This document shows, in pieces, positions 1 through 64,000 of a DNA stretch of 64,000 nucleotides; the stretch's first letter is position 1, and each line of letters begins with the position of its first letter. The translations under genes were made by a program, and so were the position numbers. Origin of the DNA: an uncultured Gemmatimonadales bacterium (lineage in GTDB: Bacteria > Gemmatimonadota > Gemmatimonadetes > Gemmatimonadales > Gemmatimonadaceae). The notes beneath the pieces are model-generated. The model made no database searches. It worked only from the letters and a program-made list of their open reading frames with translations, and was not told where the DNA came from. The stretch lies in contig CAWKNZ010000010.1 of NCBI GenBank assembly GCA_963851265.1, positions 128,001 to 192,000 on the forward strand. The letters run 5' to 3'.

Positions 1-147
1 GCGCGCGGGTTCCGGCCCGGCGAGCGCCTCGGCGTGGTACACGAACAGGCGCGGGAGGTAGAACAGCCCCGCGAACCACGCAACCACGGCCACGATGTGC
101 AGCGTCTTCGCCCAGAGGTACAGCGTGCCCGACGCGGCACCCGTCAC
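1..147 (-). CDS. hemJ: Protoporphyrinogen IX oxidase HemJ (N-terminal part, runs off the window)
   Basis: My translation from GTG at 147, which overlaps the hemF stop: MTGAASGTLYLWAKTLHIVAVVAWFAGLFYLPRLFVYH, the HemJ/CopD-family signature. Not in the ORF track. Confidence 0.9.
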   Translation of the reverse strand, partial: MTGAASGTLYLWAKTLHIVAVVAWFAGLFYLPRLFVYHAEALAGPEPAR

Positions 148-1199
148 GCCAACACCTCGTCGCCCGCTCCCGGCGCGAGCCAGTCCCGCGGCTCGAGCAT
201 CGCCGCGAGCCGCGCGCCGGCGCTCCCGGCGGGGTGCGTACCCGTCGCGCCCCACGCCGCCATCGGCGGCAGCGACATGAGCACGCTGTCGATGCGCGCG
301 TTCGTGCGGAGCCCGAACAACGTGCCGCGGTCGTGCAGCAGGTTGAACTCCGCGTAGCGCGCGCGGCGCTCGAGCTGGAGCGCGCGCTCCGCGTCGCCGT
401 ACGGCTCGGCGCGCCAGCGGTCGACGACGGGCGCGTACGCCGCCGAGAGCACGGTGCCGACGGCCGCGGAAAGGCCGTGGAGCGCGGCCGTGTTCAGGAA
501 CTCCGCCACGCCCTCGCCGGGGCGCACGTGGTCGTAGAAGATGCCGCCGACGCCCCGGCGCTCGCCGCCGCGGTGGGCGTTCGCGAAGTACTCGTCGCAG
601 CACGCCTTGCCGCGCGCGTACACCGCGAGCCCGAACGGCGCGCAGGCCGCCGCGAGCGCCGCGTGGAAGTGTCGCGCGTCGGCCGGGCGCGGGTGGGTGG
701 GCGTGAGGTCGGTGCCGCCCCCGAACCACGCGTCGACGCGGGCGCCGGTCGCGTCGGTCAGCTCGAAGTAGCGCACGTTCAGGTGGACCGTCGGCACCAT
801 CGGGCTGCGCGGGTGCACGACGACGCTGACGCCGGTGGCGAAGAAGTCGAGCGGTCCGGTCCCGTCCGACCCGCCGCGCGCGCCTAACGCGCGGCCGACT
901 TCGTCCGGCAGCGCCCCGTAGACGGTCGATCGGTTGGCCCCCGCCTTCTCGAACGTCGTCCCTTCGGTGAGGAGCCGGGACACCCCGCCTCCGCCCCCGG
1001 CGCGCTCCCACGACTCGTCCGCGAAACGGCCGCCGCGGTCGAGGTCGGTGAGCAGCCGGGTGATCTCGTCGTGCACGGCGACCGTCCACGCGCCGGCGCG
1101 CGCGCGGTCGTCGTCGGCGGCCGGCACGCGGGTGTACGGCGCCACGCGCCCGGAGAGTCGGTGGTCCGGCGCGCGCGGCGCCGTGGGCGTCAGCTGCAC
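144..1199 (-). CDS. hemF: Oxygen-dependent coproporphyrinogen III oxidase
   Basis: Motifs FFATGVSVVVHPRSPMVPTVHLNVRYF, WFGGGTDLTP, RGVGGIFYD, YAEFNLLHDRGTLFGL. GTG start overlaps the hemA stop. Confidence 0.93.
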   Translation of the reverse strand: MQLTPTAPRAPDHRLSGRVAPYTRVPAADDDRARAGAWTVAVHDEITRLLTDLDRGGRFADESWERAGGGGGVSRLLTEGTTFEKAGANRSTVYGALPDEVGRALGARGGSDGTGPLDFFATGVSVVVHPRSPMVPTVHLNVRYFELTDATGARVDAWFGGGTDLTPTHPRPADARHFHAALAAACAPFGLAVYARGKACCDEYFANAHRGGERRGVGGIFYDHVRPGEGVAEFLNTAALHGLSAAVGTVLSAAYAPVVDRWRAEPYGDAERALQLERRARYAEFNLLHDRGTLFGLRTNARIDSVLMSLPPMAAWGATGTHPAGSAGARLAAMLEPRDWLAPGAGDEVLA

Positions 1200-2689
1200 C
1201 GCAGCCTCCGGCCGGCGACGTGCGCCGCGTGCGTGACGGCGGCGGCGTCCGCGCCCACGCCGGCCAGCGGCGGAGGCGAGCCGCGGGTCGCGGCCGCGTC
1301 GGTGCGTCGGCGGCGCGGGCGCAGCGCGCGGCCGGCTTCTCCGGCGGCAGCGGACGCCGCGGGCGGGAAGAGACAGGCGAGCGCGGCCACGAGCGCGTCG
1401 CACGATTCACCCTCCGCCGCGGCCGCCGCGCGGAGCGTCTGCATCGGACCGGCGAGCAGCTTGGCCACGACGCGCCCCGCCGCACGCTCGGCCACGGCGT
1501 CGCGCGTCTCGACGTCGACCCCGGCCATACCGACGGCGTAGGCGACCTCGCGCCGGCAGATGGTGGCGAGCGCGGCGCAGAAGGGGCGCACCGCCTCGCG
1601 CGCCGCCGCGTCCCGCATCCACGTGGCCAGCGCGACCCGCTCCTCCTCGACGATCCGCTCGGCGTCGGGGACCGAGGCGCCGCGCACGCGTTCCCCCGCG
1701 GCGACGGCCGGGCGGAGGGCGTCGAGATCGACGATCGTCACCGCGGCCACCGAGGCGAGCGCGGGGTCGACGTTGCGCGGCACGGCAAGGTCGATCATCA
1801 GCAGTGGGTACTGCGCCGTGGCGCACCGACGCCGCGCGGAGACGAGCGGGTCCGCGTACACGATCGGTTCGGTCGACGACGTCGCGACGACCGCGACGTC
1901 GGCGAGGGCGAGTTCTCCGTAGAGCGCGGCCACCGGCGCCGAGCGTCCGCCGACGTCGGTCGCGAGCCGCTCGGCGCGCTCGGGCGAACGGTTGAGCAGG
2001 ACGAGGTCGCGGGCGCCCAACTTGGCGAGCTGGCGGGCCGCGCGTTCGCCCGTCGTCCCGCACCCGACGACGACGACGCGCGCGTGCGCGAGCGATCCGA
2101 AGCGCCGGAGCGCGACGTTCGCCGCTTCGGCGCCGACCGACTGGCGGCCGCTCGACAGGGTCGTTTCGGCGCGCACGCGCTTGCCGACGTGCAACGCGGC
2201 CTCGAACAGCCGGTGGAGCACCGTCCCCGTGACGCCGGCGTTCCCCGCGCTCGCGTGCGCCGCGCGGAGCTGGCCTAACAGCTGTGAGTCGCCGAGGACC
2301 TGCGATTCGAGCCCCGCGGCGACGCGCAGCAGATGGAGCGCGGCCGCGTCGCCGGTCCGACGCCGGGCGGCCGCGAGGAGTTGCCGCCCGCCCGCGTCCC
2401 CGCCCATCCACGCGCGTGCGAGGGCGGCGAACTGGGCCTCGAGTGCGCGCCCGCCCGCGGCCGCCGCCGGCGCCCACGCGTACGCCTCGCTCCTGTTGCA
2501 CGTGGCAAGTGCGACACGCTGCACCGGGGCGATCCCGACGGGCGCGAGCCCCCCGGCGGCCAGCTCTGCGAGGGCCGGCCCGGTCGAGGCGCGGCCGTAG
2601 AGGCGGTCCAGTCGGTCCGGCGTGAGGTGGAAACGCTCACGCGTGGCCACGTCGGCGTGTCGGTAATCGACGGCGAGGGAGAGGAGCAT
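1190..2689 (-). CDS. hemA: Glutamyl-tRNA reductase (C5 ALA pathway)
   Basis: Catalytic ATCNRSE, RVAAGLESQVLGDSQLLGQ, NAD(P)-binding GCGTTG, IDLAVPRNVDP. Confidence 0.92.
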   Translation of the reverse strand: MLLSLAVDYRHADVATRERFHLTPDRLDRLYGRASTGPALAELAAGGLAPVGIAPVQRVALATCNRSEAYAWAPAAAAGGRALEAQFAALARAWMGGDAGGRQLLAAARRRTGDAAALHLLRVAAGLESQVLGDSQLLGQLRAAHASAGNAGVTGTVLHRLFEAALHVGKRVRAETTLSSGRQSVGAEAANVALRRFGSLAHARVVVVGCGTTGERAARQLAKLGARDLVLLNRSPERAERLATDVGGRSAPVAALYGELALADVAVVATSSTEPIVYADPLVSARRRCATAQYPLLMIDLAVPRNVDPALASVAAVTIVDLDALRPAVAAGERVRGASVPDAERIVEEERVALATWMRDAAAREAVRPFCAALATICRREVAYAVGMAGVDVETRDAVAERAAGRVVAKLLAGPMQTLRAAAAAEGESCDALVAALACLFPPAASAAAGEAGRALRPRRRRTDAAATRGSPPPLAGVGADAAAVTHAAHVAGRRLRCS

Positions 2690-2709
2690 GCGGGGGCGGC
2701 TGGGGCGCG

Positions 2710-3957
2710 TCAGGTCGCGGCGAGGCCGCTCAGGTGGGCCAGGTTCTTCACGAAAATCCGCGCGTGCGACAGCGGCTTCGCGCGCACGAGGCGCTTGCGC
2801 ATGTAGGCATCGAACGTGAGGCGCTGCACGTCCACGTCCTCGCAGATCGCGACGAACCGCTCGCGCCGGCCGTCGCCGCGGTACCAGAAGCGCTGCATGA
2901 CGTCGAGCACGAAGAACACGGCGCCGTGCTCGCGCATGAAGCGGCGGCGCGCCCCGGCGAGCGCCGCGGCGCGTGCGCGGGGCGAGGCGGCACGGATGGC
3001 CTCTTCGACCGCCTCCGCCGTGCGCCGGCCGCCCGTCATCGCGTAGAAGATTCCCTCGCCCGACGCGGGTGCGACGAGCCCCGCGGCGTCGCCGGTCACG
3101 ACGACATCGCGGCCGTTGTCCCACCGGCGGAGCGGCGTGAGGGGGATCGGCGCGCCCTCGCGCTTGAGGGTGCGTGCGTGGGCGAGGCCCGCCGTTTCGC
3201 GCAGCGCGGCGACGGCGCCGCGCATGTCGAAGCCCTGGCGAAAGGTCCCCGTGCCGACGCTGCAGACCGGGCCGTGCGGGAACACCCACGCGTAGAAGTC
3301 GGGCGAGAGCCGCCCCTGGTAGTAGACGTCGCAGCGCGTGTCGTCGTACGACGTGCCGAGCGCCGCGGCGTCGGGACGCTCGACGATCTCGTGGTAGGCG
3401 AACACGTGTCGCATGCGGGCCGCCCCCGGAATCTCCTGCCGCGCGACCGCCGAGAGCGCGCCGTCGGCACCGACGAGGAATCGCGTGCGCACCGACCGCA
3501 GCGCGCCCTCGCGCGAGGCGCCGTCGCGGTACCACACGACCGCGGTCCCGTCGCTCTCGCGCGTGAGGCGTTCGTACCGCCCCGTCACGCGTTCGGCGCC
3601 GAAGGCGACCGCGCGGACTCGGAGCCATTCGTCGAACGCACCCCGGTCGACCATGCCGACGAAGCCGTCGCCGACCGGGATGTCGACGGCTCGCCCCGCC
3701 GGCGAGACCATACGCGCGGACGCGATCTCGGCGACGAGCGCCGAGCGTGGCACGTCGAAGTCGACGAGCAGTTGCGGGGGGACGGCCCCCCCGCACGGTT
3801 TCACACGCCCGGCCTTGTCGAGCAGCATGACGCGCCGCCCGCGCTTCGCGAGTTCGTGCGCGGCAGTCGCGCCGGCGGGCCCGCCGCCGACGACGACCGC
3901 GTCGTACAGATCGCCCGCGCGTGTACCGTTCGCCTGGCCGTCCACCGAGCCGTTCAC
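2710..3957 (-). CDS. bchP: Geranylgeranyl-bacteriochlorophyll reductase
   Basis: YDAVVVGGGPAGATAA, GRVKPCGGAVPP, SPDFYAWVFPHG, GDAAGLVAPASGEGIFYAM. Confidence 0.95.
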   Translation of the reverse strand: MNGSVDGQANGTRAGDLYDAVVVGGGPAGATAAHELAKRGRRVMLLDKAGRVKPCGGAVPPQLLVDFDVPRSALVAEIASARMVSPAGRAVDIPVGDGFVGMVDRGAFDEWLRVRAVAFGAERVTGRYERLTRESDGTAVVWYRDGASREGALRSVRTRFLVGADGALSAVARQEIPGAARMRHVFAYHEIVERPDAAALGTSYDDTRCDVYYQGRLSPDFYAWVFPHGPVCSVGTGTFRQGFDMRGAVAALRETAGLAHARTLKREGAPIPLTPLRRWDNGRDVVVTGDAAGLVAPASGEGIFYAMTGGRRTAEAVEEAIRAASPRARAAALAGARRRFMREHGAVFFVLDVMQRFWYRGDGRRERFVAICEDVDVQRLTFDAYMRKRLVRAKPLSHARIFVKNLAHLSGLAAT

Positions 3958-4925
3958 CGCGCACCTCCCACCGTGACGATTCGCAGCCCGACGGCTGCGG
4001 CCATCATGCCGAACACGTAGAACGGCACGCCGACCGCGCTGTACACGAGCGCGCTCCGCGGCGTGACCGCGCCGAGAAAACGGCGCATCAGCGCGAGCTG
4101 CGCGACGACGAGCACCGCGACGAGCGCGGCAGCCCCACGCGCGTGCCATGTGGTGAGCAGTGCGATCACGGCGAGCTGCGGAACGAGCATCACCGCGCAG
4201 GCCGCGCGCGCCGCGCCGGCCGCGCCGAGCTGCACGGGGAGCGAGCGAACACCGTGGCGCTGGTCGCCTTCGACCGATTTGAAATCGTTGAGGGTCATGA
4301 TCCCGTGCGCGCCGAGGCTGTAGAGGAGCGCGAGTGCCAGCACGCGCGGGCCCGGGAGCGCCCCACCGGCCATGACGAGCGCCCCCGTGGTCCACGCGAC
4401 GCCTTCGTAGCAGAGTCCGACGGCGAGGTTCCCCCACCAGCCGTTCGCCTTGAGCCGCGCGGGAGGCGCGCTGTACGCCCACGCGAGCAGGAGCGCGAGC
4501 GCGGTCGCGGCCCCGCCCGCGGGCCCGAGCAGCAGCCCCGCGCCTAACGCGACCGCCGACCAGACGACCGCCACGGCGAGCCCCCACGCACCCGGCACGC
4601 GCCCCGACGGGATCGGTCGCGCCGGCTCGTTCACCGCGTCGACGTGGCGATCGAACCAGTCGTTGACCGCCTGGCTCGCGCCACACACGAGCGGCCCCGC
4701 GACGCACACGCCGAGGGCGAGCGCGGCCGGCGTCGCGGCCCGCGCTCCTGGCATCACGGCCGCAGCCGACACCGCACCGCACGCGAACGCCCACATCGGC
4801 GGGAACCACGTCACCGGCTTGAGCAGTTCGACGAGCGCGCGCGGGTCGGGCCGGCTGCGCAGCGCCGGCCGATCGAGCGCCGCGCCGAGCGGGTGTACGG
4901 TCAACAGAACACGTGAAGATGTCAT
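3954..4925 (-). CDS. bchG: Bacteriochlorophyll synthase (UbiA family)
   Basis: ELLKPVTWFPPMWAFACG, NDWFDRHVDAVNEPARPIPSGR, LNDFKSVEGD. The true start may be slightly downstream. Confidence 0.94.
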   Translation of the reverse strand: MTSSRVLLTVHPLGAALDRPALRSRPDPRALVELLKPVTWFPPMWAFACGAVSAAAVMPGARAATPAALALGVCVAGPLVCGASQAVNDWFDRHVDAVNEPARPIPSGRVPGAWGLAVAVVWSAVALGAGLLLGPAGGAATALALLLAWAYSAPPARLKANGWWGNLAVGLCYEGVAWTTGALVMAGGALPGPRVLALALLYSLGAHGIMTLNDFKSVEGDQRHGVRSLPVQLGAAGAARAACAVMLVPQLAVIALLTTWHARGAAALVAVLVVAQLALMRRFLGAVTPRSALVYSAVGVPFYVFGMMAAAVGLRIVTVGGAR

Positions 4926-4937
4926 GCTTCGTTGACA
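4894..4937. promoter_or_regulatory. Tandem PpsR/CrtJ operators upstream of bchG-bchP-hemA-hemF-hemJ
   Basis: Two perfect TGT-N12-ACA sites (4894-4911 and 4920-4937), 8 bp apart. Confidence 0.85.
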
Positions 4938-5041
4938 CTGTGGGCGAAGAGGAACCCCGGGTGGAGCCGGGGTTGAGGCACTGCAGCGGGGCGAGCGGGC
5001 GGGCGGTGGCGCGGTGGACGCCGGCGGGGAAGCCGGAGTGT

Positions 5042-6532
5042 TCAGCCGCTCGGGTCGGCGTCGGCGCCCTCGGCGGAGAGCAGTCGGTGTCGGCGCAGCT
5101 TGAGGTAGAGCGACTGCCGGGAGAGGCCGAGCACCTCGGCCGCTGCCGTGCGATTGCCCTGCGTCAGCGTGAGCGCGGCCTCGACGAAGTGCCGTTCGAC
5201 CATCTGCACGGTGTCACGCACGAGATCGGGGAGCGACACGCGCCCGACCTGCCGCGTCAGCTGCTCGACCGCGCGCGACAGATCGCGCGCGCCACCCGTC
5301 CCGCCCCCGACGCGGCGGCCCACGTCGCGGATCGTCCACGCCACGGCCGGTTCGGCGCCGTCGGGCGCGGACACCGCGGAGAGTTCGACGTCGGTGACGG
5401 TGCCGTGTTCGCCGCGCACCGCGGTGCCGAGCAGCCGGACGACGCCGTGCTGGCGCAACATGGCGAGCAGGAGGGGTAGATCCGCGCCGGGGCGGCCGAG
5501 CCACTCGCCGAGCGAGCGGCCGTCGGCGTGCGCGGCGTCGCCGAGCTGTGCGAGCGCGACGAACGCGCGGTTCGCGGTGAGCACGCGGCCGTCCGCGTCG
5601 GTGACGACGAACGCGTCGGGCGCGGTCTCGAGCAACGTCTGGAGCGCGGCGTGCGCGGCGTCGGGCACGTTCGCGTCGGCGTCGTCCTCCTCGGCGAAGC
5701 GCACGAGGAAGAGCGTCTGCGCTTCCTGCCGAAGGTACGACGCCGCCACCCGTACCGCGCGACCGTCGGCGAGCATGATCTCGACGTCGTCGCCGTGCCC
5801 TTCGGTGCGCGCCGACGCGAGAAGATCGTTGAGCGTCTGTCGCGCCGCGACCGCGGACTCGGGCGGGAACGCGCGCCCGACGAGCCGGTCGACGGCGGAC
5901 CCGAACAGCGCGCCCGCGGCCTCGTTCGCGTCGACCACCTTGCGCGTGTCCGCGTCGACGACGAGCACGGCATCGCGCGAGCGTTGGAACAGCAGGCGGT
6001 AGCGCGTCTCGACGTGGCGCAGACGCCAGTAGTCGCGCTCGAGCGCCTGCTGCGTCTCGACGAGGCGCTGCTGGAGCGCGGCGACGGCGCGCAGGTCGCG
6101 GCCGACCGCGACGACGCTGCCGTCGTCGAGGCGGACCGCCGCGTAGGTCACGGGAACGTCGTGGCCGTCGGACGCGACGTGGTTGACCTGACGCCGCGGC
6201 CCACCGCCCGCTGCGTTGGCCTCGCGCAGCAGCAACTCGATCTTGGCGCGCGAGTCCGGCGTCACGGTATCGACCCACCGCCGCCCGACCCAGCCGTCGA
6301 GCATCGCGCTGTGGCCCGGCTCGGGTGCCGCGGACAGTCCGGTCGCGCCGCCGCCGCTGGCCGCCGCGTCGATCACGACACCGGCCGGGTCGATGACGAG
6401 GGCGAGGTCGCTGGCCGCCGCGAGCGCCGCCGCCCCGTCCGCGCCGAGGTGCATGAGCGCGGCGCGCCCAGCGTGCCCGAAGGCGCGCGAGCCGCGCGGC
6501 GCCGGAGCGCGTTGGGCGCGTGAGGCGCTCAT
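5042..6532 (-). CDS. ppsR: Transcriptional repressor PpsR/CrtJ (PAS domains + Fis-type HTH)
   Basis: LQQRLVETQQALERDYWRLRHVETRYRLLFQ and C-terminal GNRTAAAEVLGLSRQSLYLKLRR. Confidence 0.93.
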   Translation of the reverse strand: MSASRAQRAPAPRGSRAFGHAGRAALMHLGADGAAALAAASDLALVIDPAGVVIDAAASGGGATGLSAAPEPGHSAMLDGWVGRRWVDTVTPDSRAKIELLLREANAAGGGPRRQVNHVASDGHDVPVTYAAVRLDDGSVVAVGRDLRAVAALQQRLVETQQALERDYWRLRHVETRYRLLFQRSRDAVLVVDADTRKVVDANEAAGALFGSAVDRLVGRAFPPESAVAARQTLNDLLASARTEGHGDDVEIMLADGRAVRVAASYLRQEAQTLFLVRFAEEDDADANVPDAAHAALQTLLETAPDAFVVTDADGRVLTANRAFVALAQLGDAAHADGRSLGEWLGRPGADLPLLLAMLRQHGVVRLLGTAVRGEHGTVTDVELSAVSAPDGAEPAVAWTIRDVGRRVGGGTGGARDLSRAVEQLTRQVGRVSLPDLVRDTVQMVERHFVEAALTLTQGNRTAAAEVLGLSRQSLYLKLRRHRLLSAEGADADPSG

Positions 6533-6551
6533 CACGCCGCCAGTGGGTTGG

Positions 6552-7376
6552 CTACTCGACGCGAGCATCGAGGAGCGCGCGGGCGCAGCGGGGAGCGTCC
6601 GCCGCAGACGCCGCGAAGGCGTCGGCTCCGACTCGACTGACGAACTCGGGGTGCTCGACGAAGATTCTTCCACCAACCAGGACACCAACGTGGGGGTTCC
6701 GCGCGCGGCGGCGTACCGAGGCGATCTCGCGCCGCAACGTCAACAGCCGGACATCGCACGCCGCGGAGAAGCCTACCACGTCGAACCAGTCGTCGCGTAC
6801 CGCGGCCGCGAGGCTGTCGCCCGCGCCGAGCGCGGCCACGCGGACGCTCCAGCCATCGCGCAACAGGAACTCCGCCACCATGTAGACGCCGAGCGAATGC
6901 TGCTCGCCGGGCGCGCACGCGAGCAGCGCGCGGCCGATCGGCGCGCTAACGGGCGGCTCCGACCCGAACGAATGACCGAGCTCGCGCGCGACCCGATGCA
7001 CGCGCCCCATGCCGAGCGTGACGTCGAAGAAGTCGCACGTGTCGTCGACCCACATTCGGCCGAGTGCCTCTGCCGTCGGCCCGAGCAGTTCGACGTAGAG
7101 CGCGGCAGCCGGAACCCCGCGTCGCACGAGGTCGGCGACGAGCCGCGTGGGCGCCTGATCGTCGGCGCCGAACACCAGCGCGAGGAACTCGGCGCGCTCG
7201 TCCTCGCCGACGCACGCGACCACCTCGGTACGCCCAACGTGTCGCTCCGCGCTTGCCGCGGTCGTCCACGCCGCCGGCGAGCATTCGGGCGTGTAGGCGT
7301 ACGCCTGCGCGTACACCGCGGCGGGGTGGGCGGCGATCCCGAGTCCGGCCTTCGCCGGCCGGCCGGTCCAACGCAT
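6552..7376 (-). CDS. ppaA: Cobalamin-binding antirepressor AerR/PpaA
   Basis: LGRMWVDDTCDFFDVTLG and PGEQHSLG (ExH B12-binding motif), directly upstream of ppsR. Start uncertain (7376 or 7391). Confidence 0.87.
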   Translation of the reverse strand: MRWTGRPAKAGLGIAAHPAAVYAQAYAYTPECSPAAWTTAASAERHVGRTEVVACVGEDERAEFLALVFGADDQAPTRLVADLVRRGVPAAALYVELLGPTAEALGRMWVDDTCDFFDVTLGMGRVHRVARELGHSFGSEPPVSAPIGRALLACAPGEQHSLGVYMVAEFLLRDGWSVRVAALGAGDSLAAAVRDDWFDVVGFSAACDVRLLTLRREIASVRRRARNPHVGVLVGGRIFVEHPEFVSRVGADAFAASAADAPRCARALLDARVE

Positions 7377-7478
7377 CTCTCCATGACTCACGGCAACCCC
7401 CTCCCCTCGACGCCGGCGTCCGATGTGCCCTACCGCCCGTCCCCAAAACGAACACAGGAGACCGCGGTGACGGGCCAA

Positions 7479-9552
<2,074 letters not shown>

Positions 9553-9577
9553 CCGGGAGGAAGGGGACGGCGACGAC

Positions 9578-11259
9578 ATGCAGCTGACGCTCTGGACCTA
9601 CGAGGGACCGCCGCACGTGGGGGCGATGCGCGTCGCGGCGTCGATGCGGGGCGTGCACTACGTCCTGCACGCCCCGCAGGGCGACACCTACGCCGACCTG
9701 CTGTTCACGATGATCGAGCGCTCCGCCGCGCGCCCGCCGGTCTCGTACACCACCTTCCAGGCCCGCGACCTCGGCGGCGACACGGCCGGTCTCGTGATCG
9801 AAGCCGTGCGCGAGGCGGCCGCGCTCTTCGCGCCCGACGCGCTGCTCGTCGGCGAGTCGTGCACGGCCGAGCTGATCCAGGATCAGGCCGGCGCGCTCGC
9901 GAAGGGACTCGGGCTCGGCATCCCCGTCGTCCCCCTCGACCTGCCGGCGTACTCGAAGAAGGAGAACTGGGGCGCGGCCGAGACGCTCTACCAGCTCGTG
10001 CGCGCGACGTGCGCGGCGGACGCGCCCGCGCCGGGCACGACGCGGCCGCCGCGCGACCCCGCGCGTCGCCCGGTCGCGAACGTGTTAGGCCCGAGCGCGC
10101 TCGGCTTCCGCGCGCGCGACGACGCCCGCGAGATCGTCGCGCTGCTCGGTGAGATCGGGGTGGACGTGGGCGTCGTCGCGCCGCTCGGCGCGACGGTGGC
10201 CGACCTGCGGCGGCTTCCCGCGGCCGACCTCAACGTGTGCTACGCCGCCGAGATCGCGCTCTCGACGTGCGAGTGGCTGCGACGCACGTTCGGGCAGCCC
10301 GTGGTGCGTACCGTGCCGATCGGCGTCGGCGCGACGGGCGACTTCCTGCGCGAGGTGGCCGCGGCCGCGGGGCTCCCGACGCCCGCGGTGCGCCACGACG
10401 CGTCGCGCCTGCCCTGGTACTCGCGCTCCGTCGACTCGACGTACCTGACCGGCAAGCGGGTGTTCGTGTTCGGCGACGGCACGCACGCGTGCGCGGCCGC
10501 GCGCATGGTGGTCGAGGAGTTCGGCTTCGACCTCGTCGGGCTCGGGACGTACAGCCGCGAGATGGCGCGCGACGTGCGCGCGGCGGGCGCGAAGTACGGC
10601 GTGGAGGCGTTCGTGAGCGACGACTACCTCGACGTCGAGGCGCGGATCGCGGCGGCCGCGCCGGAGCTCGTGTTAGGCACGCAGATGGAGCGGCACACGG
10701 CCAAGCGGCTGGGGGTGCCCTGCGCGGTGATCTCGGCCCCGCTCCACGTGCAGGACGTGCCCGCGCGCTACTCGCCGCAGGTCGGGTGGGAGGGCGCGAA
10801 CGTGCTGTTCGACAGCTGGGTGCACCCGCTCATGATGGGGCTCGAAGAACACCTGCTCGGGATGTTCCGCAACGACTTCGAGTTCCACGACGGCGCGGCG
10901 CCGTCGCACCTCGGGTCGCACGCGGTGCCGGCCGGCGCGTCGGCCGCGGTCGGCGTGCCGCCGCGGGCCGCGGTGGTCGATCCGTCTCCTTTTGGTCGCG
11001 GTCGAACCGGTCGCGGTCGAACCGGTCTCGGTCGAAACGGTCGTGGTCGAACCCGTGGCGGCCCCGACGCCGCGCACGACCGAGCCCGCGCCGACCGAGG
11101 TCGTCGTGACGTTGCGGTGGGCGCCCGAAGCCGAGGCCGAGCTGCGCAAGATCCCGTTCTTCGTCCGCCCCAAGGCGCGCCGCAACACGGAGCGGTACGC
11201 GGCCGAGCGCGGCGTGGCCGACATCTCGATCGACACGCTGTACGAAGCGAAGGCGCACT

Positions 11260-11270
<11 letters not shown>
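9578..11270 (+). CDS. bchB: Light-independent protochlorophyllide reductase subunit B (+1 frameshift near 10990)
   Basis: [18 protein letters not shown]...[12 protein letters not shown]. The C-terminal PCP_red domain ([25 protein letters not shown]...YEAKAHYAR) lies in the +1 frame, 10992-11270. Confidence 0.9.
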
Positions 11271-16098
<4,828 letters not shown>

Positions 16099-16099
<1 letters not shown>

Positions 16100-16887
16100 T
16101 GCAGGCGACCGGGCGCGCACCGGCCGACGCGTTAGGCTCCACGATGGGCGGCGGCTACGCCGAACGGCGCGGGCGGGTGCAGGAGTACTTCGACCACACC
16201 GCCGCCGGCGCGTGGGCGCGCCTCACGGGCGACGCGCCCGTGAGCGGCGTGCGCGCGACCGTGCGCGAGGGGCGCGCGCGCATGCGGGCGCAGCTGCTCG
16301 CGTGGCTGCCGACCGATCTCGCCGGCGCGCGCGTGCTCGACGCGGGGTGCGGGCCCGGCGCGCTCTCGACGGAGCTCGCCGCGCGCGGCGCGCACGTCAC
16401 CGCGGTCGACCTCTCGCCGACGCTCGTCGCGCTCGCGCGCGAGCGCGCCGGCGGGTATCCTGGGGCGAAGCACATTACCTGGCGCGTGGGCGACATGCTC
16501 GACCCCGCGCTCGGCCGACACGACTACGTGGTCGCCATGGACTCACTGCTCTACTACGACGCGCCCGAGGCGGCGCGCGCGCTGGCCCTGTTCGCGGCCG
16601 GTGCGACGCGCGCGGTGCTCGCCACCTTCGCGCCGGCCACGCCGCTGCTGCGTGCGATGCACGCGACGGGGCGGCTGTTCCCGCGCGGCGACCGCGCGCC
16701 GGCGATCGAGCCCGTGGGCGAGGGCGCGCTGCGTGCGGCCGTCGGCACGCTGGTTCAGGCCGACACGCGGCTCGCCGCGTGGCGGTGGGCGCGCTCGGCG
16801 CGGGTCGCGCGCGGCTTCTACACGTCGCAGGCGCTGGAGCTGCGCCGCGACCACGGTTCGGCTACCACCCTGGAGGACGTTGCATGA
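16099..16887 (+). CDS. bchM: Mg-protoporphyrin IX methyltransferase
   Basis: YFDHTAAGAWARLT, VLDAGCGPG, VVAMDSLLYY, GFYTSQALEL. Confidence 0.93.
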
Positions 16888-17231
16888 GTGCCCCCGTCGG
16901 TTCCGCCCTCGTCGCCGCCGGCGTGCTCGCGGCCGCGCTGCCCCTCGCCGGCTGGTTCGCCGTGCGGCGTCGCGAGGAGGTGCCGTGTACGCTGGACCTC
17001 GAGAGCACCCCCGAGCACTTCCACGCGCACGCGGTGCTCGACGGGGCGGTGGTCCGCGAGGGCGACGCCGTGCAGCTGTTCGACGCGCCGACGCACATCG
17101 CGCCGGGTGAGAAGCGGGTGGTGCACACCCGGGCGTCGGTCGCGCACGCCAGCGCGCCGCGCCGGTGGTGGACGCGGGCCGTGGGGGTGAGCGAGATCAG
17201 CTCGCTCTACGAAGTCGGCTTCGAAGGCTGA
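16884..17231 (+). CDS. Small hypothetical protein of the type found upstream of acsF in photosynthesis clusters
   Basis: ATG overlaps the bchM stop. [23 protein letters not shown]...LYEVGF resembles the small ORF adjacent to acsF in other PGCs (recollection, not searched). Confidence 0.7.
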
Positions 17232-17245
17232 CGGGGAACCGGCGC

Positions 17246-18394
17246 ATGTACGACGTCACCCAGGGGCCGCGCGCGGAGTTCACGACGTTCGCGCCGCCGG
17301 CCGCGGACACGCCCGAGGCGATGGCGGCCGCCGCGACGCCGACCGGCGCGCGCGGCCTCAACGAGTCCACGCGACAGGCGCAGGAGGACGCGGTCCTCAC
17401 GCCGCGCTTCTACACCACGGACTTCGCCGAGCTGGACCGACTGCAGGTCGAGCGGCACCGCGCCCTCTGGGACGCGATGGTCGACGAGTTCCGGCGCGAC
17501 CCGAACAAGGACCACTTCAAGCGCAACGCCGAGTTCGACGCCGACTTCTCCGACATGGACCCGGCGCTCCGGCGCCAGTTCGTCGACTTCCTCGTCAGCT
17601 CCGTCACGGCGGAGTTCTCGGGGTGCGTGCTGTACGCCGAGATCAAGAAGCGCGTCACGAACCCGGACGTGCGCGAGCTGTTCGGTTTCATGAGCCGGGA
17701 CGAGGGGCGGCACGCGGGGTTCATCAACCACGTGCTCAAGGATTTCGACGTCGCCGTCGACCTGAGCTTCCTCACGAAGGCCAAGAAGTACACGTACTTC
17801 AAGCCGAAATTCATCTATTACGCGACGTACCTGAGCGAGAAGATCGGCTACGCCCGGTACATCACGATCTTCCGCAATTTCGAGCGGCAGCCGGAGCGGC
17901 GCTTCCACCCGATCTTCAAGTGGTTCGAGAACTGGTGTCACGACGAGTTCCGCCACGGCGAGGCGTTCGCGGTGTTGATGCGGGCCAACCCCGAGACGCT
18001 GTCGGGCGTGAACAGGCTCTGGATCCGCTTCTTCCTCACCGCCGTGTTCGCGACGATGTACGTGCGCGACCACCTGCGCCGCCCGTTCTTCGAGGCGATG
18101 GGGCTGGACGTGGACGACTACGACCGCCGCGTGCTCGCGCTGACCAACACGATCAGCCGCCAGGTCTTTCCCGTCGTGCTCGACCTCGACAACGACCGGC
18201 TGTGGGCGCTGTTCGCCAGGCTGCACCGGAACACGGAGGCGATCGGCGCGGCGGTCAAGGCGGGCGGGGTCGTGAACAAGGTGCGGACCGCCGCACTCCG
18301 GCTGGACTGCGCCGTGACGTTCGCGCGCGCGTACCTGCAGCGTCCCGTGCGCAACGCGTTGCCGGCGGACGTCCGCCTGCAGCCGGTGTGGTGA
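17246..18394 (+). CDS. acsF: Aerobic Mg-protoporphyrin IX monomethyl ester oxidative cyclase
   Basis: [55 protein letters not shown] di-iron motifs. Confidence 0.96.
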
Positions 18395-18401
18395 CGGCGC
18401 G

Positions 18402-19865
18402 ATGAGCGCGGCGCCCGGCGCGTGGACGCGCGGCTGGATGCAAATCGGTGCGCGGTGGCTCCCGTTCGCCGACGCGGCGTCGGCGGAGCTGCCGTTAGGC
18501 CGCCTGCTGCGCCTCGGGCTGTTCCAGGTCACCGTGGGCGCGGCGCTTACGCTGCTCACGGGCACGCTCAACCGCGTGATGATCGTGGAACTGCGCGTGC
18601 CGGCGTCGGTGGTCGGCTGGATGCTCGCGTTGCCGCTGTTCGTCGCGCCGTTCCGCGCCCTCGTCGGGCACCGGTCGGACGTGTACGCCTCGGTGCTCGG
18701 CTGGCGGCGCGTGCCGTACGTGTGGTTCGGCACGCTGATGTCGTGGGGCGGACTCGCGATCCTGCCGTTCGCGCTGATTCTGCTGTCGGGCGACACGCAC
18801 GGGTCGCGTGCGGCGGCGGTGACGGCGAGCGCGCTCGCGTTCTTCCTCGTGGGCGCGGGCATGCACACCACGCAGACGGCGGGGCTCGCGCTCGCGACCG
18901 ACCTCGCGCCCGAGTCGGCGCGGCCGCGCGTGGTCGCCCTGCTCTACCTCATGCTGCTCGTCGGCACGTTCGTGAGCGCGCTCGCCTTCGGCGCCCTCCT
19001 GCGCGACTTCTCGCAGATCCGTCTGATCCAGGTGATTCAGGGGACGGCGGTGGTCACGCTGGCGCTCAACGTCGTCGCGCTCTGGAAGCAGGAGCCGCGG
19101 CGACCGATGACGCGCGCGCAGGCGGCGGCGGTGCCGCGGCCGCCGTTCCGGGCGCGGTGGCGGGCGTTCGTCGGCGCGGGGCGTGCGGCGCGGCTGCTCG
19201 CCGCGGTCGGGTTGGGCACGTTCGCCTTCAACCTGCAGGACGTGCTGCTCGAGCCGTACGGCGGCGAGGTCCTGCACCTGTCGGTCGCGGGAACCACCGC
19301 GCTCACGGCGCTGTTTGCCGCGGGCATGATCGCGGCGTTCGGCGTGAGCGCGCGCGCGCTCGAACGGGGCCGCGACCCGATCCGCGTCGCCGCCGCCGGC
19401 ATCGGGTGCGGGATGCTCGGGTTCGTGGCCGTGATCTTCGCCTCGCCACTCGCGGACGTGACGCTGTTCCGCATCGGAAGCGCGCTGATCGGCTTCGGCG
19501 AAGGGTGCTTCGCGGTCGGCACGCTGACGAGCGCGATGGGCCTGCGCACCACGTGCGACGAGCACGGCATCGCGCTCGGCGCGTGGGGTGCGGTGTTCGC
19601 GACGAGCGAGGGCGCGGCGCTCGCGCTCAGCGGCGTGGTCAAGGACGCGATCGCGGCGCTCGTGCGCGGCGGCGTGCTCACGGGCGGGATGGCCGCCCCT
19701 AGCGTGCCGTACAGCGTCGTGTACCACGCCGAGGTCGGGTTGCTGTTCGCGACGCTGGTCGCGCTCGGGCCGCTCGTCGCTCGGCGGGGCGCGCTCCGGC
19801 CCGCGGCGGCCGCCTCCGCCGGCCCGCGCCCGCGCTTCGGCCTCGCCGAGCTGCCCGGCAGTTAG
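18402..19865 (+). CDS. lhaA: LH1 assembly protein LhaA (PucC-family MFS)
   Basis: WLPFADAASAELPLGRLLRLGLFQ, TLNRVMIVEL, QDVLLEPYGG; position before puhA. Confidence 0.9.
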   Translation: MSAAPGAWTRGWMQIGARWLPFADAASAELPLGRLLRLGLFQVTVGAALTLLTGTLNRVMIVELRVPASVVGWMLALPLFVAPFRALVGHRSDVYASVLGWRRVPYVWFGTLMSWGGLAILPFALILLSGDTHGSRAAAVTASALAFFLVGAGMHTTQTAGLALATDLAPESARPRVVALLYLMLLVGTFVSALAFGALLRDFSQIRLIQVIQGTAVVTLALNVVALWKQEPRRPMTRAQAAAVPRPPFRARWRAFVGAGRAARLLAAVGLGTFAFNLQDVLLEPYGGEVLHLSVAGTTALTALFAAGMIAAFGVSARALERGRDPIRVAAAGIGCGMLGFVAVIFASPLADVTLFRIGSALIGFGEGCFAVGTLTSAMGLRTTCDEHGIALGAWGAVFATSEGAALALSGVVKDAIAALVRGGVLTGGMAAPSVPYSVVYHAEVGLLFATLVALGPLVARRGALRPAAAASAGPRPRFGLAELPGS

Positions 19866-19919
19866 GCACTTCCCCTTCGGCGCTCCGCCGTCCCCTTCCC
19901 CACTCGGAGGCTCGTCCCC

Positions 19920-20225
19920 ATGCACTTCGCACGCTCGATCGACGTCGCCCAGGTCGCGATCTACGCGTTCTGGCTCTTCTTCGCCGGCCTCGTCTACTAC
20001 CTGCGCCGCGAGGACAAGCGCGAGGGGTACCCGATGGTCTCGGACGGGCCGGGGGGCGTGATCCAGGGGTACCCGCGCACGCCGGGACCGAAGCGCTTCA
20101 TCCACCGGCCGCTCCACGCCGACGTGCCCTTCGGCAGCTCGGCCGCCACCCCGGCGTCCGTCGCCGCGACGTCCAGCGCGCCGCCGCCCCCGGCCGACTA
20201 CCCCGCCGCGCCGCCCACCGCCTAA
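19920..20225 (+). CDS. puhA: Reaction centre H subunit, N-terminal transmembrane part
   Basis: [33 protein letters not shown], then a Pro/Ala tail and TAA. Confidence 0.88.
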
Positions 20226-20249
20226 CGTACCCGCCACCGGAGCCCCGCC

Positions 20250-20816
20250 ATGGCCACCGCCGCCAACCCCGTCACCTACGCCCCCGCGCTCGCCCAGCCC
20301 GGCGCGCCGCTGCAACCCGAGGGCGACCCGATGCTGAGCGGCCTCGGGCCGTCCGCGTGGGCCAACCGCGCCGACGTGCCCGACACGACCGTGCACGGCG
20401 ACCCGAAGATCGTCCCGATGCGCGCCGCGCCCAACTTCTACATCGAGCCGCGCGACCCCGACCCGCGCGGGATGCGCATGCTCGGCTGCGACGACGAGGT
20501 CGCGGGGATCATCGCGGACGTGTGGGTCGACCGCGCGGAGCCGACGGTGCGGTACTTCGAGGTCGAACTGCCGGCCGGCACCGCGGCCGCCGAGGGGGGG
20601 CGAGGGCGCCGCGTGCTGATTCCGTCGACCGTGTGCAAGATCGACCGTCGGCGTGCCGTGGTCCGTACGAAGTCGATCCTGGCGCACCAGTTCGCCAACG
20701 TGCCGGGCACGCGCGCGCCGGACCGCGTGACGTTCCTCGAAGAGGACAAGATCATGGCGTACTACGCGGGCGGCTATCTGTACGCCACGCGGTCACGGTC
20801 GGAGCCGATCCTGTGA
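20250..20816 (+). CDS. puhA: Reaction centre H subunit, cytoplasmic PRC-barrel part
   Basis: GDPMLSGLGPSAWANRADVPD, DPDPRGM, DVWVDR, VTFLEEDKIMAYYAGGYLYA. Has its own GGAG RBS. Confidence 0.88.
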   Translation: MATAANPVTYAPALAQPGAPLQPEGDPMLSGLGPSAWANRADVPDTTVHGDPKIVPMRAAPNFYIEPRDPDPRGMRMLGCDDEVAGIIADVWVDRAEPTVRYFEVELPAGTAAAEGGRGRRVLIPSTVCKIDRRRAVVRTKSILAHQFANVPGTRAPDRVTFLEEDKIMAYYAGGYLYATRSRSEPIL

Positions 20817-21535
20817 CCACGGCGCGCCTCGACTCGGCGCGCGAGAAGGCGGCGCGCGCGGACGCGGTGCGCGTCGACGCCCAGGGCCGCGCGTGGCTGC
20901 CCGGGTTCGGGGAGCCGCTGCCCGCCGGCGAGCGCGTGCTCTGGGCCGGGCGACCCGACGCCGCGGCACTCGCGCGCCGTGCGCTCCACGTGCGCGGGCT
21001 CGCCGTCTACTTCGCGCTCCTCACGGCGCTCACGTTCTCGGTGCGCTGGCGGATGGCCGGCACGCCGGTGGCCGTGGTCGACGCGCTGACCGTGGCGGCG
21101 ATGGGCGCGGCGGTGCTCGTCTTCGCGCGCGTGTACGCGACCGTGGTCGCACGCGCGACGCTCTACGCGGTGACCGACCGTCGCGTGGTCCTGCGCGTCG
21201 GCGTGGCGGTGCCGGCGGTGCTCAACATCCCGCTCGACCGCGTCACGTCGGTCGACCTGCGGCGCGGGCGCGACGGGGCCGGCGACGTGGAGGTCACACT
21301 CGGCGGCGACGCGCGCATCGCCTACCTGCTGCTCTGGCCGCACGCGCGGCCCTGGCACATCACCCGCACGCGGCCCACGTTCCGCGGCCTGCGCGACGCG
21401 GGAGCCGCGGGAATGGCGCTGGCCGACGTGGTGCGGGCCGCTCAGTCCGCACGTGAGGAGTCGAGCGTCGCGCCGCCCGCGGTGGACGCCGCGGCGACGC
21501 AGCCGGAGCCCACACGCCGCGTGAAGGCCGCGTGA
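20813..21535 (+). CDS. puhB: Photosynthetic complex assembly protein PuhB
   Basis: LPAGERVLWAGRP, YAVTDRRVVLRVGVA, IAYLLLWPHARPW. Confidence 0.9.
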   Translation: MTTARLDSAREKAARADAVRVDAQGRAWLPGFGEPLPAGERVLWAGRPDAAALARRALHVRGLAVYFALLTALTFSVRWRMAGTPVAVVDALTVAAMGAAVLVFARVYATVVARATLYAVTDRRVVLRVGVAVPAVLNIPLDRVTSVDLRRGRDGAGDVEVTLGGDARIAYLLLWPHARPWHITRTRPTFRGLRDAGAAGMALADVVRAAQSAREESSVAPPAVDAAATQPEPTRRVKAA

Positions 21536-22125
21536 GCGGGGGGGTGGCGGTGCGGATCGCAGGAGGACCGGCGGGCGGCGGACGCAGCGGGCGCGACGGA
21601 CAGTCGGGCGGCCGCGGCCTCGACGACCTCCCGCGCGAGGCGGGCGGACCGTCGCCCCCGCGCCCCGTGTTGATCGCAGCGGGCGTGCTGGCAGTCGCGA
21701 CCATCATCGGCGCCGGGGTGGCGCGACGGACCGGGGCGGGGCACGTCGAGCCACCGCGCTCGTCGGTCGCCGCCTCGCGCGATCTGTGGTTCGATGACGC
21801 GCCGGGGGGCGTGGTCATCGTGCGCACGCACACGGCCGCCGGCGTCGACTCGACGGTGGCGACGCTGCACTCGGGCGAGGGGATGTTCGTGCGCGGCACG
21901 CTTCGGGCGCTGGCCCGCGGCCGGCGACTCGGCGCGTCGGCGACCGACGCCGATGCGGCGACGGCCGTGTCGCATGCGCCGTTCCGCCTCACGCGCTACG
22001 CCGACGGACGGCTCACGCTCGACGACTCGTCCACCGGCGCGCATCTCGAGTTGCGCGCGTACGGGCCGACGAACGCGGCGGCGTTCGCGGGGCTACTGCC
22101 CGCCGCGCCCGATTCGGCGCGCTGA
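21532..22125 (+). CDS. puhC: Photosynthetic complex assembly protein PuhC
   Basis: RDLWFDD, GMFVRGTLRALARGR, GRLTLDDSSTG...LRAYGPTNAAAF. Confidence 0.87.
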   Translation: MSGGVAVRIAGGPAGGGRSGRDGQSGGRGLDDLPREAGGPSPPRPVLIAAGVLAVATIIGAGVARRTGAGHVEPPRSSVAASRDLWFDDAPGGVVIVRTHTAAGVDSTVATLHSGEGMFVRGTLRALARGRRLGASATDADAATAVSHAPFRLTRYADGRLTLDDSSTGAHLELRAYGPTNAAAFAGLLPAAPDSAR

Positions 22126-22140
22126 GGGGGAACGCTCGCG

Positions 22141-22695
22141 ATGCCCGACACCGCGCCGGACCTCGCCGGCCACCCGGAGCGGCAGACGCGTGCGGCGGCT
22201 CCGTCATGGGGCGCCATCGCGCTGTTCGGCGCGCTGACCGTCGTCGGCGTCGTTGCGGCGAACGTGGGCTCGGGCGCCGCGCGCCCGAGCACGTATCGCT
22301 GGTGGCGGTCGCTGGACAAACCGTCGTACACGCCGCCCGATCCCGTCATTCCCGCCGTCTGGAGCGTGATGTACACGCTCGCGGCGGTGTCCGCGGCGCG
22401 GGTCTGGCGGGCGGGGCCGGATGCCGACCGGCCGCGTGCGCTGGCGCGGTGGGGCGTTCAGCTTGGGCTGAACGGGCTCTGGACGCGACTGTTCTTCGGC
22501 CACCGCCGGCCCGACCTCGCGCTCGTCGACTCCGCCGCGCTGTTCGGGGCAGTCGCGGCGTACGCACGCGCCGCGGATCAGGTGGACCGGCCCGCGGCGC
22601 AGCTCATGCTGCCGTACCTCGGGTGGGTCGGGTTCGCGACGGTGCTGAACGCGGACCTCGCGCTCCGGAACGCGACGCCAGACTCGGGCGCCTAA
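22141..22695 (+). CDS. tspO: TspO/MBR family tryptophan-rich sensory protein
   Basis: WWRSLDKPSYTPPD, QLGLNGLWTRLFFG, LPYLGWVGFATVLN. Confidence 0.92.
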   Translation: MPDTAPDLAGHPERQTRAAAPSWGAIALFGALTVVGVVAANVGSGAARPSTYRWWRSLDKPSYTPPDPVIPAVWSVMYTLAAVSAARVWRAGPDADRPRALARWGVQLGLNGLWTRLFFGHRRPDLALVDSAALFGAVAAYARAADQVDRPAAQLMLPYLGWVGFATVLNADLALRNATPDSGA

Positions 22696-22988
22696 CGAAG
22701 GCGGTCGGGGCGCGGGGCGCGCGTTCGGGCGTACGCGCTCCCAACGTGCGCGACGTTCGCCACGCCGGCGGCCGCGAGGGCCGCCAGTGTGACCCAGGCC
22801 GGCCATCCGGCGAGCACCGCACGGAGCGCGACGAGGAGTCCGGCGCCCGCCCCGGCGAACGACAGCACGAACCCCGCCCCGGGCGCCCCCGTCCGGCGCC
22901 CCCGCCACGCGAGCCAGAGTGACTCGAGGGCGAGCAGCGCGAGGACGGCGTCGACGAGGGCGGGGCGGAGGAGCGCGGCCGCGGTCAC
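22692..22988 (-). CDS. Small hydrophobic membrane protein
   Basis: 98 aa with about 3 hydrophobic segments, downstream of pufC and convergent with tspO. Confidence 0.55.
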   Translation of the reverse strand: MTAAALLRPALVDAVLALLALESLWLAWRGRRTGAPGAGFVLSFAGAGAGLLVALRAVLAGWPAWVTLAALAAAGVANVAHVGSAYARTRAPRPDRLR

Positions 22989-23064
22989 GCGGCCACGCTC
23001 ACGGCACCACGCTCACCCAACCGCGCTCACAGCGGCGTGCCGGCCATGCCCCGATCGCGATGCG

Positions 23065-24342
23065 CTACCGCGAGGCGTACCGCGAGGCGGCACGAGCGGC
23101 CGGGGGCGGGCCGACCCGCGATGCGAGTCGTGCTCCCGCCACCGGTCCGATGGGCGTTGGGCGCACGGTCAGCAACTGCTCCGCCGCGTCGAGCCCCGAG
23201 ACCTGGGCCGCCGCACCCGGAGCGACCGAAACCGCCGCGGCCGCGGCCGCGCGCGGCGGTACCGGCGCGGGTCGCGAGCGCGGGTACGGGTCCGGAGACG
23301 GCAGCGACGACGAGTCGGTCGGGATCTTGTCGACCGCGTCGCGCCGGTCGACGATGCCGTCGAACGACGTGTCCGCCGGCGTGTGCGCGTCCCACGGCCC
23401 GGGGTGGCCCCAGAGCGCCGGATAGTCCTTGACCATGCTCACGCCCGCGAGCGGCTTGTGCACGCCGTTGTGACACGTGGCGCAACCGACCATCGGCGGG
23501 TCGCCGCGCTCGCCCAGCCGCACGGCGGGGAGGACGGTGCCGAGCGGGCCGACGTACGTCTGGTTGATGTGGCGCGTCATGCGCAGCCCGTAGAGCGCCG
23601 ACACGCGCGTCCAGGGCGCGTTCTGCCAGCTCGCCCACGAGCGGCTGTTGTGGCAGAACGTGCAGTTGACGCCTAACGAGTTGCTCATGTTGATCATGAG
23701 CGCGTACGTCCACTCGGCCTGCCGGACCGACGAGTAGTTCGCGTTGGTCGGCGGCGCGGTGTACGACTGCACCCGGACGTCCGACCGGTCGAGGTAGGCG
23801 CGGAGGTACTGGTTCTCGTTGGTCTGGTGCCAGAGCCCCGCGCGCGGCACCGGGGCCCCGTAGTGGCACGTGTAGCACGTGACGCCGGTGACCCGCACGT
23901 GCGCGCGCCAGTTGGTGTTGATGTCGCGCGTCATCAGCAGCATGCGGCGCGAGACCACCTTGGCGTACTTCTCGTCCGAGGCGTAATTGGCGGGGTTGTG
24001 GCAGTAGATGCACCCGGCCTGCGACCCCGTCTTCGGCGCCACCCAGTTGGTCATCGCCTGCATGGTGCGCGTGAACTCGCCCGCGGGCAGGTTCACGAGC
24101 ACCTGGACGTTTTGCCAGTTGCCGACCGGTGTGTTGGGCGGCGCCGGCGGCAGCGGCGGCAGCGCGACGTTGCGCGAGAGGACCTCGCGTTCGTTGCGGA
24201 CGTCGATGTTCTGCTCTTCGGCGACCCCGCGATAGCCGAGTTGCGCCGTTTCCTTCTTCCCCAGCTGGCACGCCGCGAGTGCGGCGGCGGCCAGGGGGAA
24301 GGTGACGGCCGACCACGCGCGGGCGGTCATGCGGATGGTCAT
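23065..24342 (-). CDS. pufC: Reaction-centre-bound tetraheme cytochrome c subunit
   Basis: Lipoprotein signal ALAAC; four CXXCH motifs (CIYCH, CYTCH, CTFCH, CATCH); WQNVQVL. Confidence 0.95.
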
Positions 24343-25799
24343 GGCGGCGTCCTCTGGGACTTCGGGGCCGGCGTCGTCCCCTGGGCGGGGACCTCGTTTC
24401 GCGCGGCGCCCGGCGGCGGCGTCACGCGCGGCTTCGCGGCCGCCGGGTTCTGCGGATAGTACGGGGCGGGCGCGCCTTTCGGCAGCGGGAGCGTGCCCGC
24501 GTTGGCAGGCGGCGCCGCACCCATCGGTTGTGCCGGGTTCAGCTTCCCGGGATACGGGGACGTCGTGGCCGGGCCCGCGGCGTTGGGCTGCGCGCTCGTG
24601 TTGGTGCTCGCGTTGGGCATCGCACCCGCCGCCGGATTCGCCGTCGTCGGCATCTGCACGACCGGCGTGTTCTGCTGCAGATGGCCGATGTGACCGCCCC
24701 GCGTCGCGCCCGGGAACGTGTCGGGCGGCGAGCCCTGGTAGTACCCGCGCAGGTCCTGCGCCTTACGCGGCGAGATCACGATCGTCGCGGGGTACTGCGG
24801 CGTGAGGCCGTGCTTCTGGCCCCACAGGTACCAGTTGTCGACCGCGGTGCCCGTCAGCAGGATCCCGATCGCGCCGGTGAACGTGGTGAGGAACGCGAAC
24901 CACCAGCTCCAGCGGTGGATGCTCTCCATCGTCGCGTTCCAGCCCATCGTCCAGCGCCAGAACAGCGCCGCGCGCTCGGTCGCGGTGCCGCGGTCGGTGA
25001 TCTGCTCGATCTCGCGCTCGCCGCCCAGGCGGCTCACGGCCAGGATGGTGGCACCGTGCATCGCGAAGAGCAGCGTCGACCCGTAGAGGAAGACGATGCT
25101 CAGCATGTGGAACGGGTTGTAGAACAGGTTCCCGTAGCGCAGGCTGAACGCGGCCGTCCAGTCGAGGTGCGGCAGGATGCCGAACGGCACCGCCTCGCCC
25201 CAGCTTCCCATCAGCAGCGGCCGGATGAAGCCGAGCGACAGGTAGAGGAAGATCGCCGAGGCGAACGCCCAGGGCAGGTGCGTGCCCAGCCCCAGCGCGC
25301 GCACGCGGCGGTAGGTGCGCACCCACCAGAGGATGATGCTCGTGGTGAGGAAGAACCCCGCCATGAGCCACCACCCGCCCTGGTTGAGCGGCGGGATGTG
25401 CAGCCCGTAGGCGGGCGGCGGCGGCTCGAGCGCGAGCCACGGGAGGCGTCGCACGAACTGGATCGGGTTCCAGTTCACCGACGCGAACATGTTGAGCCCG
25501 ATGATCTCGAAGGCCGCGAAGCCGAAGATCAGCGACGCGACGCCGGTCGCGCCCAGGTAGATGGGGCCGACCTGCGCGTCGCCGAGCTTGCCGAGCCAGT
25601 ACGAGAATCCCGGGGCGCCCTGGCGCACCCACGTGCGCTGCTCGATGGGCACGCCCCAGTCGGGGGCGGTGCGCACCTGCACGCTCGTGAACAGGTTCTG
25701 GTACTCGAGCCGCGGCAGGAATGCCGTGAGCGGGTCGAGCGGTTCGGGGGCCGCCGCCGGCGGCGCGCCGGCGGGCGTCGGCTGTGTGATGGTTGCCAT
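24339..25799 (-). CDS. pufM: Reaction centre M subunit with long C-terminal extension
   Basis: [63 protein letters not shown]. Confidence 0.97.
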
Positions 25800-25809
25800 G
25801 GCCGCTTCC

Positions 25810-26634
25810 TCAGCGCCAGATCGGGAGGTTGAGCCACCAGTCCCACCACTCCGGCCAGCCCTTGGTCCAGAGCGGCCCGCTCACCACGATGCAGAGGGCC
25901 GAGAAGATCCCGGCGCCTAACGCAAGGGCGAGTCCGAGGCGGTGGATGCCGACCGCGCCGATCGAGTAGCCGAGCACGTCGCGGAAGAAGGTGTTCTCGT
26001 GCTCGCTCGTCTTCACCGGCTCCCCCTTCTTGGGGTTCACCACGGAGAGGATGAGCGACCCGTGCATGGAGAGCGCGAGCGTCGTCGTGAAGAACAACGT
26101 CACCGCGATCATGTGCAACGGGTTGTAATGGAAGTGCAGGTACTGGTACCCGACGTTGCTCACCCAGTCGAGGTGGCTCAGGATGCCGTAGGGGAAGCCG
26201 TGTCCCCACGCGCCGAGCCAGACGGGGCGGATGACGACGAGCGTGACGTAGGCGAACACGGCCACGCCGTACGCCCAGGGGATGTGCATCCCCATGCCCA
26301 GCTTGCGCGAGATCTCGGCCTGCCGGAACGCCCAGCTCACGAACGCGCCGATCGCGGCGATCGTGATGAGCTGCCAGAGGCCGCCCTCACGGAGGGGGGC
26401 GAGGCCCAGTCCGTACTTGAGGTCGGGCGGGGCGATGTTGATCTGCCACAGGTCCCAGGTGCCGCCGATGGCCGCGCCCCAGACACAGAGCAGCGTCCCG
26501 ACGACGGCGAAGAAAATGGTGGTGACGCCGAAGAAGCCCACGTAGAACGGTCCGACCCAGAAATCGAACAGGTCGCCGCCGATCAGCGTGCCGCCCCGGA
26601 CGCGGTACTTGGCCTCGTAACTCAGCATGGCCAT
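25810..26634 (-). CDS. pufL: Reaction centre L subunit
   Basis: [62 protein letters not shown]. Confidence 0.97.
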
Positions 26635-26709
26635 GTCGCAGGCCCTCCGCGTGGTGAACGAACGGGAAAAGAACGAAACGTGCTAGGGAGCGCGGGGCGG
26701 GGGGCCGCC

Positions 26710-26743
26710 CGGGGGGAGCACGCCGATGGGCGCGCCCCCCCCG
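26710..26743 (-). terminator. pufA-pufL intercistronic stem-loop (mRNA stabiliser/attenuator)
   Basis: 15-bp stem with a 4-nt loop. The two mismatches become G-U pairs only on the minus (puf) transcript. Position matches the known puf intercistronic hairpin. Confidence 0.6.
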
Positions 26744-26749
26744 CGGGGC

Positions 26750-26929
26750 TCATCGGCCGCCGGGCAGCGGCGAGATTTCCGCGGCCGACGCCCGGGCGTT
26801 GGCGTCGAGCCAGTTGTACCGGTTGGTGCTCAGGAGGATGAAGTGAATCACCAGCGCGAGCACGAACAGGAACGTGAACAGCGCGATGAGCGTGCGCCGC
26901 GGGTCGAAAAGCATCCAGACGCGATGCAT
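26750..26929 (-). CDS. pufA: Light-harvesting LH1 alpha polypeptide
   Basis: My translation: [59 protein letters not shown] (59 aa). Not in the ORF track. Confidence 0.95.
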
Positions 26930-26938
26930 GGCGGGCTC

Positions 26939-27268
26939 CTAACGCGAAGTGGGAGAGACGGCCGCGACGCGGAGCGCGGCCGAGAGTGCCGATGGGGCCT
27001 TGGCCGCCGGCGCGATCTGCGCGGTGCGCGTGGGGTACCCGTTCGCGCCGGGGATCCACGGGCGCCACTGCCAGACGAGGATGTGGGCGACGATGGCGAT
27101 CGCGAGGAAGCCGAGGAAGCTCATCGTGAACGCCGTGTGGAACCCGCGCGCTTCATCCTCGTTCAGCCCCGACGTGGGGGTGGACGGGCGCGCGGTCAGG
27201 TCGCCGTACCCGCCGCCGTAGGGCGGTTGGGACGTGGCGGTCGACTGCATTCCGATCGGGGCGGTCAT
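26939..27268 (-). CDS. pufB: Light-harvesting LH1 beta polypeptide (N- and C-terminally extended)
   Basis: SGLNEDEARGFH...AIVAHILVWQWRPW; GGAGG RBS; 109 aa. Confidence 0.93.
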   Translation of the reverse strand: MTAPIGMQSTATSQPPYGGGYGDLTARPSTPTSGLNEDEARGFHTAFTMSFLGFLAIAIVAHILVWQWRPWIPGANGYPTRTAQIAPAAKAPSALSAALRVAAVSPTSR

Positions 27269-27417
27269 AACAACCTCCGGGGTGTGGAGAGCGCCGCCGC
27301 CCGGCCGTGGCCGGCCGTCGACGGCGTGGTGAGCGACGCCGCGCGCGTGCACGTCACGCGCGGGCGCCGCGGGGACGGCGCGCCGGGACCGGCGCGCCTA
27401 ACATGTAGCCCAACATA

Positions 27418-28332
27418 GTGTCCGACACATCGCCTAACACGGGGCCCGACTGGGCCGAGTGGCGCGGCCGCTGGCCCAACGCGGCCGCCAGCCGCTTCGT
27501 CCGCGCCGCCGGCTACACCTGGCACGTCCAGGTCGCCGGCGCCGGCCCGCCCCTGCTCCTCCTGCACGGCGCGGGCGGCGGCACGCACAGCTGGCTCCGC
27601 GTGCTGCCGCGCCTCGCGACGCGTTACACCGTCGTCGCCTGCGACCTGCCGGGGCACGCGTTCACCGACGCGCCGCCGGCCGACCGCCTCACGCTGCCCG
27701 GCATGGCGGCCGACGTCGCCGCGCTCCTCGCCACGCTCGGCCTGCGCCCGCGGCTCGCCGCGGGTCACTCGGCCGGCGCGGCCGTGCTGCTCCGCATGGC
27801 GCTCGACGGCGCCCTGCCCGACGCGCGCGCGCTCGTCGGCATCAACGCCGCGATCGTCCCGCCGCCCGACGTCTACCGCCTGCTCGGCGGGTCGTGGCTG
27901 CGCGGCGCGTTCACGGGGCTGTTCACCGGCCCGCTCGTCACCCGCCTCACCACGCGCTACGCCGCGCGCGCCGGCGCCGTCGAGGCGCTGCTGCGCTCCA
28001 GCGGCTCGCGCGTGCCGCCGCTCCTCGTCGCCTGCTACGAGGGCCTCGCGACGAGCGAGCGCCACGTCCGCTCGACGCTCACGATGATGGCCGAGTGGCA
28101 GATCGAACCGCTCCTGCGCGACGCGCGCGCGCTGCGCGTCCCGACCGTGCTCCTCTCCGGCGCCGACGACCGCTGGGTGCCGGCCGGCGCGGTACAGCGC
28201 GTCGCCGCCTACGTGCCGGGCAGCGAGTTCGAGCTGTGGCCGCACCAGGGCCACCTCATGCACGAGGAGCTGCCCGACGCCACGGCCGACCGCGTCCTGG
28301 CGCTCGGCGCCGCGCACGGCCTGGGCGGCTGA
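27418..28332 (+). CDS. bchO: BchO, alpha/beta-hydrolase-fold Mg-chelatase accessory protein
   Basis: WPNAAASRFV, WHVQVAG, LLLHGAGGGTHSW, DLPGHAFT, GHSAGAA, GHLMHEE. Confidence 0.9.
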   Translation: MSDTSPNTGPDWAEWRGRWPNAAASRFVRAAGYTWHVQVAGAGPPLLLLHGAGGGTHSWLRVLPRLATRYTVVACDLPGHAFTDAPPADRLTLPGMAADVAALLATLGLRPRLAAGHSAGAAVLLRMALDGALPDARALVGINAAIVPPPDVYRLLGGSWLRGAFTGLFTGPLVTRLTTRYAARAGAVEALLRSSGSRVPPLLVACYEGLATSERHVRSTLTMMAEWQIEPLLRDARALRVPTVLLSGADDRWVPAGAVQRVAAYVPGSEFELWPHQGHLMHEELPDATADRVLALGAAHGLGG

Positions 28333-28355
28333 CCCCTCGCGAGCCCGCGCGCCGC

Positions 28356-29879
28356 TCACGCCCCGGCCCCCGCGAGCGCGCCGCGCGCGCCCTCGACGAA
28401 CGCCCGCGTGACCGCCGCCGCGCCCGCGTGCCGCGCGTCCCGCTCGGCCCGGTCACGAATCCGCTTGGCGACCGAGATGCGGGCCACGTACGGCGCGGCC
28501 TCCACCGCCTCGTCGAGGCCGGCCTGCGCGCCGTCGTCCCACGGCAGCGCGTCGTCCGCCGCGACGACGCCCGCCGAGCCGGCCGCCGCACCCGCCGCGC
28601 GCGCCGGCGTGGCGTCGATCCGGTCCAGCTCCGTGCCTAACGGGATGATGTGGAACAGGGTGTCGAACAACGCGTTGCAGCACTCCTGCACGAGGTACGT
28701 CGCGCCGGCGTACCCCATGAAGGGCGTGCCGGTGTGCCGCCGCACGACGGCGCCCGGGAACGACGCCGGGATGTACGTCGCCCGCCCGCCGGTCTCCGCG
28801 AGGTACATGCGCTCGTTGAAGCTCCCGAACAGGACGAGCGGCGGCCGCTCCTTGATCGACTGCCGCACGGCCGCGTTGTCGGTCTTCTGCCCGGGCCGCC
28901 GCGCGACCGCGAAGGTGCACGGCATCCCGAGCTCCTCCTCGAGGAAGTGCCGCAGCCCGCGCGCGTACGTCTCGTTCGCGACCACGCCGAACGACGCCGT
29001 GCCGAAGAAGTCCTGCGTCACGCTCCGCCACAGATCCCAGAGCGGCTTCACCGTCGTGTGCTTCTCGCTCGCGATGAACGGCTCGGGGTCGAGGCCGAGC
29101 TCCGCGCCGAGCGCCCGCAGGAACGCCGTGGTGCTGTGCAGCCCGATCGGCGCCTGGAAGTAGGGCCGGCCGAGCGCCTCGGCCAGCAGGCGCCCGTACT
29201 CGCGGTACATCACCACGTTCGCCTCGGCATCGATCAGCCGCGGCACGTCGGCGAGGTGGCAGCCGAGCGGGAAGGTGAGGTTCACCTCCGCGCCGATGCC
29301 TTCGACCAGCCGGCGCAGCTCGGCGAGATCGCTCCACACGTTGAACGTGCCGTACGCGGGGCCGAGGATGTTCACCCGCGGGCGCTCCCCGGCCGCACGT
29401 TCGCGGGGCTTGGGGGCCACGCCGCGCTTGAGCCCGTACTCGGTCCACAGCCAGGCCATCGCGCGGTTCGCGCTCTGCCACTGGTCCTCGTCGATCGTGC
29501 GCGGCAGGAAGCGCTGGATGCCGGTGCCTTCGGGCGTCACGCCGCCGCCGATCATCTCGGCGATCGATCCGGTGACCACCACCGACGGCAGCTCGGGGTC
29601 GAGCGCGCGGTGCGCGCGGCGCATGGCGCCCTCGGTGCCGTGCTGGCCCAACTCCTCCTCGCCGAGGCCGGTGACGACGATCGGCAGCTCGTGCGGCGGG
29701 AGCGCGTCGGTGTAGTGCAGGACCGACGTGACCGGGAGGTTCTCGCAGCCGACGGGGCCGTCGATGACGACCTGCAGCCCCTTCACGGCCGTGAAGACGT
29801 ACACGGCGCCCCAGTAGCCGCCGGCGCGGTCGTGGTCGAGGACTAACACGGAGCGCCTCCCCGCGATCGCGACGCGCAT
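28356..29879 (-). CDS. bchZ: Chlorophyllide reductase subunit Z
   Basis: [49 protein letters not shown]. Start may be the GTG at 29849. Confidence 0.95.
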
Positions 29880-31432
29880 CAGACCATCTCCTCCGCCTTG
29901 CGCGCCCGCGCGAGCTTGACGAGGTGCCGCTTGTAGTGCTCGCGGAACTCCGGCCGGTCCTGGGGCAGCTCGTTGGACGCGGTGCGCTCCCACACACCTG
30001 CCGCGTGGCCCTCGCCCACCCCGGCGAAGAACTCGCGCATCCGGTCGAACCGCGCGCGGTTGGCGACGGCCCCGTTGACGACCGGCGCGAGCGCTCCCGC
30101 CCCCGCCGGGCCCATCAGCGGACGCGCGGAGATCAGGTTCGTGAAGTAGAGCGCGGGCACGCCGCGCTCCTTCGCGTGCTGCACCACCGGCGTCGTCCCG
30201 ATCGCGACGTCGGGTTGGAACTCCTCGAACGCGGCGAGGTCCTGCTCCAGCGACGCGCGGTACTGCACGTGCACGCCGTGCGCGGCGAGCCACTCGCGGT
30301 CGGGCTCGCTCCAGGGCGTCCGCGGGCAGGCCGTGCCGACGTAGCGCACGTCCGCGCCGCTCTCGACGAGCAGCCGCGCGACGATCAGCTCCGACCCCTC
30401 GTACCCGGAAAGCGTGACGCGCGCGTCGATCCGGTTGGCCGCGAGCGCGGCGCGGATCGGGTGCAGCACGCCCTTGGCGGTGTCGATCGCCGAGCGCGCC
30501 GCGCCCGTCGCCTCGCCCACCGCCTCGAGCCACGCGGCCGTTCCGTCGACACCCACCGGCGCGGAGGGGAGCACGCGCCGCCCCGCCGCCTCGAACTCGC
30601 GCACCGAGGCGACGTAGAAGGGGTGCAGCGCCGCGACCACCGCGCCGTCGAGCGCGGCGTACAGCTCGCGCCACTCGCGCGTGGGCACCGCCGGCCCCGC
30701 CGCGAGGCCTAACGGTTCGAGCAGCCGGCCGATCACGACCGGGTCGGCCGGGAACAGCTCGCCCAGCAGCGTGACGGTCGGCTTCGCGCTCACGCCCGCG
30801 CGCGGCGCGCGCACCGGGCCCTGCTCCGCCTCGCCGCGCGCGTAGCGCAGCATCGCGCCGGCCAGCACGTCCTTCGCCTCGGCGTGCGTCGGCACGCCGA
30901 AGCCCGGCACGTCGATGCCGACCACGCGCACGCCGTTGATCTCCTTCGGCAGCAGCTGCAGCGGCACGCCCGACGCCGTGGGCACGCACAGGTTGGTCAC
31001 CACGATCGCGTCGTACTGCGCAGGGTCGGCGAGCTCGTGCACCGCGTCGCGGATGTCCTCGAACAGCTTGCCGGTGACGAGCGACTCGGAGTTGAACGGC
31101 ACGTACCCGACGGTGCGGCGCGCGCCGTAGAAGTGGCTCGTGAACGTCAGGCCGTACACGCAGCACGCGCTGCCCGAGAGCACGGTCGCCGTGCGGCGCA
31201 TGCGCAGCCCGACGCGCAGCGATCCGAACGCGGGGCACATGCTCTGCGGACGGTCGTGCGGGCCTTTCGGGTAGTCGCGCGCGAACCCGTCGAGCACGTC
31301 GCCCTTGCCCGCGGCGGTCGCGGCCGCGCGCAGCTGCTCCGCCCCCGCGTGGCAGCCGAGTCCGTCGACGCCGTCAGTGGGCATGTTGGGCACCGCCTCG
31401 GGGGCAACCAGTGTGGCCATCGTCGCGCTCAC
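29879..31432 (-). CDS. bchY: Chlorophyllide reductase subunit Y
   Basis: [41 protein letters not shown]. Confidence 0.95.
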
Positions 31433-32464
31433 TCAGACGGCGTCGTAGACGATTTCGAGCGACGGGCGCGTGACGATCGCGCCCCCGCACATGTCCGCCA
31501 TCGTCGCCGGGTCGAGCACGACGTCGCGGCCCACCGCCTCGGCCGCGAACAGGTCGAGCAGCGCGTTCTGCGAGAGCGGGCGCGGGCGCACCGGCGGCGC
31601 CTCGGCGACCGCGGTCGCGAGCTCCTCGAAGACCGGCGCCCAACGCGTGCCGGGGCGGCCGATGATCTCGTAGTTCGCGCTCTTACGCCGGATGTCCTCG
31701 TGCGCGGGGATCGCCGCGAGCACGGGGATGCCGGCCGCCTCGGCGAACCGCGCGGCCTCACCGGTGCCGTCGTCCTTGTTCACCACGAGCCCCGCAACGC
31801 CGACGTTGCCGCCGAGCTTGCGGAAGTACTCGACCGCCGAGCAGACGTTGTTGGCGACGTAGAGCGACTGCAGGTCGTTGGAGCCGACGACGATCACCTT
31901 CTGGCACATGTCGCGCGCGATCGGCAGCCCGAAGCCGCCGCACACCACGTCGCCGAGGAAGTCGAGGAGGACGTAGTCGAACCCCCACTCGTGGAAGCCG
32001 AGCTTCTCGAGCAGTTCGAAGCCGTGGATGATCCCGCGACCGCCGCAGCCGCGGCCGACCTCGGGGCCGCCCAACTCCATCGCGAACACGCCGTCGCGCT
32101 TGAAGCAGACGTCCGAGATCGACACCTCCTCGCCCGCGAGCTTCCGGCGGCTCGACGTCTCGATGATCGTCGGGCAGGCGCGGCCGCCGAACAGCAGCGA
32201 CGTGGTGTCGCTCTTGGGGTCGCAGCCGATGAGCAGCACGCGCTTGCCCTGCTGCGCCATCATGTACGACAGGTTGGCGAGCGTGAAGCTCTTCCCGATG
32301 CCGCCCTTGCCGTAGATCGCGATCACCTGGGTGGCCTTCGTGACCTCGCCGGTCGCCGGCGCGGTGGGCGCCTCGTTGGCTTCGGCTCGCAGGCGGCCCG
32401 TGAGCTGCACGAGGGCGGACGGCGCGGACGTCGTGGGGGTGTAGGCTGTCGCGACTGCGGTCAT
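31433..32464 (-). CDS. bchX: Chlorophyllide reductase iron protein X
   Basis: [52 protein letters not shown]. Confidence 0.96.
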   Translation of the reverse strand: MTAVATAYTPTTSAPSALVQLTGRLRAEANEAPTAPATGEVTKATQVIAIYGKGGIGKSFTLANLSYMMAQQGKRVLLIGCDPKSDTTSLLFGGRACPTIIETSSRRKLAGEEVSISDVCFKRDGVFAMELGGPEVGRGCGGRGIIHGFELLEKLGFHEWGFDYVLLDFLGDVVCGGFGLPIARDMCQKVIVVGSNDLQSLYVANNVCSAVEYFRKLGGNVGVAGLVVNKDDGTGEAARFAEAAGIPVLAAIPAHEDIRRKSANYEIIGRPGTRWAPVFEELATAVAEAPPVRPRPLSQNALLDLFAAEAVGRDVVLDPATMADMCGGAIVTRPSLEIVYDAV

Positions 32465-33540
32465 GCCTCGTTGCTCCAATCGGATGAGTGCGGGTCGGCG
32501 GCGCGCCAGTCGAGGACCATCTTGACGCACGATGGATCGTCGAACGCCGCGGCGTAGGCGGACGCGACCGCGGCCTCGCCGTCGGCGACGCGCACGCGGT
32601 GCGTGACCACGCCGCCGAGCGAGAGGCGGCCGGCCGAGACGAGGTCGCGCGCGGTGGCGAGGTCGTCGGGGCGGAACTCCGCCGCGACGCGCAGCCGCAG
32701 CCCGCGCAGGAAGGCGGGGATGAACGGGAAGGCGATCGGCGCGGTGTAGAACCCGGCGAGTACGACCTCGCCCCCGGGGCCCAGCCGCGCGACGAGCGCG
32801 TCGAGAATGCCGGCCGCCCCGCTCGCGTCCATCGCACGGCGGTAGTCGCGCCGAGGGTCGGCGTCGGGGTGGACGACGGCGTAGCCCCGGGCCCCGCCGA
32901 CGCGCCGCGCGTCCGTCTCCCACACGGTCGGCGCCGCGCCGCCGAGGGCCAGCACGAGGCGCGCGGCCAGACGGCCTAACGCGCCGTGGCCGACGATGAG
33001 GTCGGGGAGGGGCGCGCCCGGCGCGCGCTCGTCGCGCACGGCGTGCATCGCCGTCGCGGCGAGGGCGAGCAGCACGCCGTTCTCGCCCGGGACGTCGCCG
33101 ACCGGGTGGACCCGCGCGCCGGGCGCGACGAGCGTCTGCCCCGCCCCGCCGAACAGGTTGCGCACGGCGCCGCCGCCGTCGCGTGCGTCGCCGACGAAGC
33201 CGTGCGCGCCGGGCACGAACACGCGCTCGCCCGCCGCGCGCCCGCTCGCCGCCCCGGCCCAACGCACGCGCCCGACGGTCTCGTAGCCGGGCACGAGCGG
33301 GTAGCCCATGCCGGGGAACGGCGGCATCGTGCCACGCCAGAACAGGCGCTCGGTGCCGGCACTCACGCCGCTCCACTCGACGTCCACGACCACGTCCGCG
33401 TCGGTCGGCACGGCCAACGACAGCTCGCGCACCGCCAGCAAGCCGGGCGCGTCGAAGACCACCGCGCGAGCGCGCGTCGGCACGAGCGGGTGAGCCGGGG
33501 GCGCATGCGCCGCAGCGTCCGGGCGGACGGCCGTCGTCAC
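32461..33540 (-). CDS. bchC: 2-desacetyl-2-hydroxyethyl bacteriochlorophyllide dehydrogenase
   Basis: WSGVSAGTERLFWRGTMPPFPGMGYPLVPGYE, IVGHGALGRL, CVKMVLDW. Confidence 0.94.
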   Translation of the reverse strand: MTTAVRPDAAAHAPPAHPLVPTRARAVVFDAPGLLAVRELSLAVPTDADVVVDVEWSGVSAGTERLFWRGTMPPFPGMGYPLVPGYETVGRVRWAGAASGRAAGERVFVPGAHGFVGDARDGGGAVRNLFGGAGQTLVAPGARVHPVGDVPGENGVLLALAATAMHAVRDERAPGAPLPDLIVGHGALGRLAARLVLALGGAAPTVWETDARRVGGARGYAVVHPDADPRRDYRRAMDASGAAGILDALVARLGPGGEVVLAGFYTAPIAFPFIPAFLRGLRLRVAAEFRPDDLATARDLVSAGRLSLGGVVTHRVRVADGEAAVASAYAAAFDDPSCVKMVLDWRAADPHSSDWSNEA

Positions 33541-34775
33541 GCTCCCACCTCCGCGGTCACGACGCCGGCCACGACGGGGTAGCGCGTCGCGCGGACGCGG
33601 ACGCGCCGGAACCCGGCGCTCTCGAGCAGCCGGCGGAACTCTTCGGCCCGTCGCGCGCGCCCGCGCCCCATCGCACGCAGGTAGTACCCGAAGTACACGT
33701 CGCCCACCGCCTCGGCGCCGCGCGCGCCGGCCAACGGCTCGGCGATCACGATCATCCCGTCGGGCGCGAGCGCGGCCCGCACGCGGCAGAGCAGCGCGTG
33801 GACCGTCGCGTCGTCGTGGTCGAGGCAGACGCGCACGAGCGTCGCGACGTCGGCACCGGCTGGCAACGCGTCGTGCTGAAAGTCGCCGCCGACGACGCGC
33901 ACGCGCGCCGCGAGGCCGGCTTCCGCCACGTGCCGCCGGGCGCGCGCCGCGACCGGCGCGAGGTCGAACAGGGTGCACGCGAGCTGCGCGTGCCGGCGCG
34001 CCGCGGCGAGGACGAAGTTGCCCTCGCCGCCACCGACGTCGAGCAGCGCACGCCGGCCCGAGAGCGGGACCGCGTCGAGCAGCTCGCCGGCGATGGGGGC
34101 GACGGTCGCGGACATGAGCGCCGAGTAGCCGGTGACGTCGGCCAGGCCGAGTCGGGCGCGACGCGGCGCGTCGGTGTACGGCCAGTACGCGGCGAGGGCC
34201 GCGCCATCCTCGCCCGGCGCGCGTCGCAGCAGCGCGAGCGGGTCGCGCAGGTCTTCGTAGAGCAGCGCGTTGTGCTCGACGAGCTGCACGAGGCCCGGGC
34301 TCGCGAGCAGCGGCCCGCCGGTGGCGCCGAGCCCCCATCGCCCGCCGGCGCGGCGCTCAACGAGCCCGAGGGCCGCCGCCGCGGCGAGCAGCGCGCGCGC
34401 ACCGTCGGCCGGCAGTTCGAGTCGCGCCAGCAGCTCGGCCTCGGAGATCGGCGCGTCGGCCACGAGCGTGAGCAGTCCACACTGCACGCAGGCCGCGACG
34501 GTCTGCGTGTACGCGAACCCCGCCACGAGGTCGAACACGGCGCGCGAGCGGCGTCGCGCGACCCCCCGCACGATGGGCACGCGCGCCGCCCACCGCTGAA
34601 ACGTGGCGCTCGCGTACAGCCGGTCGCGTGCGGTGAGCGCACGGTCTCCGATCCGCTCGACCCACGTCAGGGGCCGCGCGCGGTCGGCCTGCGCCACCGC
34701 TGGAACGGCGCGCTCGCCACCCACGCGCTCGGCGCGGGGTGCGGCGTGGGGCGACATGGGCCCGGCGAGCGTCAT
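33537..34775 (-). CDS. crtF: Hydroxyneurosporene O-methyltransferase
   Basis: FQRWAARVP, FDLVAGFAYTQ, LLDVGGGEG, YFGYYLRAMGRG; upstream of bchC. Confidence 0.9.
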   Translation of the reverse strand: MTLAGPMSPHAAPRAERVGGERAVPAVAQADRARPLTWVERIGDRALTARDRLYASATFQRWAARVPIVRGVARRRSRAVFDLVAGFAYTQTVAACVQCGLLTLVADAPISEAELLARLELPADGARALLAAAAALGLVERRAGGRWGLGATGGPLLASPGLVQLVEHNALLYEDLRDPLALLRRAPGEDGAALAAYWPYTDAPRRARLGLADVTGYSALMSATVAPIAGELLDAVPLSGRRALLDVGGGEGNFVLAAARRHAQLACTLFDLAPVAARARRHVAEAGLAARVRVVGGDFQHDALPAGADVATLVRVCLDHDDATVHALLCRVRAALAPDGMIVIAEPLAGARGAEAVGDVYFGYYLRAMGRGRARRAEEFRRLLESAGFRRVRVRATRYPVVAGVVTAEVGA

Positions 34776-34905
34776 CAATCGCTCCGGCACGTGGGCGCTC
34801 GTGCGCGCCGAACAGCAGGCGGCGAACACGGGTGACCGGGAGTTCCACGGGGCACGGCGACCCCGGAGATCCGGCGAGCGCGATTCTACGGTTCGTCCCA
34901 AAACC

Positions 34906-34969
34906 TGTCAAGTCTCGTTGACACGCCGAGTGTCAACACGTTGCGACATCCCGGTCCACGTCGTACTGT
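34906..34969. promoter_or_regulatory. Tandem PpsR operators in the divergent crtF/bchI promoter region
   Basis: Perfect TGT-N12-ACA at 34906-34923 and 34931-34948 (7 bp apart). TTGCGA-N17-TACTGT (34941-34969) points at bchI. Confidence 0.85.
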
Positions 34970-34989
34970 AGCCTCGGCGGGAGCACGCG

Positions 34990-36090
34990 TTGCGTACCGC
35001 GACGCACGCTCCCGCGTGCCTCACCCCGAAGCCCCCGCCCACGGTGCCCCACGTGCACGCGCGTTTTCCGTTCACCGCGATCGTCGGGCAGGACGAGATG
35101 AAGACGGCGCTCCTGATCGCGGCCGTCGACCCCGGGATCGGCGGGGTGCTCGTGCAGGGCCACCGCGGCACGGGCAAGAGCACCGCCGTGCGCGCCCTCG
35201 CCGGTGTGTTGCCACCGCTCGTCGTCGACGCCGCGTGTCGGTACGGCTGCGACCCGGCCGCGAACGGCGCGCGCTGCGGCGAGTGCCACGACCGCGAACA
35301 CGCCGGCGTCCGCGTTCGTGCCCGTCGTGCCCCGGTCCCCGTCGTCGACCTGCCCCTCGGTGCCACCGAGGACCGCGTCGTCGGCGCCCTCGACCTCGAA
35401 CGCGCGCTCCGCACGGGCGAGAAGGCGTACGAACCCGGCCTGCTCGCACGCGCGCACCGCGGCTTCCTGTACGTCGACGAGGTGAACCTGCTCGAAGACC
35501 ACCTCGTCGACCTCCTGCTCGACGTGTCGCAATCGGGCGAGAACGTCGTCGAGCGCGAGGGGCTGTCGGTGCGCCACCCCGCGCGCTTCGTGCTCGTCGG
35601 GAGCGGCAACCCGGAGGAGGGCGACCTCCGCCCGCAGCTGCTCGACCGCTTCGGGCTCTCGGTCGAGGTGACGACGCCGAGCGACCCGGACGCGCGCGTC
35701 GAGGCGGTGCTGCGACGCGACGCGTTCGACCGCGACCCCGAGGGCTTCGCCCGTCGGTGGGCGCGGGCGGAAGCGGCGGTGCGCCGGCGCGTGAGCGAGG
35801 CGCGCGCGCGGATCGGCGGCGTGGCCGTACCGCACGCGGTCCTCCGCCGCGGTGCGGAGCTGTGCGCGCGACTCGGCACGGACGGCGTGCGGGGTGAGTT
35901 GACGCTGCTGCGCGGCGCGCGGGCGACTGCCGCCTACGACGGCGCGACGGTCGTCGACGACGGGCACCTCCGTCGCGTCGCGCCGATGGTCCTGCGCCAC
36001 CGCCTGCGCCGCGACCCGCTCGACGACGCCGGGTCGAGCGCGCGCGTCGAACGGGCGTTGGGCGAGCTGTTCGGGACGCCCGCGGCGTGA
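34990..36090 (+). CDS. bchI: Magnesium chelatase ATPase subunit I
   Basis: FPFTAIVGQDEMK, GHRGTGKST, DLPLGATEDRVVG, YVDEVNLL. The real start may be about 35044. Confidence 0.95.
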   Translation: MRTATHAPACLTPKPPPTVPHVHARFPFTAIVGQDEMKTALLIAAVDPGIGGVLVQGHRGTGKSTAVRALAGVLPPLVVDAACRYGCDPAANGARCGECHDREHAGVRVRARRAPVPVVDLPLGATEDRVVGALDLERALRTGEKAYEPGLLARAHRGFLYVDEVNLLEDHLVDLLLDVSQSGENVVEREGLSVRHPARFVLVGSGNPEEGDLRPQLLDRFGLSVEVTTPSDPDARVEAVLRRDAFDRDPEGFARRWARAEAAVRRRVSEARARIGGVAVPHAVLRRGAELCARLGTDGVRGELTLLRGARATAAYDGATVVDDGHLRRVAPMVLRHRLRRDPLDDAGSSARVERALGELFGTPAA

Positions 36091-36130
36091 CCGCCGCCTG
36101 ACTGGCACCTGACGGGCACCTGACCGGCGC

Positions 36131-37921
36131 GTGACGCTCCCGGACCTCGCGATCGCCCTGCTCGCCGGCGGCGACGCGTCCGCGTTAGGCGGCGCGCTCG
36201 TCGTCGCGCCCGGGGCCGAGGAGGGCGAGCGCTGGCTCGGCGCGCTGCGGGCCGCGCTCGGCGCGCGGCGGCCCGCGGCGCCCTGGCGCGTGGTGCCGAG
36301 CGCCGTGAGCGACGACCGGCTCGCGGGCGGGCTCGACGTCGTCGCGACGCTCGCGGCCGGCACGCGCGTGGACGGGCGCGGCCTGCTGGCCGAAGCGGAG
36401 GGGGGCCTGCTCGTGCTGCCGCGCGCGGCCGCGGCGAGCACGGCCACGCTGGCGCGCGTGGCCGACGCGGTGGACGGCGGTCGCGTCGCCGTCACGGCCG
36501 TGGTGTGCGGCGAGGAGGAGGCCGCGGAGCTGCCGCTGCTGCTCGCCGAGCGGCTCGCGTTACACGTGCGACTCCCGGCGGGGTACGCCCCCGACGTGGC
36601 GCACGTCGGCGCGCCCGGTGTGGCCGACGTGCACGAGTCGGACGCACCGGCCGCGGTCGCGGCACTCTGCGAGGTCGCGGAGGCGTTCGGCGTCGAGTCG
36701 ACGCGCGCCGCGGTGTTCGCAATTCGGGTGGCGCGCGCGATCGCGCGTACCGCGGGGCGTGGCGCGCCCACGGACGACGACCTCGCGGCCGCCGTCCAGC
36801 TCGTCCTCGCCCCGCGCGCCGTGCGCGTCCCGGCCGACGCGTCCGCGCCGGCCGCGCCGGCGACCGACGCCGGCCGCGGGCCCGAACAGCCCGACGCCAC
36901 CGCGTCCCGCGACGCACCGACACCCCCGGCACCCCCGACGCCGAACGACGGTCCGGGCGACGGTGACGCGTCGGGCACGGTGGGCGAGATTGGCGCGCAC
37001 GAACTGCTCATCGCCGCCGCACGCGCCGCGCTGCCGCCGGAGCTGATCGCCGCCGGTCGCGGCGGGACGGCCGCGCGCTCGGCCACGGCGCGCGGTGCGG
37101 CGGGCCGAGCCGCCCGCGCTCAACCGCGCATGGACGACCGCCGCGGCCGGCGCGTCGGGACGCGCCCCGGGCACCCGCGCGGCGGGAGCCGGCTCGATCT
37201 CGTCGAGACGCTCCGCGCCGCGGCGCCGTGGCAGGGCGCGCGGGGGCGCGCGCCGGGCGGGGCGCTCGCCGTACGCACCGGCGACTTGCGCGTCGAGCGC
37301 CGCCGCCGGGCGTTAGGCACCACCACGGTGGTCGTGGTCGACGCGTCGGGTTCGGCGGCGTTGGGCCGGTTGGCCGAGGCCAAGGGTGCGGCCGAGCTGC
37401 TGCTGGCCGAGAGCTACGCGCGGCGCGACCGGGTCGCGCTCGTCGCGTTTCGCGGCGCGGGCGCGAGCGTGCTGCTGCCGCCCACGCGCGCACTCGCGAG
37501 GGCGCGGCGCGCGGTGAGCGCACTCCCCGCCGGCGGCGGTACCCCGCTCGCTTCGGCGCTCGTCACCGCCGCGGACCTCGCGCGCGCGGCGGGGCGTGCC
37601 GGCACGCGCCCGGCGGTCGTGCTGCTCACCGACGGCCGGGCGAACGTCGCGCTCGACGGCGCGCCCGGGCGGGAGCGGGCGCGGGCCGATGCCGAGCAGG
37701 CGGCGCGGGCGCTCGCCGCGACGCTCGCCGCGGCGGGCGGACTCGCGGTGGTGGTGGACACGGCGGTGCGCGGCGGGCCCGAAGCGCGGACGCTCGCCGC
37801 GGCGGCGGGCGCGCGCTACGTCGCGCTCCCGTACGCGTCCGCCCGCACACTGCACGGGGTCGTGCGCGACGTCCTCGCCGAGCCGAGCGCCGCGGCCGGC
37901 CTCGCGGCATCCCACGCATGA
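36131..37921 (+). CDS. bchD: Magnesium chelatase subunit D
   Basis: DDRLAGGLD, Pro-rich linker, vWA motifs VVDASGS, GGGTPLA, LLTDGRANV. Confidence 0.9.
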   Translation: MTLPDLAIALLAGGDASALGGALVVAPGAEEGERWLGALRAALGARRPAAPWRVVPSAVSDDRLAGGLDVVATLAAGTRVDGRGLLAEAEGGLLVLPRAAAASTATLARVADAVDGGRVAVTAVVCGEEEAAELPLLLAERLALHVRLPAGYAPDVAHVGAPGVADVHESDAPAAVAALCEVAEAFGVESTRAAVFAIRVARAIARTAGRGAPTDDDLAAAVQLVLAPRAVRVPADASAPAAPATDAGRGPEQPDATASRDAPTPPAPPTPNDGPGDGDASGTVGEIGAHELLIAAARAALPPELIAAGRGGTAARSATARGAAGRAARAQPRMDDRRGRRVGTRPGHPRGGSRLDLVETLRAAAPWQGARGRAPGGALAVRTGDLRVERRRRALGTTTVVVVDASGSAALGRLAEAKGAAELLLAESYARRDRVALVAFRGAGASVLLPPTRALARARRAVSALPAGGGTPLASALVTAADLARAAGRAGTRPAVVLLTDGRANVALDGAPGRERARADAEQAARALAATLAAAGGLAVVVDTAVRGGPEARTLAAAAGARYVALPYASARTLHGVVRDVLAEPSAAAGLAASHA

Positions 37922-37931
37922 CCCACGGCCG

Positions 37932-38936
37932 GTGAGCGCCGTGGTGGAGCCGTCCCTCCCGCCGTCCCTCGCGCCGGCGGTCGTCGGTCGGCGCGGGGTG
38001 GGGCGTGCCCTCCGCCTGCTCGCGGCCGCCGCGGGTGTGCTCGCGTTCTGGTACGGCGTGACGGGCCTGTTGCTCGCCCTCGAACGCAGCGCGGCGACGC
38101 GGCTGCTCGCGCTCGTGCTCGCGGTCGTCGCGGCCGCGGTCGGCGTCGCCTGCGTGCGCGCGGCGCGCGGCGGCACGGGCGCGGGCGCCGGCGCGCGCGC
38201 CGTGCTCGGCGGCGCGCTCCTGTGGACCTGCGTCTCGGCCACATTCTACGGCGGGTGGGTGGTCGGGCCCGCTCCGTCAGGCGGCTCGGGTGCTGCGAGG
38301 GATGCCGGGCACGCGCCGTCGCTGGCGAGGGCGGGCGACGCGCTCGCGGCGACGGCCTACAGCACCGTGCTCGCGGCCGCGCTCCTGCTGCTCGCGCTGC
38401 GGGTCGCGCGCGGGCCCGGGTACGGTCGGGGCCAGGCCGGGGCGCCAGACGCGAGCGGCGCGGCACGCTACGCGCCCGCAACGTTCGGCACGCTCTGGGC
38501 GGCACATGAGCTCGCGAAGCTCAACGTCTTTCTCGGCGTCGCCAGCCCCGGTGCCGCGTACCTGCCGGACTATCTCGCGCACCTCCGCCGCTTCTTCGGG
38601 CCGGAGCACAACTCCCCGCTGCTCGCGTGGAGCGTGGTCGCGCTCGGGACGGCGGCGGCGCTCGCGGTGCGCGACGCACGCCGCGACCACGCGCTCCCGG
38701 CGCGCCGAACGGGCCTATCGCTTCTCGCCGGCATCCTCGCCCTCGCCGCATTCGAGCACGCGATGCTGGGTGTCCGCTCGACGCCGGCGTGGTGGGACGC
38801 GTTCGTCACGTGGCGCGAGGGGCCGCGCCACACGCGCCCGAGCGGACTGCACCCTGGGACCGCGCCCCGCGACTCCGACGGTCGCGGCGCGCGCGCCGAG
38901 GGTACACCCGAAATGCCGCCAGCACGGGGTGCGTGA
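37932..38936 (+). CDS. puhE: Putative photosynthetic complex assembly protein PuhE (DUF3623-like)
   Basis: Multi-TM; GWVVGP, HELAKLNVFLGV, YLPDYLAHL, LAAFEH. Start approximate. Confidence 0.72.
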   Translation: MSAVVEPSLPPSLAPAVVGRRGVGRALRLLAAAAGVLAFWYGVTGLLLALERSAATRLLALVLAVVAAAVGVACVRAARGGTGAGAGARAVLGGALLWTCVSATFYGGWVVGPAPSGGSGAARDAGHAPSLARAGDALAATAYSTVLAAALLLLALRVARGPGYGRGQAGAPDASGAARYAPATFGTLWAAHELAKLNVFLGVASPGAAYLPDYLAHLRRFFGPEHNSPLLAWSVVALGTAAALAVRDARRDHALPARRTGLSLLAGILALAAFEHAMLGVRSTPAWWDAFVTWREGPRHTRPSGLHPGTAPRDSDGRGARAEGTPEMPPARGA

Positions 38937-38973
38937 GCCTGCGCTCGACGCGCGCCGCCCGGGTCTTCCGACG

Positions 38974-40323
38974 TCAACGCAGCGTGTAGAGGTACGCCGC
39001 GATGTCGCGCGCGTCGCGGTCCGTCACGTCGAGGTTCGGCATCGCCCCGCCCGGCTCGTACTGTTGGGTCGTGCGCAGCCACGCGGTGAGGTTCTGGGGC
39101 GTGTTCGGCAACCGCCCCACGATGTACACGCGTCGCCCGTACCGGTCGAGCGGTGGTCCCACCTCGGCGTCCACCGGCCGGGCGACACCCGGGATCGCGT
39201 GGCACGAGCCGCAGCCGTAACGGCGCATCGCCGCCGGGCCACGCGTCGCGTCGCCACCTTCGACGAGCCAGGTGGGCGTGCCGCCGTGCGCGTCGCGACA
39301 CGCGGACGGCCCGCCCGCGATCGTGGCGGCGCAGACGGCGACCGCTGCCGCGCGCGCGGCCGGACGCCGTATCGGAGACGGGGCGTCGGACTCGCGCAGC
39401 CAGCGCACGAACAGGGCGCTCGCGACCCCAAGGTACACGATGCCCGCGGGGACCCACATGATCACGCCCGCCAGCTGCTGATCCTCGAGCGGCGTGAGTC
39501 CCCATGCGGCCGTGGTCCCGTAATGCCCGGTGTACCACGGGCGTACCGCGAAGGTGAGCGCGGCGCCGAGCAGGGCCATCGGCACGCCGGCAGCTGTCAC
39601 GTACAGCAGGCGTGCGCCGTCGCCGAAGCGGAGGGGCGCGTGCGACCGATGACGGGGCGCGGGACGCACGACCGGCCACCAGAACAGCGCGGCCGCGCCG
39701 AGGAGCGTGACGTGCTCCAGCGCGTGCACGGCTGGCCGGCGGAGCGCCCAATCGTACGGGGCCGGGGCGTGCCAGAACAGGACGCTGGCCAGGTGCAGCG
39801 TGATCGCTACGCCGGGCGAGGCGAGCAGCGCCGCCGCGGCGCGCACGCGGGCGCGCGCGGCCCACACGCGCCCCACCCGGACGCGCGTGCCGTCCGGAAA
39901 CGCCCAGAGCATCGCGAGCGCGGGCACGCCCGCGGCGAGGAGTGGCGCCGCGACGAGGATGAGCACCAGGTGCTGGCCCATGTGCGCGGTGAAGAGCGCG
40001 TCGGCCATCGCGTCGAGCGGCGTGAGCAACGCGAGCGCGAGCGCGACGAGTCCGGCCACGTACGCCCACGCGCGCCAGCGGACGATCCCGCGTCCCGCAC
40101 CGGCGCGCGCCCACGCGCGCCGGACGCCTACCGCGTACCACGCGCCGGCCGCGACGAGCCCCGCGACCACACCCGGGCTCGCGGGCCAGGTCCGCCAGAG
40201 ATCGTGCGGCTCGGGCGCGAGTCCCGGGTGTGCGTGCGCGAGTGCCGGGAGCGCAGCGACGGCGAGCGTGGCGCGCGCGACCGCCGAGCGCGCCGCGCGC
40301 GCGATCCGTGCGTTCGCGTTCAC
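38974..40323 (-). CDS. CtaG-type (caa3) oxidase assembly protein fused to a C-terminal cytochrome c
   Basis: LFTAHMGQHLVL, FWHAP, HALEH, DQQLAGVIMWVP followed in frame by YGCGSCHAIPG...AMPNL. Confidence 0.8.
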   Translation of the reverse strand: MNANARIARAARSAVARATLAVAALPALAHAHPGLAPEPHDLWRTWPASPGVVAGLVAAGAWYAVGVRRAWARAGAGRGIVRWRAWAYVAGLVALALALLTPLDAMADALFTAHMGQHLVLILVAAPLLAAGVPALAMLWAFPDGTRVRVGRVWAARARVRAAAALLASPGVAITLHLASVLFWHAPAPYDWALRRPAVHALEHVTLLGAAALFWWPVVRPAPRHRSHAPLRFGDGARLLYVTAAGVPMALLGAALTFAVRPWYTGHYGTTAAWGLTPLEDQQLAGVIMWVPAGIVYLGVASALFVRWLRESDAPSPIRRPAARAAAVAVCAATIAGGPSACRDAHGGTPTWLVEGGDATRGPAAMRRYGCGSCHAIPGVARPVDAEVGPPLDRYGRRVYIVGRLPNTPQNLTAWLRTTQQYEPGGAMPNLDVTDRDARDIAAYLYTLR

Positions 40324-40328
40324 GACCG

Positions 40329-41006
40329 TCAGGTTCCGCACGGCGGCACCAGGAACGGGGCGATCCCGTGCAGTACGCTCGCAGTGACGAAGACGAGGCT
40401 CGTCAGGATTCCCGACATCGCCATGAACCTCGTGCGCCCCTCGCCGATCTCGAGCGCGGCGCGCACGTTCGTCGTCCCGCCGAGGCGCGGCGCGCCGCGG
40501 TCGGTTCCGGCGCGGTCGGTTCCGCCACGGTCGGCGTCGCCGCGGCCGGCGCGGTCGTTCGCCGATCCGCCTCCCGTGCGACCGGCCCCTTGTTGTGCGC
40601 CCTGCGGCGCGTGATCGGCCGAGCCCTCGCCCCCGCCGCCCCCCTCTCCGCGCGTGCGCGTCCATTCGCGGTAGGCGAGCAGTCCGGCGCCGACGCCCAC
40701 GGCAACCGCGGCGAGGCTCACGGCGAGGGTGACCGCCTGCAAGCCGCCGAAGTCGGGCGTCCCGCGCGGATAGAGCCCTGGGTAGCAGGTGTGCGCCGCG
40801 AGCGCGTAGTCGGCGAGCGACTGAACGCTCCACGCGGCCGGCGCGCCGAAGATTCCGAACCAGAGCGCCGCGTAACTCGCGTCGCCGCGCGCGGGTGCGG
40901 GGTGCCCGGCCTCGTGCCGCGCCATCCGTTCGCCGGGCGTCCCACGACGCCCGCCCGCGACGTCGGCGTTCGCCCCGGGCTGCGGCGTCCCGTCGTGTGC
41001 GGTCAT
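40329..41006 (-). CDS. Membrane protein of the oxidase operon (possible accessory subunit)
   Basis: Three hydrophobic segments (LWFGIFGAPAAW...) and a GGAGG RBS, between coxI and ctaG. Confidence 0.6.
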   Translation of the reverse strand: MTAHDGTPQPGANADVAGGRRGTPGERMARHEAGHPAPARGDASYAALWFGIFGAPAAWSVQSLADYALAAHTCYPGLYPRGTPDFGGLQAVTLAVSLAAVAVGVGAGLLAYREWTRTRGEGGGGGEGSADHAPQGAQQGAGRTGGGSANDRAGRGDADRGGTDRAGTDRGAPRLGGTTNVRAALEIGEGRTRFMAMSGILTSLVFVTASVLHGIAPFLVPPCGT

Positions 41007-41014
41007 CGCGCCTC

Positions 41015-43519
41015 CTACCGCAGATGCGGTGTGACGTAGAGCGACGTGAACACCGCGAGCCACACCACGTCGACGAAGTGCCAGTACATCGCGGCGTTGG
41101 TCACCGCGAGGTGCCGGCGCGCCGTGAAGTGCCCGCGCGACGCGCGCACGAGCACGACCAGCAGCATGATCAGGCCCGCCGCGACGTGCGCGCCGTGGAA
41201 GCCGGTAATCGTGTAGAACAGCGAGGCGGACGCGTCGCTCGACGGGCCGAAGGTCTTCTGGCGGTACTCCACCAGTTGCAGCGCGAGAAACACGACGCCC
41301 ATGCCGATCGTGACCGCCACGCCGAGCTTGAGGCGCCCCTCGTTGCCGCGCCGCGCGCCGCGCTCCGCCCAGATCAGCACACCGCTGCTCGCGACGAGGA
41401 GCGCGGTGTTGACCCCGACGAGCTTGAGGTCGGGCGACCCGTAGAGCGGCCACGGGTTCGTCGACATCGAGCCGAGGTAGAAGTAGCTGAACAGGAAGTA
41501 GGCGAAGAGCGCCGCCTCCGTCCCGATCACGCAGCACATCCCCCAGAACCCGACCGAACTGCTGCCGAGCCCCGACGTCGGAAGGTCGCCGAAGGGCGTG
41601 TCGACGTCGCCGGTGTGGTGCAGCTGGTCCGACGACGGCCAGAGCCACACCACGATCGAGACCAGCGCCGCGCCAGCGCTCGACGCGGCGAGCCACCAGC
41701 GCCCGAACAGCAGGCCGTAGCTGAGCGCGAGCAACGACGCCGCGAGCACGACCGGCGCGTACGAATCGTCGGGCATGCGGATCACGGCGGTCGGCTCACC
41801 GTCGAGGGCGGAGGTCTCGAACGTCTCGCGCCCGTCGTCCAGCACCGGCCCGCAGTCGATGACGCTGCGCCCCGATCCTTCGGTCCCCAGCCGATCCTCC
41901 CACAACGGATGCCGGCTCGCCACCGTGGGGATCACGGCGAAGTTGTACGGCGGCGGGGGAGAGCTGGTCGCCCATTCCAGCGTCCCAGCGTCCCACGGAT
42001 TGGGACCGGCGCGCTGGCCGCGGTAGATGCTCACGACCACGTCGTAGACGAACAGGAGCATGCCGAGCGCGAAGAGCAGCGCGCCAACGCTCTCGACGAG
42101 GTTGGCCGACTCCCAGCCGAGCCCGGCCTGGTAGGTGTAGACGCGGCGTGGCATGCCGAGCATCCCGACGATGTGCATCGGGAAGAACAGCACGTTGGTC
42201 GCGACGAGGAGCGTCCAGAAGCTCCACTTCGCGAGCCGCTCGTCCATGAGCCGCCCGGTGAATTTCGGGAACCAGTAGATGATGCCGGCGAGCACCGGGT
42301 ACACGTTGATCCCGACGAGCACGTAGTGCAGGTGCGCGACGACGAAATACGTGTCGGTGAGCTGCCAGTCGAACGGCACCGCGGCCGTCATCACGCCGTT
42401 CACGCCGCCGATCACGAAGAGCAGGACGAACCCGAGCATGAACAGCATCGACGCCGTGAGGCGCGGGCGCCCGTGGTAGACCGTCGCGATCCACGCGAAC
42501 GTCGACACGCCGCTGGGGATCGCGATGATCATGCTCGCCGCGCCGAAGAAGGACAGCGAGAGCGGCGGCAATCCGGTGGCGAACATGTGGTGCACCCAGA
42601 CGCCGAAGCCGAGCAGCGCGGTGACCACGGTCGAGAGCGCGACGAAGGTGTAGCCGACGAGCGGGCGCCGCGCGAACGTCGGGAGCGCGTCCGACACGAT
42701 CCCGATCGCGGGCAGGACGATCACGTACACCCACGGGTGCCCGAACATCCAGAACAGATGCTGCCAGAGCAGCGGGTGCCCCTCGCTCGTCGCGTCGTAA
42801 AAGTGGAAGCCGAAGCGCCGGTCGAGGTAGAGGAAGATCAGCGCCGCCGAGAGCGCCGGCACCGCCGCGAGGTTCACGAACGACGTCGACAGCGTTCCCC
42901 ACACGATGATCGGCAGCCGGTTGAGCGACATCCCCGGCGCGCGCGTGGTGAAGAGGGTGACGATGAAGTTGACGGCGCCGACCGTCGTCGAGACGCTGAG
43001 CAGGAGCAGCCCGAGCGCGTAGTAGTCGATGTTGCGGCCCGGGTTGTACGCCGCCCCGGCGTAGGGCACGTAGTCGAACCACCCCGCGTTGGGCATCTCG
43101 CCGAGCACTGCGCTGGTGTAGATGAAGATGCCGGCGGCGAGGAAGGTCCAGTACGACAGCGCGTTCAGCCGGGGGAACGCCATGTCCCGCGCGCCGAGCA
43201 TCAGCGGCCAGAGGAAGTTGCTGAAGCCGCTCAGGACCGGCGAGGCGTAGAGGAAGATCATCGTCACGCCGTGCATGCTGAACAGCTCGTTGTACTGCTC
43301 CGGCCCGAGCAGCGATTCGTTGGCGCGGGCGAGCTGCGCGCGCAACGCGAGCGCCTCGAGCCCGCCGACGAGCAGGAAGACGAACGCCGTGACGAGGTAG
43401 CGCTTGCCGATCGTCTTGTGGTCGACGCTCGACAGGAATCCGCGCCAGCCGCGCGGCGTCTCCCAGGTGCGTTGCAGGCGCGCGACCGGGGCGCGGTCGA
43501 CGGCGACGAGGGTGGCCAA
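41015..43519 (-). CDS. ctaD: Heme-copper oxidase subunit I fused to subunit III (atypical A-like)
   Basis: SVDHKTIG, MHGVTMIF, FGHPWVY, WVHHMF, VAHLHYV, GMPRR; C-terminal TGFHGAHV and YWHFVDVVW of subunit III. TTG start with GGAG RBS. Confidence 0.9.
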   Translation of the reverse strand: MATLVAVDRAPVARLQRTWETPRGWRGFLSSVDHKTIGKRYLVTAFVFLLVGGLEALALRAQLARANESLLGPEQYNELFSMHGVTMIFLYASPVLSGFSNFLWPLMLGARDMAFPRLNALSYWTFLAAGIFIYTSAVLGEMPNAGWFDYVPYAGAAYNPGRNIDYYALGLLLLSVSTTVGAVNFIVTLFTTRAPGMSLNRLPIIVWGTLSTSFVNLAAVPALSAALIFLYLDRRFGFHFYDATSEGHPLLWQHLFWMFGHPWVYVIVLPAIGIVSDALPTFARRPLVGYTFVALSTVVTALLGFGVWVHHMFATGLPPLSLSFFGAASMIIAIPSGVSTFAWIATVYHGRPRLTASMLFMLGFVLLFVIGGVNGVMTAAVPFDWQLTDTYFVVAHLHYVLVGINVYPVLAGIIYWFPKFTGRLMDERLAKWSFWTLLVATNVLFFPMHIVGMLGMPRRVYTYQAGLGWESANLVESVGALLFALGMLLFVYDVVVSIYRGQRAGPNPWDAGTLEWATSSPPPPYNFAVIPTVASRHPLWEDRLGTEGSGRSVIDCGPVLDDGRETFETSALDGEPTAVIRMPDDSYAPVVLAASLLALSYGLLFGRWWLAASSAGAALVSIVVWLWPSSDQLHHTGDVDTPFGDLPTSGLGSSSVGFWGMCCVIGTEAALFAYFLFSYFYLGSMSTNPWPLYGSPDLKLVGVNTALLVASSGVLIWAERGARRGNEGRLKLGVAVTIGMGVVFLALQLVEYRQKTFGPSSDASASLFYTITGFHGAHVAAGLIMLLVVLVRASRGHFTARRHLAVTNAAMYWHFVDVVWLAVFTSLYVTPHLR

Positions 43520-43562
43520 GGGGTTCTCCGCGGGTGGCGAGGCGGGCGTGGACGCGCGGGCG

Positions 43563-44894
43563 TCAGCGCAGCGTCTGCAGGTAGTGGACGACGGCGAGCA
43601 GGTCGTTAGGCGGCAGCGGCAGCGTCGGCATCCGGCTGCCCGGCTTGGCACCCTGCGCGTTCGCGACCCAGCCGGCGAGGTTGCCCGTCGTGTTCGGCAG
43701 GATCCCGCCGGCGATCGTCTCGCGCGAGGCGACGTGCGTGAGGTCGGGCCCGAGGCGGCCCAGCGCGTCGCTCCCGCGCACGGCGTGGCAGGCGCCGCAG
43801 TTGGCGAGGAACACCGCCTGGCCGGCCCGCGCCAGCGAGTCGCCGCCCGCGCTGGCGGCGGACGGCGCCACGACCGGAGACGGCGCGGGCACCGGGGGCC
43901 CGAAGCCGTGCACGGCGGCGCCGGTCGCGGTGGGCGGCGGCGCCGTGGCCGGCATCGATTCGCCGACGGGCTGGTTGGCGCGGCCGGTCGCCGCGCTCAT
44001 GATCGCGGCCGGGACGAGGGCGGGCGCGGACTGCCGCTGCCCCTCCGCCCAGCGCTCGAACGCCGCCGGCGGATCGGCCACGACGTAGAGCGCCATCTTC
44101 GCGTGCTCCATCCCGCAGTACTCGGCGCACTGGCCGCGGTACCGCCCCGGGCGGTCCGCCTGGATCCACGTCTCGTTGCGCTGCCCGGGGATCAGGTCCG
44201 TCTTCCCCGCCAGCTCGGGAATCCAGAAGCTGTGGATCACGTCGGCCGTGCGCAGCCGGATGCGCACGGGCCGCCCCACCGGGATGTGCAGCTCGTTCGC
44301 CGTGGTGAAGGTGTGCTCGGGGAGCGAATCGCGATACTGCGCCTCCCACCACCACATGTGGCCCGTGACGTCGACGGTGATCGCGGGCGCGTCCGGCGGG
44401 CGGGCGGCGGCGCGGAGGGTCGCCGCCGTCGCGACGAAGGCGACGACGAGGATGACCACCGTTGCCGCGGTGCCCCAGTAGATCCACGGCAGCCCCTGGT
44501 CTCCACCGTGACGCTTCGCGTTGCCGTGCGTCGCCGCGGCGGCCTGGCCGCCGGATTGCGGCCCCGCGCTATCGTCGACCGCGAGCGCGTGGCGCATCGA
44601 CGGGCGCTCCCGCGCGCCCTCCCCCGCGTCGGGGCGGCGCCGGAAGATCGCCACGAGCAGGACCGCGGCGGTCGCCACGACCACCGCGACCGAGATCCCC
44701 GTCAACCACCACCCGAGCGTCGCCTCGACCTCGGCGGCCGGGCCCGACGGACGCATGTAGCTCGGCGAGGCCGCGTTGCCGCAGGCCGCGAGGGTGAGGA
44801 TGCCTAACGCTGCGACGAGGGCGGGTGCCCGCCGTGCCGCGCCGGTCGTCCCCGCCGCCGCCACGCGGGCGGCGCGGCGCTCACTGGTCAGCAT
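43563..44894 (-). CDS. ctaC: Cytochrome c oxidase subunit II with CuA and C-terminal cytochrome c
   Basis: Lipoprotein LAAC, GHMWWWE, DVIHSFWIP, CAEYCGMEHAKM, CGACH. Confidence 0.92.
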   Translation of the reverse strand: MLTSERRAARVAAAGTTGAARRAPALVAALGILTLAACGNAASPSYMRPSGPAAEVEATLGWWLTGISVAVVVATAAVLLVAIFRRRPDAGEGARERPSMRHALAVDDSAGPQSGGQAAAATHGNAKRHGGDQGLPWIYWGTAATVVILVVAFVATAATLRAAARPPDAPAITVDVTGHMWWWEAQYRDSLPEHTFTTANELHIPVGRPVRIRLRTADVIHSFWIPELAGKTDLIPGQRNETWIQADRPGRYRGQCAEYCGMEHAKMALYVVADPPAAFERWAEGQRQSAPALVPAAIMSAATGRANQPVGESMPATAPPPTATGAAVHGFGPPVPAPSPVVAPSAASAGGDSLARAGQAVFLANCGACHAVRGSDALGRLGPDLTHVASRETIAGGILPNTTGNLAGWVANAQGAKPGSRMPTLPLPPNDLLAVVHYLQTLR

Positions 44895-45516
44895 TCTGCG
44901 CCCCGCGCAGCGTGCGTGCGCCGGTCGTATCCTCGTCCCCCAGGTCGCCCTGCTTGCCGCGGTCCGCGAGCGGCGCGGGGAACGTGCCGTGGAACGACTC
45001 GATGTACGTCACGAGCTTCCATAGCTGCTCGGGCGGGAGCGCGCGCCCCCAGGCCGGCATCCCCTGCGGCCGCCCCTCCCAGAGCGTCTTGTAGATCTCG
45101 GCGGGCGAGCCGCCGTACCGCCAGGACCGGTCGCGCAGGTTGGGACCCATGCCGCCGCGCAGGTCGTAACCGTGGCAGTCGGCGCAGTTCATCCGCTGGT
45201 AGAGCTCCCCGCCCTCGCGCGCGGCCGCGGAGTCGCCCTCGTACGGGTTGCGGATGGTGCTGGCGAGCGTGTTCGGCGTCGCGCCCGCCCAGTCGCCCAG
45301 CGGAACGCGGGCGAGCGTTCCCTCGTCGGGGATCGTGTTCGTGCCGCGCCCGGCACCGCGGATCTCCTGCTCGTGGCCGGCGTCGGCGCACGCCGCGAAC
45401 GCGGCGGCGGTGGCGCAGAGGGCGAGTAGCGCGGCGGCACGCGCCGCCGTTGGGCGCATCGCGGTGGGGCGGCTCGTCGTGGGACGCATCGTCGTGGCGC
45501 GCATCGTCGTGCTCAC
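44881..45516 (-). CDS. Monoheme cytochrome c lipoprotein (probable electron acceptor of the PQQ enzyme, XoxG/cytochrome cL-like role)
   Basis: FAAC signal, NPYEGD, CADCHG, GGMGPNLRD..WRYG, GMPAWG. Confidence 0.8.
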   Translation of the reverse strand: MSTTMRATTMRPTTSRPTAMRPTAARAAALLALCATAAAFAACADAGHEQEIRGAGRGTNTIPDEGTLARVPLGDWAGATPNTLASTIRNPYEGDSAAAREGGELYQRMNCADCHGYDLRGGMGPNLRDRSWRYGGSPAEIYKTLWEGRPQGMPAWGRALPPEQLWKLVTYIESFHGTFPAPLADRGKQGDLGDEDTTGARTLRGAQNADQ

Positions 45517-47462
45517 CGGTGGCCTGTCCCCGAGCCCGGCGGGCTTCCCGTGGCGCCCCCCTGCTGCTGGTTGGGCAGCGAGGGGACCGCGGGGACGTTC
45601 TCGGGGAGCGTGTAGACGTACAGCGTCCCGCCGCGCGGCGGGAAGCCCTTCTCGGCCTGCAGCGTCATCGCGAAGCCGCCGACGCCGCTCATCACCGCCA
45701 CGTACTGGTGCCCGTCGGGGCCGCGGTAGGTCATCGGCGGGCTGTGGATGCCGCTGCCTAACTTCTGCGACCAGAGCACCTGTCCGGTGCGCGCACTCAC
45801 CGCCCGGAACCAGCCGTCGGTGGTGCCGTAGAAGACCAGGTCGCTGGCCGTGACCATCGGCCCGCCGGCGACGTAGAGGTGCTCGGGGATCGCCCACGCG
45901 CGCTTGCCCGCGGCCGCGTCCCAGGCGATCAGCTCGCCGTAGTTCCCCCCCGGCCCCGGGTGGCGCGTCATGTCGGCGCCCCAGTACGGCGTGCCGGCGA
46001 TGTAGCTGACCTCGCGCCCGCGGTAGTCCATGCAGGCGTTGTTGACCGACGCGTAGTACCAGCCCGTGCGCGGCGAGTACGCCGCGGGCTGCCAGTTGGA
46101 TACGCCGATGTCGGGCGGGCAGATGTTGCGCACCCAGCGCCCCGGCGGGATCGTCTGCTTGTCCGCGTTGACGATCGGTTGCATGGTCTTGGGGTCGATC
46201 CCGCTCGACCAGTTCTCGTAGCCGAACGGCTTGGCGACCAGCACCTCTCCCGTCTCGCGGTCGATCGTGTAGGCGTACCCGTTCCGGTTGAACTGGACCA
46301 GCGTCTTGCGCGTGCGCCCGTTCACCGGGATGTCGGCGAGCACGTTCCAGTTCACGCCGTCGTAGTCCCACTGGTTGTTAGGCGTGAACTGGAAGGCCCA
46401 GCGCGCGTACCCCGTGTTGGCGTCGCGCCCGAACACCGCGCTCGTGAACAGGTTGAGCCCGGGCCGCTGGTCGGCGTTCCACGGTCCGGGGTTGCTCGTG
46501 CCGTTGTAGACGAGGTTGAGGTCGGGGTCGTACGAAATCCACCCCCAGACCGCGCCGGCGCCGTGCTTCCACGCGTCGGCGGGCCAGGTCCGGGCGCCCA
46601 TGTCCTTGCCCTTGAGCCAGCTGTAGAACGGCTTGTAAGTGTCGTTGATGCGCACGAGCGAGTCGGGGCCGGTGCTGAAGGCGCGCCAGAGCTCCTTGCC
46701 CGTGTGTACGTCGAGCGCGGCCATCCAGCCGTGCGCGCCCATCTCGCCTCCGGAGTTGCCGACGTAGACCTTGTCGCCGACGACGAGCGGCGCCATGGTC
46801 ATCGTGACGCCGTCCTCCACGTTCGCCATCTTCGTGCGCCACACCTCCTTCCCCGTCGCGGTGTCGACGGCAACCGTGTGGTCGTCGAGGAGGTTGTAGA
46901 TCAACTTCCCGTCGGCGATCATCGCGCCACGCGTCACCGCGTCGCAGCACGCCTTTCCGATCGCGGCCGGCGAGGGGTTGGGCTTGAAGGTCCACTTGAG
47001 TGCCGGCGCGCCGGGCGTCGTGAGGTCGAGCGCGTACGCGTTGCTCGGAAAGGGCGCGACGACGTACATCGTATTCCCGGCGACGAGCGGCGCGGCCTCG
47101 TGCCCGTGCCGGACCGCGGTCGAGAACGAGAAGGCGAGCTTGAGCCGCCCCACGTTGGCGGGCGTGATCTCGGTCAGCGGGCTGTAGCGCGTCATCCCGT
47201 AGTCGCGCCCGGTGGTCAGCCAGTTGCCGTCGGTCGTGCCCGGCGGGTACCACCGGGCGGCGCGCTCGAGCATGGCCGGGTTGGCGACGGCGTTCGCGCC
47301 CCCGGGGGCCGCGGCGCCCGGCGCAGCGTTAGGCGCGGCGTCGGGCCGGAGGGTGCCGGCGGCGAGGCCGCGGTCGTCGCGCTTGCCGCAGGCGGCCGCG
47401 AGCGTGAGGGCGCCCGCGGCGAGGGCGGTACGGGTGCGGGAGGAGCACGTCGAGTGAGGCAT
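45513..47462 (-). CDS. PQQ-dependent methanol/ethanol-family dehydrogenase, XoxF-like (lanthanide motif)
   Basis: RYSPLTEITPANV, vicinal ACCDAVTRG, GGEMG, WGWISYDP, NPGPW, WDYDG; lipoprotein signal LAAAC. Confidence 0.88.
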   Translation of the reverse strand: MPHSTCSSRTRTALAAGALTLAAACGKRDDRGLAAGTLRPDAAPNAAPGAAAPGGANAVANPAMLERAARWYPPGTTDGNWLTTGRDYGMTRYSPLTEITPANVGRLKLAFSFSTAVRHGHEAAPLVAGNTMYVVAPFPSNAYALDLTTPGAPALKWTFKPNPSPAAIGKACCDAVTRGAMIADGKLIYNLLDDHTVAVDTATGKEVWRTKMANVEDGVTMTMAPLVVGDKVYVGNSGGEMGAHGWMAALDVHTGKELWRAFSTGPDSLVRINDTYKPFYSWLKGKDMGARTWPADAWKHGAGAVWGWISYDPDLNLVYNGTSNPGPWNADQRPGLNLFTSAVFGRDANTGYARWAFQFTPNNQWDYDGVNWNVLADIPVNGRTRKTLVQFNRNGYAYTIDRETGEVLVAKPFGYENWSSGIDPKTMQPIVNADKQTIPPGRWVRNICPPDIGVSNWQPAAYSPRTGWYYASVNNACMDYRGREVSYIAGTPYWGADMTRHPGPGGNYGELIAWDAAAGKRAWAIPEHLYVAGGPMVTASDLVFYGTTDGWFRAVSARTGQVLWSQKLGSGIHSPPMTYRGPDGHQYVAVMSGVGGFAMTLQAEKGFPPRGGTLYVYTLPENVPAVPSLPNQQQGGATGSPPGSGTGHR

Positions 47463-47518
47463 CACCACGGATCGGGGCACGGCGGAACAGGGCGCAGGGC
47501 GCGGACGCGGCGTGGCGG

Positions 47519-48529
47519 TCACGGCCGTGCGGGGAGCGGGACGATGTAGAGCGCGTTCTGCTGCATCGACGACACGGCGAGCCGGCCGCGGCGCGTGTCG
47601 ACGGCGATCCCGGCCGGCGAGGTCAGGCCCGTGAGCACGGGCACGAGCGGCTCGCCGACGCGGAAGCGATACACGGCCCGCGCATCCCAACTCGACACGA
47701 ACCAGCCGCCCCCCGGGGCGGGGCGCAGCCCGTCGACGCGACCGCCCGGGAGGCGGACGACGACGACCTTGCCGCTGTCCGCCGGGCCGACGCGCTCGAG
47801 CACGCTGTCGCCGAAGGTCGTCACGAGGGCGCGCCCGTCGGGCCACGCGGCGACGCCGTCCGGCCGCCCGAGGGCGAGCCCGCGCGCTACCACGTGGACG
47901 GTTCCCCCCGGTCGGCCCGGGACGATGCGGTAGACGGCGTCCAGGTCCTGGGACGTGTCGGCCCGGACGGCGCCGTGCGCGCCGGGGTGCCGGTCGGGGC
48001 CGGTGTCGGTGACCCAGAGCGAGCCGTCGTCGGCGTAGACGACGTCGTTGAGTCGGAGCCCCGGAGTCGGGACGACGCCGATCGGGCGCCCCGTCCGGCG
48101 GTCGAAGAAGCGCACGGCGGCGAGGTCGCACACGGCCAGCGTGTCGCCGCGGATGGCGAGCCCCATCGGGGCGTCGAGTCGGACGCCCCCTCGGCCGCCG
48201 CGAATCCACGCGCGGTCGAGCACCCGCCCATCCGGCGCGACGCGGCTGACGTATCCGTTGTCGTCGCGCGCCGTCGGACTGCCGTTCACGTTCGCGACCA
48301 GGTAGACGTCGGCCGTCGAGTCGTAGACGAGGTTTTCGGGCCCGCGGAAGCCGACGCCGCGCACGACCGTCGTGTCGCCGCGTCCCCGCCGCCCGTCCGG
48401 CCATGCGCGCGCGGGCGCCCGGCCCGCGGTCGCGGCGAGGACGACCGCGGGAAGCAGGAGCGCGAGTTCGCGTCGCCGCGCGTGCGGGCCGGACGCGGGC
48501 GGGCGCACGGGGGCGTCGGGGCGCGTCAC
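47519..48529 (-). CDS. Secreted beta-propeller protein (SMP-30/gluconolactonase-like)
   Basis: Arg-rich signal; GFRGPENLVYD, LDAPMGLAI, LNDV, PDGVA, SPAGIAVD repeats. Confidence 0.7.
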   Translation of the reverse strand: MTRPDAPVRPPASGPHARRRELALLLPAVVLAATAGRAPARAWPDGRRGRGDTTVVRGVGFRGPENLVYDSTADVYLVANVNGSPTARDDNGYVSRVAPDGRVLDRAWIRGGRGGVRLDAPMGLAIRGDTLAVCDLAAVRFFDRRTGRPIGVVPTPGLRLNDVVYADDGSLWVTDTGPDRHPGAHGAVRADTSQDLDAVYRIVPGRPGGTVHVVARGLALGRPDGVAAWPDGRALVTTFGDSVLERVGPADSGKVVVVRLPGGRVDGLRPAPGGGWFVSSWDARAVYRFRVGEPLVPVLTGLTSPAGIAVDTRRGRLAVSSMQQNALYIVPLPARP

Positions 48530-49302
48530 GGGCCGGTGCTCGCGATGGGCAGCGAAAGCCCCGCGAGGAGCGTGAGCGGGTGCGCCGCGTCGAGATAGCG
48601 CCGTTCGCCGCGGGGCACCTCGTCGCCCGCACGCGGCAGCCCGGTCGCCACGTAATCCAGCAGCACCGTGACGGCCACCCCGTGCGCCCACGTCGCGCGC
48701 GCGAGCCGCGCGAACGGGTAGGCGTCGGTGACCAGATCGAGCTCGAGCTTGTGCGTGTACGAGCTGCGATCGTCAGGCCGCTGCGCAGGACCGTACAGGT
48801 CGCCGACGTGGGCGCTCAGGTCGAACCACCCCGCGGCATCGGCGGTCCGGACGAGCGCCCCGGTGGCGACGAGCGTAACGGTCGGCGAGTTCGCGTGGAG
48901 GTACGTCGAGCCGACCTCGCTCGCCGTGTAGCGCGTGAACGGGTTACCCTGCTCGGTCGCGTTCGGCGTCCACTGCACGCTCCCCAGGAGCCCGACGCGG
49001 GGAATCGGCGTCTGCACGGTCCCGACGAGCGTCAGCTGCAGGTTGCTCTCGGGCGGGAGCCGGCGCACGCTGCCGTCGCTCAGCCGCTCGACGCGGGGCG
49101 CGCCGGCGATCGGCGACCGGTTGAGCGCGGGAAAGAAGGTGAGCGCCGGCGAGCAGAGGACGTGGCACGGCGCCGCCGGTGCCTGGGCGGCGACCGGTGC
49201 GGCGACCGGCACGGCGAGTGCCGTTAGGCAACGGGCGGCGGCCGACCGCCCCGCGTCCCGCGCGCGCGGGACGGCCGCCGCGCGGCCCACCCGCCTCGCC
49301 AT
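48526..49302 (-). CDS. Hypothetical secreted protein (possibly outer-membrane)
   Basis: Signal-like N-terminus, CHVLCSP, alternating beta-strand pattern; stop overlaps the next start. Confidence 0.55.
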   Translation of the reverse strand: MARRVGRAAAVPRARDAGRSAAARCLTALAVPVAAPVAAQAPAAPCHVLCSPALTFFPALNRSPIAGAPRVERLSDGSVRRLPPESNLQLTLVGTVQTPIPRVGLLGSVQWTPNATEQGNPFTRYTASEVGSTYLHANSPTVTLVATGALVRTADAAGWFDLSAHVGDLYGPAQRPDDRSSYTHKLELDLVTDAYPFARLARATWAHGVAVTVLLDYVATGLPRAGDEVPRGERRYLDAAHPLTLLAGLSLPIASTGP

Positions 49303-49366
49303 CCGCCCGAACACCCCGTGACGCACGTGTCCTCCCGCCCGCCATGACCGCAGCAGGCTCCGCCGG

Positions 49367-49423
49367 AGTACAAATGAGTACGTACAGAATTGTACGTACA
49401 GGGTCGTACACGCGTGTAATTAC
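49367..49423. promoter_or_regulatory. AT-rich GTAC-containing palindromes between the dehydrogenase/oxidase operon and the Crp/Fnr gene
   Basis: GTACGTACA-gaat-TGTACGTAC (49378-49399) and TACACGCGTGTA (49407-49418). Confidence 0.5.
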
Positions 49424-49547
49424 GGCGTGAGCGCGGTGGCGTGCAAGTCCCGGGCGCGGGGGCCCACGCCGTGCGCGCCACGGCCTTGGGATATCTTTGT
49501 GCGACCGCGCCCGGCACCGCCGGTCGTGCCACGCGCAGCCTCCGCCC

Positions 49548-50333
49548 ATGCCTCCGTCCCGCTCCGCCGCCCGCCCGCCCGCTGCCGGAACGCCTCGCGC
49601 ACGCGGGGCCGCTCCGGCGCGCACCGCCACTCGGGGTGACGAACGCAATCGACTCCTGGCTCGCCTGCCCAGCGCCGAGTACGCCCGCCTGGCGGCGCAC
49701 CTCGCGCCCGTGACCTTCCCCGCGCGCCATGTCGTGTACGAGCCGGGGGCACCGATCACGCACGTCTACTTCCCGCAGGCCGGGATGTTCTCCCTGGTCC
49801 TGCCGCTCGCCGACGGCGGCACGGTCGAGGTCGGGATGGTCGGCCGCGAGGGCATGGCCGGCATCCCGGCCGTGCTCGGGGTCGACGCGCCGGCCATCCG
49901 CTGCATCGTGCAGCTCGAGGTGCGCGCGCAGGCCCTGCGCGTCCCGGTGCTGCGCCGCCTGTCGCGCGGCGACGCCGCGCTCCACGTCCTCCTCAAGCGG
50001 TACGTCCAGACACACATGGACCAGATCGCCCAGGGGGCGGCGTGCAACCGGCGGCACACGCTCGAGCGCCGCTGCGCGCGCTGGCTGCTCATGAGCCACG
50101 ACCGCGCCGAGGCCGACGCGTTTCCGCTCACGCAGGAGTTCCTCGCCTACATGCTCGGCGTGCACCGCCCCGCCGTCGTCACGGCGTTAGGCGTCCTCCG
50201 GAACGCGGGGCTGGTCGAGTCGTCGCACGAGCGCGGGGGCGGAATCCGCATCCTGGACCGCCCCGGGCTGGAGCGCGCGGCGTGCGAGTGCTACGCCGCG
50301 ATCCGCCGGCGGTTCGACGCGGTGTTCGCGTGA
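49548..50333 (+). CDS. Crp/Fnr family transcriptional regulator
   Basis: NRLLARLP, VEVGMVGREG, ACNRRHTLERRCARWLL, LTQEFLAYMLGV, LERAACECY. Confidence 0.9.
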   Translation: MPPSRSAARPPAAGTPRARGAAPARTATRGDERNRLLARLPSAEYARLAAHLAPVTFPARHVVYEPGAPITHVYFPQAGMFSLVLPLADGGTVEVGMVGREGMAGIPAVLGVDAPAIRCIVQLEVRAQALRVPVLRRLSRGDAALHVLLKRYVQTHMDQIAQGAACNRRHTLERRCARWLLMSHDRAEADAFPLTQEFLAYMLGVHRPAVVTALGVLRNAGLVESSHERGGGIRILDRPGLERAACECYAAIRRRFDAVFA

Positions 50334-50399
50334 GGGAGCGGACGACGCGCGACGCGGCCGCGACGCGGTCGGAACCGACGTGAGCGCGGGTCGCGCCCG

Positions 50400-51284
50400 C
50401 TAAGGAGTGCTCAGCGGGTGCTTGCTCTGCTCGTAGAAGTCGTGCTGCAGCCGCAGACTCTCCCGGTCGGCCTTGACGGCGCGGATCGACTGCACGATGG
50501 CCGTGATCCACGTCTTCGCCTCGAACGCGCCGAGCTCGCGCGACGCGACGGCGCCCTCACCGGCGTAGTGGTTCGGGAATCGCGCGTACCACCAGATGCC
50601 GGTGTACAGGCCGTCCGGCAGTTGGACGCGCGCCTGATCGGCCCCCGATTCCTGCGACGCCCGCTCGAGATGGACGAGGTCGGGGCGCGCGATCATCGTC
50701 ATCGAGGTCTCGCTCTCGCCGGCGTGCATGTCCGTGGCCGGATTCGACCGGTGCTTCGGCTCGCCGGGTCCGCTCCGCGCCAGGCCCTGCACGTACACGA
50801 CGTACTCGTGTGGCGCCTCGAGCTGCGTCTGCGCGAAGTACGGCAGCAGGCTGGTGTTGCCCCCGTGGCCGTTCACGACGATGATCTTCTGGCAGCCATT
50901 GCGGGCCATCTCGTCCGTCGTCTCCTGCAACAGCTGGAGCTGGAGCCCGCGACTGTACGCGACCGTTCCGGGCTCGTGCTTCGCCTCGAAGATCTGGCCG
51001 AAGTAGTACTCGGGGAACACGACCGCGTACTCCTGCTCGGCTGCGTGGAGTGCGGCGTACCGCACGTTGAGCAGGTCGTTGCCGAGGGGGAGATGCGGCC
51101 CGTGCTTCTCGAGAATGCCGAACGGGAGCAAGCACGTGCCGCCTGCGCGCGTGATCGCCTGACGGAAGTCGGCGGCCGTCAGCTCCTCCCAGTGTACCGA
51201 GAGCCGATCCGGCGCCGCGGGGGCCTGCGCCCCGGCGGTCGACGCGAAGAGTGCCGCGATGGTCAGCCATGACGCCGTGCGCAC
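50400..51284 (-). CDS. Creatininase-family amidohydrolase with signal peptide
   Basis: LPFGILEKHGPHLPLGND, VNGHGGN, HAGESETS. Confidence 0.87.
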   Translation of the reverse strand: MRTASWLTIAALFASTAGAQAPAAPDRLSVHWEELTAADFRQAITRAGGTCLLPFGILEKHGPHLPLGNDLLNVRYAALHAAEQEYAVVFPEYYFGQIFEAKHEPGTVAYSRGLQLQLLQETTDEMARNGCQKIIVVNGHGGNTSLLPYFAQTQLEAPHEYVVYVQGLARSGPGEPKHRSNPATDMHAGESETSMTMIARPDLVHLERASQESGADQARVQLPDGLYTGIWWYARFPNHYAGEGAVASRELGAFEAKTWITAIVQSIRAVKADRESLRLQHDFYEQSKHPLSTP

Positions 51285-51365
51285 GTATCCTCCGTTGCTG
51301 GTGTGGGGCGGAGTGTAGCGCGCGGGCGGACCGGTGCCAGGGGTCGCGCCGGCGGCGGGAATCCG

Positions 51366-51776
51366 TTAGGCGACCGGCCCGGCGCGACGCGACTCCTCCA
51401 CCACGGCGATCGCGTCGACCGAGAACAGGAGCCCCCGCGGGAGCGCGATGACCGGCGTGGACCGAACGGGCGGGCTCTCAGGAAAGCATTCGGCGAACAG
51501 CGCGTTCAACGTGCCGAACGCCCCGGGATCTGCCACGTAGCACGTCACCTTCACGACGCGCTCCATCCGGCTCCCCGCGTCCTCGAGCACCGCGCGCAGA
51601 TTGGCGAACGCCTGCCGCGCCTGCGCCTCGAAGGTTTCACCCGCCACCTGCCCCGTCGCCGGATCGATCCCCGGCTGTCCGGCGGTGAACACGAGGTCCC
51701 CCACGCGCACGGCCTGCGAGTAGGGCCCGATACGCGGCACGCGCGCACTCTCGACGACTTCGTCCGGCAACGCCAC
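51366..51776 (-). CDS. RidA/YjgF family protein
   Basis: IGPYSQAVRVGDLVFTAGQPGIDP, VVKVTCY, PPVRS...LPRG. Confidence 0.88.
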   Translation of the reverse strand: MALPDEVVESARVPRIGPYSQAVRVGDLVFTAGQPGIDPATGQVAGETFEAQARQAFANLRAVLEDAGSRMERVVKVTCYVADPGAFGTLNALFAECFPESPPVRSTPVIALPRGLLFSVDAIAVVEESRRAGPVA

Positions 51777-51979
51777 TGGGTTTCCTCGTGAGGGTGAGAA
51801 CGACCATCGCGCGTCGGACGGTAGCATCAGCACCGGCGCGCGGGATCGGCCAGGCCGATGTCGGCGCGCCCGGCCCGCACGCGGCAACGCCGGAGGGGCA
51901 TTGTCAGGATCCATGCTCTCGCGTTCGCCGCTTGCTCGCGGCCCGGAGCCGCGCACGATGATTGCTTGGCCGCCCACTC

Positions 51980-53804
51980 ATGCGCGCCAAACGGTCGCCG
52001 CCGACCCTCCGTAACGAGAAAACGCCGGTCCCGGCTGCCGCGCGCGCCTTGGGCCAGGTCGCCGCCCCGTCCGCCGCCCGAACCGCACCAGACGACTCGA
52101 TCGGGAGCACCGGCACCGACGACCCGACGGCGGACGTGCCGTCCCTGCCGCGTCTCGCGCTGCTCGATGCGGCGATCCGTCAGACTCGCGACGCGATCGT
52201 GATCACCACGGCCGATCTCGACCCGCCCGGACCGACGATCGTCTTCGTCAACCCCGCGTTCTGTGCCATGACGGGGTACGCCTCCGACGCGCTGCTCGGG
52301 CGCTCCCCCCGCATCCTGCAAGGGCCGGAGACCGACCGCAGCGTGCTGGATGCGCTCCGCGCGGCGCTTGCCGCCGCCGCCCCGTGGACCGGCGAGACGG
52401 TCAACTATCGCTCGGACGGCCGCTCGTACCGCGTGCATTGGCAGATCACCCCCGTGCACGCGGCCGGCGCGGGCCCTGCCTTCGGGCCGGCGTCCGCGGC
52501 GCCGGGCACCGGCCCGATCACGCATTTCGTCGCTGTCCAGCACGATGTCACGGAGCGGCGCGCACTCGAGGCGCGCGTGCGGACGACCGGCACGCTCGAG
52601 GCACTCGGGCGCCTCGCCGGCGGGGTCGCGCACGACTTCAACAATCTGCTCACCGTCATCGCGGGCGGGACCGAGTTCGCGCTCGACCTCCTGGGCCCCG
52701 ACCACCCCGCGCGCGCCGAGCTGGCCGACGTGCAGACTGCGACCCGGCGCGCCGCGGCCCTCACGCGCCAGCTGCTCGCCTTCGGCCGCCGGCAGGCATT
52801 CGTGCCGGCGCCGCTCGACGTCAACGCGGCGGTCGCGGCGGTCGAGCCGATGCTCGCCCGGATCGTCGGCCCCGGGATCGCGGTGGTGGTGGAGCTCGCA
52901 GCGTCGAGGGCGCTGGCGCGCGTCGACGCCGCGCAGCTCGACCAGGTGCTCGTCAATCTCGCGGCGAATGCGCGTGATGCGATGCCCGGCGGCGGCCTGC
53001 TCACCATCGCGACGGCCGCTGCCGTCGCGCCCGAGGACGCGTCGGGTGGAGCGAAGGACGCGGGTTCGACCGCCGCGGACGCCCGAACGTCGTACGTGCG
53101 TCTCACCGTGGCCGACACGGGCCACGGCATGGACGCCGCGACCCAGGCGCGGCTCTTCGAGCCCTTCTTCACGACCAAGCCGGCAGGCCGCGGCACGGGG
53201 CTCGGCCTCGCGACCGTGTACGGCATCGTCGCCCAGAGCGGCGGGCACGTGCGCGTGGAGAGCGCGCCGGACCGGGGCACGACGGTCCACGTGTATCTGC
53301 CGTCGGCGGTCGGTGATGCGGCGGCCGCCGCCGCGGCGGACTCCCCGGCAGCGGCATGAGACCGACGATCCGCGTGGGTCGGAGCTCGTCCTCGTCGTCG
53401 AAGACGAGCGGCTGGTGCGCGCGGCGCTCCAACGGCTGCTCGAGTCGCGCGGCTACTCGGTGCTCGCCGCGCGGCACGGCGAGGACGCGCTCCGGCTGTA
53501 TGCGGCACACGGCGGCGCGGCGGGCCGGATCGCGCTCGTGCTCACGGACGTCGTGATGCCCGCCGTGGACGGCCCGACGCTGGTAGCGCGCCTGCGGGCG
53601 GTCCGGCCGCGGCAGAAGGTGGTATACCTGTCGGGATACGCCGCCACGGGTCCGCGCGCCGAGGGGCTGGGAGGGGGGTTGGACGGCGTGACCGTCATGC
53701 GGGACGCGGTCACGGCCGTCGTCGAGAAGCCGTTCGCCGCGGCCGCCCTCGCGCGCGCCGTGCGCGAACTGCTCGACCGCGCCGACGCATCGGAGGGGGC
53801 GTGA
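51980..53804 (+). CDS. PAS hybrid sensor histidine kinase/response regulator (receiver domain out of frame near 53350)
   Basis: PAS (FVNPAFCAMTGY, PRILQGPETD), HisKA AHDFNNLL, NARDAMP, FEPFFTTK..GTGLGL. The receiver (VLVVEDE, LTDVVMP, EKPF) follows in the +1 frame to 53804. Confidence 0.8.
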
Positions 53805-54217
53805 CGTCGGCGCCCCTGTAGGCGCGAGTGCTCGACCGGGGTCGTCGGTGGCCGTGAGCGGCGGCGCGCCCGAGGCGTCGTGTCTTCGTGCGAGGCCGTC
53901 GCGCGTAACGGGTGCGCTACCGGCCCCCGGTTTGCACTCCCCCCGTGCTGGTAAGTCCGGGGACGCGTCGTGTTTCCCGGGACGACTTCTACCTTCACAC
54001 CTGGTTTGACCCCGTGCCGTACTTGACCGTGTTTACCTCCGTTTGCGCCGCCTGGCTCGTCACCGCCGCCGGTTTCGGCTACGTCGCGAATCGCGCGGTC
54101 CGCGCGCCCGAGTAACTCGCGCGCCGGTCGGTCCGCTGCGGTCGCGGTGCGAACGGTTCCGGCGCCCGGCCCCACGACGCGGCCACTCGGCACGGTGAGC
54201 GTCCGAGTGGGTCTGAC

Positions 54218-54481
54218 TCATCGGAAGCGGATCTTCGCCACCAGCAGGGTCCCGGCGAGCACGACGACGCCCACGTTGGTCAGGATCACGGGCCGCTGCG
54301 CCGAGGCCACGCCGTAGGCGATCCATAGTGCGCCCGACGCGATGAGGAGGAGGATCAGCCCCCAGGCGACGTCGTGCATCTTGCGCGTGCGGTAGGCGCG
54401 GACCACCTGCGGCACGAGCGAGAGCACGGTGAGCGCGCCCGCCGCGTAGCCGACGTACGACGTCAAGCTGGACGAGGTCAC
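54218..54481 (-). CDS. SemiSWEET (PQ-loop) sugar transporter
   Basis: GYAAGALTVLSLVPQVVRAYRTR...LWIAYG...PVILTN; 87 aa, 3 TM. Confidence 0.85.
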   Translation of the reverse strand: MTSSSLTSYVGYAAGALTVLSLVPQVVRAYRTRKMHDVAWGLILLLIASGALWIAYGVASAQRPVILTNVGVVVLAGTLLVAKIRFR

Positions 54482-54517
54482 CGCGTGCTCCGGATCAGCA
54501 CGGCTGACGCCTGTCGA

Positions 54518-54762
54518 TCACGCACGGACGGCGTTCGAGCGCAACGCCTCGTTCGGCGGGTTGCACCGGGGTTGGATTCGCGGCGCGGCCCGGAGCTCGT
54601 CGACGACCCGCTCCACTGTGGCCGTGACCTCGTCGGGCGCGTCGTGGCCGAGGTACTCGGCGAATGCCTCGGCGTGGGGCTGACTGCGCGTCCGGTGCGC
54701 GCGGCTGTGTGCTGTTCCGCCGTCCGGAAGAGCCGGTCGGAGACGGAGACGGCGGTCCTCAT
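54518..54762 (-). pseudogene. Frameshifted ribbon-helix-helix antitoxin (ChpI/CopG-like) remnant
   Basis: MRTAVSVSDRLFRTAEQH in one frame continues as RSQPHAEAFAEYLGHDAPDEVTATVERVVDEL in another. No toxin seen. Confidence 0.55.
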
Positions 54763-54996
54763 ACCGCGAGCATAACCCCGAGGCCAGGCGTCGCCAAGGC
54801 TGCGGATCTGCCCCGGCCGGGATGCCGCCCAACGTCAGGGTTGGCGGTGATGTGACGTTGGAGCGCCACCGGTTGGGTGAGGTACGGGCGGCTTGGGACT
54901 CCGGACACGTCCGGCCGATATCGGTGCGCGTGTGCGCCCATCCCGAGGCTATCGGCGGACCTTTGGAGCCGTGATGCGGCGTGTGTCCGCCGGCGC

Positions 54997-55566
54997 CTAC
55001 GGGCCCGCGCCAGCGCCCGCTCTGGTCGTGATTTTGATGACACCGTTCGCCGCCTCGGGGGCCGCGTAGCGCGTCGCGGCGGCAGGGCCCTTGATGACTT
55101 CGACGCTGACGATCTCGCCCGGGGTGAGTGCCCGCATCGCGGCCGCGTCGCGGCGCTTGCCGTCGATGAGGACGACGCCGTCGAACGTTCCCCCGGACGT
55201 CGCGCGCACGCGGTCCGCGACGCCGGTGCCGTTCGGGCCCGCCGCCCGGCGCGTCACGATCGCGATCGTGCCGTGGTCGTCGGGGCCATGCCTCGTGACC
55301 TCGATGGACGCGATCTCCGCCGGCGTGAGCGCGCGCGCCTGCGCGGCCGCCACGCGCCGGCCGTCGACTGTGTAAGTCGCGAGCGAGTCGCCCGGCGCGT
55401 GCACCGCCAGCGGTTGTGCCCCCCGCTCCGCGGCGCTGACGTCGAGGTTCGCGACCTGGGTGGCGGTGGGGAGCGTGCTCTCGCACGCGGCGACTACGAG
55501 CACGAGGGCGAGTGCGTTGAGGCCGAGGGCCTGGGCACGGGCGAAGCGCGGGCGGGTGGGGCGCAT
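54997..55566 (-). CDS. Lipoprotein with two TonB-receptor plug-like segments
   Basis: VAAC signal; YTVDG...PAEIASIEV and VLIDG...PGEIVSVEVIKGPAAATRY...NGVIKITT. Confidence 0.7.
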   Translation of the reverse strand: MRPTRPRFARAQALGLNALALVLVVAACESTLPTATQVANLDVSAAERGAQPLAVHAPGDSLATYTVDGRRVAAAQARALTPAEIASIEVTRHGPDDHGTIAIVTRRAAGPNGTGVADRVRATSGGTFDGVVLIDGKRRDAAAMRALTPGEIVSVEVIKGPAAATRYAAPEAANGVIKITTRAGAGAGP

Positions 55567-55629
55567 GGCGAGCAGTCTCCGTTCGAGCTGACCGCTGGGC
55601 GCGGGCGCCGGACCGCGCGCCAGCCGACG

Positions 55630-56616
55630 TTAGGCGGCTTGGGGCGGGTCGTCGCGTCTGGCGAGGTCGGGCGCGGGGAGATCGAAGATGCCGGCCATGG
55701 CCGTCGCGAGCGCGTCGCGCAGCTCCGGTGCTGTCGCCCCGAGGTGGTACGCGGCCACCACCGCGGGCCGCAACAGCCCCGTCAACGCGGCGGGCCGCTC
55801 GGCCGCCGGCACGACCGGCGCCCGCGGGGCGACGCGCGTGCCGCGCGTGCCCTCCGTCACGACCGCGCCGCGCCGTTCGAGCTCCGCGTACGCGCGGGCG
55901 ACCGTCCCGGGCGCGACGTCGAGCGCGTCGGCGAGCTGCCGCACCGTCGGGAGGCGGTCGCCGGTGGCGAGTTGCCCCGTCGCGACCGCCTCCTGCACCT
56001 GCGCGACGACCTGCTCGTAGATCGACCGGTCGGACGTGTCGTCTAACCGCACGCGGAAGGCCGGCGCGGCCGGCGCCGCGTCCGAGGCGAGGGCGTCGCA
56101 CGTCCCGGTGTGTCGGACGGCGGCGCGCGCCGCCTCGAGCGTGACACCGCGGTCGGCCAGCACCTGCGCCGCGACTCCGCGGCCTTCGGCGAGCAACCCG
56201 AGCAGGAGGTGCTCGGTGCCGAGGCCGTCGTGGCCGAGCCCCTCGGCCTCGCGCAACGCGAGCTCGACGACGCGTTTCGCGCGGCCCGTGTACGGGGTGT
56301 CCTCGACACGACCGGCGTACGGGCCCGTGCGCGGCCCGGCGGCGTCCGCGGTTTGCGCCCGGACGGCCGCGAGGTCGGCGCTGGCGGGCGCGAGGAGGGC
56401 CGTCAGAAGTCGGGCCGCGCCCCCGTCCGGCTCGCGCGTGAGCGCGAGTAGCAGGTGCTCGGTACCGACGAACGCGTGCCGGAGCCGGTGCGCCTCGTCG
56501 CGCGCGTCCGCGCCCATGGCGCGGCGCGCCGCACCTGTGAAGGCGACGCCGGCCGGTGCTCCCGGGGCGCGCGCAGTAGTGGTGCCCTTCGTGGTGCGTT
56601 GCGTGCGACCAGACAT
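55630..56616 (-). CDS. Clp N-terminal repeat domain fused to a GntR (YtrA-like) HTH regulator
   Basis: Two GTEHLLL repeats, then SIYEQVVAQV...GDRLPTVRQLA..VAPGTVARAYAELE. Confidence 0.85.
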   Translation of the reverse strand: MSGRTQRTTKGTTTARAPGAPAGVAFTGAARRAMGADARDEAHRLRHAFVGTEHLLLALTREPDGGAARLLTALLAPASADLAAVRAQTADAAGPRTGPYAGRVEDTPYTGRAKRVVELALREAEGLGHDGLGTEHLLLGLLAEGRGVAAQVLADRGVTLEAARAAVRHTGTCDALASDAAPAAPAFRVRLDDTSDRSIYEQVVAQVQEAVATGQLATGDRLPTVRQLADALDVAPGTVARAYAELERRGAVVTEGTRGTRVAPRAPVVPAAERPAALTGLLRPAVVAAYHLGATAPELRDALATAMAGIFDLPAPDLARRDDPPQAA

Positions 56617-56672
56617 GCGATGGTCTCCCGCGTGCGCTCGACGGGGTGCCCGCCGAGCGGTTGAGGCCCGCT

Positions 56673-56730
56673 TGTACTACTCCAGCCGAACATGGAGCCG
56701 TGCGCGTCTTGTGTCAACAGGCCCGGTACA
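56673..56730. promoter_or_regulatory. Possible GntR/YtrA-type operator pair upstream of the ClpN-GntR gene
   Basis: TGTAC...AACA (56673-56692) and TGT...GTACA (56710-56730). Confidence 0.35.
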
Positions 56731-57069
56731 AGCTGGGCGCACTGGATCGGATTGCGCCCCGGGTAGCGAGCTCGTCAGGGCGCGACCACTCGACCGGGGC
56801 GGGACTCTCCCCGGGTCGGTGACTCTCTCGGCTGCCGTTTAGCGGCGTCAGGGAGAGATGTTGATCGTGCGCACGGATTTCGAGATGTCGTGCGCCTCGG
56901 ACGCGACATGGCGCAGTGGGTGCCGGAGGGACGTCCGAAAGACGACCGTCGCGTTCGCGACCCGGATCGGGCATCCGGCCACCCGCCGCGGCTTGCCGGC
57001 GCGGGGACGGCGCCGTACGTTCGCGGCGCCCCCGAACCAGGATCTGCCCGTCGCGCACGCGCCGTGGCG

Positions 57070-58277
57070 TCGTAGTCGCGGCCTGCACCGCCGTTTGTTC
57101 CGCCGCGCTGGCGCTCGGTCCCGGCGCGGCCGGCAGTCAGTCGCCCGCGCTGAACACCGCGCCGCGCGCATCGCGGGGCGCCCCGGCGGGCGCGCCGAAC
57201 GTTCCCGCCGCGGGGTCGTTTGGCGTGGTGTACGGCGTGGTGTACGATTCGCTCGGGCGCGGGCCGCTCGCGGGGGCCACCGTGCAGCTCGCGCGCGCCG
57301 GCGACCGGCCCGGCGGTGGCGCCGTGACGGCGGACTTCACGGGGGCGTTCCGAATGGATTCGCTCGCGCCGCGGCGCTACGTCGTCGGCATCGAGCACCC
57401 GCGGCTCGAGCTGCTGGGCATCGAGATCTGCCCGCGGCTCGTCGAGCTCGGGCCCGGCGGGGACGCGGTCCGCGTCGACCTCGGTCTGCCGGCCCTCGCG
57501 CGGGTGCGGCGTGCGGTGTGTGGGAGCCCGCAGCCGCCGGCCGACTCGTCGGGCCTGCTCGCGGGCCGCGTGCGCGACGAGGGCGGCAACGCGCCCCTGG
57601 CCGGCGCCGCGGTCGCCCTCGCCTGGTCGGAGCTCACCGTCGGACGCGGCAGGCCGCCCGGTGCCCCGGGCCCGGGTCCTCGTCTGGGGCACTGCCGCCG
57701 AGGCGGTCGGGGGCGCGGACGAGGGGTTCAGCCTCACCGGGCTCCCCGCGGGCACCTGCACGTTCGAGGCGCGGGCCATCGGCTTCGCGCCCCATCGGGT
57801 CGCCATCGACCTCGCGGCCGGCCGCAGCGGCACGCTCGACGTGCGCATGGGTCGCCCAGTGCATATCCTCGGGCCGGTGACCGTTTTCGGCGAGCCCGGT
57901 GCAGCGTCGCCGCTGGTCCAGGGGTTTCTCGACCGGCGGCAGCACAGCGCCGTCGGCCACTTCCTCACGGCCGAGGACGTCGTCCGCTTGGCGCCGGTCG
58001 ACGTGTTCGGCGCGTCACGCGGGGTCGGCGGACTGCGGGTCGTCCCGAATGGCCACATGGGCTCCACCGTGCTCGGCTTCACCCCGGGGGGTTGCCCTGC
58101 CGAGCGGCGATATTCCTCAACGGGCAGATCCTAGATGCGAACGACGAGATCGACGTCCATGTCGCTCCGCACGACGTGGCCGGCGTCGCGGTCTACCGCA
58201 CCCCGGAAATCGCCCCGTCTCAGATCATGGGCACGCACAGAATCGAGTGCTCCGTCGCGATGATCTGGACCCGGTAG
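57070..58277 (+). pseudogene. Carboxypeptidase-regulatory-like / plug-domain secreted protein with two compensating frameshifts
   Basis: GVVYDSLGRGPLAGATV and GRVRD..PLAGA in one frame, LTGLPAGT..EARAIGFAP in another (about 57640-58090), then back to IFLNG...VAGVAVY...VAMIWTR. Start approximate. Confidence 0.6.
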
Positions 58278-58316
58278 CGGCGCTCGGCCGGCCGACACGC
58301 CGGCGCGGCGCGACCC

Positions 58317-58432
58317 GGGTTCGGCACCCGTCCGCTGCTTCGCGCTGTCACGCACCCCCGCCGCCTGCGACGGTACCCGCTGGGGCGGACGGGCGTCCCC
58401 GCGTACTCGATAGCTGCAATGCCACGTTAGGC
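58317..58432 (-). repeat. Degenerate attC-like site
   Basis: 58382-58432 aligns closely with 61611-61660 and ends in GTTAGGC. The opposite core box is decayed. Confidence 0.55.
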
Positions 58433-58435
58433 GGC

Positions 58436-59759
58436 GGGTACAGACCGGGTTGATTGTTGACACGCCTGACCGGGAGGAGGGTTGACACTGCTCACTTGCA
58501 TGGCGGACCCTCAGGAGGGACGCCATGCCCTGGCAGGAGACCGACCCCGTGGACCAGCGCGAGCGCTTCATCGCCGACCATCACCGCTCGCTCTAGTCTA
58601 TGACGGAGTTCTGCGCCCGCTACGGCGTGAGCCGTCAGACCGGGTACAAGTGGCGCGCTCGGTACGACGCGGGCGGCCGCCCGGCACTCCGCGAGCGCAG
58701 CCACGCGCCGCATGCGTGTCCCCGTCGGGTCGAGGACGCCGTGGCGGAGCTGCTCGTCGCCGCCCGCGACGCGCACCCGAGCTGGGGGCCGCGCAAGCTG
58801 TTCGCCTGGCTGGCGCCGCGGCACCCGCGCGTCGCCGCCTGGCCGGCCGCGAGCACCACCGGCGACCTGCTCGTGCGGCGCGGCCTCGTGAAGGCGCGGC
58901 GGCGGCGGCGGGCGCCCGTGCATCCCGGCGTGGTGCCCGCGACAACGGCCGCGCCGAACGATCTGTGGGCGCTCGACTTCAAAGGACAGTTCCGCATGCG
59001 CGACGGCGTGTACTGCTATCCGCTAACGGTCGCCGACCTCCACACGCGCGACTTGCTCGACTGCCGCGGCCTGCCCTCGACCGAGGGGCACGACGCGCGG
59101 CGCGCGCTGGAGCGGGCGTTCCGCACCTACGGCCTGCCGCGCGCGATCCGCACGGACGCCGGCGTCCCGTTCGCCACCCGCGGCGTGCACGGGCTCTCGC
59201 CGCGCAACGTGTGGTGGCTCCGCCTCGGCATCGTGCACCAGCGCATCCTCCCGGGCTGCCCCCAGCAGAATGGGGCCCACGATCGCATGCACCGCACGCT
59301 CGAGGCGGAGGCGCGCCGGCGGCCGCAGGGGACGCGCGCCGCGCAGCAGCGCCGCTTCGACGCCTTCCGGGCGGGAGAATCCCGCCACGCGTACAACGCC
59401 GAGCGGCCGCGCGAGGCGTTAGGCGGGAACACGCCGGCGTCACGCTACACGCCCTCGACGCGGCCCTACCCGGCGCGTCGCCCGCCGCTCGACTACCCCG
59501 GGCACTACCGGGTGAAGCGCGTGACCAACGCCGGCACGTTCCGCTTCAAGGACCGGCTGCTCTTCCTCGCGAACGCGCTCAAGCAGCACCACATCGGGCT
59601 CGAGGAGTCCGACGCCGGCGTGTGGTCGATCTACTTGGGCCCTGTCCTCCTCGCCCGCCTGGACGAGCGCGACCACGTCATCCGCGGCTGACCCCGCGTG
59701 CACACAGCGTCAACCATCATCCCGGTCTACGCTGTCAACGATCAACCCGGTTGCTGACG
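58436..59759 (+). mobile_element. IS481-family insertion sequence (probably inactive)
   Basis: About 50-bp imperfect terminal IRs with internal repeats (ccgggttgattgttgaca...gttgacac / gtcaac...tgtcaacgatcaacccgg). Confidence 0.85.
58525..59691 (+). pseudogene. IS481 transposase with premature stop
   Basis: MPWQETDPVDQRERF, in-frame TAG at 58594-58596, then WALDFKGQF, IRTDAG, QQNGAHDRMHRTL. Confidence 0.85.
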
Positions 59760-59979
59760 ATCGCGTTTGGGATCGGCAGCGCACACGCATCGCGTTCCTT
59801 AGCTGGTCAGCCACAACGCAGGCGGCCGTTCCGGAGCACCGTTCCGGAGCACCGTTCCGATGTCGGTCATCGCGGCAGCTACCCGATCGCGCGTTGAAGC
59901 ACGCGGCACGACGTACGTCCTCGCGTCGAGCGATGCCACCAGCGGTAGCCAACGCTCGCGTACGGCGACCGCTCACGCG

Positions 59980-60885
59980 CTACTGCTTATCCAAAAACGC
60001 AAAAACTCGCTCGTACGCCGTTTCCAACTCGCCGGCAGAGGGACTGTGGCGCCCTTCCGGTACGAACATCACCTCGTTCTTTCGCTTGTCCCGCTGGAGC
60101 ACGTTCACAAACTGGACAAACGTGACCGGCGGCACTTGGTCGTCCTGCCCCCCGTGCCAGATGAAAAATGGCGGGTCCTTCGGGTCCAGATAGGAGAGGG
60201 GCTCGTAGCGCCGGGTCACTTCTCGTGGCGCGTGCCCCCGTGTCTCGGGGAAGAGGGCGAGCCCAATTTCCTTCATGATGGGCACTGGGTTGTTCACGAA
60301 CACGGCTTCCACCACGTCGAGTCCCCCCACCGGACCTGAGAAGTTGACCACGGCGGCAATGCCAATCCCTGCGGCCAACGGGTGCGCGTACGTGGGGTCG
60401 TTGGCGGTCACGGCGACGAGGCTGGCAATGTGGGCTCCGGCAGAAAAGCCCGAGAGCACGACCCGCTGCAGGTTCACGGCGTACGCACCCTGATGCCCCT
60501 GCAGGAAGTTGAGGGCGAGGGTCAAGTCTTCCGTAGCGACCGGAATTCCCCGCTTGAGCCGGTAGTTCAGGTTGACGACAGTCACACCTCGTTGCAGATA
60601 CGGCTGGATGTAGCGCTCCTCCTTGGTCTTGTCGCTGAGGTAATAGCCCCCGCCGTGCATGAATACCAAGGTGTAGTTCGCGCGACGTCCTCGGCTGGCC
60701 TCCCTCGGCACGTACACATCCATGGTTTGCTCCGAATCAGTCCCGTAGGCCACGTCCCTCGTGACGGCATACGTAGCCAGTGCCTGCGCCGGAGTCATGT
60801 TGGCCACGGGAGCCCGCTTCACCGAACATCCGGCGAGGAGGACCGTCACCGCGGCGACACGGAACCAATGCTGCGAACGTCGCAT
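59980..60885 (-). CDS. Alpha/beta hydrolase (esterase) lipoprotein, cassette-borne
   Basis: LAGC signal, HGGGY, GFSAG, HGGQDDQVP, GRH. Visibly lower GC than the backbone. Confidence 0.88.
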   Translation of the reverse strand: MRRSQHWFRVAAVTVLLAGCSVKRAPVANMTPAQALATYAVTRDVAYGTDSEQTMDVYVPREASRGRRANYTLVFMHGGGYYLSDKTKEERYIQPYLQRGVTVVNLNYRLKRGIPVATEDLTLALNFLQGHQGAYAVNLQRVVLSGFSAGAHIASLVAVTANDPTYAHPLAAGIGIAAVVNFSGPVGGLDVVEAVFVNNPVPIMKEIGLALFPETRGHAPREVTRRYEPLSYLDPKDPPFFIWHGGQDDQVPPVTFVQFVNVLQRDKRKNEVMFVPEGRHSPSAGELETAYERVFAFLDKQ

Positions 60886-60935
60886 GCGAGGGAGAGGCTG
60901 AGAAGAAGGATAGGGACAACGAGACTCGGGGAGCC

Positions 60936-61056
60936 GCCTAACACCCGAAGTTCGGCGGCGGGCCCTCTGGGCGCCCGAGCGGCATCCCCGCTGCGGTCAC
61001 CCGCGGGCGCGGCGTGGCGTCCGTGCACACCCGACTGCTACAACTCACCGTTAGGC
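60936..61056 (-). repeat. Integron attC site
   Basis: GCCTAAC...GTTAGGC, 121 bp, inner boxes pair with two extrahelical bases. The stop of the upstream cassette gene lies inside the R'' box. Confidence 0.8.
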
Positions 61057-61518
61057 GGCCGGTGTGCCGGGGCCGTCCCGCCCCAGGCCTAGCGCACCGG
61101 ATGGCGAATCGGGAACCTGCAGCGCGTGCCCGAGCGCCGAAGGGGGGTCCGCCAATGCGGGTGGACAAACCTCCATGGCGCGGATCGCGCCATGCTCGAT
61201 GGTGAACCGGTGACCGACGTGCGCGTCTGCAAGCACGGCGCCAGCCAAGTCGCGCACGACCTGATGCACCTCAATCCGGACCTGAGCGCGGCCCTCCGGG
61301 TGGAAGGCAACTGGCTCGACGTGGGGATTGATCTCGCTCCACTGCTCCGTCCAGTACGCGCGGACCGCGTCACGTCCACGGACGAAGCCGCCCTTGAACG
61401 CCCTCGGCCACACCACATCGGGAGTCACGCGGGCGAGGGCGGCCTCGATGTCCCGCGCGTTGAAGGCCGCGTACACTGCGCGGAGCAGGTCGATCCCTGT
61501 CATGGATTGATCTGGCAT
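61051..61518 (-). CDS. SnoaL/NTF2-like protein, cassette-borne
   Basis: LLRAVYAAFNARDIEAALARVTPDVVWP...GRDAVRAYW; TAA stop within GCCTAAC. Confidence 0.85.
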   Translation of the reverse strand: MPDQSMTGIDLLRAVYAAFNARDIEAALARVTPDVVWPRAFKGGFVRGRDAVRAYWTEQWSEINPHVEPVAFHPEGRAQVRIEVHQVVRDLAGAVLADAHVGHRFTIEHGAIRAMEVCPPALADPPSALGHALQVPDSPSGALGLGRDGPGTPAA

Positions 61519-61543
61519 GACGCGTATGAGGTAATGGGTCGCC

Positions 61544-61660
61544 GCCGAACGCCCCCGTTCTGCTGCAAGCTGTCGGGGCGGCACGACGGGTGCGGAGGCG
61601 AGTGACGGCCGGGGCGGACGGGCATCCCCGCGAACTGGCAGCGGCAACGTCATGTTAGGC
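61544..61660 (-). repeat. Integron attC site
   Basis: GCCGAAC-gcccc-CGTTCTGCTGC ... GCAGCGGCAACG-tcat-GTTAGGC, 117 bp, with an extra base in the L box. Confidence 0.78.
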
Positions 61661-61667
61661 GATTCCG

Positions 61668-62987
61668 TGGTATGATCCGGGCTGAGGGGTGACACAACAT
61701 TCTAGGCTGAGGGGTGACACCCGCCAGACTTCGGGCACTCTCTACGGAGGTGCCCATGCCCTGGAGCGAGACCACCCCGACGGACGAGCGCCTGCAGTTC
61801 GTCGCCGACCTGCGCCGCGGGACGGACGAGATGGCCGTACTCTGCCGCCGCTATGGCGTGAGCCGCAAGACCGGGTACAAATGGCGCGACCGGTACGCCG
61901 CCGAGGGCGCGGCCGGCCTCGCGGAACGCTCGCACGCGGTGCACATCTGCCCGCACGCGACCGCGCCGGACGCCGTCGACGCGCTCGGCGAGCTGCGCCG
62001 CCGGCACCCGACCTGGGGCCCGAAGAAGCTGCTGACCGTGCTCGCGGCACGCCGACCGCGGCTCGCGCTCCCGGCGCCCAGTACCGCGGCCGCACGACGC
62101 AAACGCGCCGGCCTCGTCACGAGTCGCACGAGACGCCGCACGCCGGGCCACCCCGGCCGCCCCACGGCGGCGATGGACGCGCCGAACGCGATCTGGACGG
62201 CCGACTTCAAGGGCGAGTTCAAGACCCGCGACGGGGTGTACTGCTACCCGCTCACCGTGTGCGACGGCTACAGCCGCACGCTGCTCGCCTGCCGCGGCCT
62301 ACCCTCGACGCGTACCGCCGGCGCGCGGCCCGTCGTCGAGCGCCTGTTCTGCGAGCATGGCCTGCCCGCGCGCATCCGGAGCGACAACGGCGTGCCCTTC
62401 GCGACCATCGCGTTGGGCCGCCTCTCGACGTTGAGCGTCCGGTGGGTGCGCCTCGGCATCCTGCCCGACCTGATCGAGCCGTCCTCGCCGCAACAGAACG
62501 GGCAGCACGAACGCATGCACCACACACTCACAGCCGAGGCGACCCGGCCCGCGGCGGCCACCATGGCCGCGCAGCAGCGCGTCTTCGACCGCTTCCGCCG
62601 CGAGTACAACGAGGAGCGGCCGCATGAGGCGTTAGGCAAAGCCACCCCGGCCAGCCGGTACGCGCCGTCGCCGCGGCCGTACCCCACCCGGCTGCCCCCG
62701 CTCGAGTACCCGGCGCATTGGGAGGTGCGCCGCGTCAGCCGCAACGGCGGTATCCGGTGGTACGACGCGTGGGTGAACGTGAGCCATGTGCTCGCGGAGG
62801 AGTACGTCGGCTTCGAGGAGATCGACGCTGGCGTATGGAACGTGGCGTTCGGGCCGCTCGTGCTCGGCCGCTTCGACGAGCGCACGCTCAAGATCACCGA
62901 CGTGAACGGTTACCGCAGCCGCGACCCCCGGCAGGTGTAACCCATCAGGCGAGAACGAAGTGTCACCTATCATCCCGGCCGGACACA
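61668..62987 (+). mobile_element. IS481-family insertion sequence
   Basis: Imperfect IRs (ccgggctgaggggtgacac...gctgaggggtgacac / gtgtaacccatcaggc...gtgtcacctatcatcccgg..aca). Confidence 0.87.
61756..62940 (+). CDS. IS481 transposase (intact ORF)
   Basis: MPWSETT, GVSRKTGYKW, WTADFKGEF, IRSDNG, QQNGQHERMH (DDE). Confidence 0.92.
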   Translation: MPWSETTPTDERLQFVADLRRGTDEMAVLCRRYGVSRKTGYKWRDRYAAEGAAGLAERSHAVHICPHATAPDAVDALGELRRRHPTWGPKKLLTVLAARRPRLALPAPSTAAARRKRAGLVTSRTRRRTPGHPGRPTAAMDAPNAIWTADFKGEFKTRDGVYCYPLTVCDGYSRTLLACRGLPSTRTAGARPVVERLFCEHGLPARIRSDNGVPFATIALGRLSTLSVRWVRLGILPDLIEPSSPQQNGQHERMHHTLTAEATRPAAATMAAQQRVFDRFRREYNEERPHEALGKATPASRYAPSPRPYPTRLPPLEYPAHWEVRRVSRNGGIRWYDAWVNVSHVLAEEYVGFEEIDAGVWNVAFGPLVLGRFDERTLKITDVNGYRSRDPRQV

Positions 62988-62990
62988 CGC

Positions 62991-63509
62991 TCACTGGCGG
63001 CAGTACCGCCGGCCGGTGCAGGACTGTGGGGCGAACACCTCGCGGACGATCTCCCACACGCTGGCCCGCTCGCGCCAGACCGCGTAGTACGTGCCGCGGA
63101 TCTCGGTCGGCTCCCCCTGCTCGAGCCACGTCTCCCGCCAGTGACCATACTCCGTCGCGAGTACGCCCCCGAAGACCGCGCTCGCCTCCAGCCGCTCGGG
63201 CACCTCGACGAGCCCGAACTGCGGGCGCCGCGCCATGTTCCGCGCGAGCCCCGCTACGTAGCGGTCCCGCCCGGCACTGGCGAAGAACGGTGACGCCTGG
63301 ACGATGCTGTCCGCCGCCAGCCGCGCCAGCGCCCCAGTGTCGCGCGCGGCGACGGCCGCGTTCCACCGCGCCCGCGCTGCCCGGACCGCCGACAGGGAGC
63401 CGGCGGGCGCGGCGCTCGCGGAGGCCGCACTCTCGGGCGCCGCCATCCGGCGAGCGCAGCCGAGTGCGACGGCCAACAGGCCAGTAACACCCAGGCGGGC
63501 GACCCGCAT
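62991..63509 (-). CDS. DUF4440/NTF2-like lipoprotein, cassette-borne
   Basis: ALGC signal, RARWNAAVAARD, ATEYGHW, RGTYYAVWR...WEIVREVF. Preceded on the minus strand by GTTAGAC. Confidence 0.75.
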   Translation of the reverse strand: MRVARLGVTGLLAVALGCARRMAAPESAASASAAPAGSLSAVRAARARWNAAVAARDTGALARLAADSIVQASPFFASAGRDRYVAGLARNMARRPQFGLVEVPERLEASAVFGGVLATEYGHWRETWLEQGEPTEIRGTYYAVWRERASVWEIVREVFAPQSCTGRRYCRQ

Positions 63510-63563
63510 GCGGCACTCTCCGGGAAGTAGGTGGCGTAACACGGCGGGAGGTGGCGGTCTAAC

Positions 63564-64000
63564 GACGCTATAGGAAAAGCCCGAGATTTCTCTGGCGTTA
63601 GGCAGATCCGGGCGCAAGATTGGCGGTGTCGCGTTGCTGCCGTGCTGCCCCGCCCCCGAGCGCCCCGCCCATGGCCCGCTACAAGCATATCGACCAGAGC
63701 CCGCGGTTTCTGCCGGTCGACTTGGCCGCGCAGCTCCTGCCCGGCACGTTCGAGCACGCGGCGTATCATCTCCTGCGCGGCGCAATCGACCTGTCGCGCT
63801 TCGACGCCCGGTTCCGCAACGACGCCACGGGGGCGCCCGCGTACCCGCCCGCGATGCTCCTCACGGTCGTACTGTGTGCGTACGCACACGGCGGCGTCAG
63901 CAGTCGCGCCATCGAACGGCTCTGCCGTGAACACGTCACGTTCATCGCGCTGTGTGGAGACACGGCGCCCCACTTCACCACGATCGCCCAGTTCGTCAGC
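63564..64000 (+). mobile_element. IS1182-family element, left end and 5' part of transposase (ATG 63671, runs off window)
   Basis: My translation: MARYKHIDQSPRFLPVDLAAQLLPGTFE...GAPAYPPAMLL...SSRAIERLCREHVTFIALCGDTAPHFTTIA (DUF772-like). Putative end GACGCTATAGGAAAAGCCC at 63564. Confidence 0.8.

Follow-up and report, generated by a model that had tools for sequence, protein, structure and literature searches.

The operon described here is most readily understood, with a probability only slightly better than even (about 55%), as a divergent xoxF3-cox module, in which a periplasmic substrate, likely an alcohol or aldehyde bigger than methanol, would be oxidized by a predicted PQQ- and lanthanide-dependent dehydrogenase that passes the electrons to its own cytochrome c and on to its own O2-reducing oxidase. 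The operon type is already published, for Gemmatimonadetes (available portions of PMC10875860) and as “COX operon a-II” (PMC4013037, likewise). Two oddities, as read from the sequence, did not figure in the original prediction: an oxidase that lacks both of the textbook proton-carrying residues and a likely widened pocket in the dehydrogenase.

Organization of the locus

Eight co-oriented ORFs on the minus strand and a divergent Crp/Fnr gene are present where the original prediction placed them in the window (the whole 64,000-nucleotide stretch that was analyzed), and their matches to Pfam and NCBIfam profiles agree with the families proposed there. The genes had been described as mostly overlapping, which is correct for several of them; others lie 5 to 10 bp apart, depending on the choice of start. 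The features are as follows, with two oxidase residues also given in Rhodobacter sphaeroides numbering.

49548..50333, plus strand: divergent Crp/Fnr-family regulator (Crp HTH, PF13545, and cNMP domain, PF00027)
49303..49547, no strand: divergent promoter region with a core near 49365-49425 that is AT-richer and rich in palindromes
48526..49302, minus strand: secreted protein matching no family, with its start at either 49302 or 49326
47519..48529, minus strand: SMP-30/gluconolactonase-like beta-propeller (SGL; PF08450, E 2.5e-7)
45513..47462, minus strand: PQQ dehydrogenase of the XoxF3-sister subclade (TIGR03075, 566 bits versus a cut-off of 480)
46359..46361, minus strand: codon of D368, the lanthanide-type second Asp
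45867..45869, minus strand: codon of A532 (Trp in MxaF, XoxF5, and XoxF3 references)
45672..45674, minus strand: codon of F597, where MxaF/XoxF references have Trp; the loop after it is shortened by about 20 residues
44881..45504, minus strand: monoheme cytochrome c, predicted to be lipid anchored, XoxG3-like (PF13442)
43563..44894, minus strand: oxidase subunit II carrying a CuA motif and, at its C-terminus, a heme c (CoxB, TIGR02866, above cut-off)
41015..43519, minus strand: fused oxidase subunit I+III of the “HPWVY” clade, 834 aa (COX1, residues 37-481; COX3, residues 659-829)
42731..42733, minus strand: codon (TGG) of W263, replacing the D-channel Glu (E286)
42503..42505, minus strand: codon of S339, replacing the K-channel Lys (K362)
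40329..41006, minus strand: small membrane protein between CoxIII and CtaG, no family in Pfam/NCBIfam profiles
38974..40323, minus strand: Caa3-type CtaG fused to cytochrome c (PF09678, E 7e-60, and PF00034)
37596..38936, plus strand: puhE, last gene of the photosynthesis cluster and a neighbor outside the operon (TIGR03055/PF12291; ORF bounds, the real start lying further in)

The operon is intact and under purifying selection, with dN/dS values of 0.16 to 0.39 for all eight genes against the closest relative (locus L221). Sequencing error or decay was rejected as the source of the odd residues described below, because L221 has identical residues and no gene reaches a dN/dS of 0.4. Lipobox-like LAAC/FAAC motifs were recognized, by inspection alone, in the dehydrogenase, the cytochrome c, and CoxII. 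The cytochrome c is 40% identical, across 89 aa, to its counterpart in the Methylocella tundrae xoxF3 cluster and gives no match to the XoxF5-linked cytochrome c.

The secreted protein has no match in Pfam or NCBIfam; its nearest atlas clusters are beta-barrels (score 0.94, with low recognition), so that it is possibly a small outer-membrane beta-barrel, a weak lead. It is retained in loci L113-L115 and L221, with a dN/dS of 0.17. The small membrane protein, which has homologs in 46 of 80 related loci and no match of at least 0.9 in an atlas search, is probably subunit IV-like, by analogy with the proteins in the available portion of PMC4013037. The Crp/Fnr regulator is not a fixed part of the module, as its homologs are found in only 2 of the 80 related loci.

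A XoxF3-sister dehydrogenase with an altered pocket

The best PDB match of the dehydrogenase is 4MAE, a XoxF2 enzyme, followed by the XoxF structures 6OC5 and 6DAM. Its identification as ExaF/PedH was ruled out by the scores, which are 392 to 550 bits for XoxF/MxaF structures versus 283 to 285 bits for quinoprotein ethanol dehydrogenases. In a fast tree built without XoxF1/2/4 references, from which L140, L146, and L147 (failing the motif filter) and the partial L152 and L154 were left out, its subclade is sister to the clade with M. tundrae XoxF3, apart from MxaF and XoxF5. The protein has C172-C173, E240, N324, D366, D368 (in WDYDG), and R393, as well as a lipobox-like Cys26; thus, the predicted vicinal Cys pair, Glu and Asn metal ligands, and WDYDG motif are all in place, and a lanthanide-type PQQ dehydrogenase, cytochrome c, and oxidase do make up one module. 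The second Asp had been put forward as the mark of Ln3+ enzymes. It is present, but it is not proof of lanthanide use, because XoxF1 has the same Asp and yet behaves like a Ca enzyme (available portion of PMC9291206).

Compared to every methanol dehydrogenase reference in our residue table, the protein has lost two Trp residues and a stretch of about 20 residues from the C-terminal loop (14 residues versus 32 to 37 in MxaF/XoxF references), while keeping the lanthanide-type Asp. The table compares 24 subclade sequences, 23 of them scored at each Trp position, with 29 other XoxF3-like sequences. Trp is found at the F597 position in 0/23 versus 28/29 sequences and at the A532 position in 0/23 versus 26/29; at the W328 position, Arg replaces Trp in 17 of the 23 subclade members, whereas all 29 others have Trp. 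The loop has 14 to 16 residues throughout the subclade versus 32 to 37 elsewhere, and the dehydrogenase of L221 shows the same pocket changes. Positions A532 and F597 are presumably equivalent to W476 and W540 of methanol dehydrogenases, and all three Trp positions are assumed, after the MxaF structures, to line the pocket, an assignment for which a literature search turned up no support. The broad-substrate type II dehydrogenases 1KV9 and 1KB0 have GWGGV where methanol enzymes have GVGGW. These replacements suggest that the pocket is likely widened and that the substrate is probably not simply methanol.

A more conventional reading, that this is an ordinary XoxF3 methanol system with a normally pumping oxidase, its substitutions compensated, in a methylovore that burns formaldehyde via the tetrahydromethanopterin pathway, could draw on the C1 genes of the genome (fae, an mtd-type gene, and fhcD with its neighbors on contig C7, plus an FdhF/YdeP protein), on the retention of all catalytic and metal ligands, and on the existence of natural A-family oxidases without a K-channel, as reported in the available portions of the respective papers. 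It is nevertheless quite unlikely: a canonical xoxF3-like operon with xoxJ, located on contig C9 of the same genome, fits that role better, the pocket residues common to every MxaF, XoxF5, and XoxF3 reference are changed here, and the K-less oxidases of iron oxidizers are reported, in the portions available, to keep the D-channel.

An oxidase clade with Trp in place of the D-channel Glu

Subunit I keeps the six His ligands, Y265, D112, N119, and N101. It has GHPWVY versus the canonical GHPEVY and PSGVSTF versus the canonical PTGVKIF, two changes that did not figure in the original prediction; T359 is changed to Ser. Among 80 related loci, Trp occupies the E286 position in 77 and Lys the K362 position in none, and the active-site (cross-link) Tyr is kept in all 80. 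The D-channel entrance is intact, D112, N119, and N101 corresponding to D132, N139, and N121; across the same loci, D132, N139, and N207 are each kept in 80/80 and N121 in 79/80. The K-channel entry Glu of subunit II (E101) is absent here, and it is found in 23/23 canonical oxidases, 1/71 of the Trp class, and 0/20 other Lys-less oxidases. Clade-specific gains of polar residues are Y91, S97, S100, T178, and T179. Compensation by an A2-type YS motif was ruled out, the sequence being FGHP versus YSHP in 2YEV.

The Trp oxidases form a widespread monophyletic clade (99/99 sequences, support 0.994), for which the literature searched, largely without subscription papers, contains no description, although a prior one may exist. 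Cultured environmental carriers include Methylobacter sp., Massilia horti, Rhodanobacter sp., and Methylocystis iwaonis. They carry the marks of A-family heme-copper oxidases, namely, six His, the cross-link Tyr, the CuA motif in subunit II, and the A-family fold. A structure model of subunit I+III (pLDDT 92.5) has this fold and is closest to aa3/caa3/bo3 oxidases, with TM scores of 0.83 to 0.88 to A1/A2 caa3/aa3 structures. In the sister class of oxidases, whose genes accompany canonical xoxF3, K362 is missing too, and most members have D132 and N121 changed instead.

Tight pairing of the dehydrogenase subclade with the Trp clade is observed. In a metagenome scan that started from the dehydrogenase, the HPWVY oxidase was found in 33/33 loci with a readable motif, the other 47 of the 80 having none that could be read. 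Wherever the fetched DNA includes a PQQ dehydrogenase (70 oxidases), K362 is absent, and 0 of 24 loci with Lys-bearing oxidases have such a dehydrogenase. The Trp oxidase itself is not dedicated to this one partner: of the 97 loci of the Trp class, 41 show no PQQ dehydrogenase within the DNA fetched (in 29 of these, it covers 5 kb or more of upstream sequence), and 28 stand beside canonical XoxF3-like enzymes.

Proposed electron and proton routes

On the favored reading of a divergent xoxF3-cox module, the apo-dehydrogenase would be loaded with a lanthanide and with PQQ, the latter presumably scavenged, as no pqqC or pqqE was found. Electrons would pass from the dehydrogenase to the lipid-anchored cytochrome c, the heme c and CuA of subunit II, heme a, and the heme a3/CuB site, where O2 would be reduced to water, as expected from the retained His-Tyr pair. 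With the K-channel apparently dead in both subunits, the chemical protons would likely come from the cytoplasm through a remodeled D-channel with D112, N119, and N101, and the gained polar residues could bypass W263. Such an oxidase would conserve charge and pump few or no protons; periplasmic oxidation would thereby have an electron sink of its own, with a low energy yield. A bolder proposal, which we regard as tentative and rather less probable, is that the locus exemplifies a widespread respiratory module. In it, a new functional class of lanthanide quinoprotein, derived from XoxF3 and with a pocket opened to substrates other than methanol (in the Arg-bearing branch, anionic ones), would be paired with an A-family oxidase that reduces O2 via a third proton route, without either canonical channel terminus.

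The same wire could also end in a non-electrogenic oxidase whose chemical protons are drawn from the periplasm, the site of their release by the dehydrogenase. The module would then amount to uncoupled alcohol oxidation in the service of detoxification, product excretion, or O2 scavenging. The joint absence of E286, K362, and subunit II E101 would fit, as would the consensus, reported in the available portion of PMC10341450, that K-channel delivery needs K362; the sister class looks as if cytoplasmic channels were dispensable, and a canonical caa3 oxidase encoded in the same genome could take care of energy conservation. We consider this variant unlikely, as the near-invariance of D132, N139, N207, and N121 is hard to explain with an unused D-channel and no conserved periplasmic proton path was identified in the Trp clade.

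A change of oxidase substrate is barely plausible. On this reading, the enzyme would chiefly reduce peroxide or nitric oxide and need fewer channel-delivered protons. K362M variants retain peroxidase-type turnover. According to the available portion of PMC11214002, A-family enzymes can reduce NO weakly, whereas the NOR families lack the active-site Tyr that is universal in this clade (Y265 here); the modeled fold, nearest to the aa3/caa3/bo3 oxidases, also speaks against such a change.

Cofactor supply and genomic context

Neither xoxJ nor pqq genes are found in the window, in agreement with the original prediction: annotated xoxJ queries match only contig C9, and pqqA-D queries give no tblastn match in the genome. 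The description of the module as self-contained was overstated, because neither pqqC nor pqqE was found in this 94%-complete genome; pqqC had 0 matches in a search in which 23 of 46 genomes scored above the cut-off, and pqqE stayed below it. PQQ as the cofactor of the subclade is supported by a plasmid of Mesorhizobium sp. INR15, where pqqABCDE lies directly upstream of a subclade dehydrogenase. The genome has two further modules of this kind. The predicted independence from bc1 says little here, since a search of the genome revealed no bc-complex cytochrome b, and alternative complex III genes are present. In the closest relative, Rieske and cytochrome b genes follow the operon, and the oxidase may therefore receive electrons from quinol in that organism.

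No conserved link to photosynthesis

The full photosynthesis cluster spans about 144-38936 of the window, and puhE and the operon are convergent, with 37 bp between their stops. It had been suggested that alcohol-derived electrons might also enter the reaction center through PufC, which would make the operon one recruited beside the cluster so that its cytochrome c feeds PufC. Besides this direct adjacency, PufC is among the products of the cluster, and access to it is in principle open to a cytochrome c anchored in the membrane, as is established for cytochrome cy of Rhodobacter. However, among 400 other genomes of the phylum Gemmatimonadota, the Trp oxidase clade is found in 28 and pufM in 20, and the clade is no more common in phototrophs (1/20 pufM-positive versus 27/380 pufM-negative genomes), the single genome with both having them 3.2 Mb apart. 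XoxF-like genes are found in 3/20 versus 121/380 genomes, and the three true orthologous operons are all in pufM-negative ones. In the closest relative, the Rieske and cytochrome b genes stand where puhE stands here, and 180 related loci contain no photosynthesis genes apart from one unassigned ORF with a weak match. The convergent orientation likewise speaks against a link, the divergent promoter has no PpsR or FNR consensus, and paired PpsR sites (TGT-N12-ACA) occur only inside the cluster. Four DNA runs yielded only short matching pieces, none of them bridging the puhE-ctaG junction, and so speak neither for nor against it. The operon thus lies beside photosynthesis genes in this genome only, not in its relatives; co-occurrence, synteny, and PpsR sites largely refute a conserved light link, and light coupling is very improbable.

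Implications

In soil and weathered rock, no XoxF type is more abundant, or has been studied less, than XoxF3, which accounts for 340 of 411 sequences and, according to the available portion of PMC10875860, has no biochemical data; it is taken as a marker of methanol oxidation. According to the portions of the literature available, it is barely expressed in M. silvestris and rises strongly with cerium in M. trichosporium. If the rebuilt-pocket subclade is what it seems, many soil “xoxF3 methanol oxidizers” would be miscounted, the counts of soil methanol oxidizers would change, and lanthanide biochemistry would widen. A third proton route, if real, would contradict the rule by which Glu or YS and Lys are indispensable to A-family enzymes. 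The Trp oxidase naturally differs at both of the residues that underlie proton-pumping models and occurs in cultured bacteria, so A-family proton routing is directly testable.

Comparison with known systems

The locus contains the xoxF3-cox (COX a-II) gene set of PQQ dehydrogenase, cytochrome c, coxII/I/III, small membrane protein, and ctaG. In the available portion of PMC10875860, Gemmatimonadetes xoxF3 systems comprise these genes and SMP-30, the latter also named for them in 10.1101/2022.03.08.483559 (likewise); the protein between CoxIII and CtaG is described, and xoxJ is optional (4/13). The likeness to Acidobacteria/Gemmatimonadetes systems extends to the XoxG-like cytochrome and a cytochrome c. 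The locus departs from those systems in that its dehydrogenase, with its altered pocket, falls in a sister subclade, in the fusions of subunit I to subunit III and of CtaG to a cytochrome c, and in the absence of NRAMP; the portions of those papers available do not discuss oxidase channel residues. COX a-II, later “A1 subtype a” (PMC4013037; PMC6431628), is likewise an aa3/caa3 operon, often with an MxaF-related PQQ dehydrogenase and short COX4-like proteins (PMC4013037); the available portions of both papers treat these as A1 oxidases and do not mention E286/K362 loss.

The dehydrogenase is about 54% identical to M. tundrae T4 XoxF3 (T4_00353; PMC11102522) and shares with it and with 4MAE, 6OC5, 6DAM, and 1W6S the vicinal Cys pair and the Glu/Asn/Asp/Asp ligand set; unlike them, it has two conserved Trp replaced, a C-terminal loop about 20 residues shorter, and an operon without xoxJ. 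The oxidase shares with A1/A2 enzymes (Thermus caa3, 2YEV; mycobacterial CtaD; R. sphaeroides, 1M56) the fold, six His, His-Tyr pair, CuA motif, and D-channel entrance, and the I+III fusion is as in 2YEV; unlike them, it has Trp for E286, Ser for T359, and no YS motif, K362, or subunit II entry Glu. Joint loss of the subunit I Lys and subunit II Glu is also seen in the K-channel-less A-family oxidases of iron oxidizers (10.1101/2020.03.01.968255; 10.64898/2026.01.22.701106; available portions), of which the former describes an A2-type enzyme with an essentially conserved D-channel. Unlike those, the clade described here has, in addition, neither Glu nor YS where the D-channel ends at its top, and its members are found together with PQQ dehydrogenases.

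Genomic context of the operon

The operon belongs to contig C10 of a 4.6-Mb genome that is 94% complete and probably one of the Gemmatimonadota. Its gene labels in the original prediction were borne out by family scans, which, together with ORF calls for the operon, delineate the following features:

49302 to 38974, minus strand: eight-gene operon (secreted protein, SMP-30-like propeller, PQQ dehydrogenase, cytochrome c, CoxII, CoxI+III, membrane protein, CtaG-cytochrome c)
from 49548, diverging from the operon: Crp/Fnr gene
about 144 to 38936: full photosynthesis cluster (hemA, bchPG, ppsR, bchFNBHL, acsF, puhABC, pufCML, bchOZYXC, bchID, puhE)

All eight operon genes show dN/dS values of 0.16 to 0.39 when compared with metagenome locus L221, the closest relative. 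A candidate operator lies between the operon and the Crp/Fnr gene, where positions 49365-49425 are AT-richer and hold short palindromes. At 51962-53804, a PAS histidine kinase ends at 53359 and a receiver domain goes on in another frame without a nearby start codon of its own, an arrangement resembling a CckA-type hybrid kinase with a frameshift. A fusion of ClpN and GntR HTH domains is encoded at 55630-56616, and two IS481-family transposases past the operon (58600-59691 and 61714-62940) hint at a mobile flank.

Association with photosynthesis genes

The last operon gene and puhE are convergent, with 37 bp separating their stop codons, and the original prediction suggested that the operon's electrons might feed the reaction center. 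Of 400 other genomes in the phylum, 20 have pufM and 28 have an oxidase of the Trp class (described below); for the latter count the top 30 loci were examined, and another 40 matches added no member. This oxidase is encoded in 1 of 20 pufM-positive versus 27 of 380 pufM-negative genomes, and the sole genome with both (G214) has them 3.2 Mb apart on a single contig. XoxF-like genes occur in 124 of the 400 genomes, 3 of them phototrophs (unpublished genome G156 is counted in both the 124 and the 400). True orthologs (69 to 71%) are in G071, G073, and G282, where the operon begins with the same seven genes, and all three genomes are pufM negative. Apart from one weak match of an unassigned ORF, no photosynthesis genes were found in 100 genome loci, nor were any in 80 metagenome loci. 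L221 matches the window at 77 to 85% DNA identity along the entire operon, unusual residues included; the likeness ends at the last operon stop codon and is followed by Rieske and cytochrome b genes. These (L221:10052-11703) lie within 5 bp of the CtaG-cytochrome c gene in the same orientation, and cytochrome b-like ORFs are also present in L063, L071, and L081.

The six PpsR-type matches, a number not above chance (7/100 shuffles), comprise paired palindromes at 4894/4920 and 34906/34931 within the photosynthesis cluster and two single matches within coxI; the operon promoter contains neither a PpsR-type palindrome nor an FNR-type box. Light coupling, for which the adjacency speaks, is therefore very unlikely on the evidence of co-occurrence, pufM-negative orthologs, the other neighbor in L221, and the promoter, and the adjacency most plausibly reflects a junction specific to this lineage.

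The dehydrogenase

The window dehydrogenase scores above the TIGR03075 cut-off in a profile scan and, by sequence comparison with the structure database, more closely resembles XoxF/MxaF structures than those of ethanol dehydrogenases. In the dehydrogenase tree, the named sequences nearest to it come from Gemmatimonadaceae MAGs. A fast tree of 48 rows, which contains no XoxF1/2/4 and whose support labels rerooting may have shifted, places it near XoxF3 and apart from MxaF and XoxF5, in a 14-row subclade whose sister is a 10-row clade with the Methylocella tundrae XoxF3 and the contig C9 paralog. The XoxF3 anchor came from a plasmid of M. tundrae T4 (L136); the gene next to it bears an accession labeled xoxJ3 beside xoxF3 in the PMC11102522 supplement. 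In a separate quick tree of 43 rows, the subclade comprises 21 rows with SH-aLRT of 100.

All metal and catalytic ligands are present. Among 24 subclade sequences, Trp is found at neither the F597 nor the A532 position (0/23 each), and Arg occupies the W328 position in 17/23. The other XoxF3-like rows (n = 29) keep Trp at these positions in 28, 26, and 29 cases, respectively, as do MxaF and XoxF5 references without exception; in broad-substrate enzymes of type II, Val takes the place of F597. The loop after F597 has 14 to 16 residues in the subclade versus 32 to 37. We take the three positions, from MxaF structures, to line the PQQ site and the substrate funnel, for which a literature search returned no confirmation. 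These residues suggest that the substrate differs from methanol or exceeds it in size; an ordinary methanol system, with which the intact ligands would agree, is improbable beside such substitutions.

PQQ as the subclade cofactor is supported because pqqABCDE lie directly upstream of a subclade dehydrogenase gene on a Mesorhizobium plasmid. The second Asp suggests lanthanide use without proving it. Cerium is reported to have raised XoxF3 protein in M. trichosporium, and XoxF3 to have been hardly expressed in M. silvestris. Cultured carriers include Mesorhizobium sp. INR15 (L135, three plasmid records), with pqqABCDE, the subclade dehydrogenase, and a Trp-class oxidase, and a plasmid encoding a XoxF3-like protein, XoxJ, and a Trp-class oxidase (L138). 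In a Terracidiphilus MAG (L063), a XoxF3-like protein next to a Trp-class oxidase has neither the Cys pair nor the Glu and the two Asp ligands and is possibly inactive or metal free.

The oxidase

Alignment with 2YEV and Bacillus subtilis aa3-600 shows the motifs GHPWVY and PSGVSTF in subunit I. Residue numbers, which we take to be those of Rhodobacter sphaeroides, were transferred via the canonical paralog of the same genome. In the best 80 of 599 related loci, the E286 position holds Trp in 77, Asp in 2, and Glu in 1, and Lys is never found at the K362 position (0/80); D132, N139, N207, the six His, and Y288 are invariant (80/80), and N121 is present in 79/80. In a tree of 150 subunit I sequences, this Trp class is monophyletic (99/99; support, 0.994) and the 25 Lys-bearing sequences separate with support of 1.0. 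The entry Glu of subunit II is found in 23/23 canonical proteins, 1/71 Trp-class partners, and 0/20 other Lys-less partners. Conserved polar gains in helices II, IV, V, and VII of the Trp class, here numbered as in the window's own subunit I, are Y91, S97, S100, T178, T179, T211, T297, and T300. The structure model (pLDDT, 92.5) has an A-family fold. With Y288 invariant and the fold of the A family, a peroxide or NO reductase, which the altered channels might bring to mind, seems highly improbable.

In fetched DNA, where some loci may be the same genome twice and kin are nonindependent, 70/70 oxidases with a PQQ dehydrogenase lack the K362 Lys, 0/24 Lys-bearing loci have such a dehydrogenase, and 41/97 Trp-class loci are without one. 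In a metagenome scan starting from the dehydrogenase, the window enzyme was the best match for 78/80 loci, and a Trp-class oxidase was present in 33/33 loci with a readable motif (unreadable in 47).

Other modules in the genome

Contig C2 carries a canonical A1 caa3 operon. On contig C9 (C9:90477-101572, L164), a xoxF3-like operon of canonical type that includes xoxJ encodes a Lys-less oxidase with E286 kept, D132N, N121 absent, and K362Q; it belongs to a "Q class" of 22 sequences that is sister to the Trp class and whose D-channel, judged by these residues, is damaged at the opposite end. A second Trp-class operon (C7:417473-428301, L165) encodes two PQQ dehydrogenases in tandem; both retain the Cys pair and DxD but are distant from every solved enzyme (best score, 274 bits, to a type II alcohol dehydrogenase).

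Genes for formaldehyde oxidation linked to tetrahydromethanopterin (fae, mtd-type, fhcD, MptN-like, and others) are clustered at C7:503000-523300 (L163 and beyond); pqqC was not found in this 94% complete genome (control, 23/46 genomes above the cut-off, including 18/28 phylum carriers), and pqqE matches were only below it. An FdhF/YdeP protein is present; Fhs and RuBisCO were not found in this phototroph, nor was glutathione-dependent formaldehyde dehydrogenase above the cut-off. Energy from C1 compounds could be open to the cell, with the C9 operon as the simplest route. No bc-type cytochrome b was found in the genome, so that any cyclic electron flow would need to run through alternative complex III, the genes of which are at C2:958800-964400 (L156, L158).

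Proposed mechanism and comparison with known operons

The sequence data establish the module's gene content, motifs, selection, and distribution; for its substrate, metal, and electron and proton paths, we infer the following as most likely, with a probability of about 0.55. A periplasmic alcohol or aldehyde would be oxidized by the dehydrogenase, and electrons would pass via the module's cytochrome c and CuA to the O2-reducing site, with protons supplied by a remodeled D-channel alone and little or no pumping. Protons might instead be drawn from the periplasm, a reading consistent with the Trp at E286 and the missing K362 and entry Glu but rather doubtful with D132, N139, and N207 invariant.

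The operon type of the window is already known. PMC10875860 describes Acidobacteria/Gemmatimonadetes xoxF3 together with CoxI/II/III, CtaG, XoxG, cytochrome c, and a small conserved protein whose gene separates those of CoxIII and CtaG, credits the cox/ctaG link to a 2014 review, and presents XoxF3 as lacking any biochemical data; a figure legend of its preprint version adds SMP-30. PMC4013037 names such an operon COX operon type a-II. A oxidases without the K-channel are already in print for iron oxidizers, and a passage of PMC10341450 holds that delivery through this channel requires K362; a literature search found no description of the Trp-class clade. As originally framed, the finding is a known operon beside a chance neighbor; its departure from the known type consists of two residue-level deviations, one in the dehydrogenase and one in the oxidase.

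Follow-up and report, generated by a model that had tools for sequence, protein, structure and literature searches.

The window, that is, the whole stretch of 64,000 nucleotides that was analysed, was found to contain an oxidase operon, and all of the features given below lie on the (-) strand. The catalytic subunit of the A family (41015..43519) was found to be a fusion of CoxI and CoxIII with Pfam COX1 and COX3 domains, and contained 834 amino acids when counted from 43519, where a TTG with GGAG upstream is the likely start; the 90%-identical homologues P0003 and P0004 were of equal length (834 amino acids). It scored 683.7 with the CtaD model TIGR02891, above the cut-off of 670.75, and 65 bits with the SoxB model against 684 for CtaD, and its AlphaFold model reached a pLDDT of 93.7. 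The CoxII subunit (43563..44894; TIGR02866 over cut-off) contained the CuA ligands followed by a C-terminal heme c, the caa3 type. The preliminary description of this DNA had recognised the oxidase and had overlooked both the CoxI+III fusion and the heme c domain. Upstream, a mono-heme cytochrome c (44881..45516) was found with a Pfam Cytochrom_C match and weak MoxG and PedF matches under cut-off, and is likely the carrier from dehydrogenase to oxidase. It was preceded by a XoxF-like PQQ-dependent dehydrogenase of the methanol/ethanol family (45513..47480, start approximate; TIGR03075 over cut-off), which had 4MAE as the top PDB match with lanthanide-dependent XoxF entries next, and which contained adjacent Cys-Cys residues and a D-x-D motif that we take to signify lanthanide use. 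Farther upstream, a domain search placed an SMP-30/gluconolactonase-like protein (47519..48691), which was absent outside the genus from all 58 genome and all 26 metagenome long related loci. Downstream of the oxidase, a small membrane protein (40329..41006) had no match in Pfam and NCBIfam profile searches and was matched by BLASTP to a Sinorhizobium type a-II gene (E 8e-6), by which it is homologous to the hypothetical gene at the same operon slot, followed by a Caa3_CtaG copper-assembly factor fused to cytochrome c (38974..40341; domain search). The host genome contained a heme A synthase gene. A promoter and terminator scan of the locus gave nothing clearly above shuffled controls.

The type a-II COX operon was defined by its gene order by Degli Esposti et al. 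2014 (PMC4013037), where the word 'channel' is absent from main text and supplement. The same order of PQQ dehydrogenase, cytochrome c, CoxII with heme c, CoxI, CoxIII, small membrane protein and CtaG was found in the window, whereas CoxI and CoxIII are fused here. Among the long related loci, the fusion was found in 5/58 of genomes and 1/26 of metagenomes, the PQQ dehydrogenase was found in the flank of 31/58 and 18/26, respectively, and CxxCH was present in 71/75 related CoxII sequences. The caa3 oxidase of Thermus thermophilus (PDB 2YEV) was the top sequence match (E 6e-146) and 2YEV_A the top fold match of the predicted model (TM 0.86/0.91). Both enzymes contain the I+III fusion and heme c on subunit II, whereas the Thermus enzyme contains the A2 motif YSHP and the Lys and the window protein contains FGHPW and Ser. 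A link to photosynthesis was considered and rejected: two congeners carry the operon on one contig and the end of the photosynthesis cluster on another, and the 84 long related loci contained no puhE, pufM or bchZ match and one bchI-like match.

Residues were numbered after E. coli CyoB, in which a check confirmed H284, E286, Y288, K362, D135 and the His ligands. The metal ligands of the window protein were found to be intact as H83 (H106), H261 (H284), H310/H311 (H333/H334) and H396/H398 (H419/H421), followed by the presence of the cross-link Tyr as Y265 (Y288). The position of the D-channel Glu286 was found to contain W263 (codon TGG, 42731..42733), two changes from GAG, and the position of the K-channel Lys362 contained S339 (42503..42505) with S336 at T359. 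In subunit II, aligned on the canonical CoxII paralogue of the host (L003), the column of the K-channel entry Glu contained Ile (codon 44481..44483). In all of this the preliminary description was borne out: six His ligands and Tyr intact, Trp for Glu in helix VI by two codon changes, the canonical helix VIII residues absent and the subunit II Glu missing. Its reading LTDTY was also correct, with T388 at the His411 position (42356..42358), though not as part of a loss signature: Thr also occurs there in canonical A1 enzymes (18/67 canonical sequences with Glu and Lys, the canonical paralogue of the host included), His411 was kept in 13/72 related sequences, and the change is not clade-specific. 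A misalignment of helix VI or VIII was ruled out, the flanks being invariant and the pairwise and multiple alignments concordant.

Trp at position 286 was found in all 120 of the best homologues, which were chosen without regard to Trp, in 74 of 82 CoxI reading frames of metagenome loci not selected on the motif, and in two genomes of the same genus at 92-93% amino-acid identity. Chance, sequencing error, decay or a pseudogene as the source of the Trp was thereby ruled out together with the dN/dS values, which were 0.03-0.14 across nine pairs of relatives and 0.17 when the window gene was compared with the two congeners; the gene is under purifying selection. Two more distant window pairs gave 0.35-0.45, probably because a GC3 of 0.97 compresses dS.

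Within A1 in the IQ-TREE phylogeny, rooted on six A2 sequences, the Trp enzymes formed a single clade (100/99) whose sister clade has Gln in place of Lys362; the joint clade was supported at 100/99 and its nesting with the Glu- and Lys-containing A1 sequences at a 95/86 node. This tree replaces a FastTree result in which the Trp clade had a root support of 0.705. Membership of family A was supported by the tree, the fold match and the profile scores, and the exclusion of the B, C and NOR families rests on database ranking and motifs because the tree contained none of their sequences. The preliminary description had placed the enzyme in neither A1 nor A2. The motifs agree, since Trp replaces the Glu of the A1 motif XGHPEVY and F-G/A was found in 72/72 in place of the A2 motif YS ahead of the CuB His, with Phe conserved at position 282 (Tyr in 0/72); by descent the enzyme lies inside A1. 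The window enzyme shares its metal ligands, Tyr288 and D-channel residues with the A1 aa3, caa3 and bo3 oxidases (E. coli CyoB, B. subtilis aa3-600, mycobacterial CtaD, R. sphaeroides 1M56), from which it differs by E286W, K362S, Glu to Ile in subunit II and F420 to Leu/Ile. The B family (ba3) is marked by a single K-analogue path and by loss of the D-channel, which is kept here. The quinol oxidases bo3 and aa3-600 lack CuA and have an Arg/Asp/His quinol site; here CuA is present, and the Arg and His positions of that site were Val and Gln in the aa3-600 alignment. The Trp clade is widespread over several phyla, with cultured and sequenced holders in Methylocella tundrae, Methylocystis sp. JAN1, Paraburkholderia phytofirmans, Nitrosospira multiformis and Methylobacter.

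A coordinated loss of the path residues had been proposed. The loss was likely stepwise, the Lys first and then the Glu, because Gln362 was found in the sister clade as well as in two of three basal Trp lineages. A paralogue in the host genome (C9) contained Gln362 and Asn135 and belongs to the sister clade. The two clades are alike in the absence of Lys, in Thr at 323 and in operon layout, the latter being found with a Gln-clade enzyme in Azospirillum argentinense and Sinorhizobium medicae and with a Trp-clade enzyme in Methylocella tundrae. A table of 2021 lists 'subtype a & a-II' with a K-channel, and the sequences examined disagree. The operon layout is already published, as are Lys-less A-family oxidases (bioRxiv 2020.03.01.968255; PMC8239418 Table 3). 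The Lys-less enzymes of acidophilic iron oxidisers and others in these two sources lost the Lys and the subunit II Glu and kept the D-channel, as in the window, whereas those of the iron oxidisers are A2-type. No Trp-clade member was recognised in the rows of PMC8239418 Table 3, whose columns do not include position 286. The literature searched gave no description of the Trp clade, which may be treated in Degli Esposti 2020 (BBA), Murali 2022 or the mutagenesis papers of 2000.

The nucleus of the active site was found to be conserved throughout the clade. H284, Y288, H333, H334, H419 and H421 were present in 72/72 genome-locus and 74/74 metagenome sequences, H106 in every sequence spanning that position, and the CuA Cys/His/Cys/His/Met in 72/72 CoxII spanning the site. 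The invariant metal ligands and Tyr288 favour O2 chemistry, as far as sequence can indicate. A main activity as cytochrome c peroxidase or NO reductase is highly improbable. K362 mutants of canonical oxidases retain peroxide turnover, which is a point for the peroxidase. Side activity with NO has been described for A-family enzymes, and NO reductases (c, q, e, s, g, n, bNOR) lack the active-site Tyr (PMC11214002); here the Tyr is invariant and the Glu ligand of NOR is absent. The peroxide half-cycle (P-F-O steps), according to a published account, runs through the D path with the Glu that is missing here, and denitrification genes were not noticed in four regions, two of them of the Trp clade and one without annotation.

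On the K side, Lys362 was found in 0/72 genome-locus and 0/74 metagenome sequences, positions 362 (46/72) and 365 were mostly Ala, and the subunit II entry column was hydrophobic in 72/72 sequences with a residue there (Glu in 0/72). S299 was present in 71/72 and S/T359 in 72/72, followed by the presence of T297 and T300 of helix VII in the window protein (42620..42631; positions 320 and 323). Position 323 contained Ile in 65/67 canonical sequences and Thr in 71/72 and 74/74 Trp-clade sequences, as in most of the Gln clade. It is quite unlikely that the Trp plugs the D-channel, leaving it to conduct water or to support the structure, and that the whole proton supply comes through a Ser/Thr path without Lys on the K side, as in the B and C families. 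The Ser and Thr residues above with the kept Y288, the new Thr at 320 and 323 and S/T at 356 in 49/72 are in its favour, as is the placement of C-family channel residues on that helix VII face (PMC8239418 supplement 5; the mapping to E. coli 312/316/319/327 is our own) and the absence of Lys from many natural A-family enzymes (PMC8239418). Against it stand the Ala residues at 362 and 365, the lost subunit II Glu, Ala at 356 in the window protein, and the invariance of D135, N142 and N207, which it leaves unexplained.

The D-channel of the window protein was found to contain Y41, N101, D112, N119, S122, S177, T178 and N184 as kept residues (42968..43399), with the entry D135 as D112 and N124/N142/N207 as N101/N119/N184, and the clade-typical Y91, S97 and T179 in the same stretch. 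The preliminary description had the entry retained; in fact the channel is conserved over its whole length. Among 72 Trp-clade sequences, D135 was conserved in 70 (Glu in 2), N142, N207, S/T200 and S/T211 in 72, Y61 in 71, S/T201 in 70 and N124 in 61. The Gln clade shows the reverse: it keeps Glu/Asp286, has additional Glu at 120/198/207 and has lost the canonical Asn residues of the D-channel (N207 in 0/20, N124 in 1/20, S/T201 in 2/20), whereas the Trp clade loses Glu286 and keeps the Asn. The fold therefore has no need of these residues. The stronger reading of the preliminary description, in which the enzyme scavenges O2 or serves as an electron sink non-electrogenically, with proton uptake from the periplasm, would account for the absence of the entry Glu and of the two protonatable residues of the channels, for a remodelled periplasm-side cluster (T378 in 71/72, H411 and the CuA Glu variable) and for the accessory gene. 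It is very unlikely, since the cytoplasmic D-channel is strongly constrained along its whole length, which argues against a pure sink, and the alignment showed no new acidic route from the periplasm that is conserved. The CuA-loop Glu, which we take to be the Mg ligand, was Gln/Ala/Val in 29/72 CoxII, and this variation suggests that the exit side is relaxed.

New polar residues were found in the Trp clade on helices II, IV, V, VII, IX and X compared with the A1 oxidases. Helix V of the window protein contained a stripe of T209, S211, S213 and N216 (42872..42895; E. coli 232/234/236/239), positions that are mostly hydrophobic or small in canonical A1; by helical periodicity they would share one face. 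Positions 116, 238 and 289, thought to sit near Glu286, carry large, conserved residues in the canonical enzymes and, for the most part, smaller ones in the clade. No clade-specific Glu, Asp, Lys or Arg was found in mid-membrane, as judged from helix limits. E55 (E. coli 75) was rejected as a compensating group, being conserved in the clade and equally present in 27/67 canonical sequences, and so was helix II position 116 (R. sphaeroides I112), which was an unconserved L/S/A/Q. I112E reportedly rescues E286A in the R. sphaeroides oxidase; the literature search found no paper on this rescue. The preliminary description had named spatially compensating Glu or Lys residues as evidence against it, and none that is clade-specific was found in the alignment. 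Its reading of a differently wired O2 reductase therefore stands, with the A1 Glu and Lys and the A2 YS all absent.

A2 enzymes are treated as pumps, and proton pumping without the Glu is reportedly possible, going by the title of a study of Backgren from 2000. That the Trp-clade enzyme pumps despite the missing Glu and Lys is unlikely but conceivable: the D-channel is conserved as in canonical pumps, W170, D407, R481 and R482 are nearly invariant, and about a dozen clade-typical polar gains lie within membrane helices. Against this, Tyr is absent at 282, neither input path has a titratable side chain, H411 and the CuA-loop Glu are relaxed, and the enzyme is nearly always accessory. Its specific form, an A1-derived oxidase that pumps without Glu, Lys or YS in its input paths by a water wire of Ser/Thr/Asn/Tyr around the invariant Trp, is likewise unlikely.

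An accessory role is likely, as holder genomes nearly always contained another oxidase: 66 of 70 Trp-holder rows also carried an HPEVY oxidase, and two of the other four an A2 enzyme with Lys. The preferred reading, to which we give a probability of roughly 0.45, is that the caa3 oxidase is an accessory O2 reductase fed by the XoxF-like PQQ dehydrogenase through cytochrome c, which takes its chemical protons from the cytoplasm by the D-channel and pumps little. Its O2 substrate, electron donor, proton route and absent pumping are what we infer from the O2-site ligands, CuA, selection, D-channel constraint, dismantled K side, co-resident oxidases and PQQ dehydrogenase flanks. By gene order and cofactor motifs, electrons would pass from the PQQ dehydrogenase to cytochrome c, heme c/CuA, heme a and then heme a3/CuB, without use of the quinone pool. 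By prediction, W263 occupies the junction at which Glu286 normally passes protons to the pump site or the active site, the new Ser/Thr/Asn of helices II, IV and V would keep a chain of water molecules in place around it, and the helix VII Thr residues on the old K side would perhaps assist. Reduction of O2 with 4 pumped H+ per O2 characterises the A family; here few or no protons would be pumped, and the charge conserved per electron would be about 1, not 2. Counted against this reading are the loss of N124 in 11/72 members, the absence of the PQQ dehydrogenase from nearly half of the genome loci, the failure to find pqqC/pqqE in the host genome (94% complete), Val at 238 and the kept CuA-loop Glu in the window protein, the Gln clade as a more divergent control (mean identity 0.53 vs 0.67), HPEVY paralogues in the co-occurrence count that are themselves Lys-less, and the pairs with a dN/dS of 0.35-0.45.

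Canonical oxidases need the K path in the reductive steps, and their D path forks at the Glu (PMC8361435, PMC7196763 and PMC6115622); turnover with neither residue is therefore without precedent in the literature read. Models of how A-type oxidases gate and deliver protons currently rest on Glu286 and Lys362, and a selected multi-phylum clade without both, with cultured and sequenced members, is a natural experiment. If the Trp-clade enzyme pumps, the need for a titratable gate would be challenged, and pumping would not require an amino acid as proton donor where the D-channel ends; if it does not, it would be a natural uncoupled oxidase. If a D-channel mutation abolishes activity, one channel can serve all four steps. 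The Trp-clade enzyme may form a dedicated chain from a lanthanide dehydrogenase to O2. As the protein lies above the CtaD equivalog cut-off, it would be annotated, and counted in metabolic models, as an ordinary pump.

The window oxidase was found to contain a CoxII that has CuA ligands and, C-terminally, a heme c (43563-44894, minus strand) and a CoxI+III fusion of 834 aa (41015-43519, minus strand). The operon was found to run PQQ dehydrogenase, cytochrome c, CoxII-c, CoxI+III, small membrane protein and CtaG-cytochrome c, a layout matching the type a-II COX operon of PMC4013037. In alignment with E. coli CyoB (reference numbering), the six His ligands and Tyr288 were all retained, as the preliminary description had held, and the reported losses were borne out, with E286 replaced by W263 (numbering of the window protein, from the likely TTG start at 43519), K362 by S339 and the subunit II entry Glu by Ile; T359 was replaced by S336. 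The H411 change was also present (T388) but was not diagnostic, as Thr was found in 18 of 67 canonical sequences (A1 oxidases keeping Glu286 and Lys362) and His was kept in 13 of 72 sequences of the Trp clade (A-family CoxI with Trp at position 286). The CuA-loop Glu (CxExC motif), kept in the window protein, had given way to Gln, Ala or Val in 29 Trp-clade subunits II out of 72, and a second conserved residue, an Asp, was Gln in 23; these changes were mostly in beta- and gammaproteobacteria (e.g. L004, L006, L016 and L047). The AlphaFold model of CoxI had a pLDDT of 93.7, with Thermus caa3 as the top fold match.

Trp was found at position 286 in 120 of 120 best homologues (picked by overall similarity), and the 82 CoxI ORFs of 80 metagenome loci, retrieved by motifs other than the Trp motif, comprised 74 with Trp, 7 with Glu/Asp (all with Gln362) and 1 truncated ORF. 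The codon pattern of the motif occurred in at least 119 stretches of species genomes, 118 being CoxI among the matches listed. The 72 genome-locus sequences were those with Trp covering at least 440 core residues (the coverage filter kept 327 of 420 sequences); their Trp count is circular because the set was chosen on the Trp motif, while the other columns are not. The 80 named loci span Pseudomonadota, Acidobacteriota, Gemmatimonadota, Actinomycetota and Binatota, among others, and 21 of 301 genomes of the window's phylum contained a Trp-type oxidase. The dN/dS was 0.03-0.14 in nine pairs of relatives, 0.17 for the window gene against congeners and 0.35-0.45 in two distant pairs involving it. 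The Trp-clade oxidase is real, under selection and widespread.

In an IQ-TREE phylogeny of 58 sequences, with columns 286 and 362 removed and six A2 (YSHP-type) rows as root, the Trp clade and the group joining it with its sister Gln clade (Gln at 362) were each supported at 100/99, and both clades were nested among Glu+Lys A1 sequences (95/86). The suggestion that the enzyme is neither A1 nor A2 thus held for the absence of Glu286 and of the YS motif (none in the Trp clade) but not for its position in the tree, and it is a variant within the A-family oxidases, not a new system. A coordinated loss of both residues was not supported either: Gln362 was mostly kept in two of three basal Trp lineages, and the sequences suggest that Lys probably gave way to Gln first, followed by replacement of Glu with Trp and finally of Gln with Ala/Ser/Gly/Thr. 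Basal members with Gln or Thr at 362, Asn124 being lost (L062, L025; L053, L022, L036, L082, L061, L056), are possible intermediates. The window's own genome contained four A-family subunits I: one canonical (contig C2), two Trp-clade (window; contig C7) and one Gln-clade (contig C9), the three non-canonical ones each adjoining PQQ dehydrogenases. The C7 copy (G000:C7:420232-421803; L001, approximately 9897-11800) is 62% identical with Thr at 362, and its operon contained two PQQ-family dehydrogenases, a cytochrome c, a separate CoxIII and a CtaG-cytochrome c. The C9 copy (L002, 8204-10261) contained Glu286, Gln362 and Asn135 without Asn124. At L047 (Methylobacter), one subunit I from each of the two clades (Trp and Gln) occurs within 14 kb.

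On the K side, Lys362 was found in none of the 72 genome-locus and 74 metagenome Trp sequences, and the subunit II entry column was hydrophobic in 72/72, with S299, S/T359 and Y288 still present. On the D side, D135, N142, N207, S/T200, S/T201, S/T211 and Y61 were retained in 70-72 of 72 sequences, in agreement with the reported D-channel entry, and N124 in 61. These residues were replaced in the Gln clade, showing, as far as a clade more divergent than the Trp clade can be compared, that they are dispensable for the fold. A plugged D-channel, with protons taking a Lys-free K-side path, is weighed here as rather unlikely. A compensating charged residue was sought in the alignment, and no clade-specific one was seen at mid-helix among the CoxI membrane helices. 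Polar gains were found at Y91, S97, S100, T179, T209, S211, N216, T297, T300, T378 and N405. T209/S213/N216 share the helix V face with L243/L246/I250, named as channel lining towards E286 in PMC4256069, and T300 shares the helix VII face with C-family channel residues of PMC8239418 Table 3 (mapping made here), such facing being based on helical periodicity or known structures. A rebuilt proton pump is unlikely, though less so than the K-side path; a non-electrogenic sink is held to be improbable, and peroxide or NO as the main substrate very improbable. The best reading, at a probability of about 0.45, would be an accessory electrogenic O2 reductase that pumps little, in which chemical protons would enter through the D-channel and then cross a hydroxyl/water network around Trp; the main argument is that the D-channel is constrained while the branch-point Glu is lost, and its chief drawback is that both Glu286 and Lys362 are needed in canonical oxidases.

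An HPEVY oxidase was co-held in 66 of 70 Trp-holder rows (of 83 chosen; two rows are one genome, and one genome, G338, is unpublished), some copies being themselves Lys-less. Two of the remaining four rows contained an A2 enzyme with Lys, and two contained no further complete oxidase in assembled genomes of unstated completeness. A flanking PQQ dehydrogenase was found in 31/58 genome and 18/26 metagenome long loci, Burkholderiaceae loci being mostly without one. The D-x-D motif was present in 69 of 70 PQQ dehydrogenases, and the window's dehydrogenase most resembled 4MAE and XoxF structures of the lanthanide type. In the window's genome no fewer than four genes for PQQ-family dehydrogenases adjoin oxidase operons, but a search of it (94% complete) gave neither pqqC nor pqqE, while two of three other genomes searched exceeded the cut-off; its PQQ may be scavenged.

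The closest named homologues of the window oxidase were from Gemmatimonadaceae. A photosynthesis gene cluster adjoins the operon (recognised by eye, with profile matches for bchI, bchD and puhE), and the adjacency looks incidental because in two congeneric genomes the oxidase operon (82-83% DNA identity) and the photosynthesis cluster end lie on separate contigs. The cluster is complete-looking (1190-38936), with hemA, bch genes, puhABC, pufBALMC, crtF, bchID and puhE, mostly named by eye. Upstream of the operon lies a 266-aa ORF without Pfam or NCBIfam match (48526-49326), with a divergently oriented Crp/Fnr-type regulator at 49497-50333. Two further ORFs of the window resemble, by eye, IS481-family transposases (58600-59691 and 61714-62940).

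A-family oxidases without Lys are already documented in bioRxiv 2020.03.01.968255 and PMC8239418. Searches of mostly non-subscription literature, also for the motif itself, turned up no account of the Trp clade, and the bioRxiv 2020.03.01.968255 supplements and PMC11214002 datasets may list such sequences. The Trp-clade oxidase is directly testable in cultured strains.
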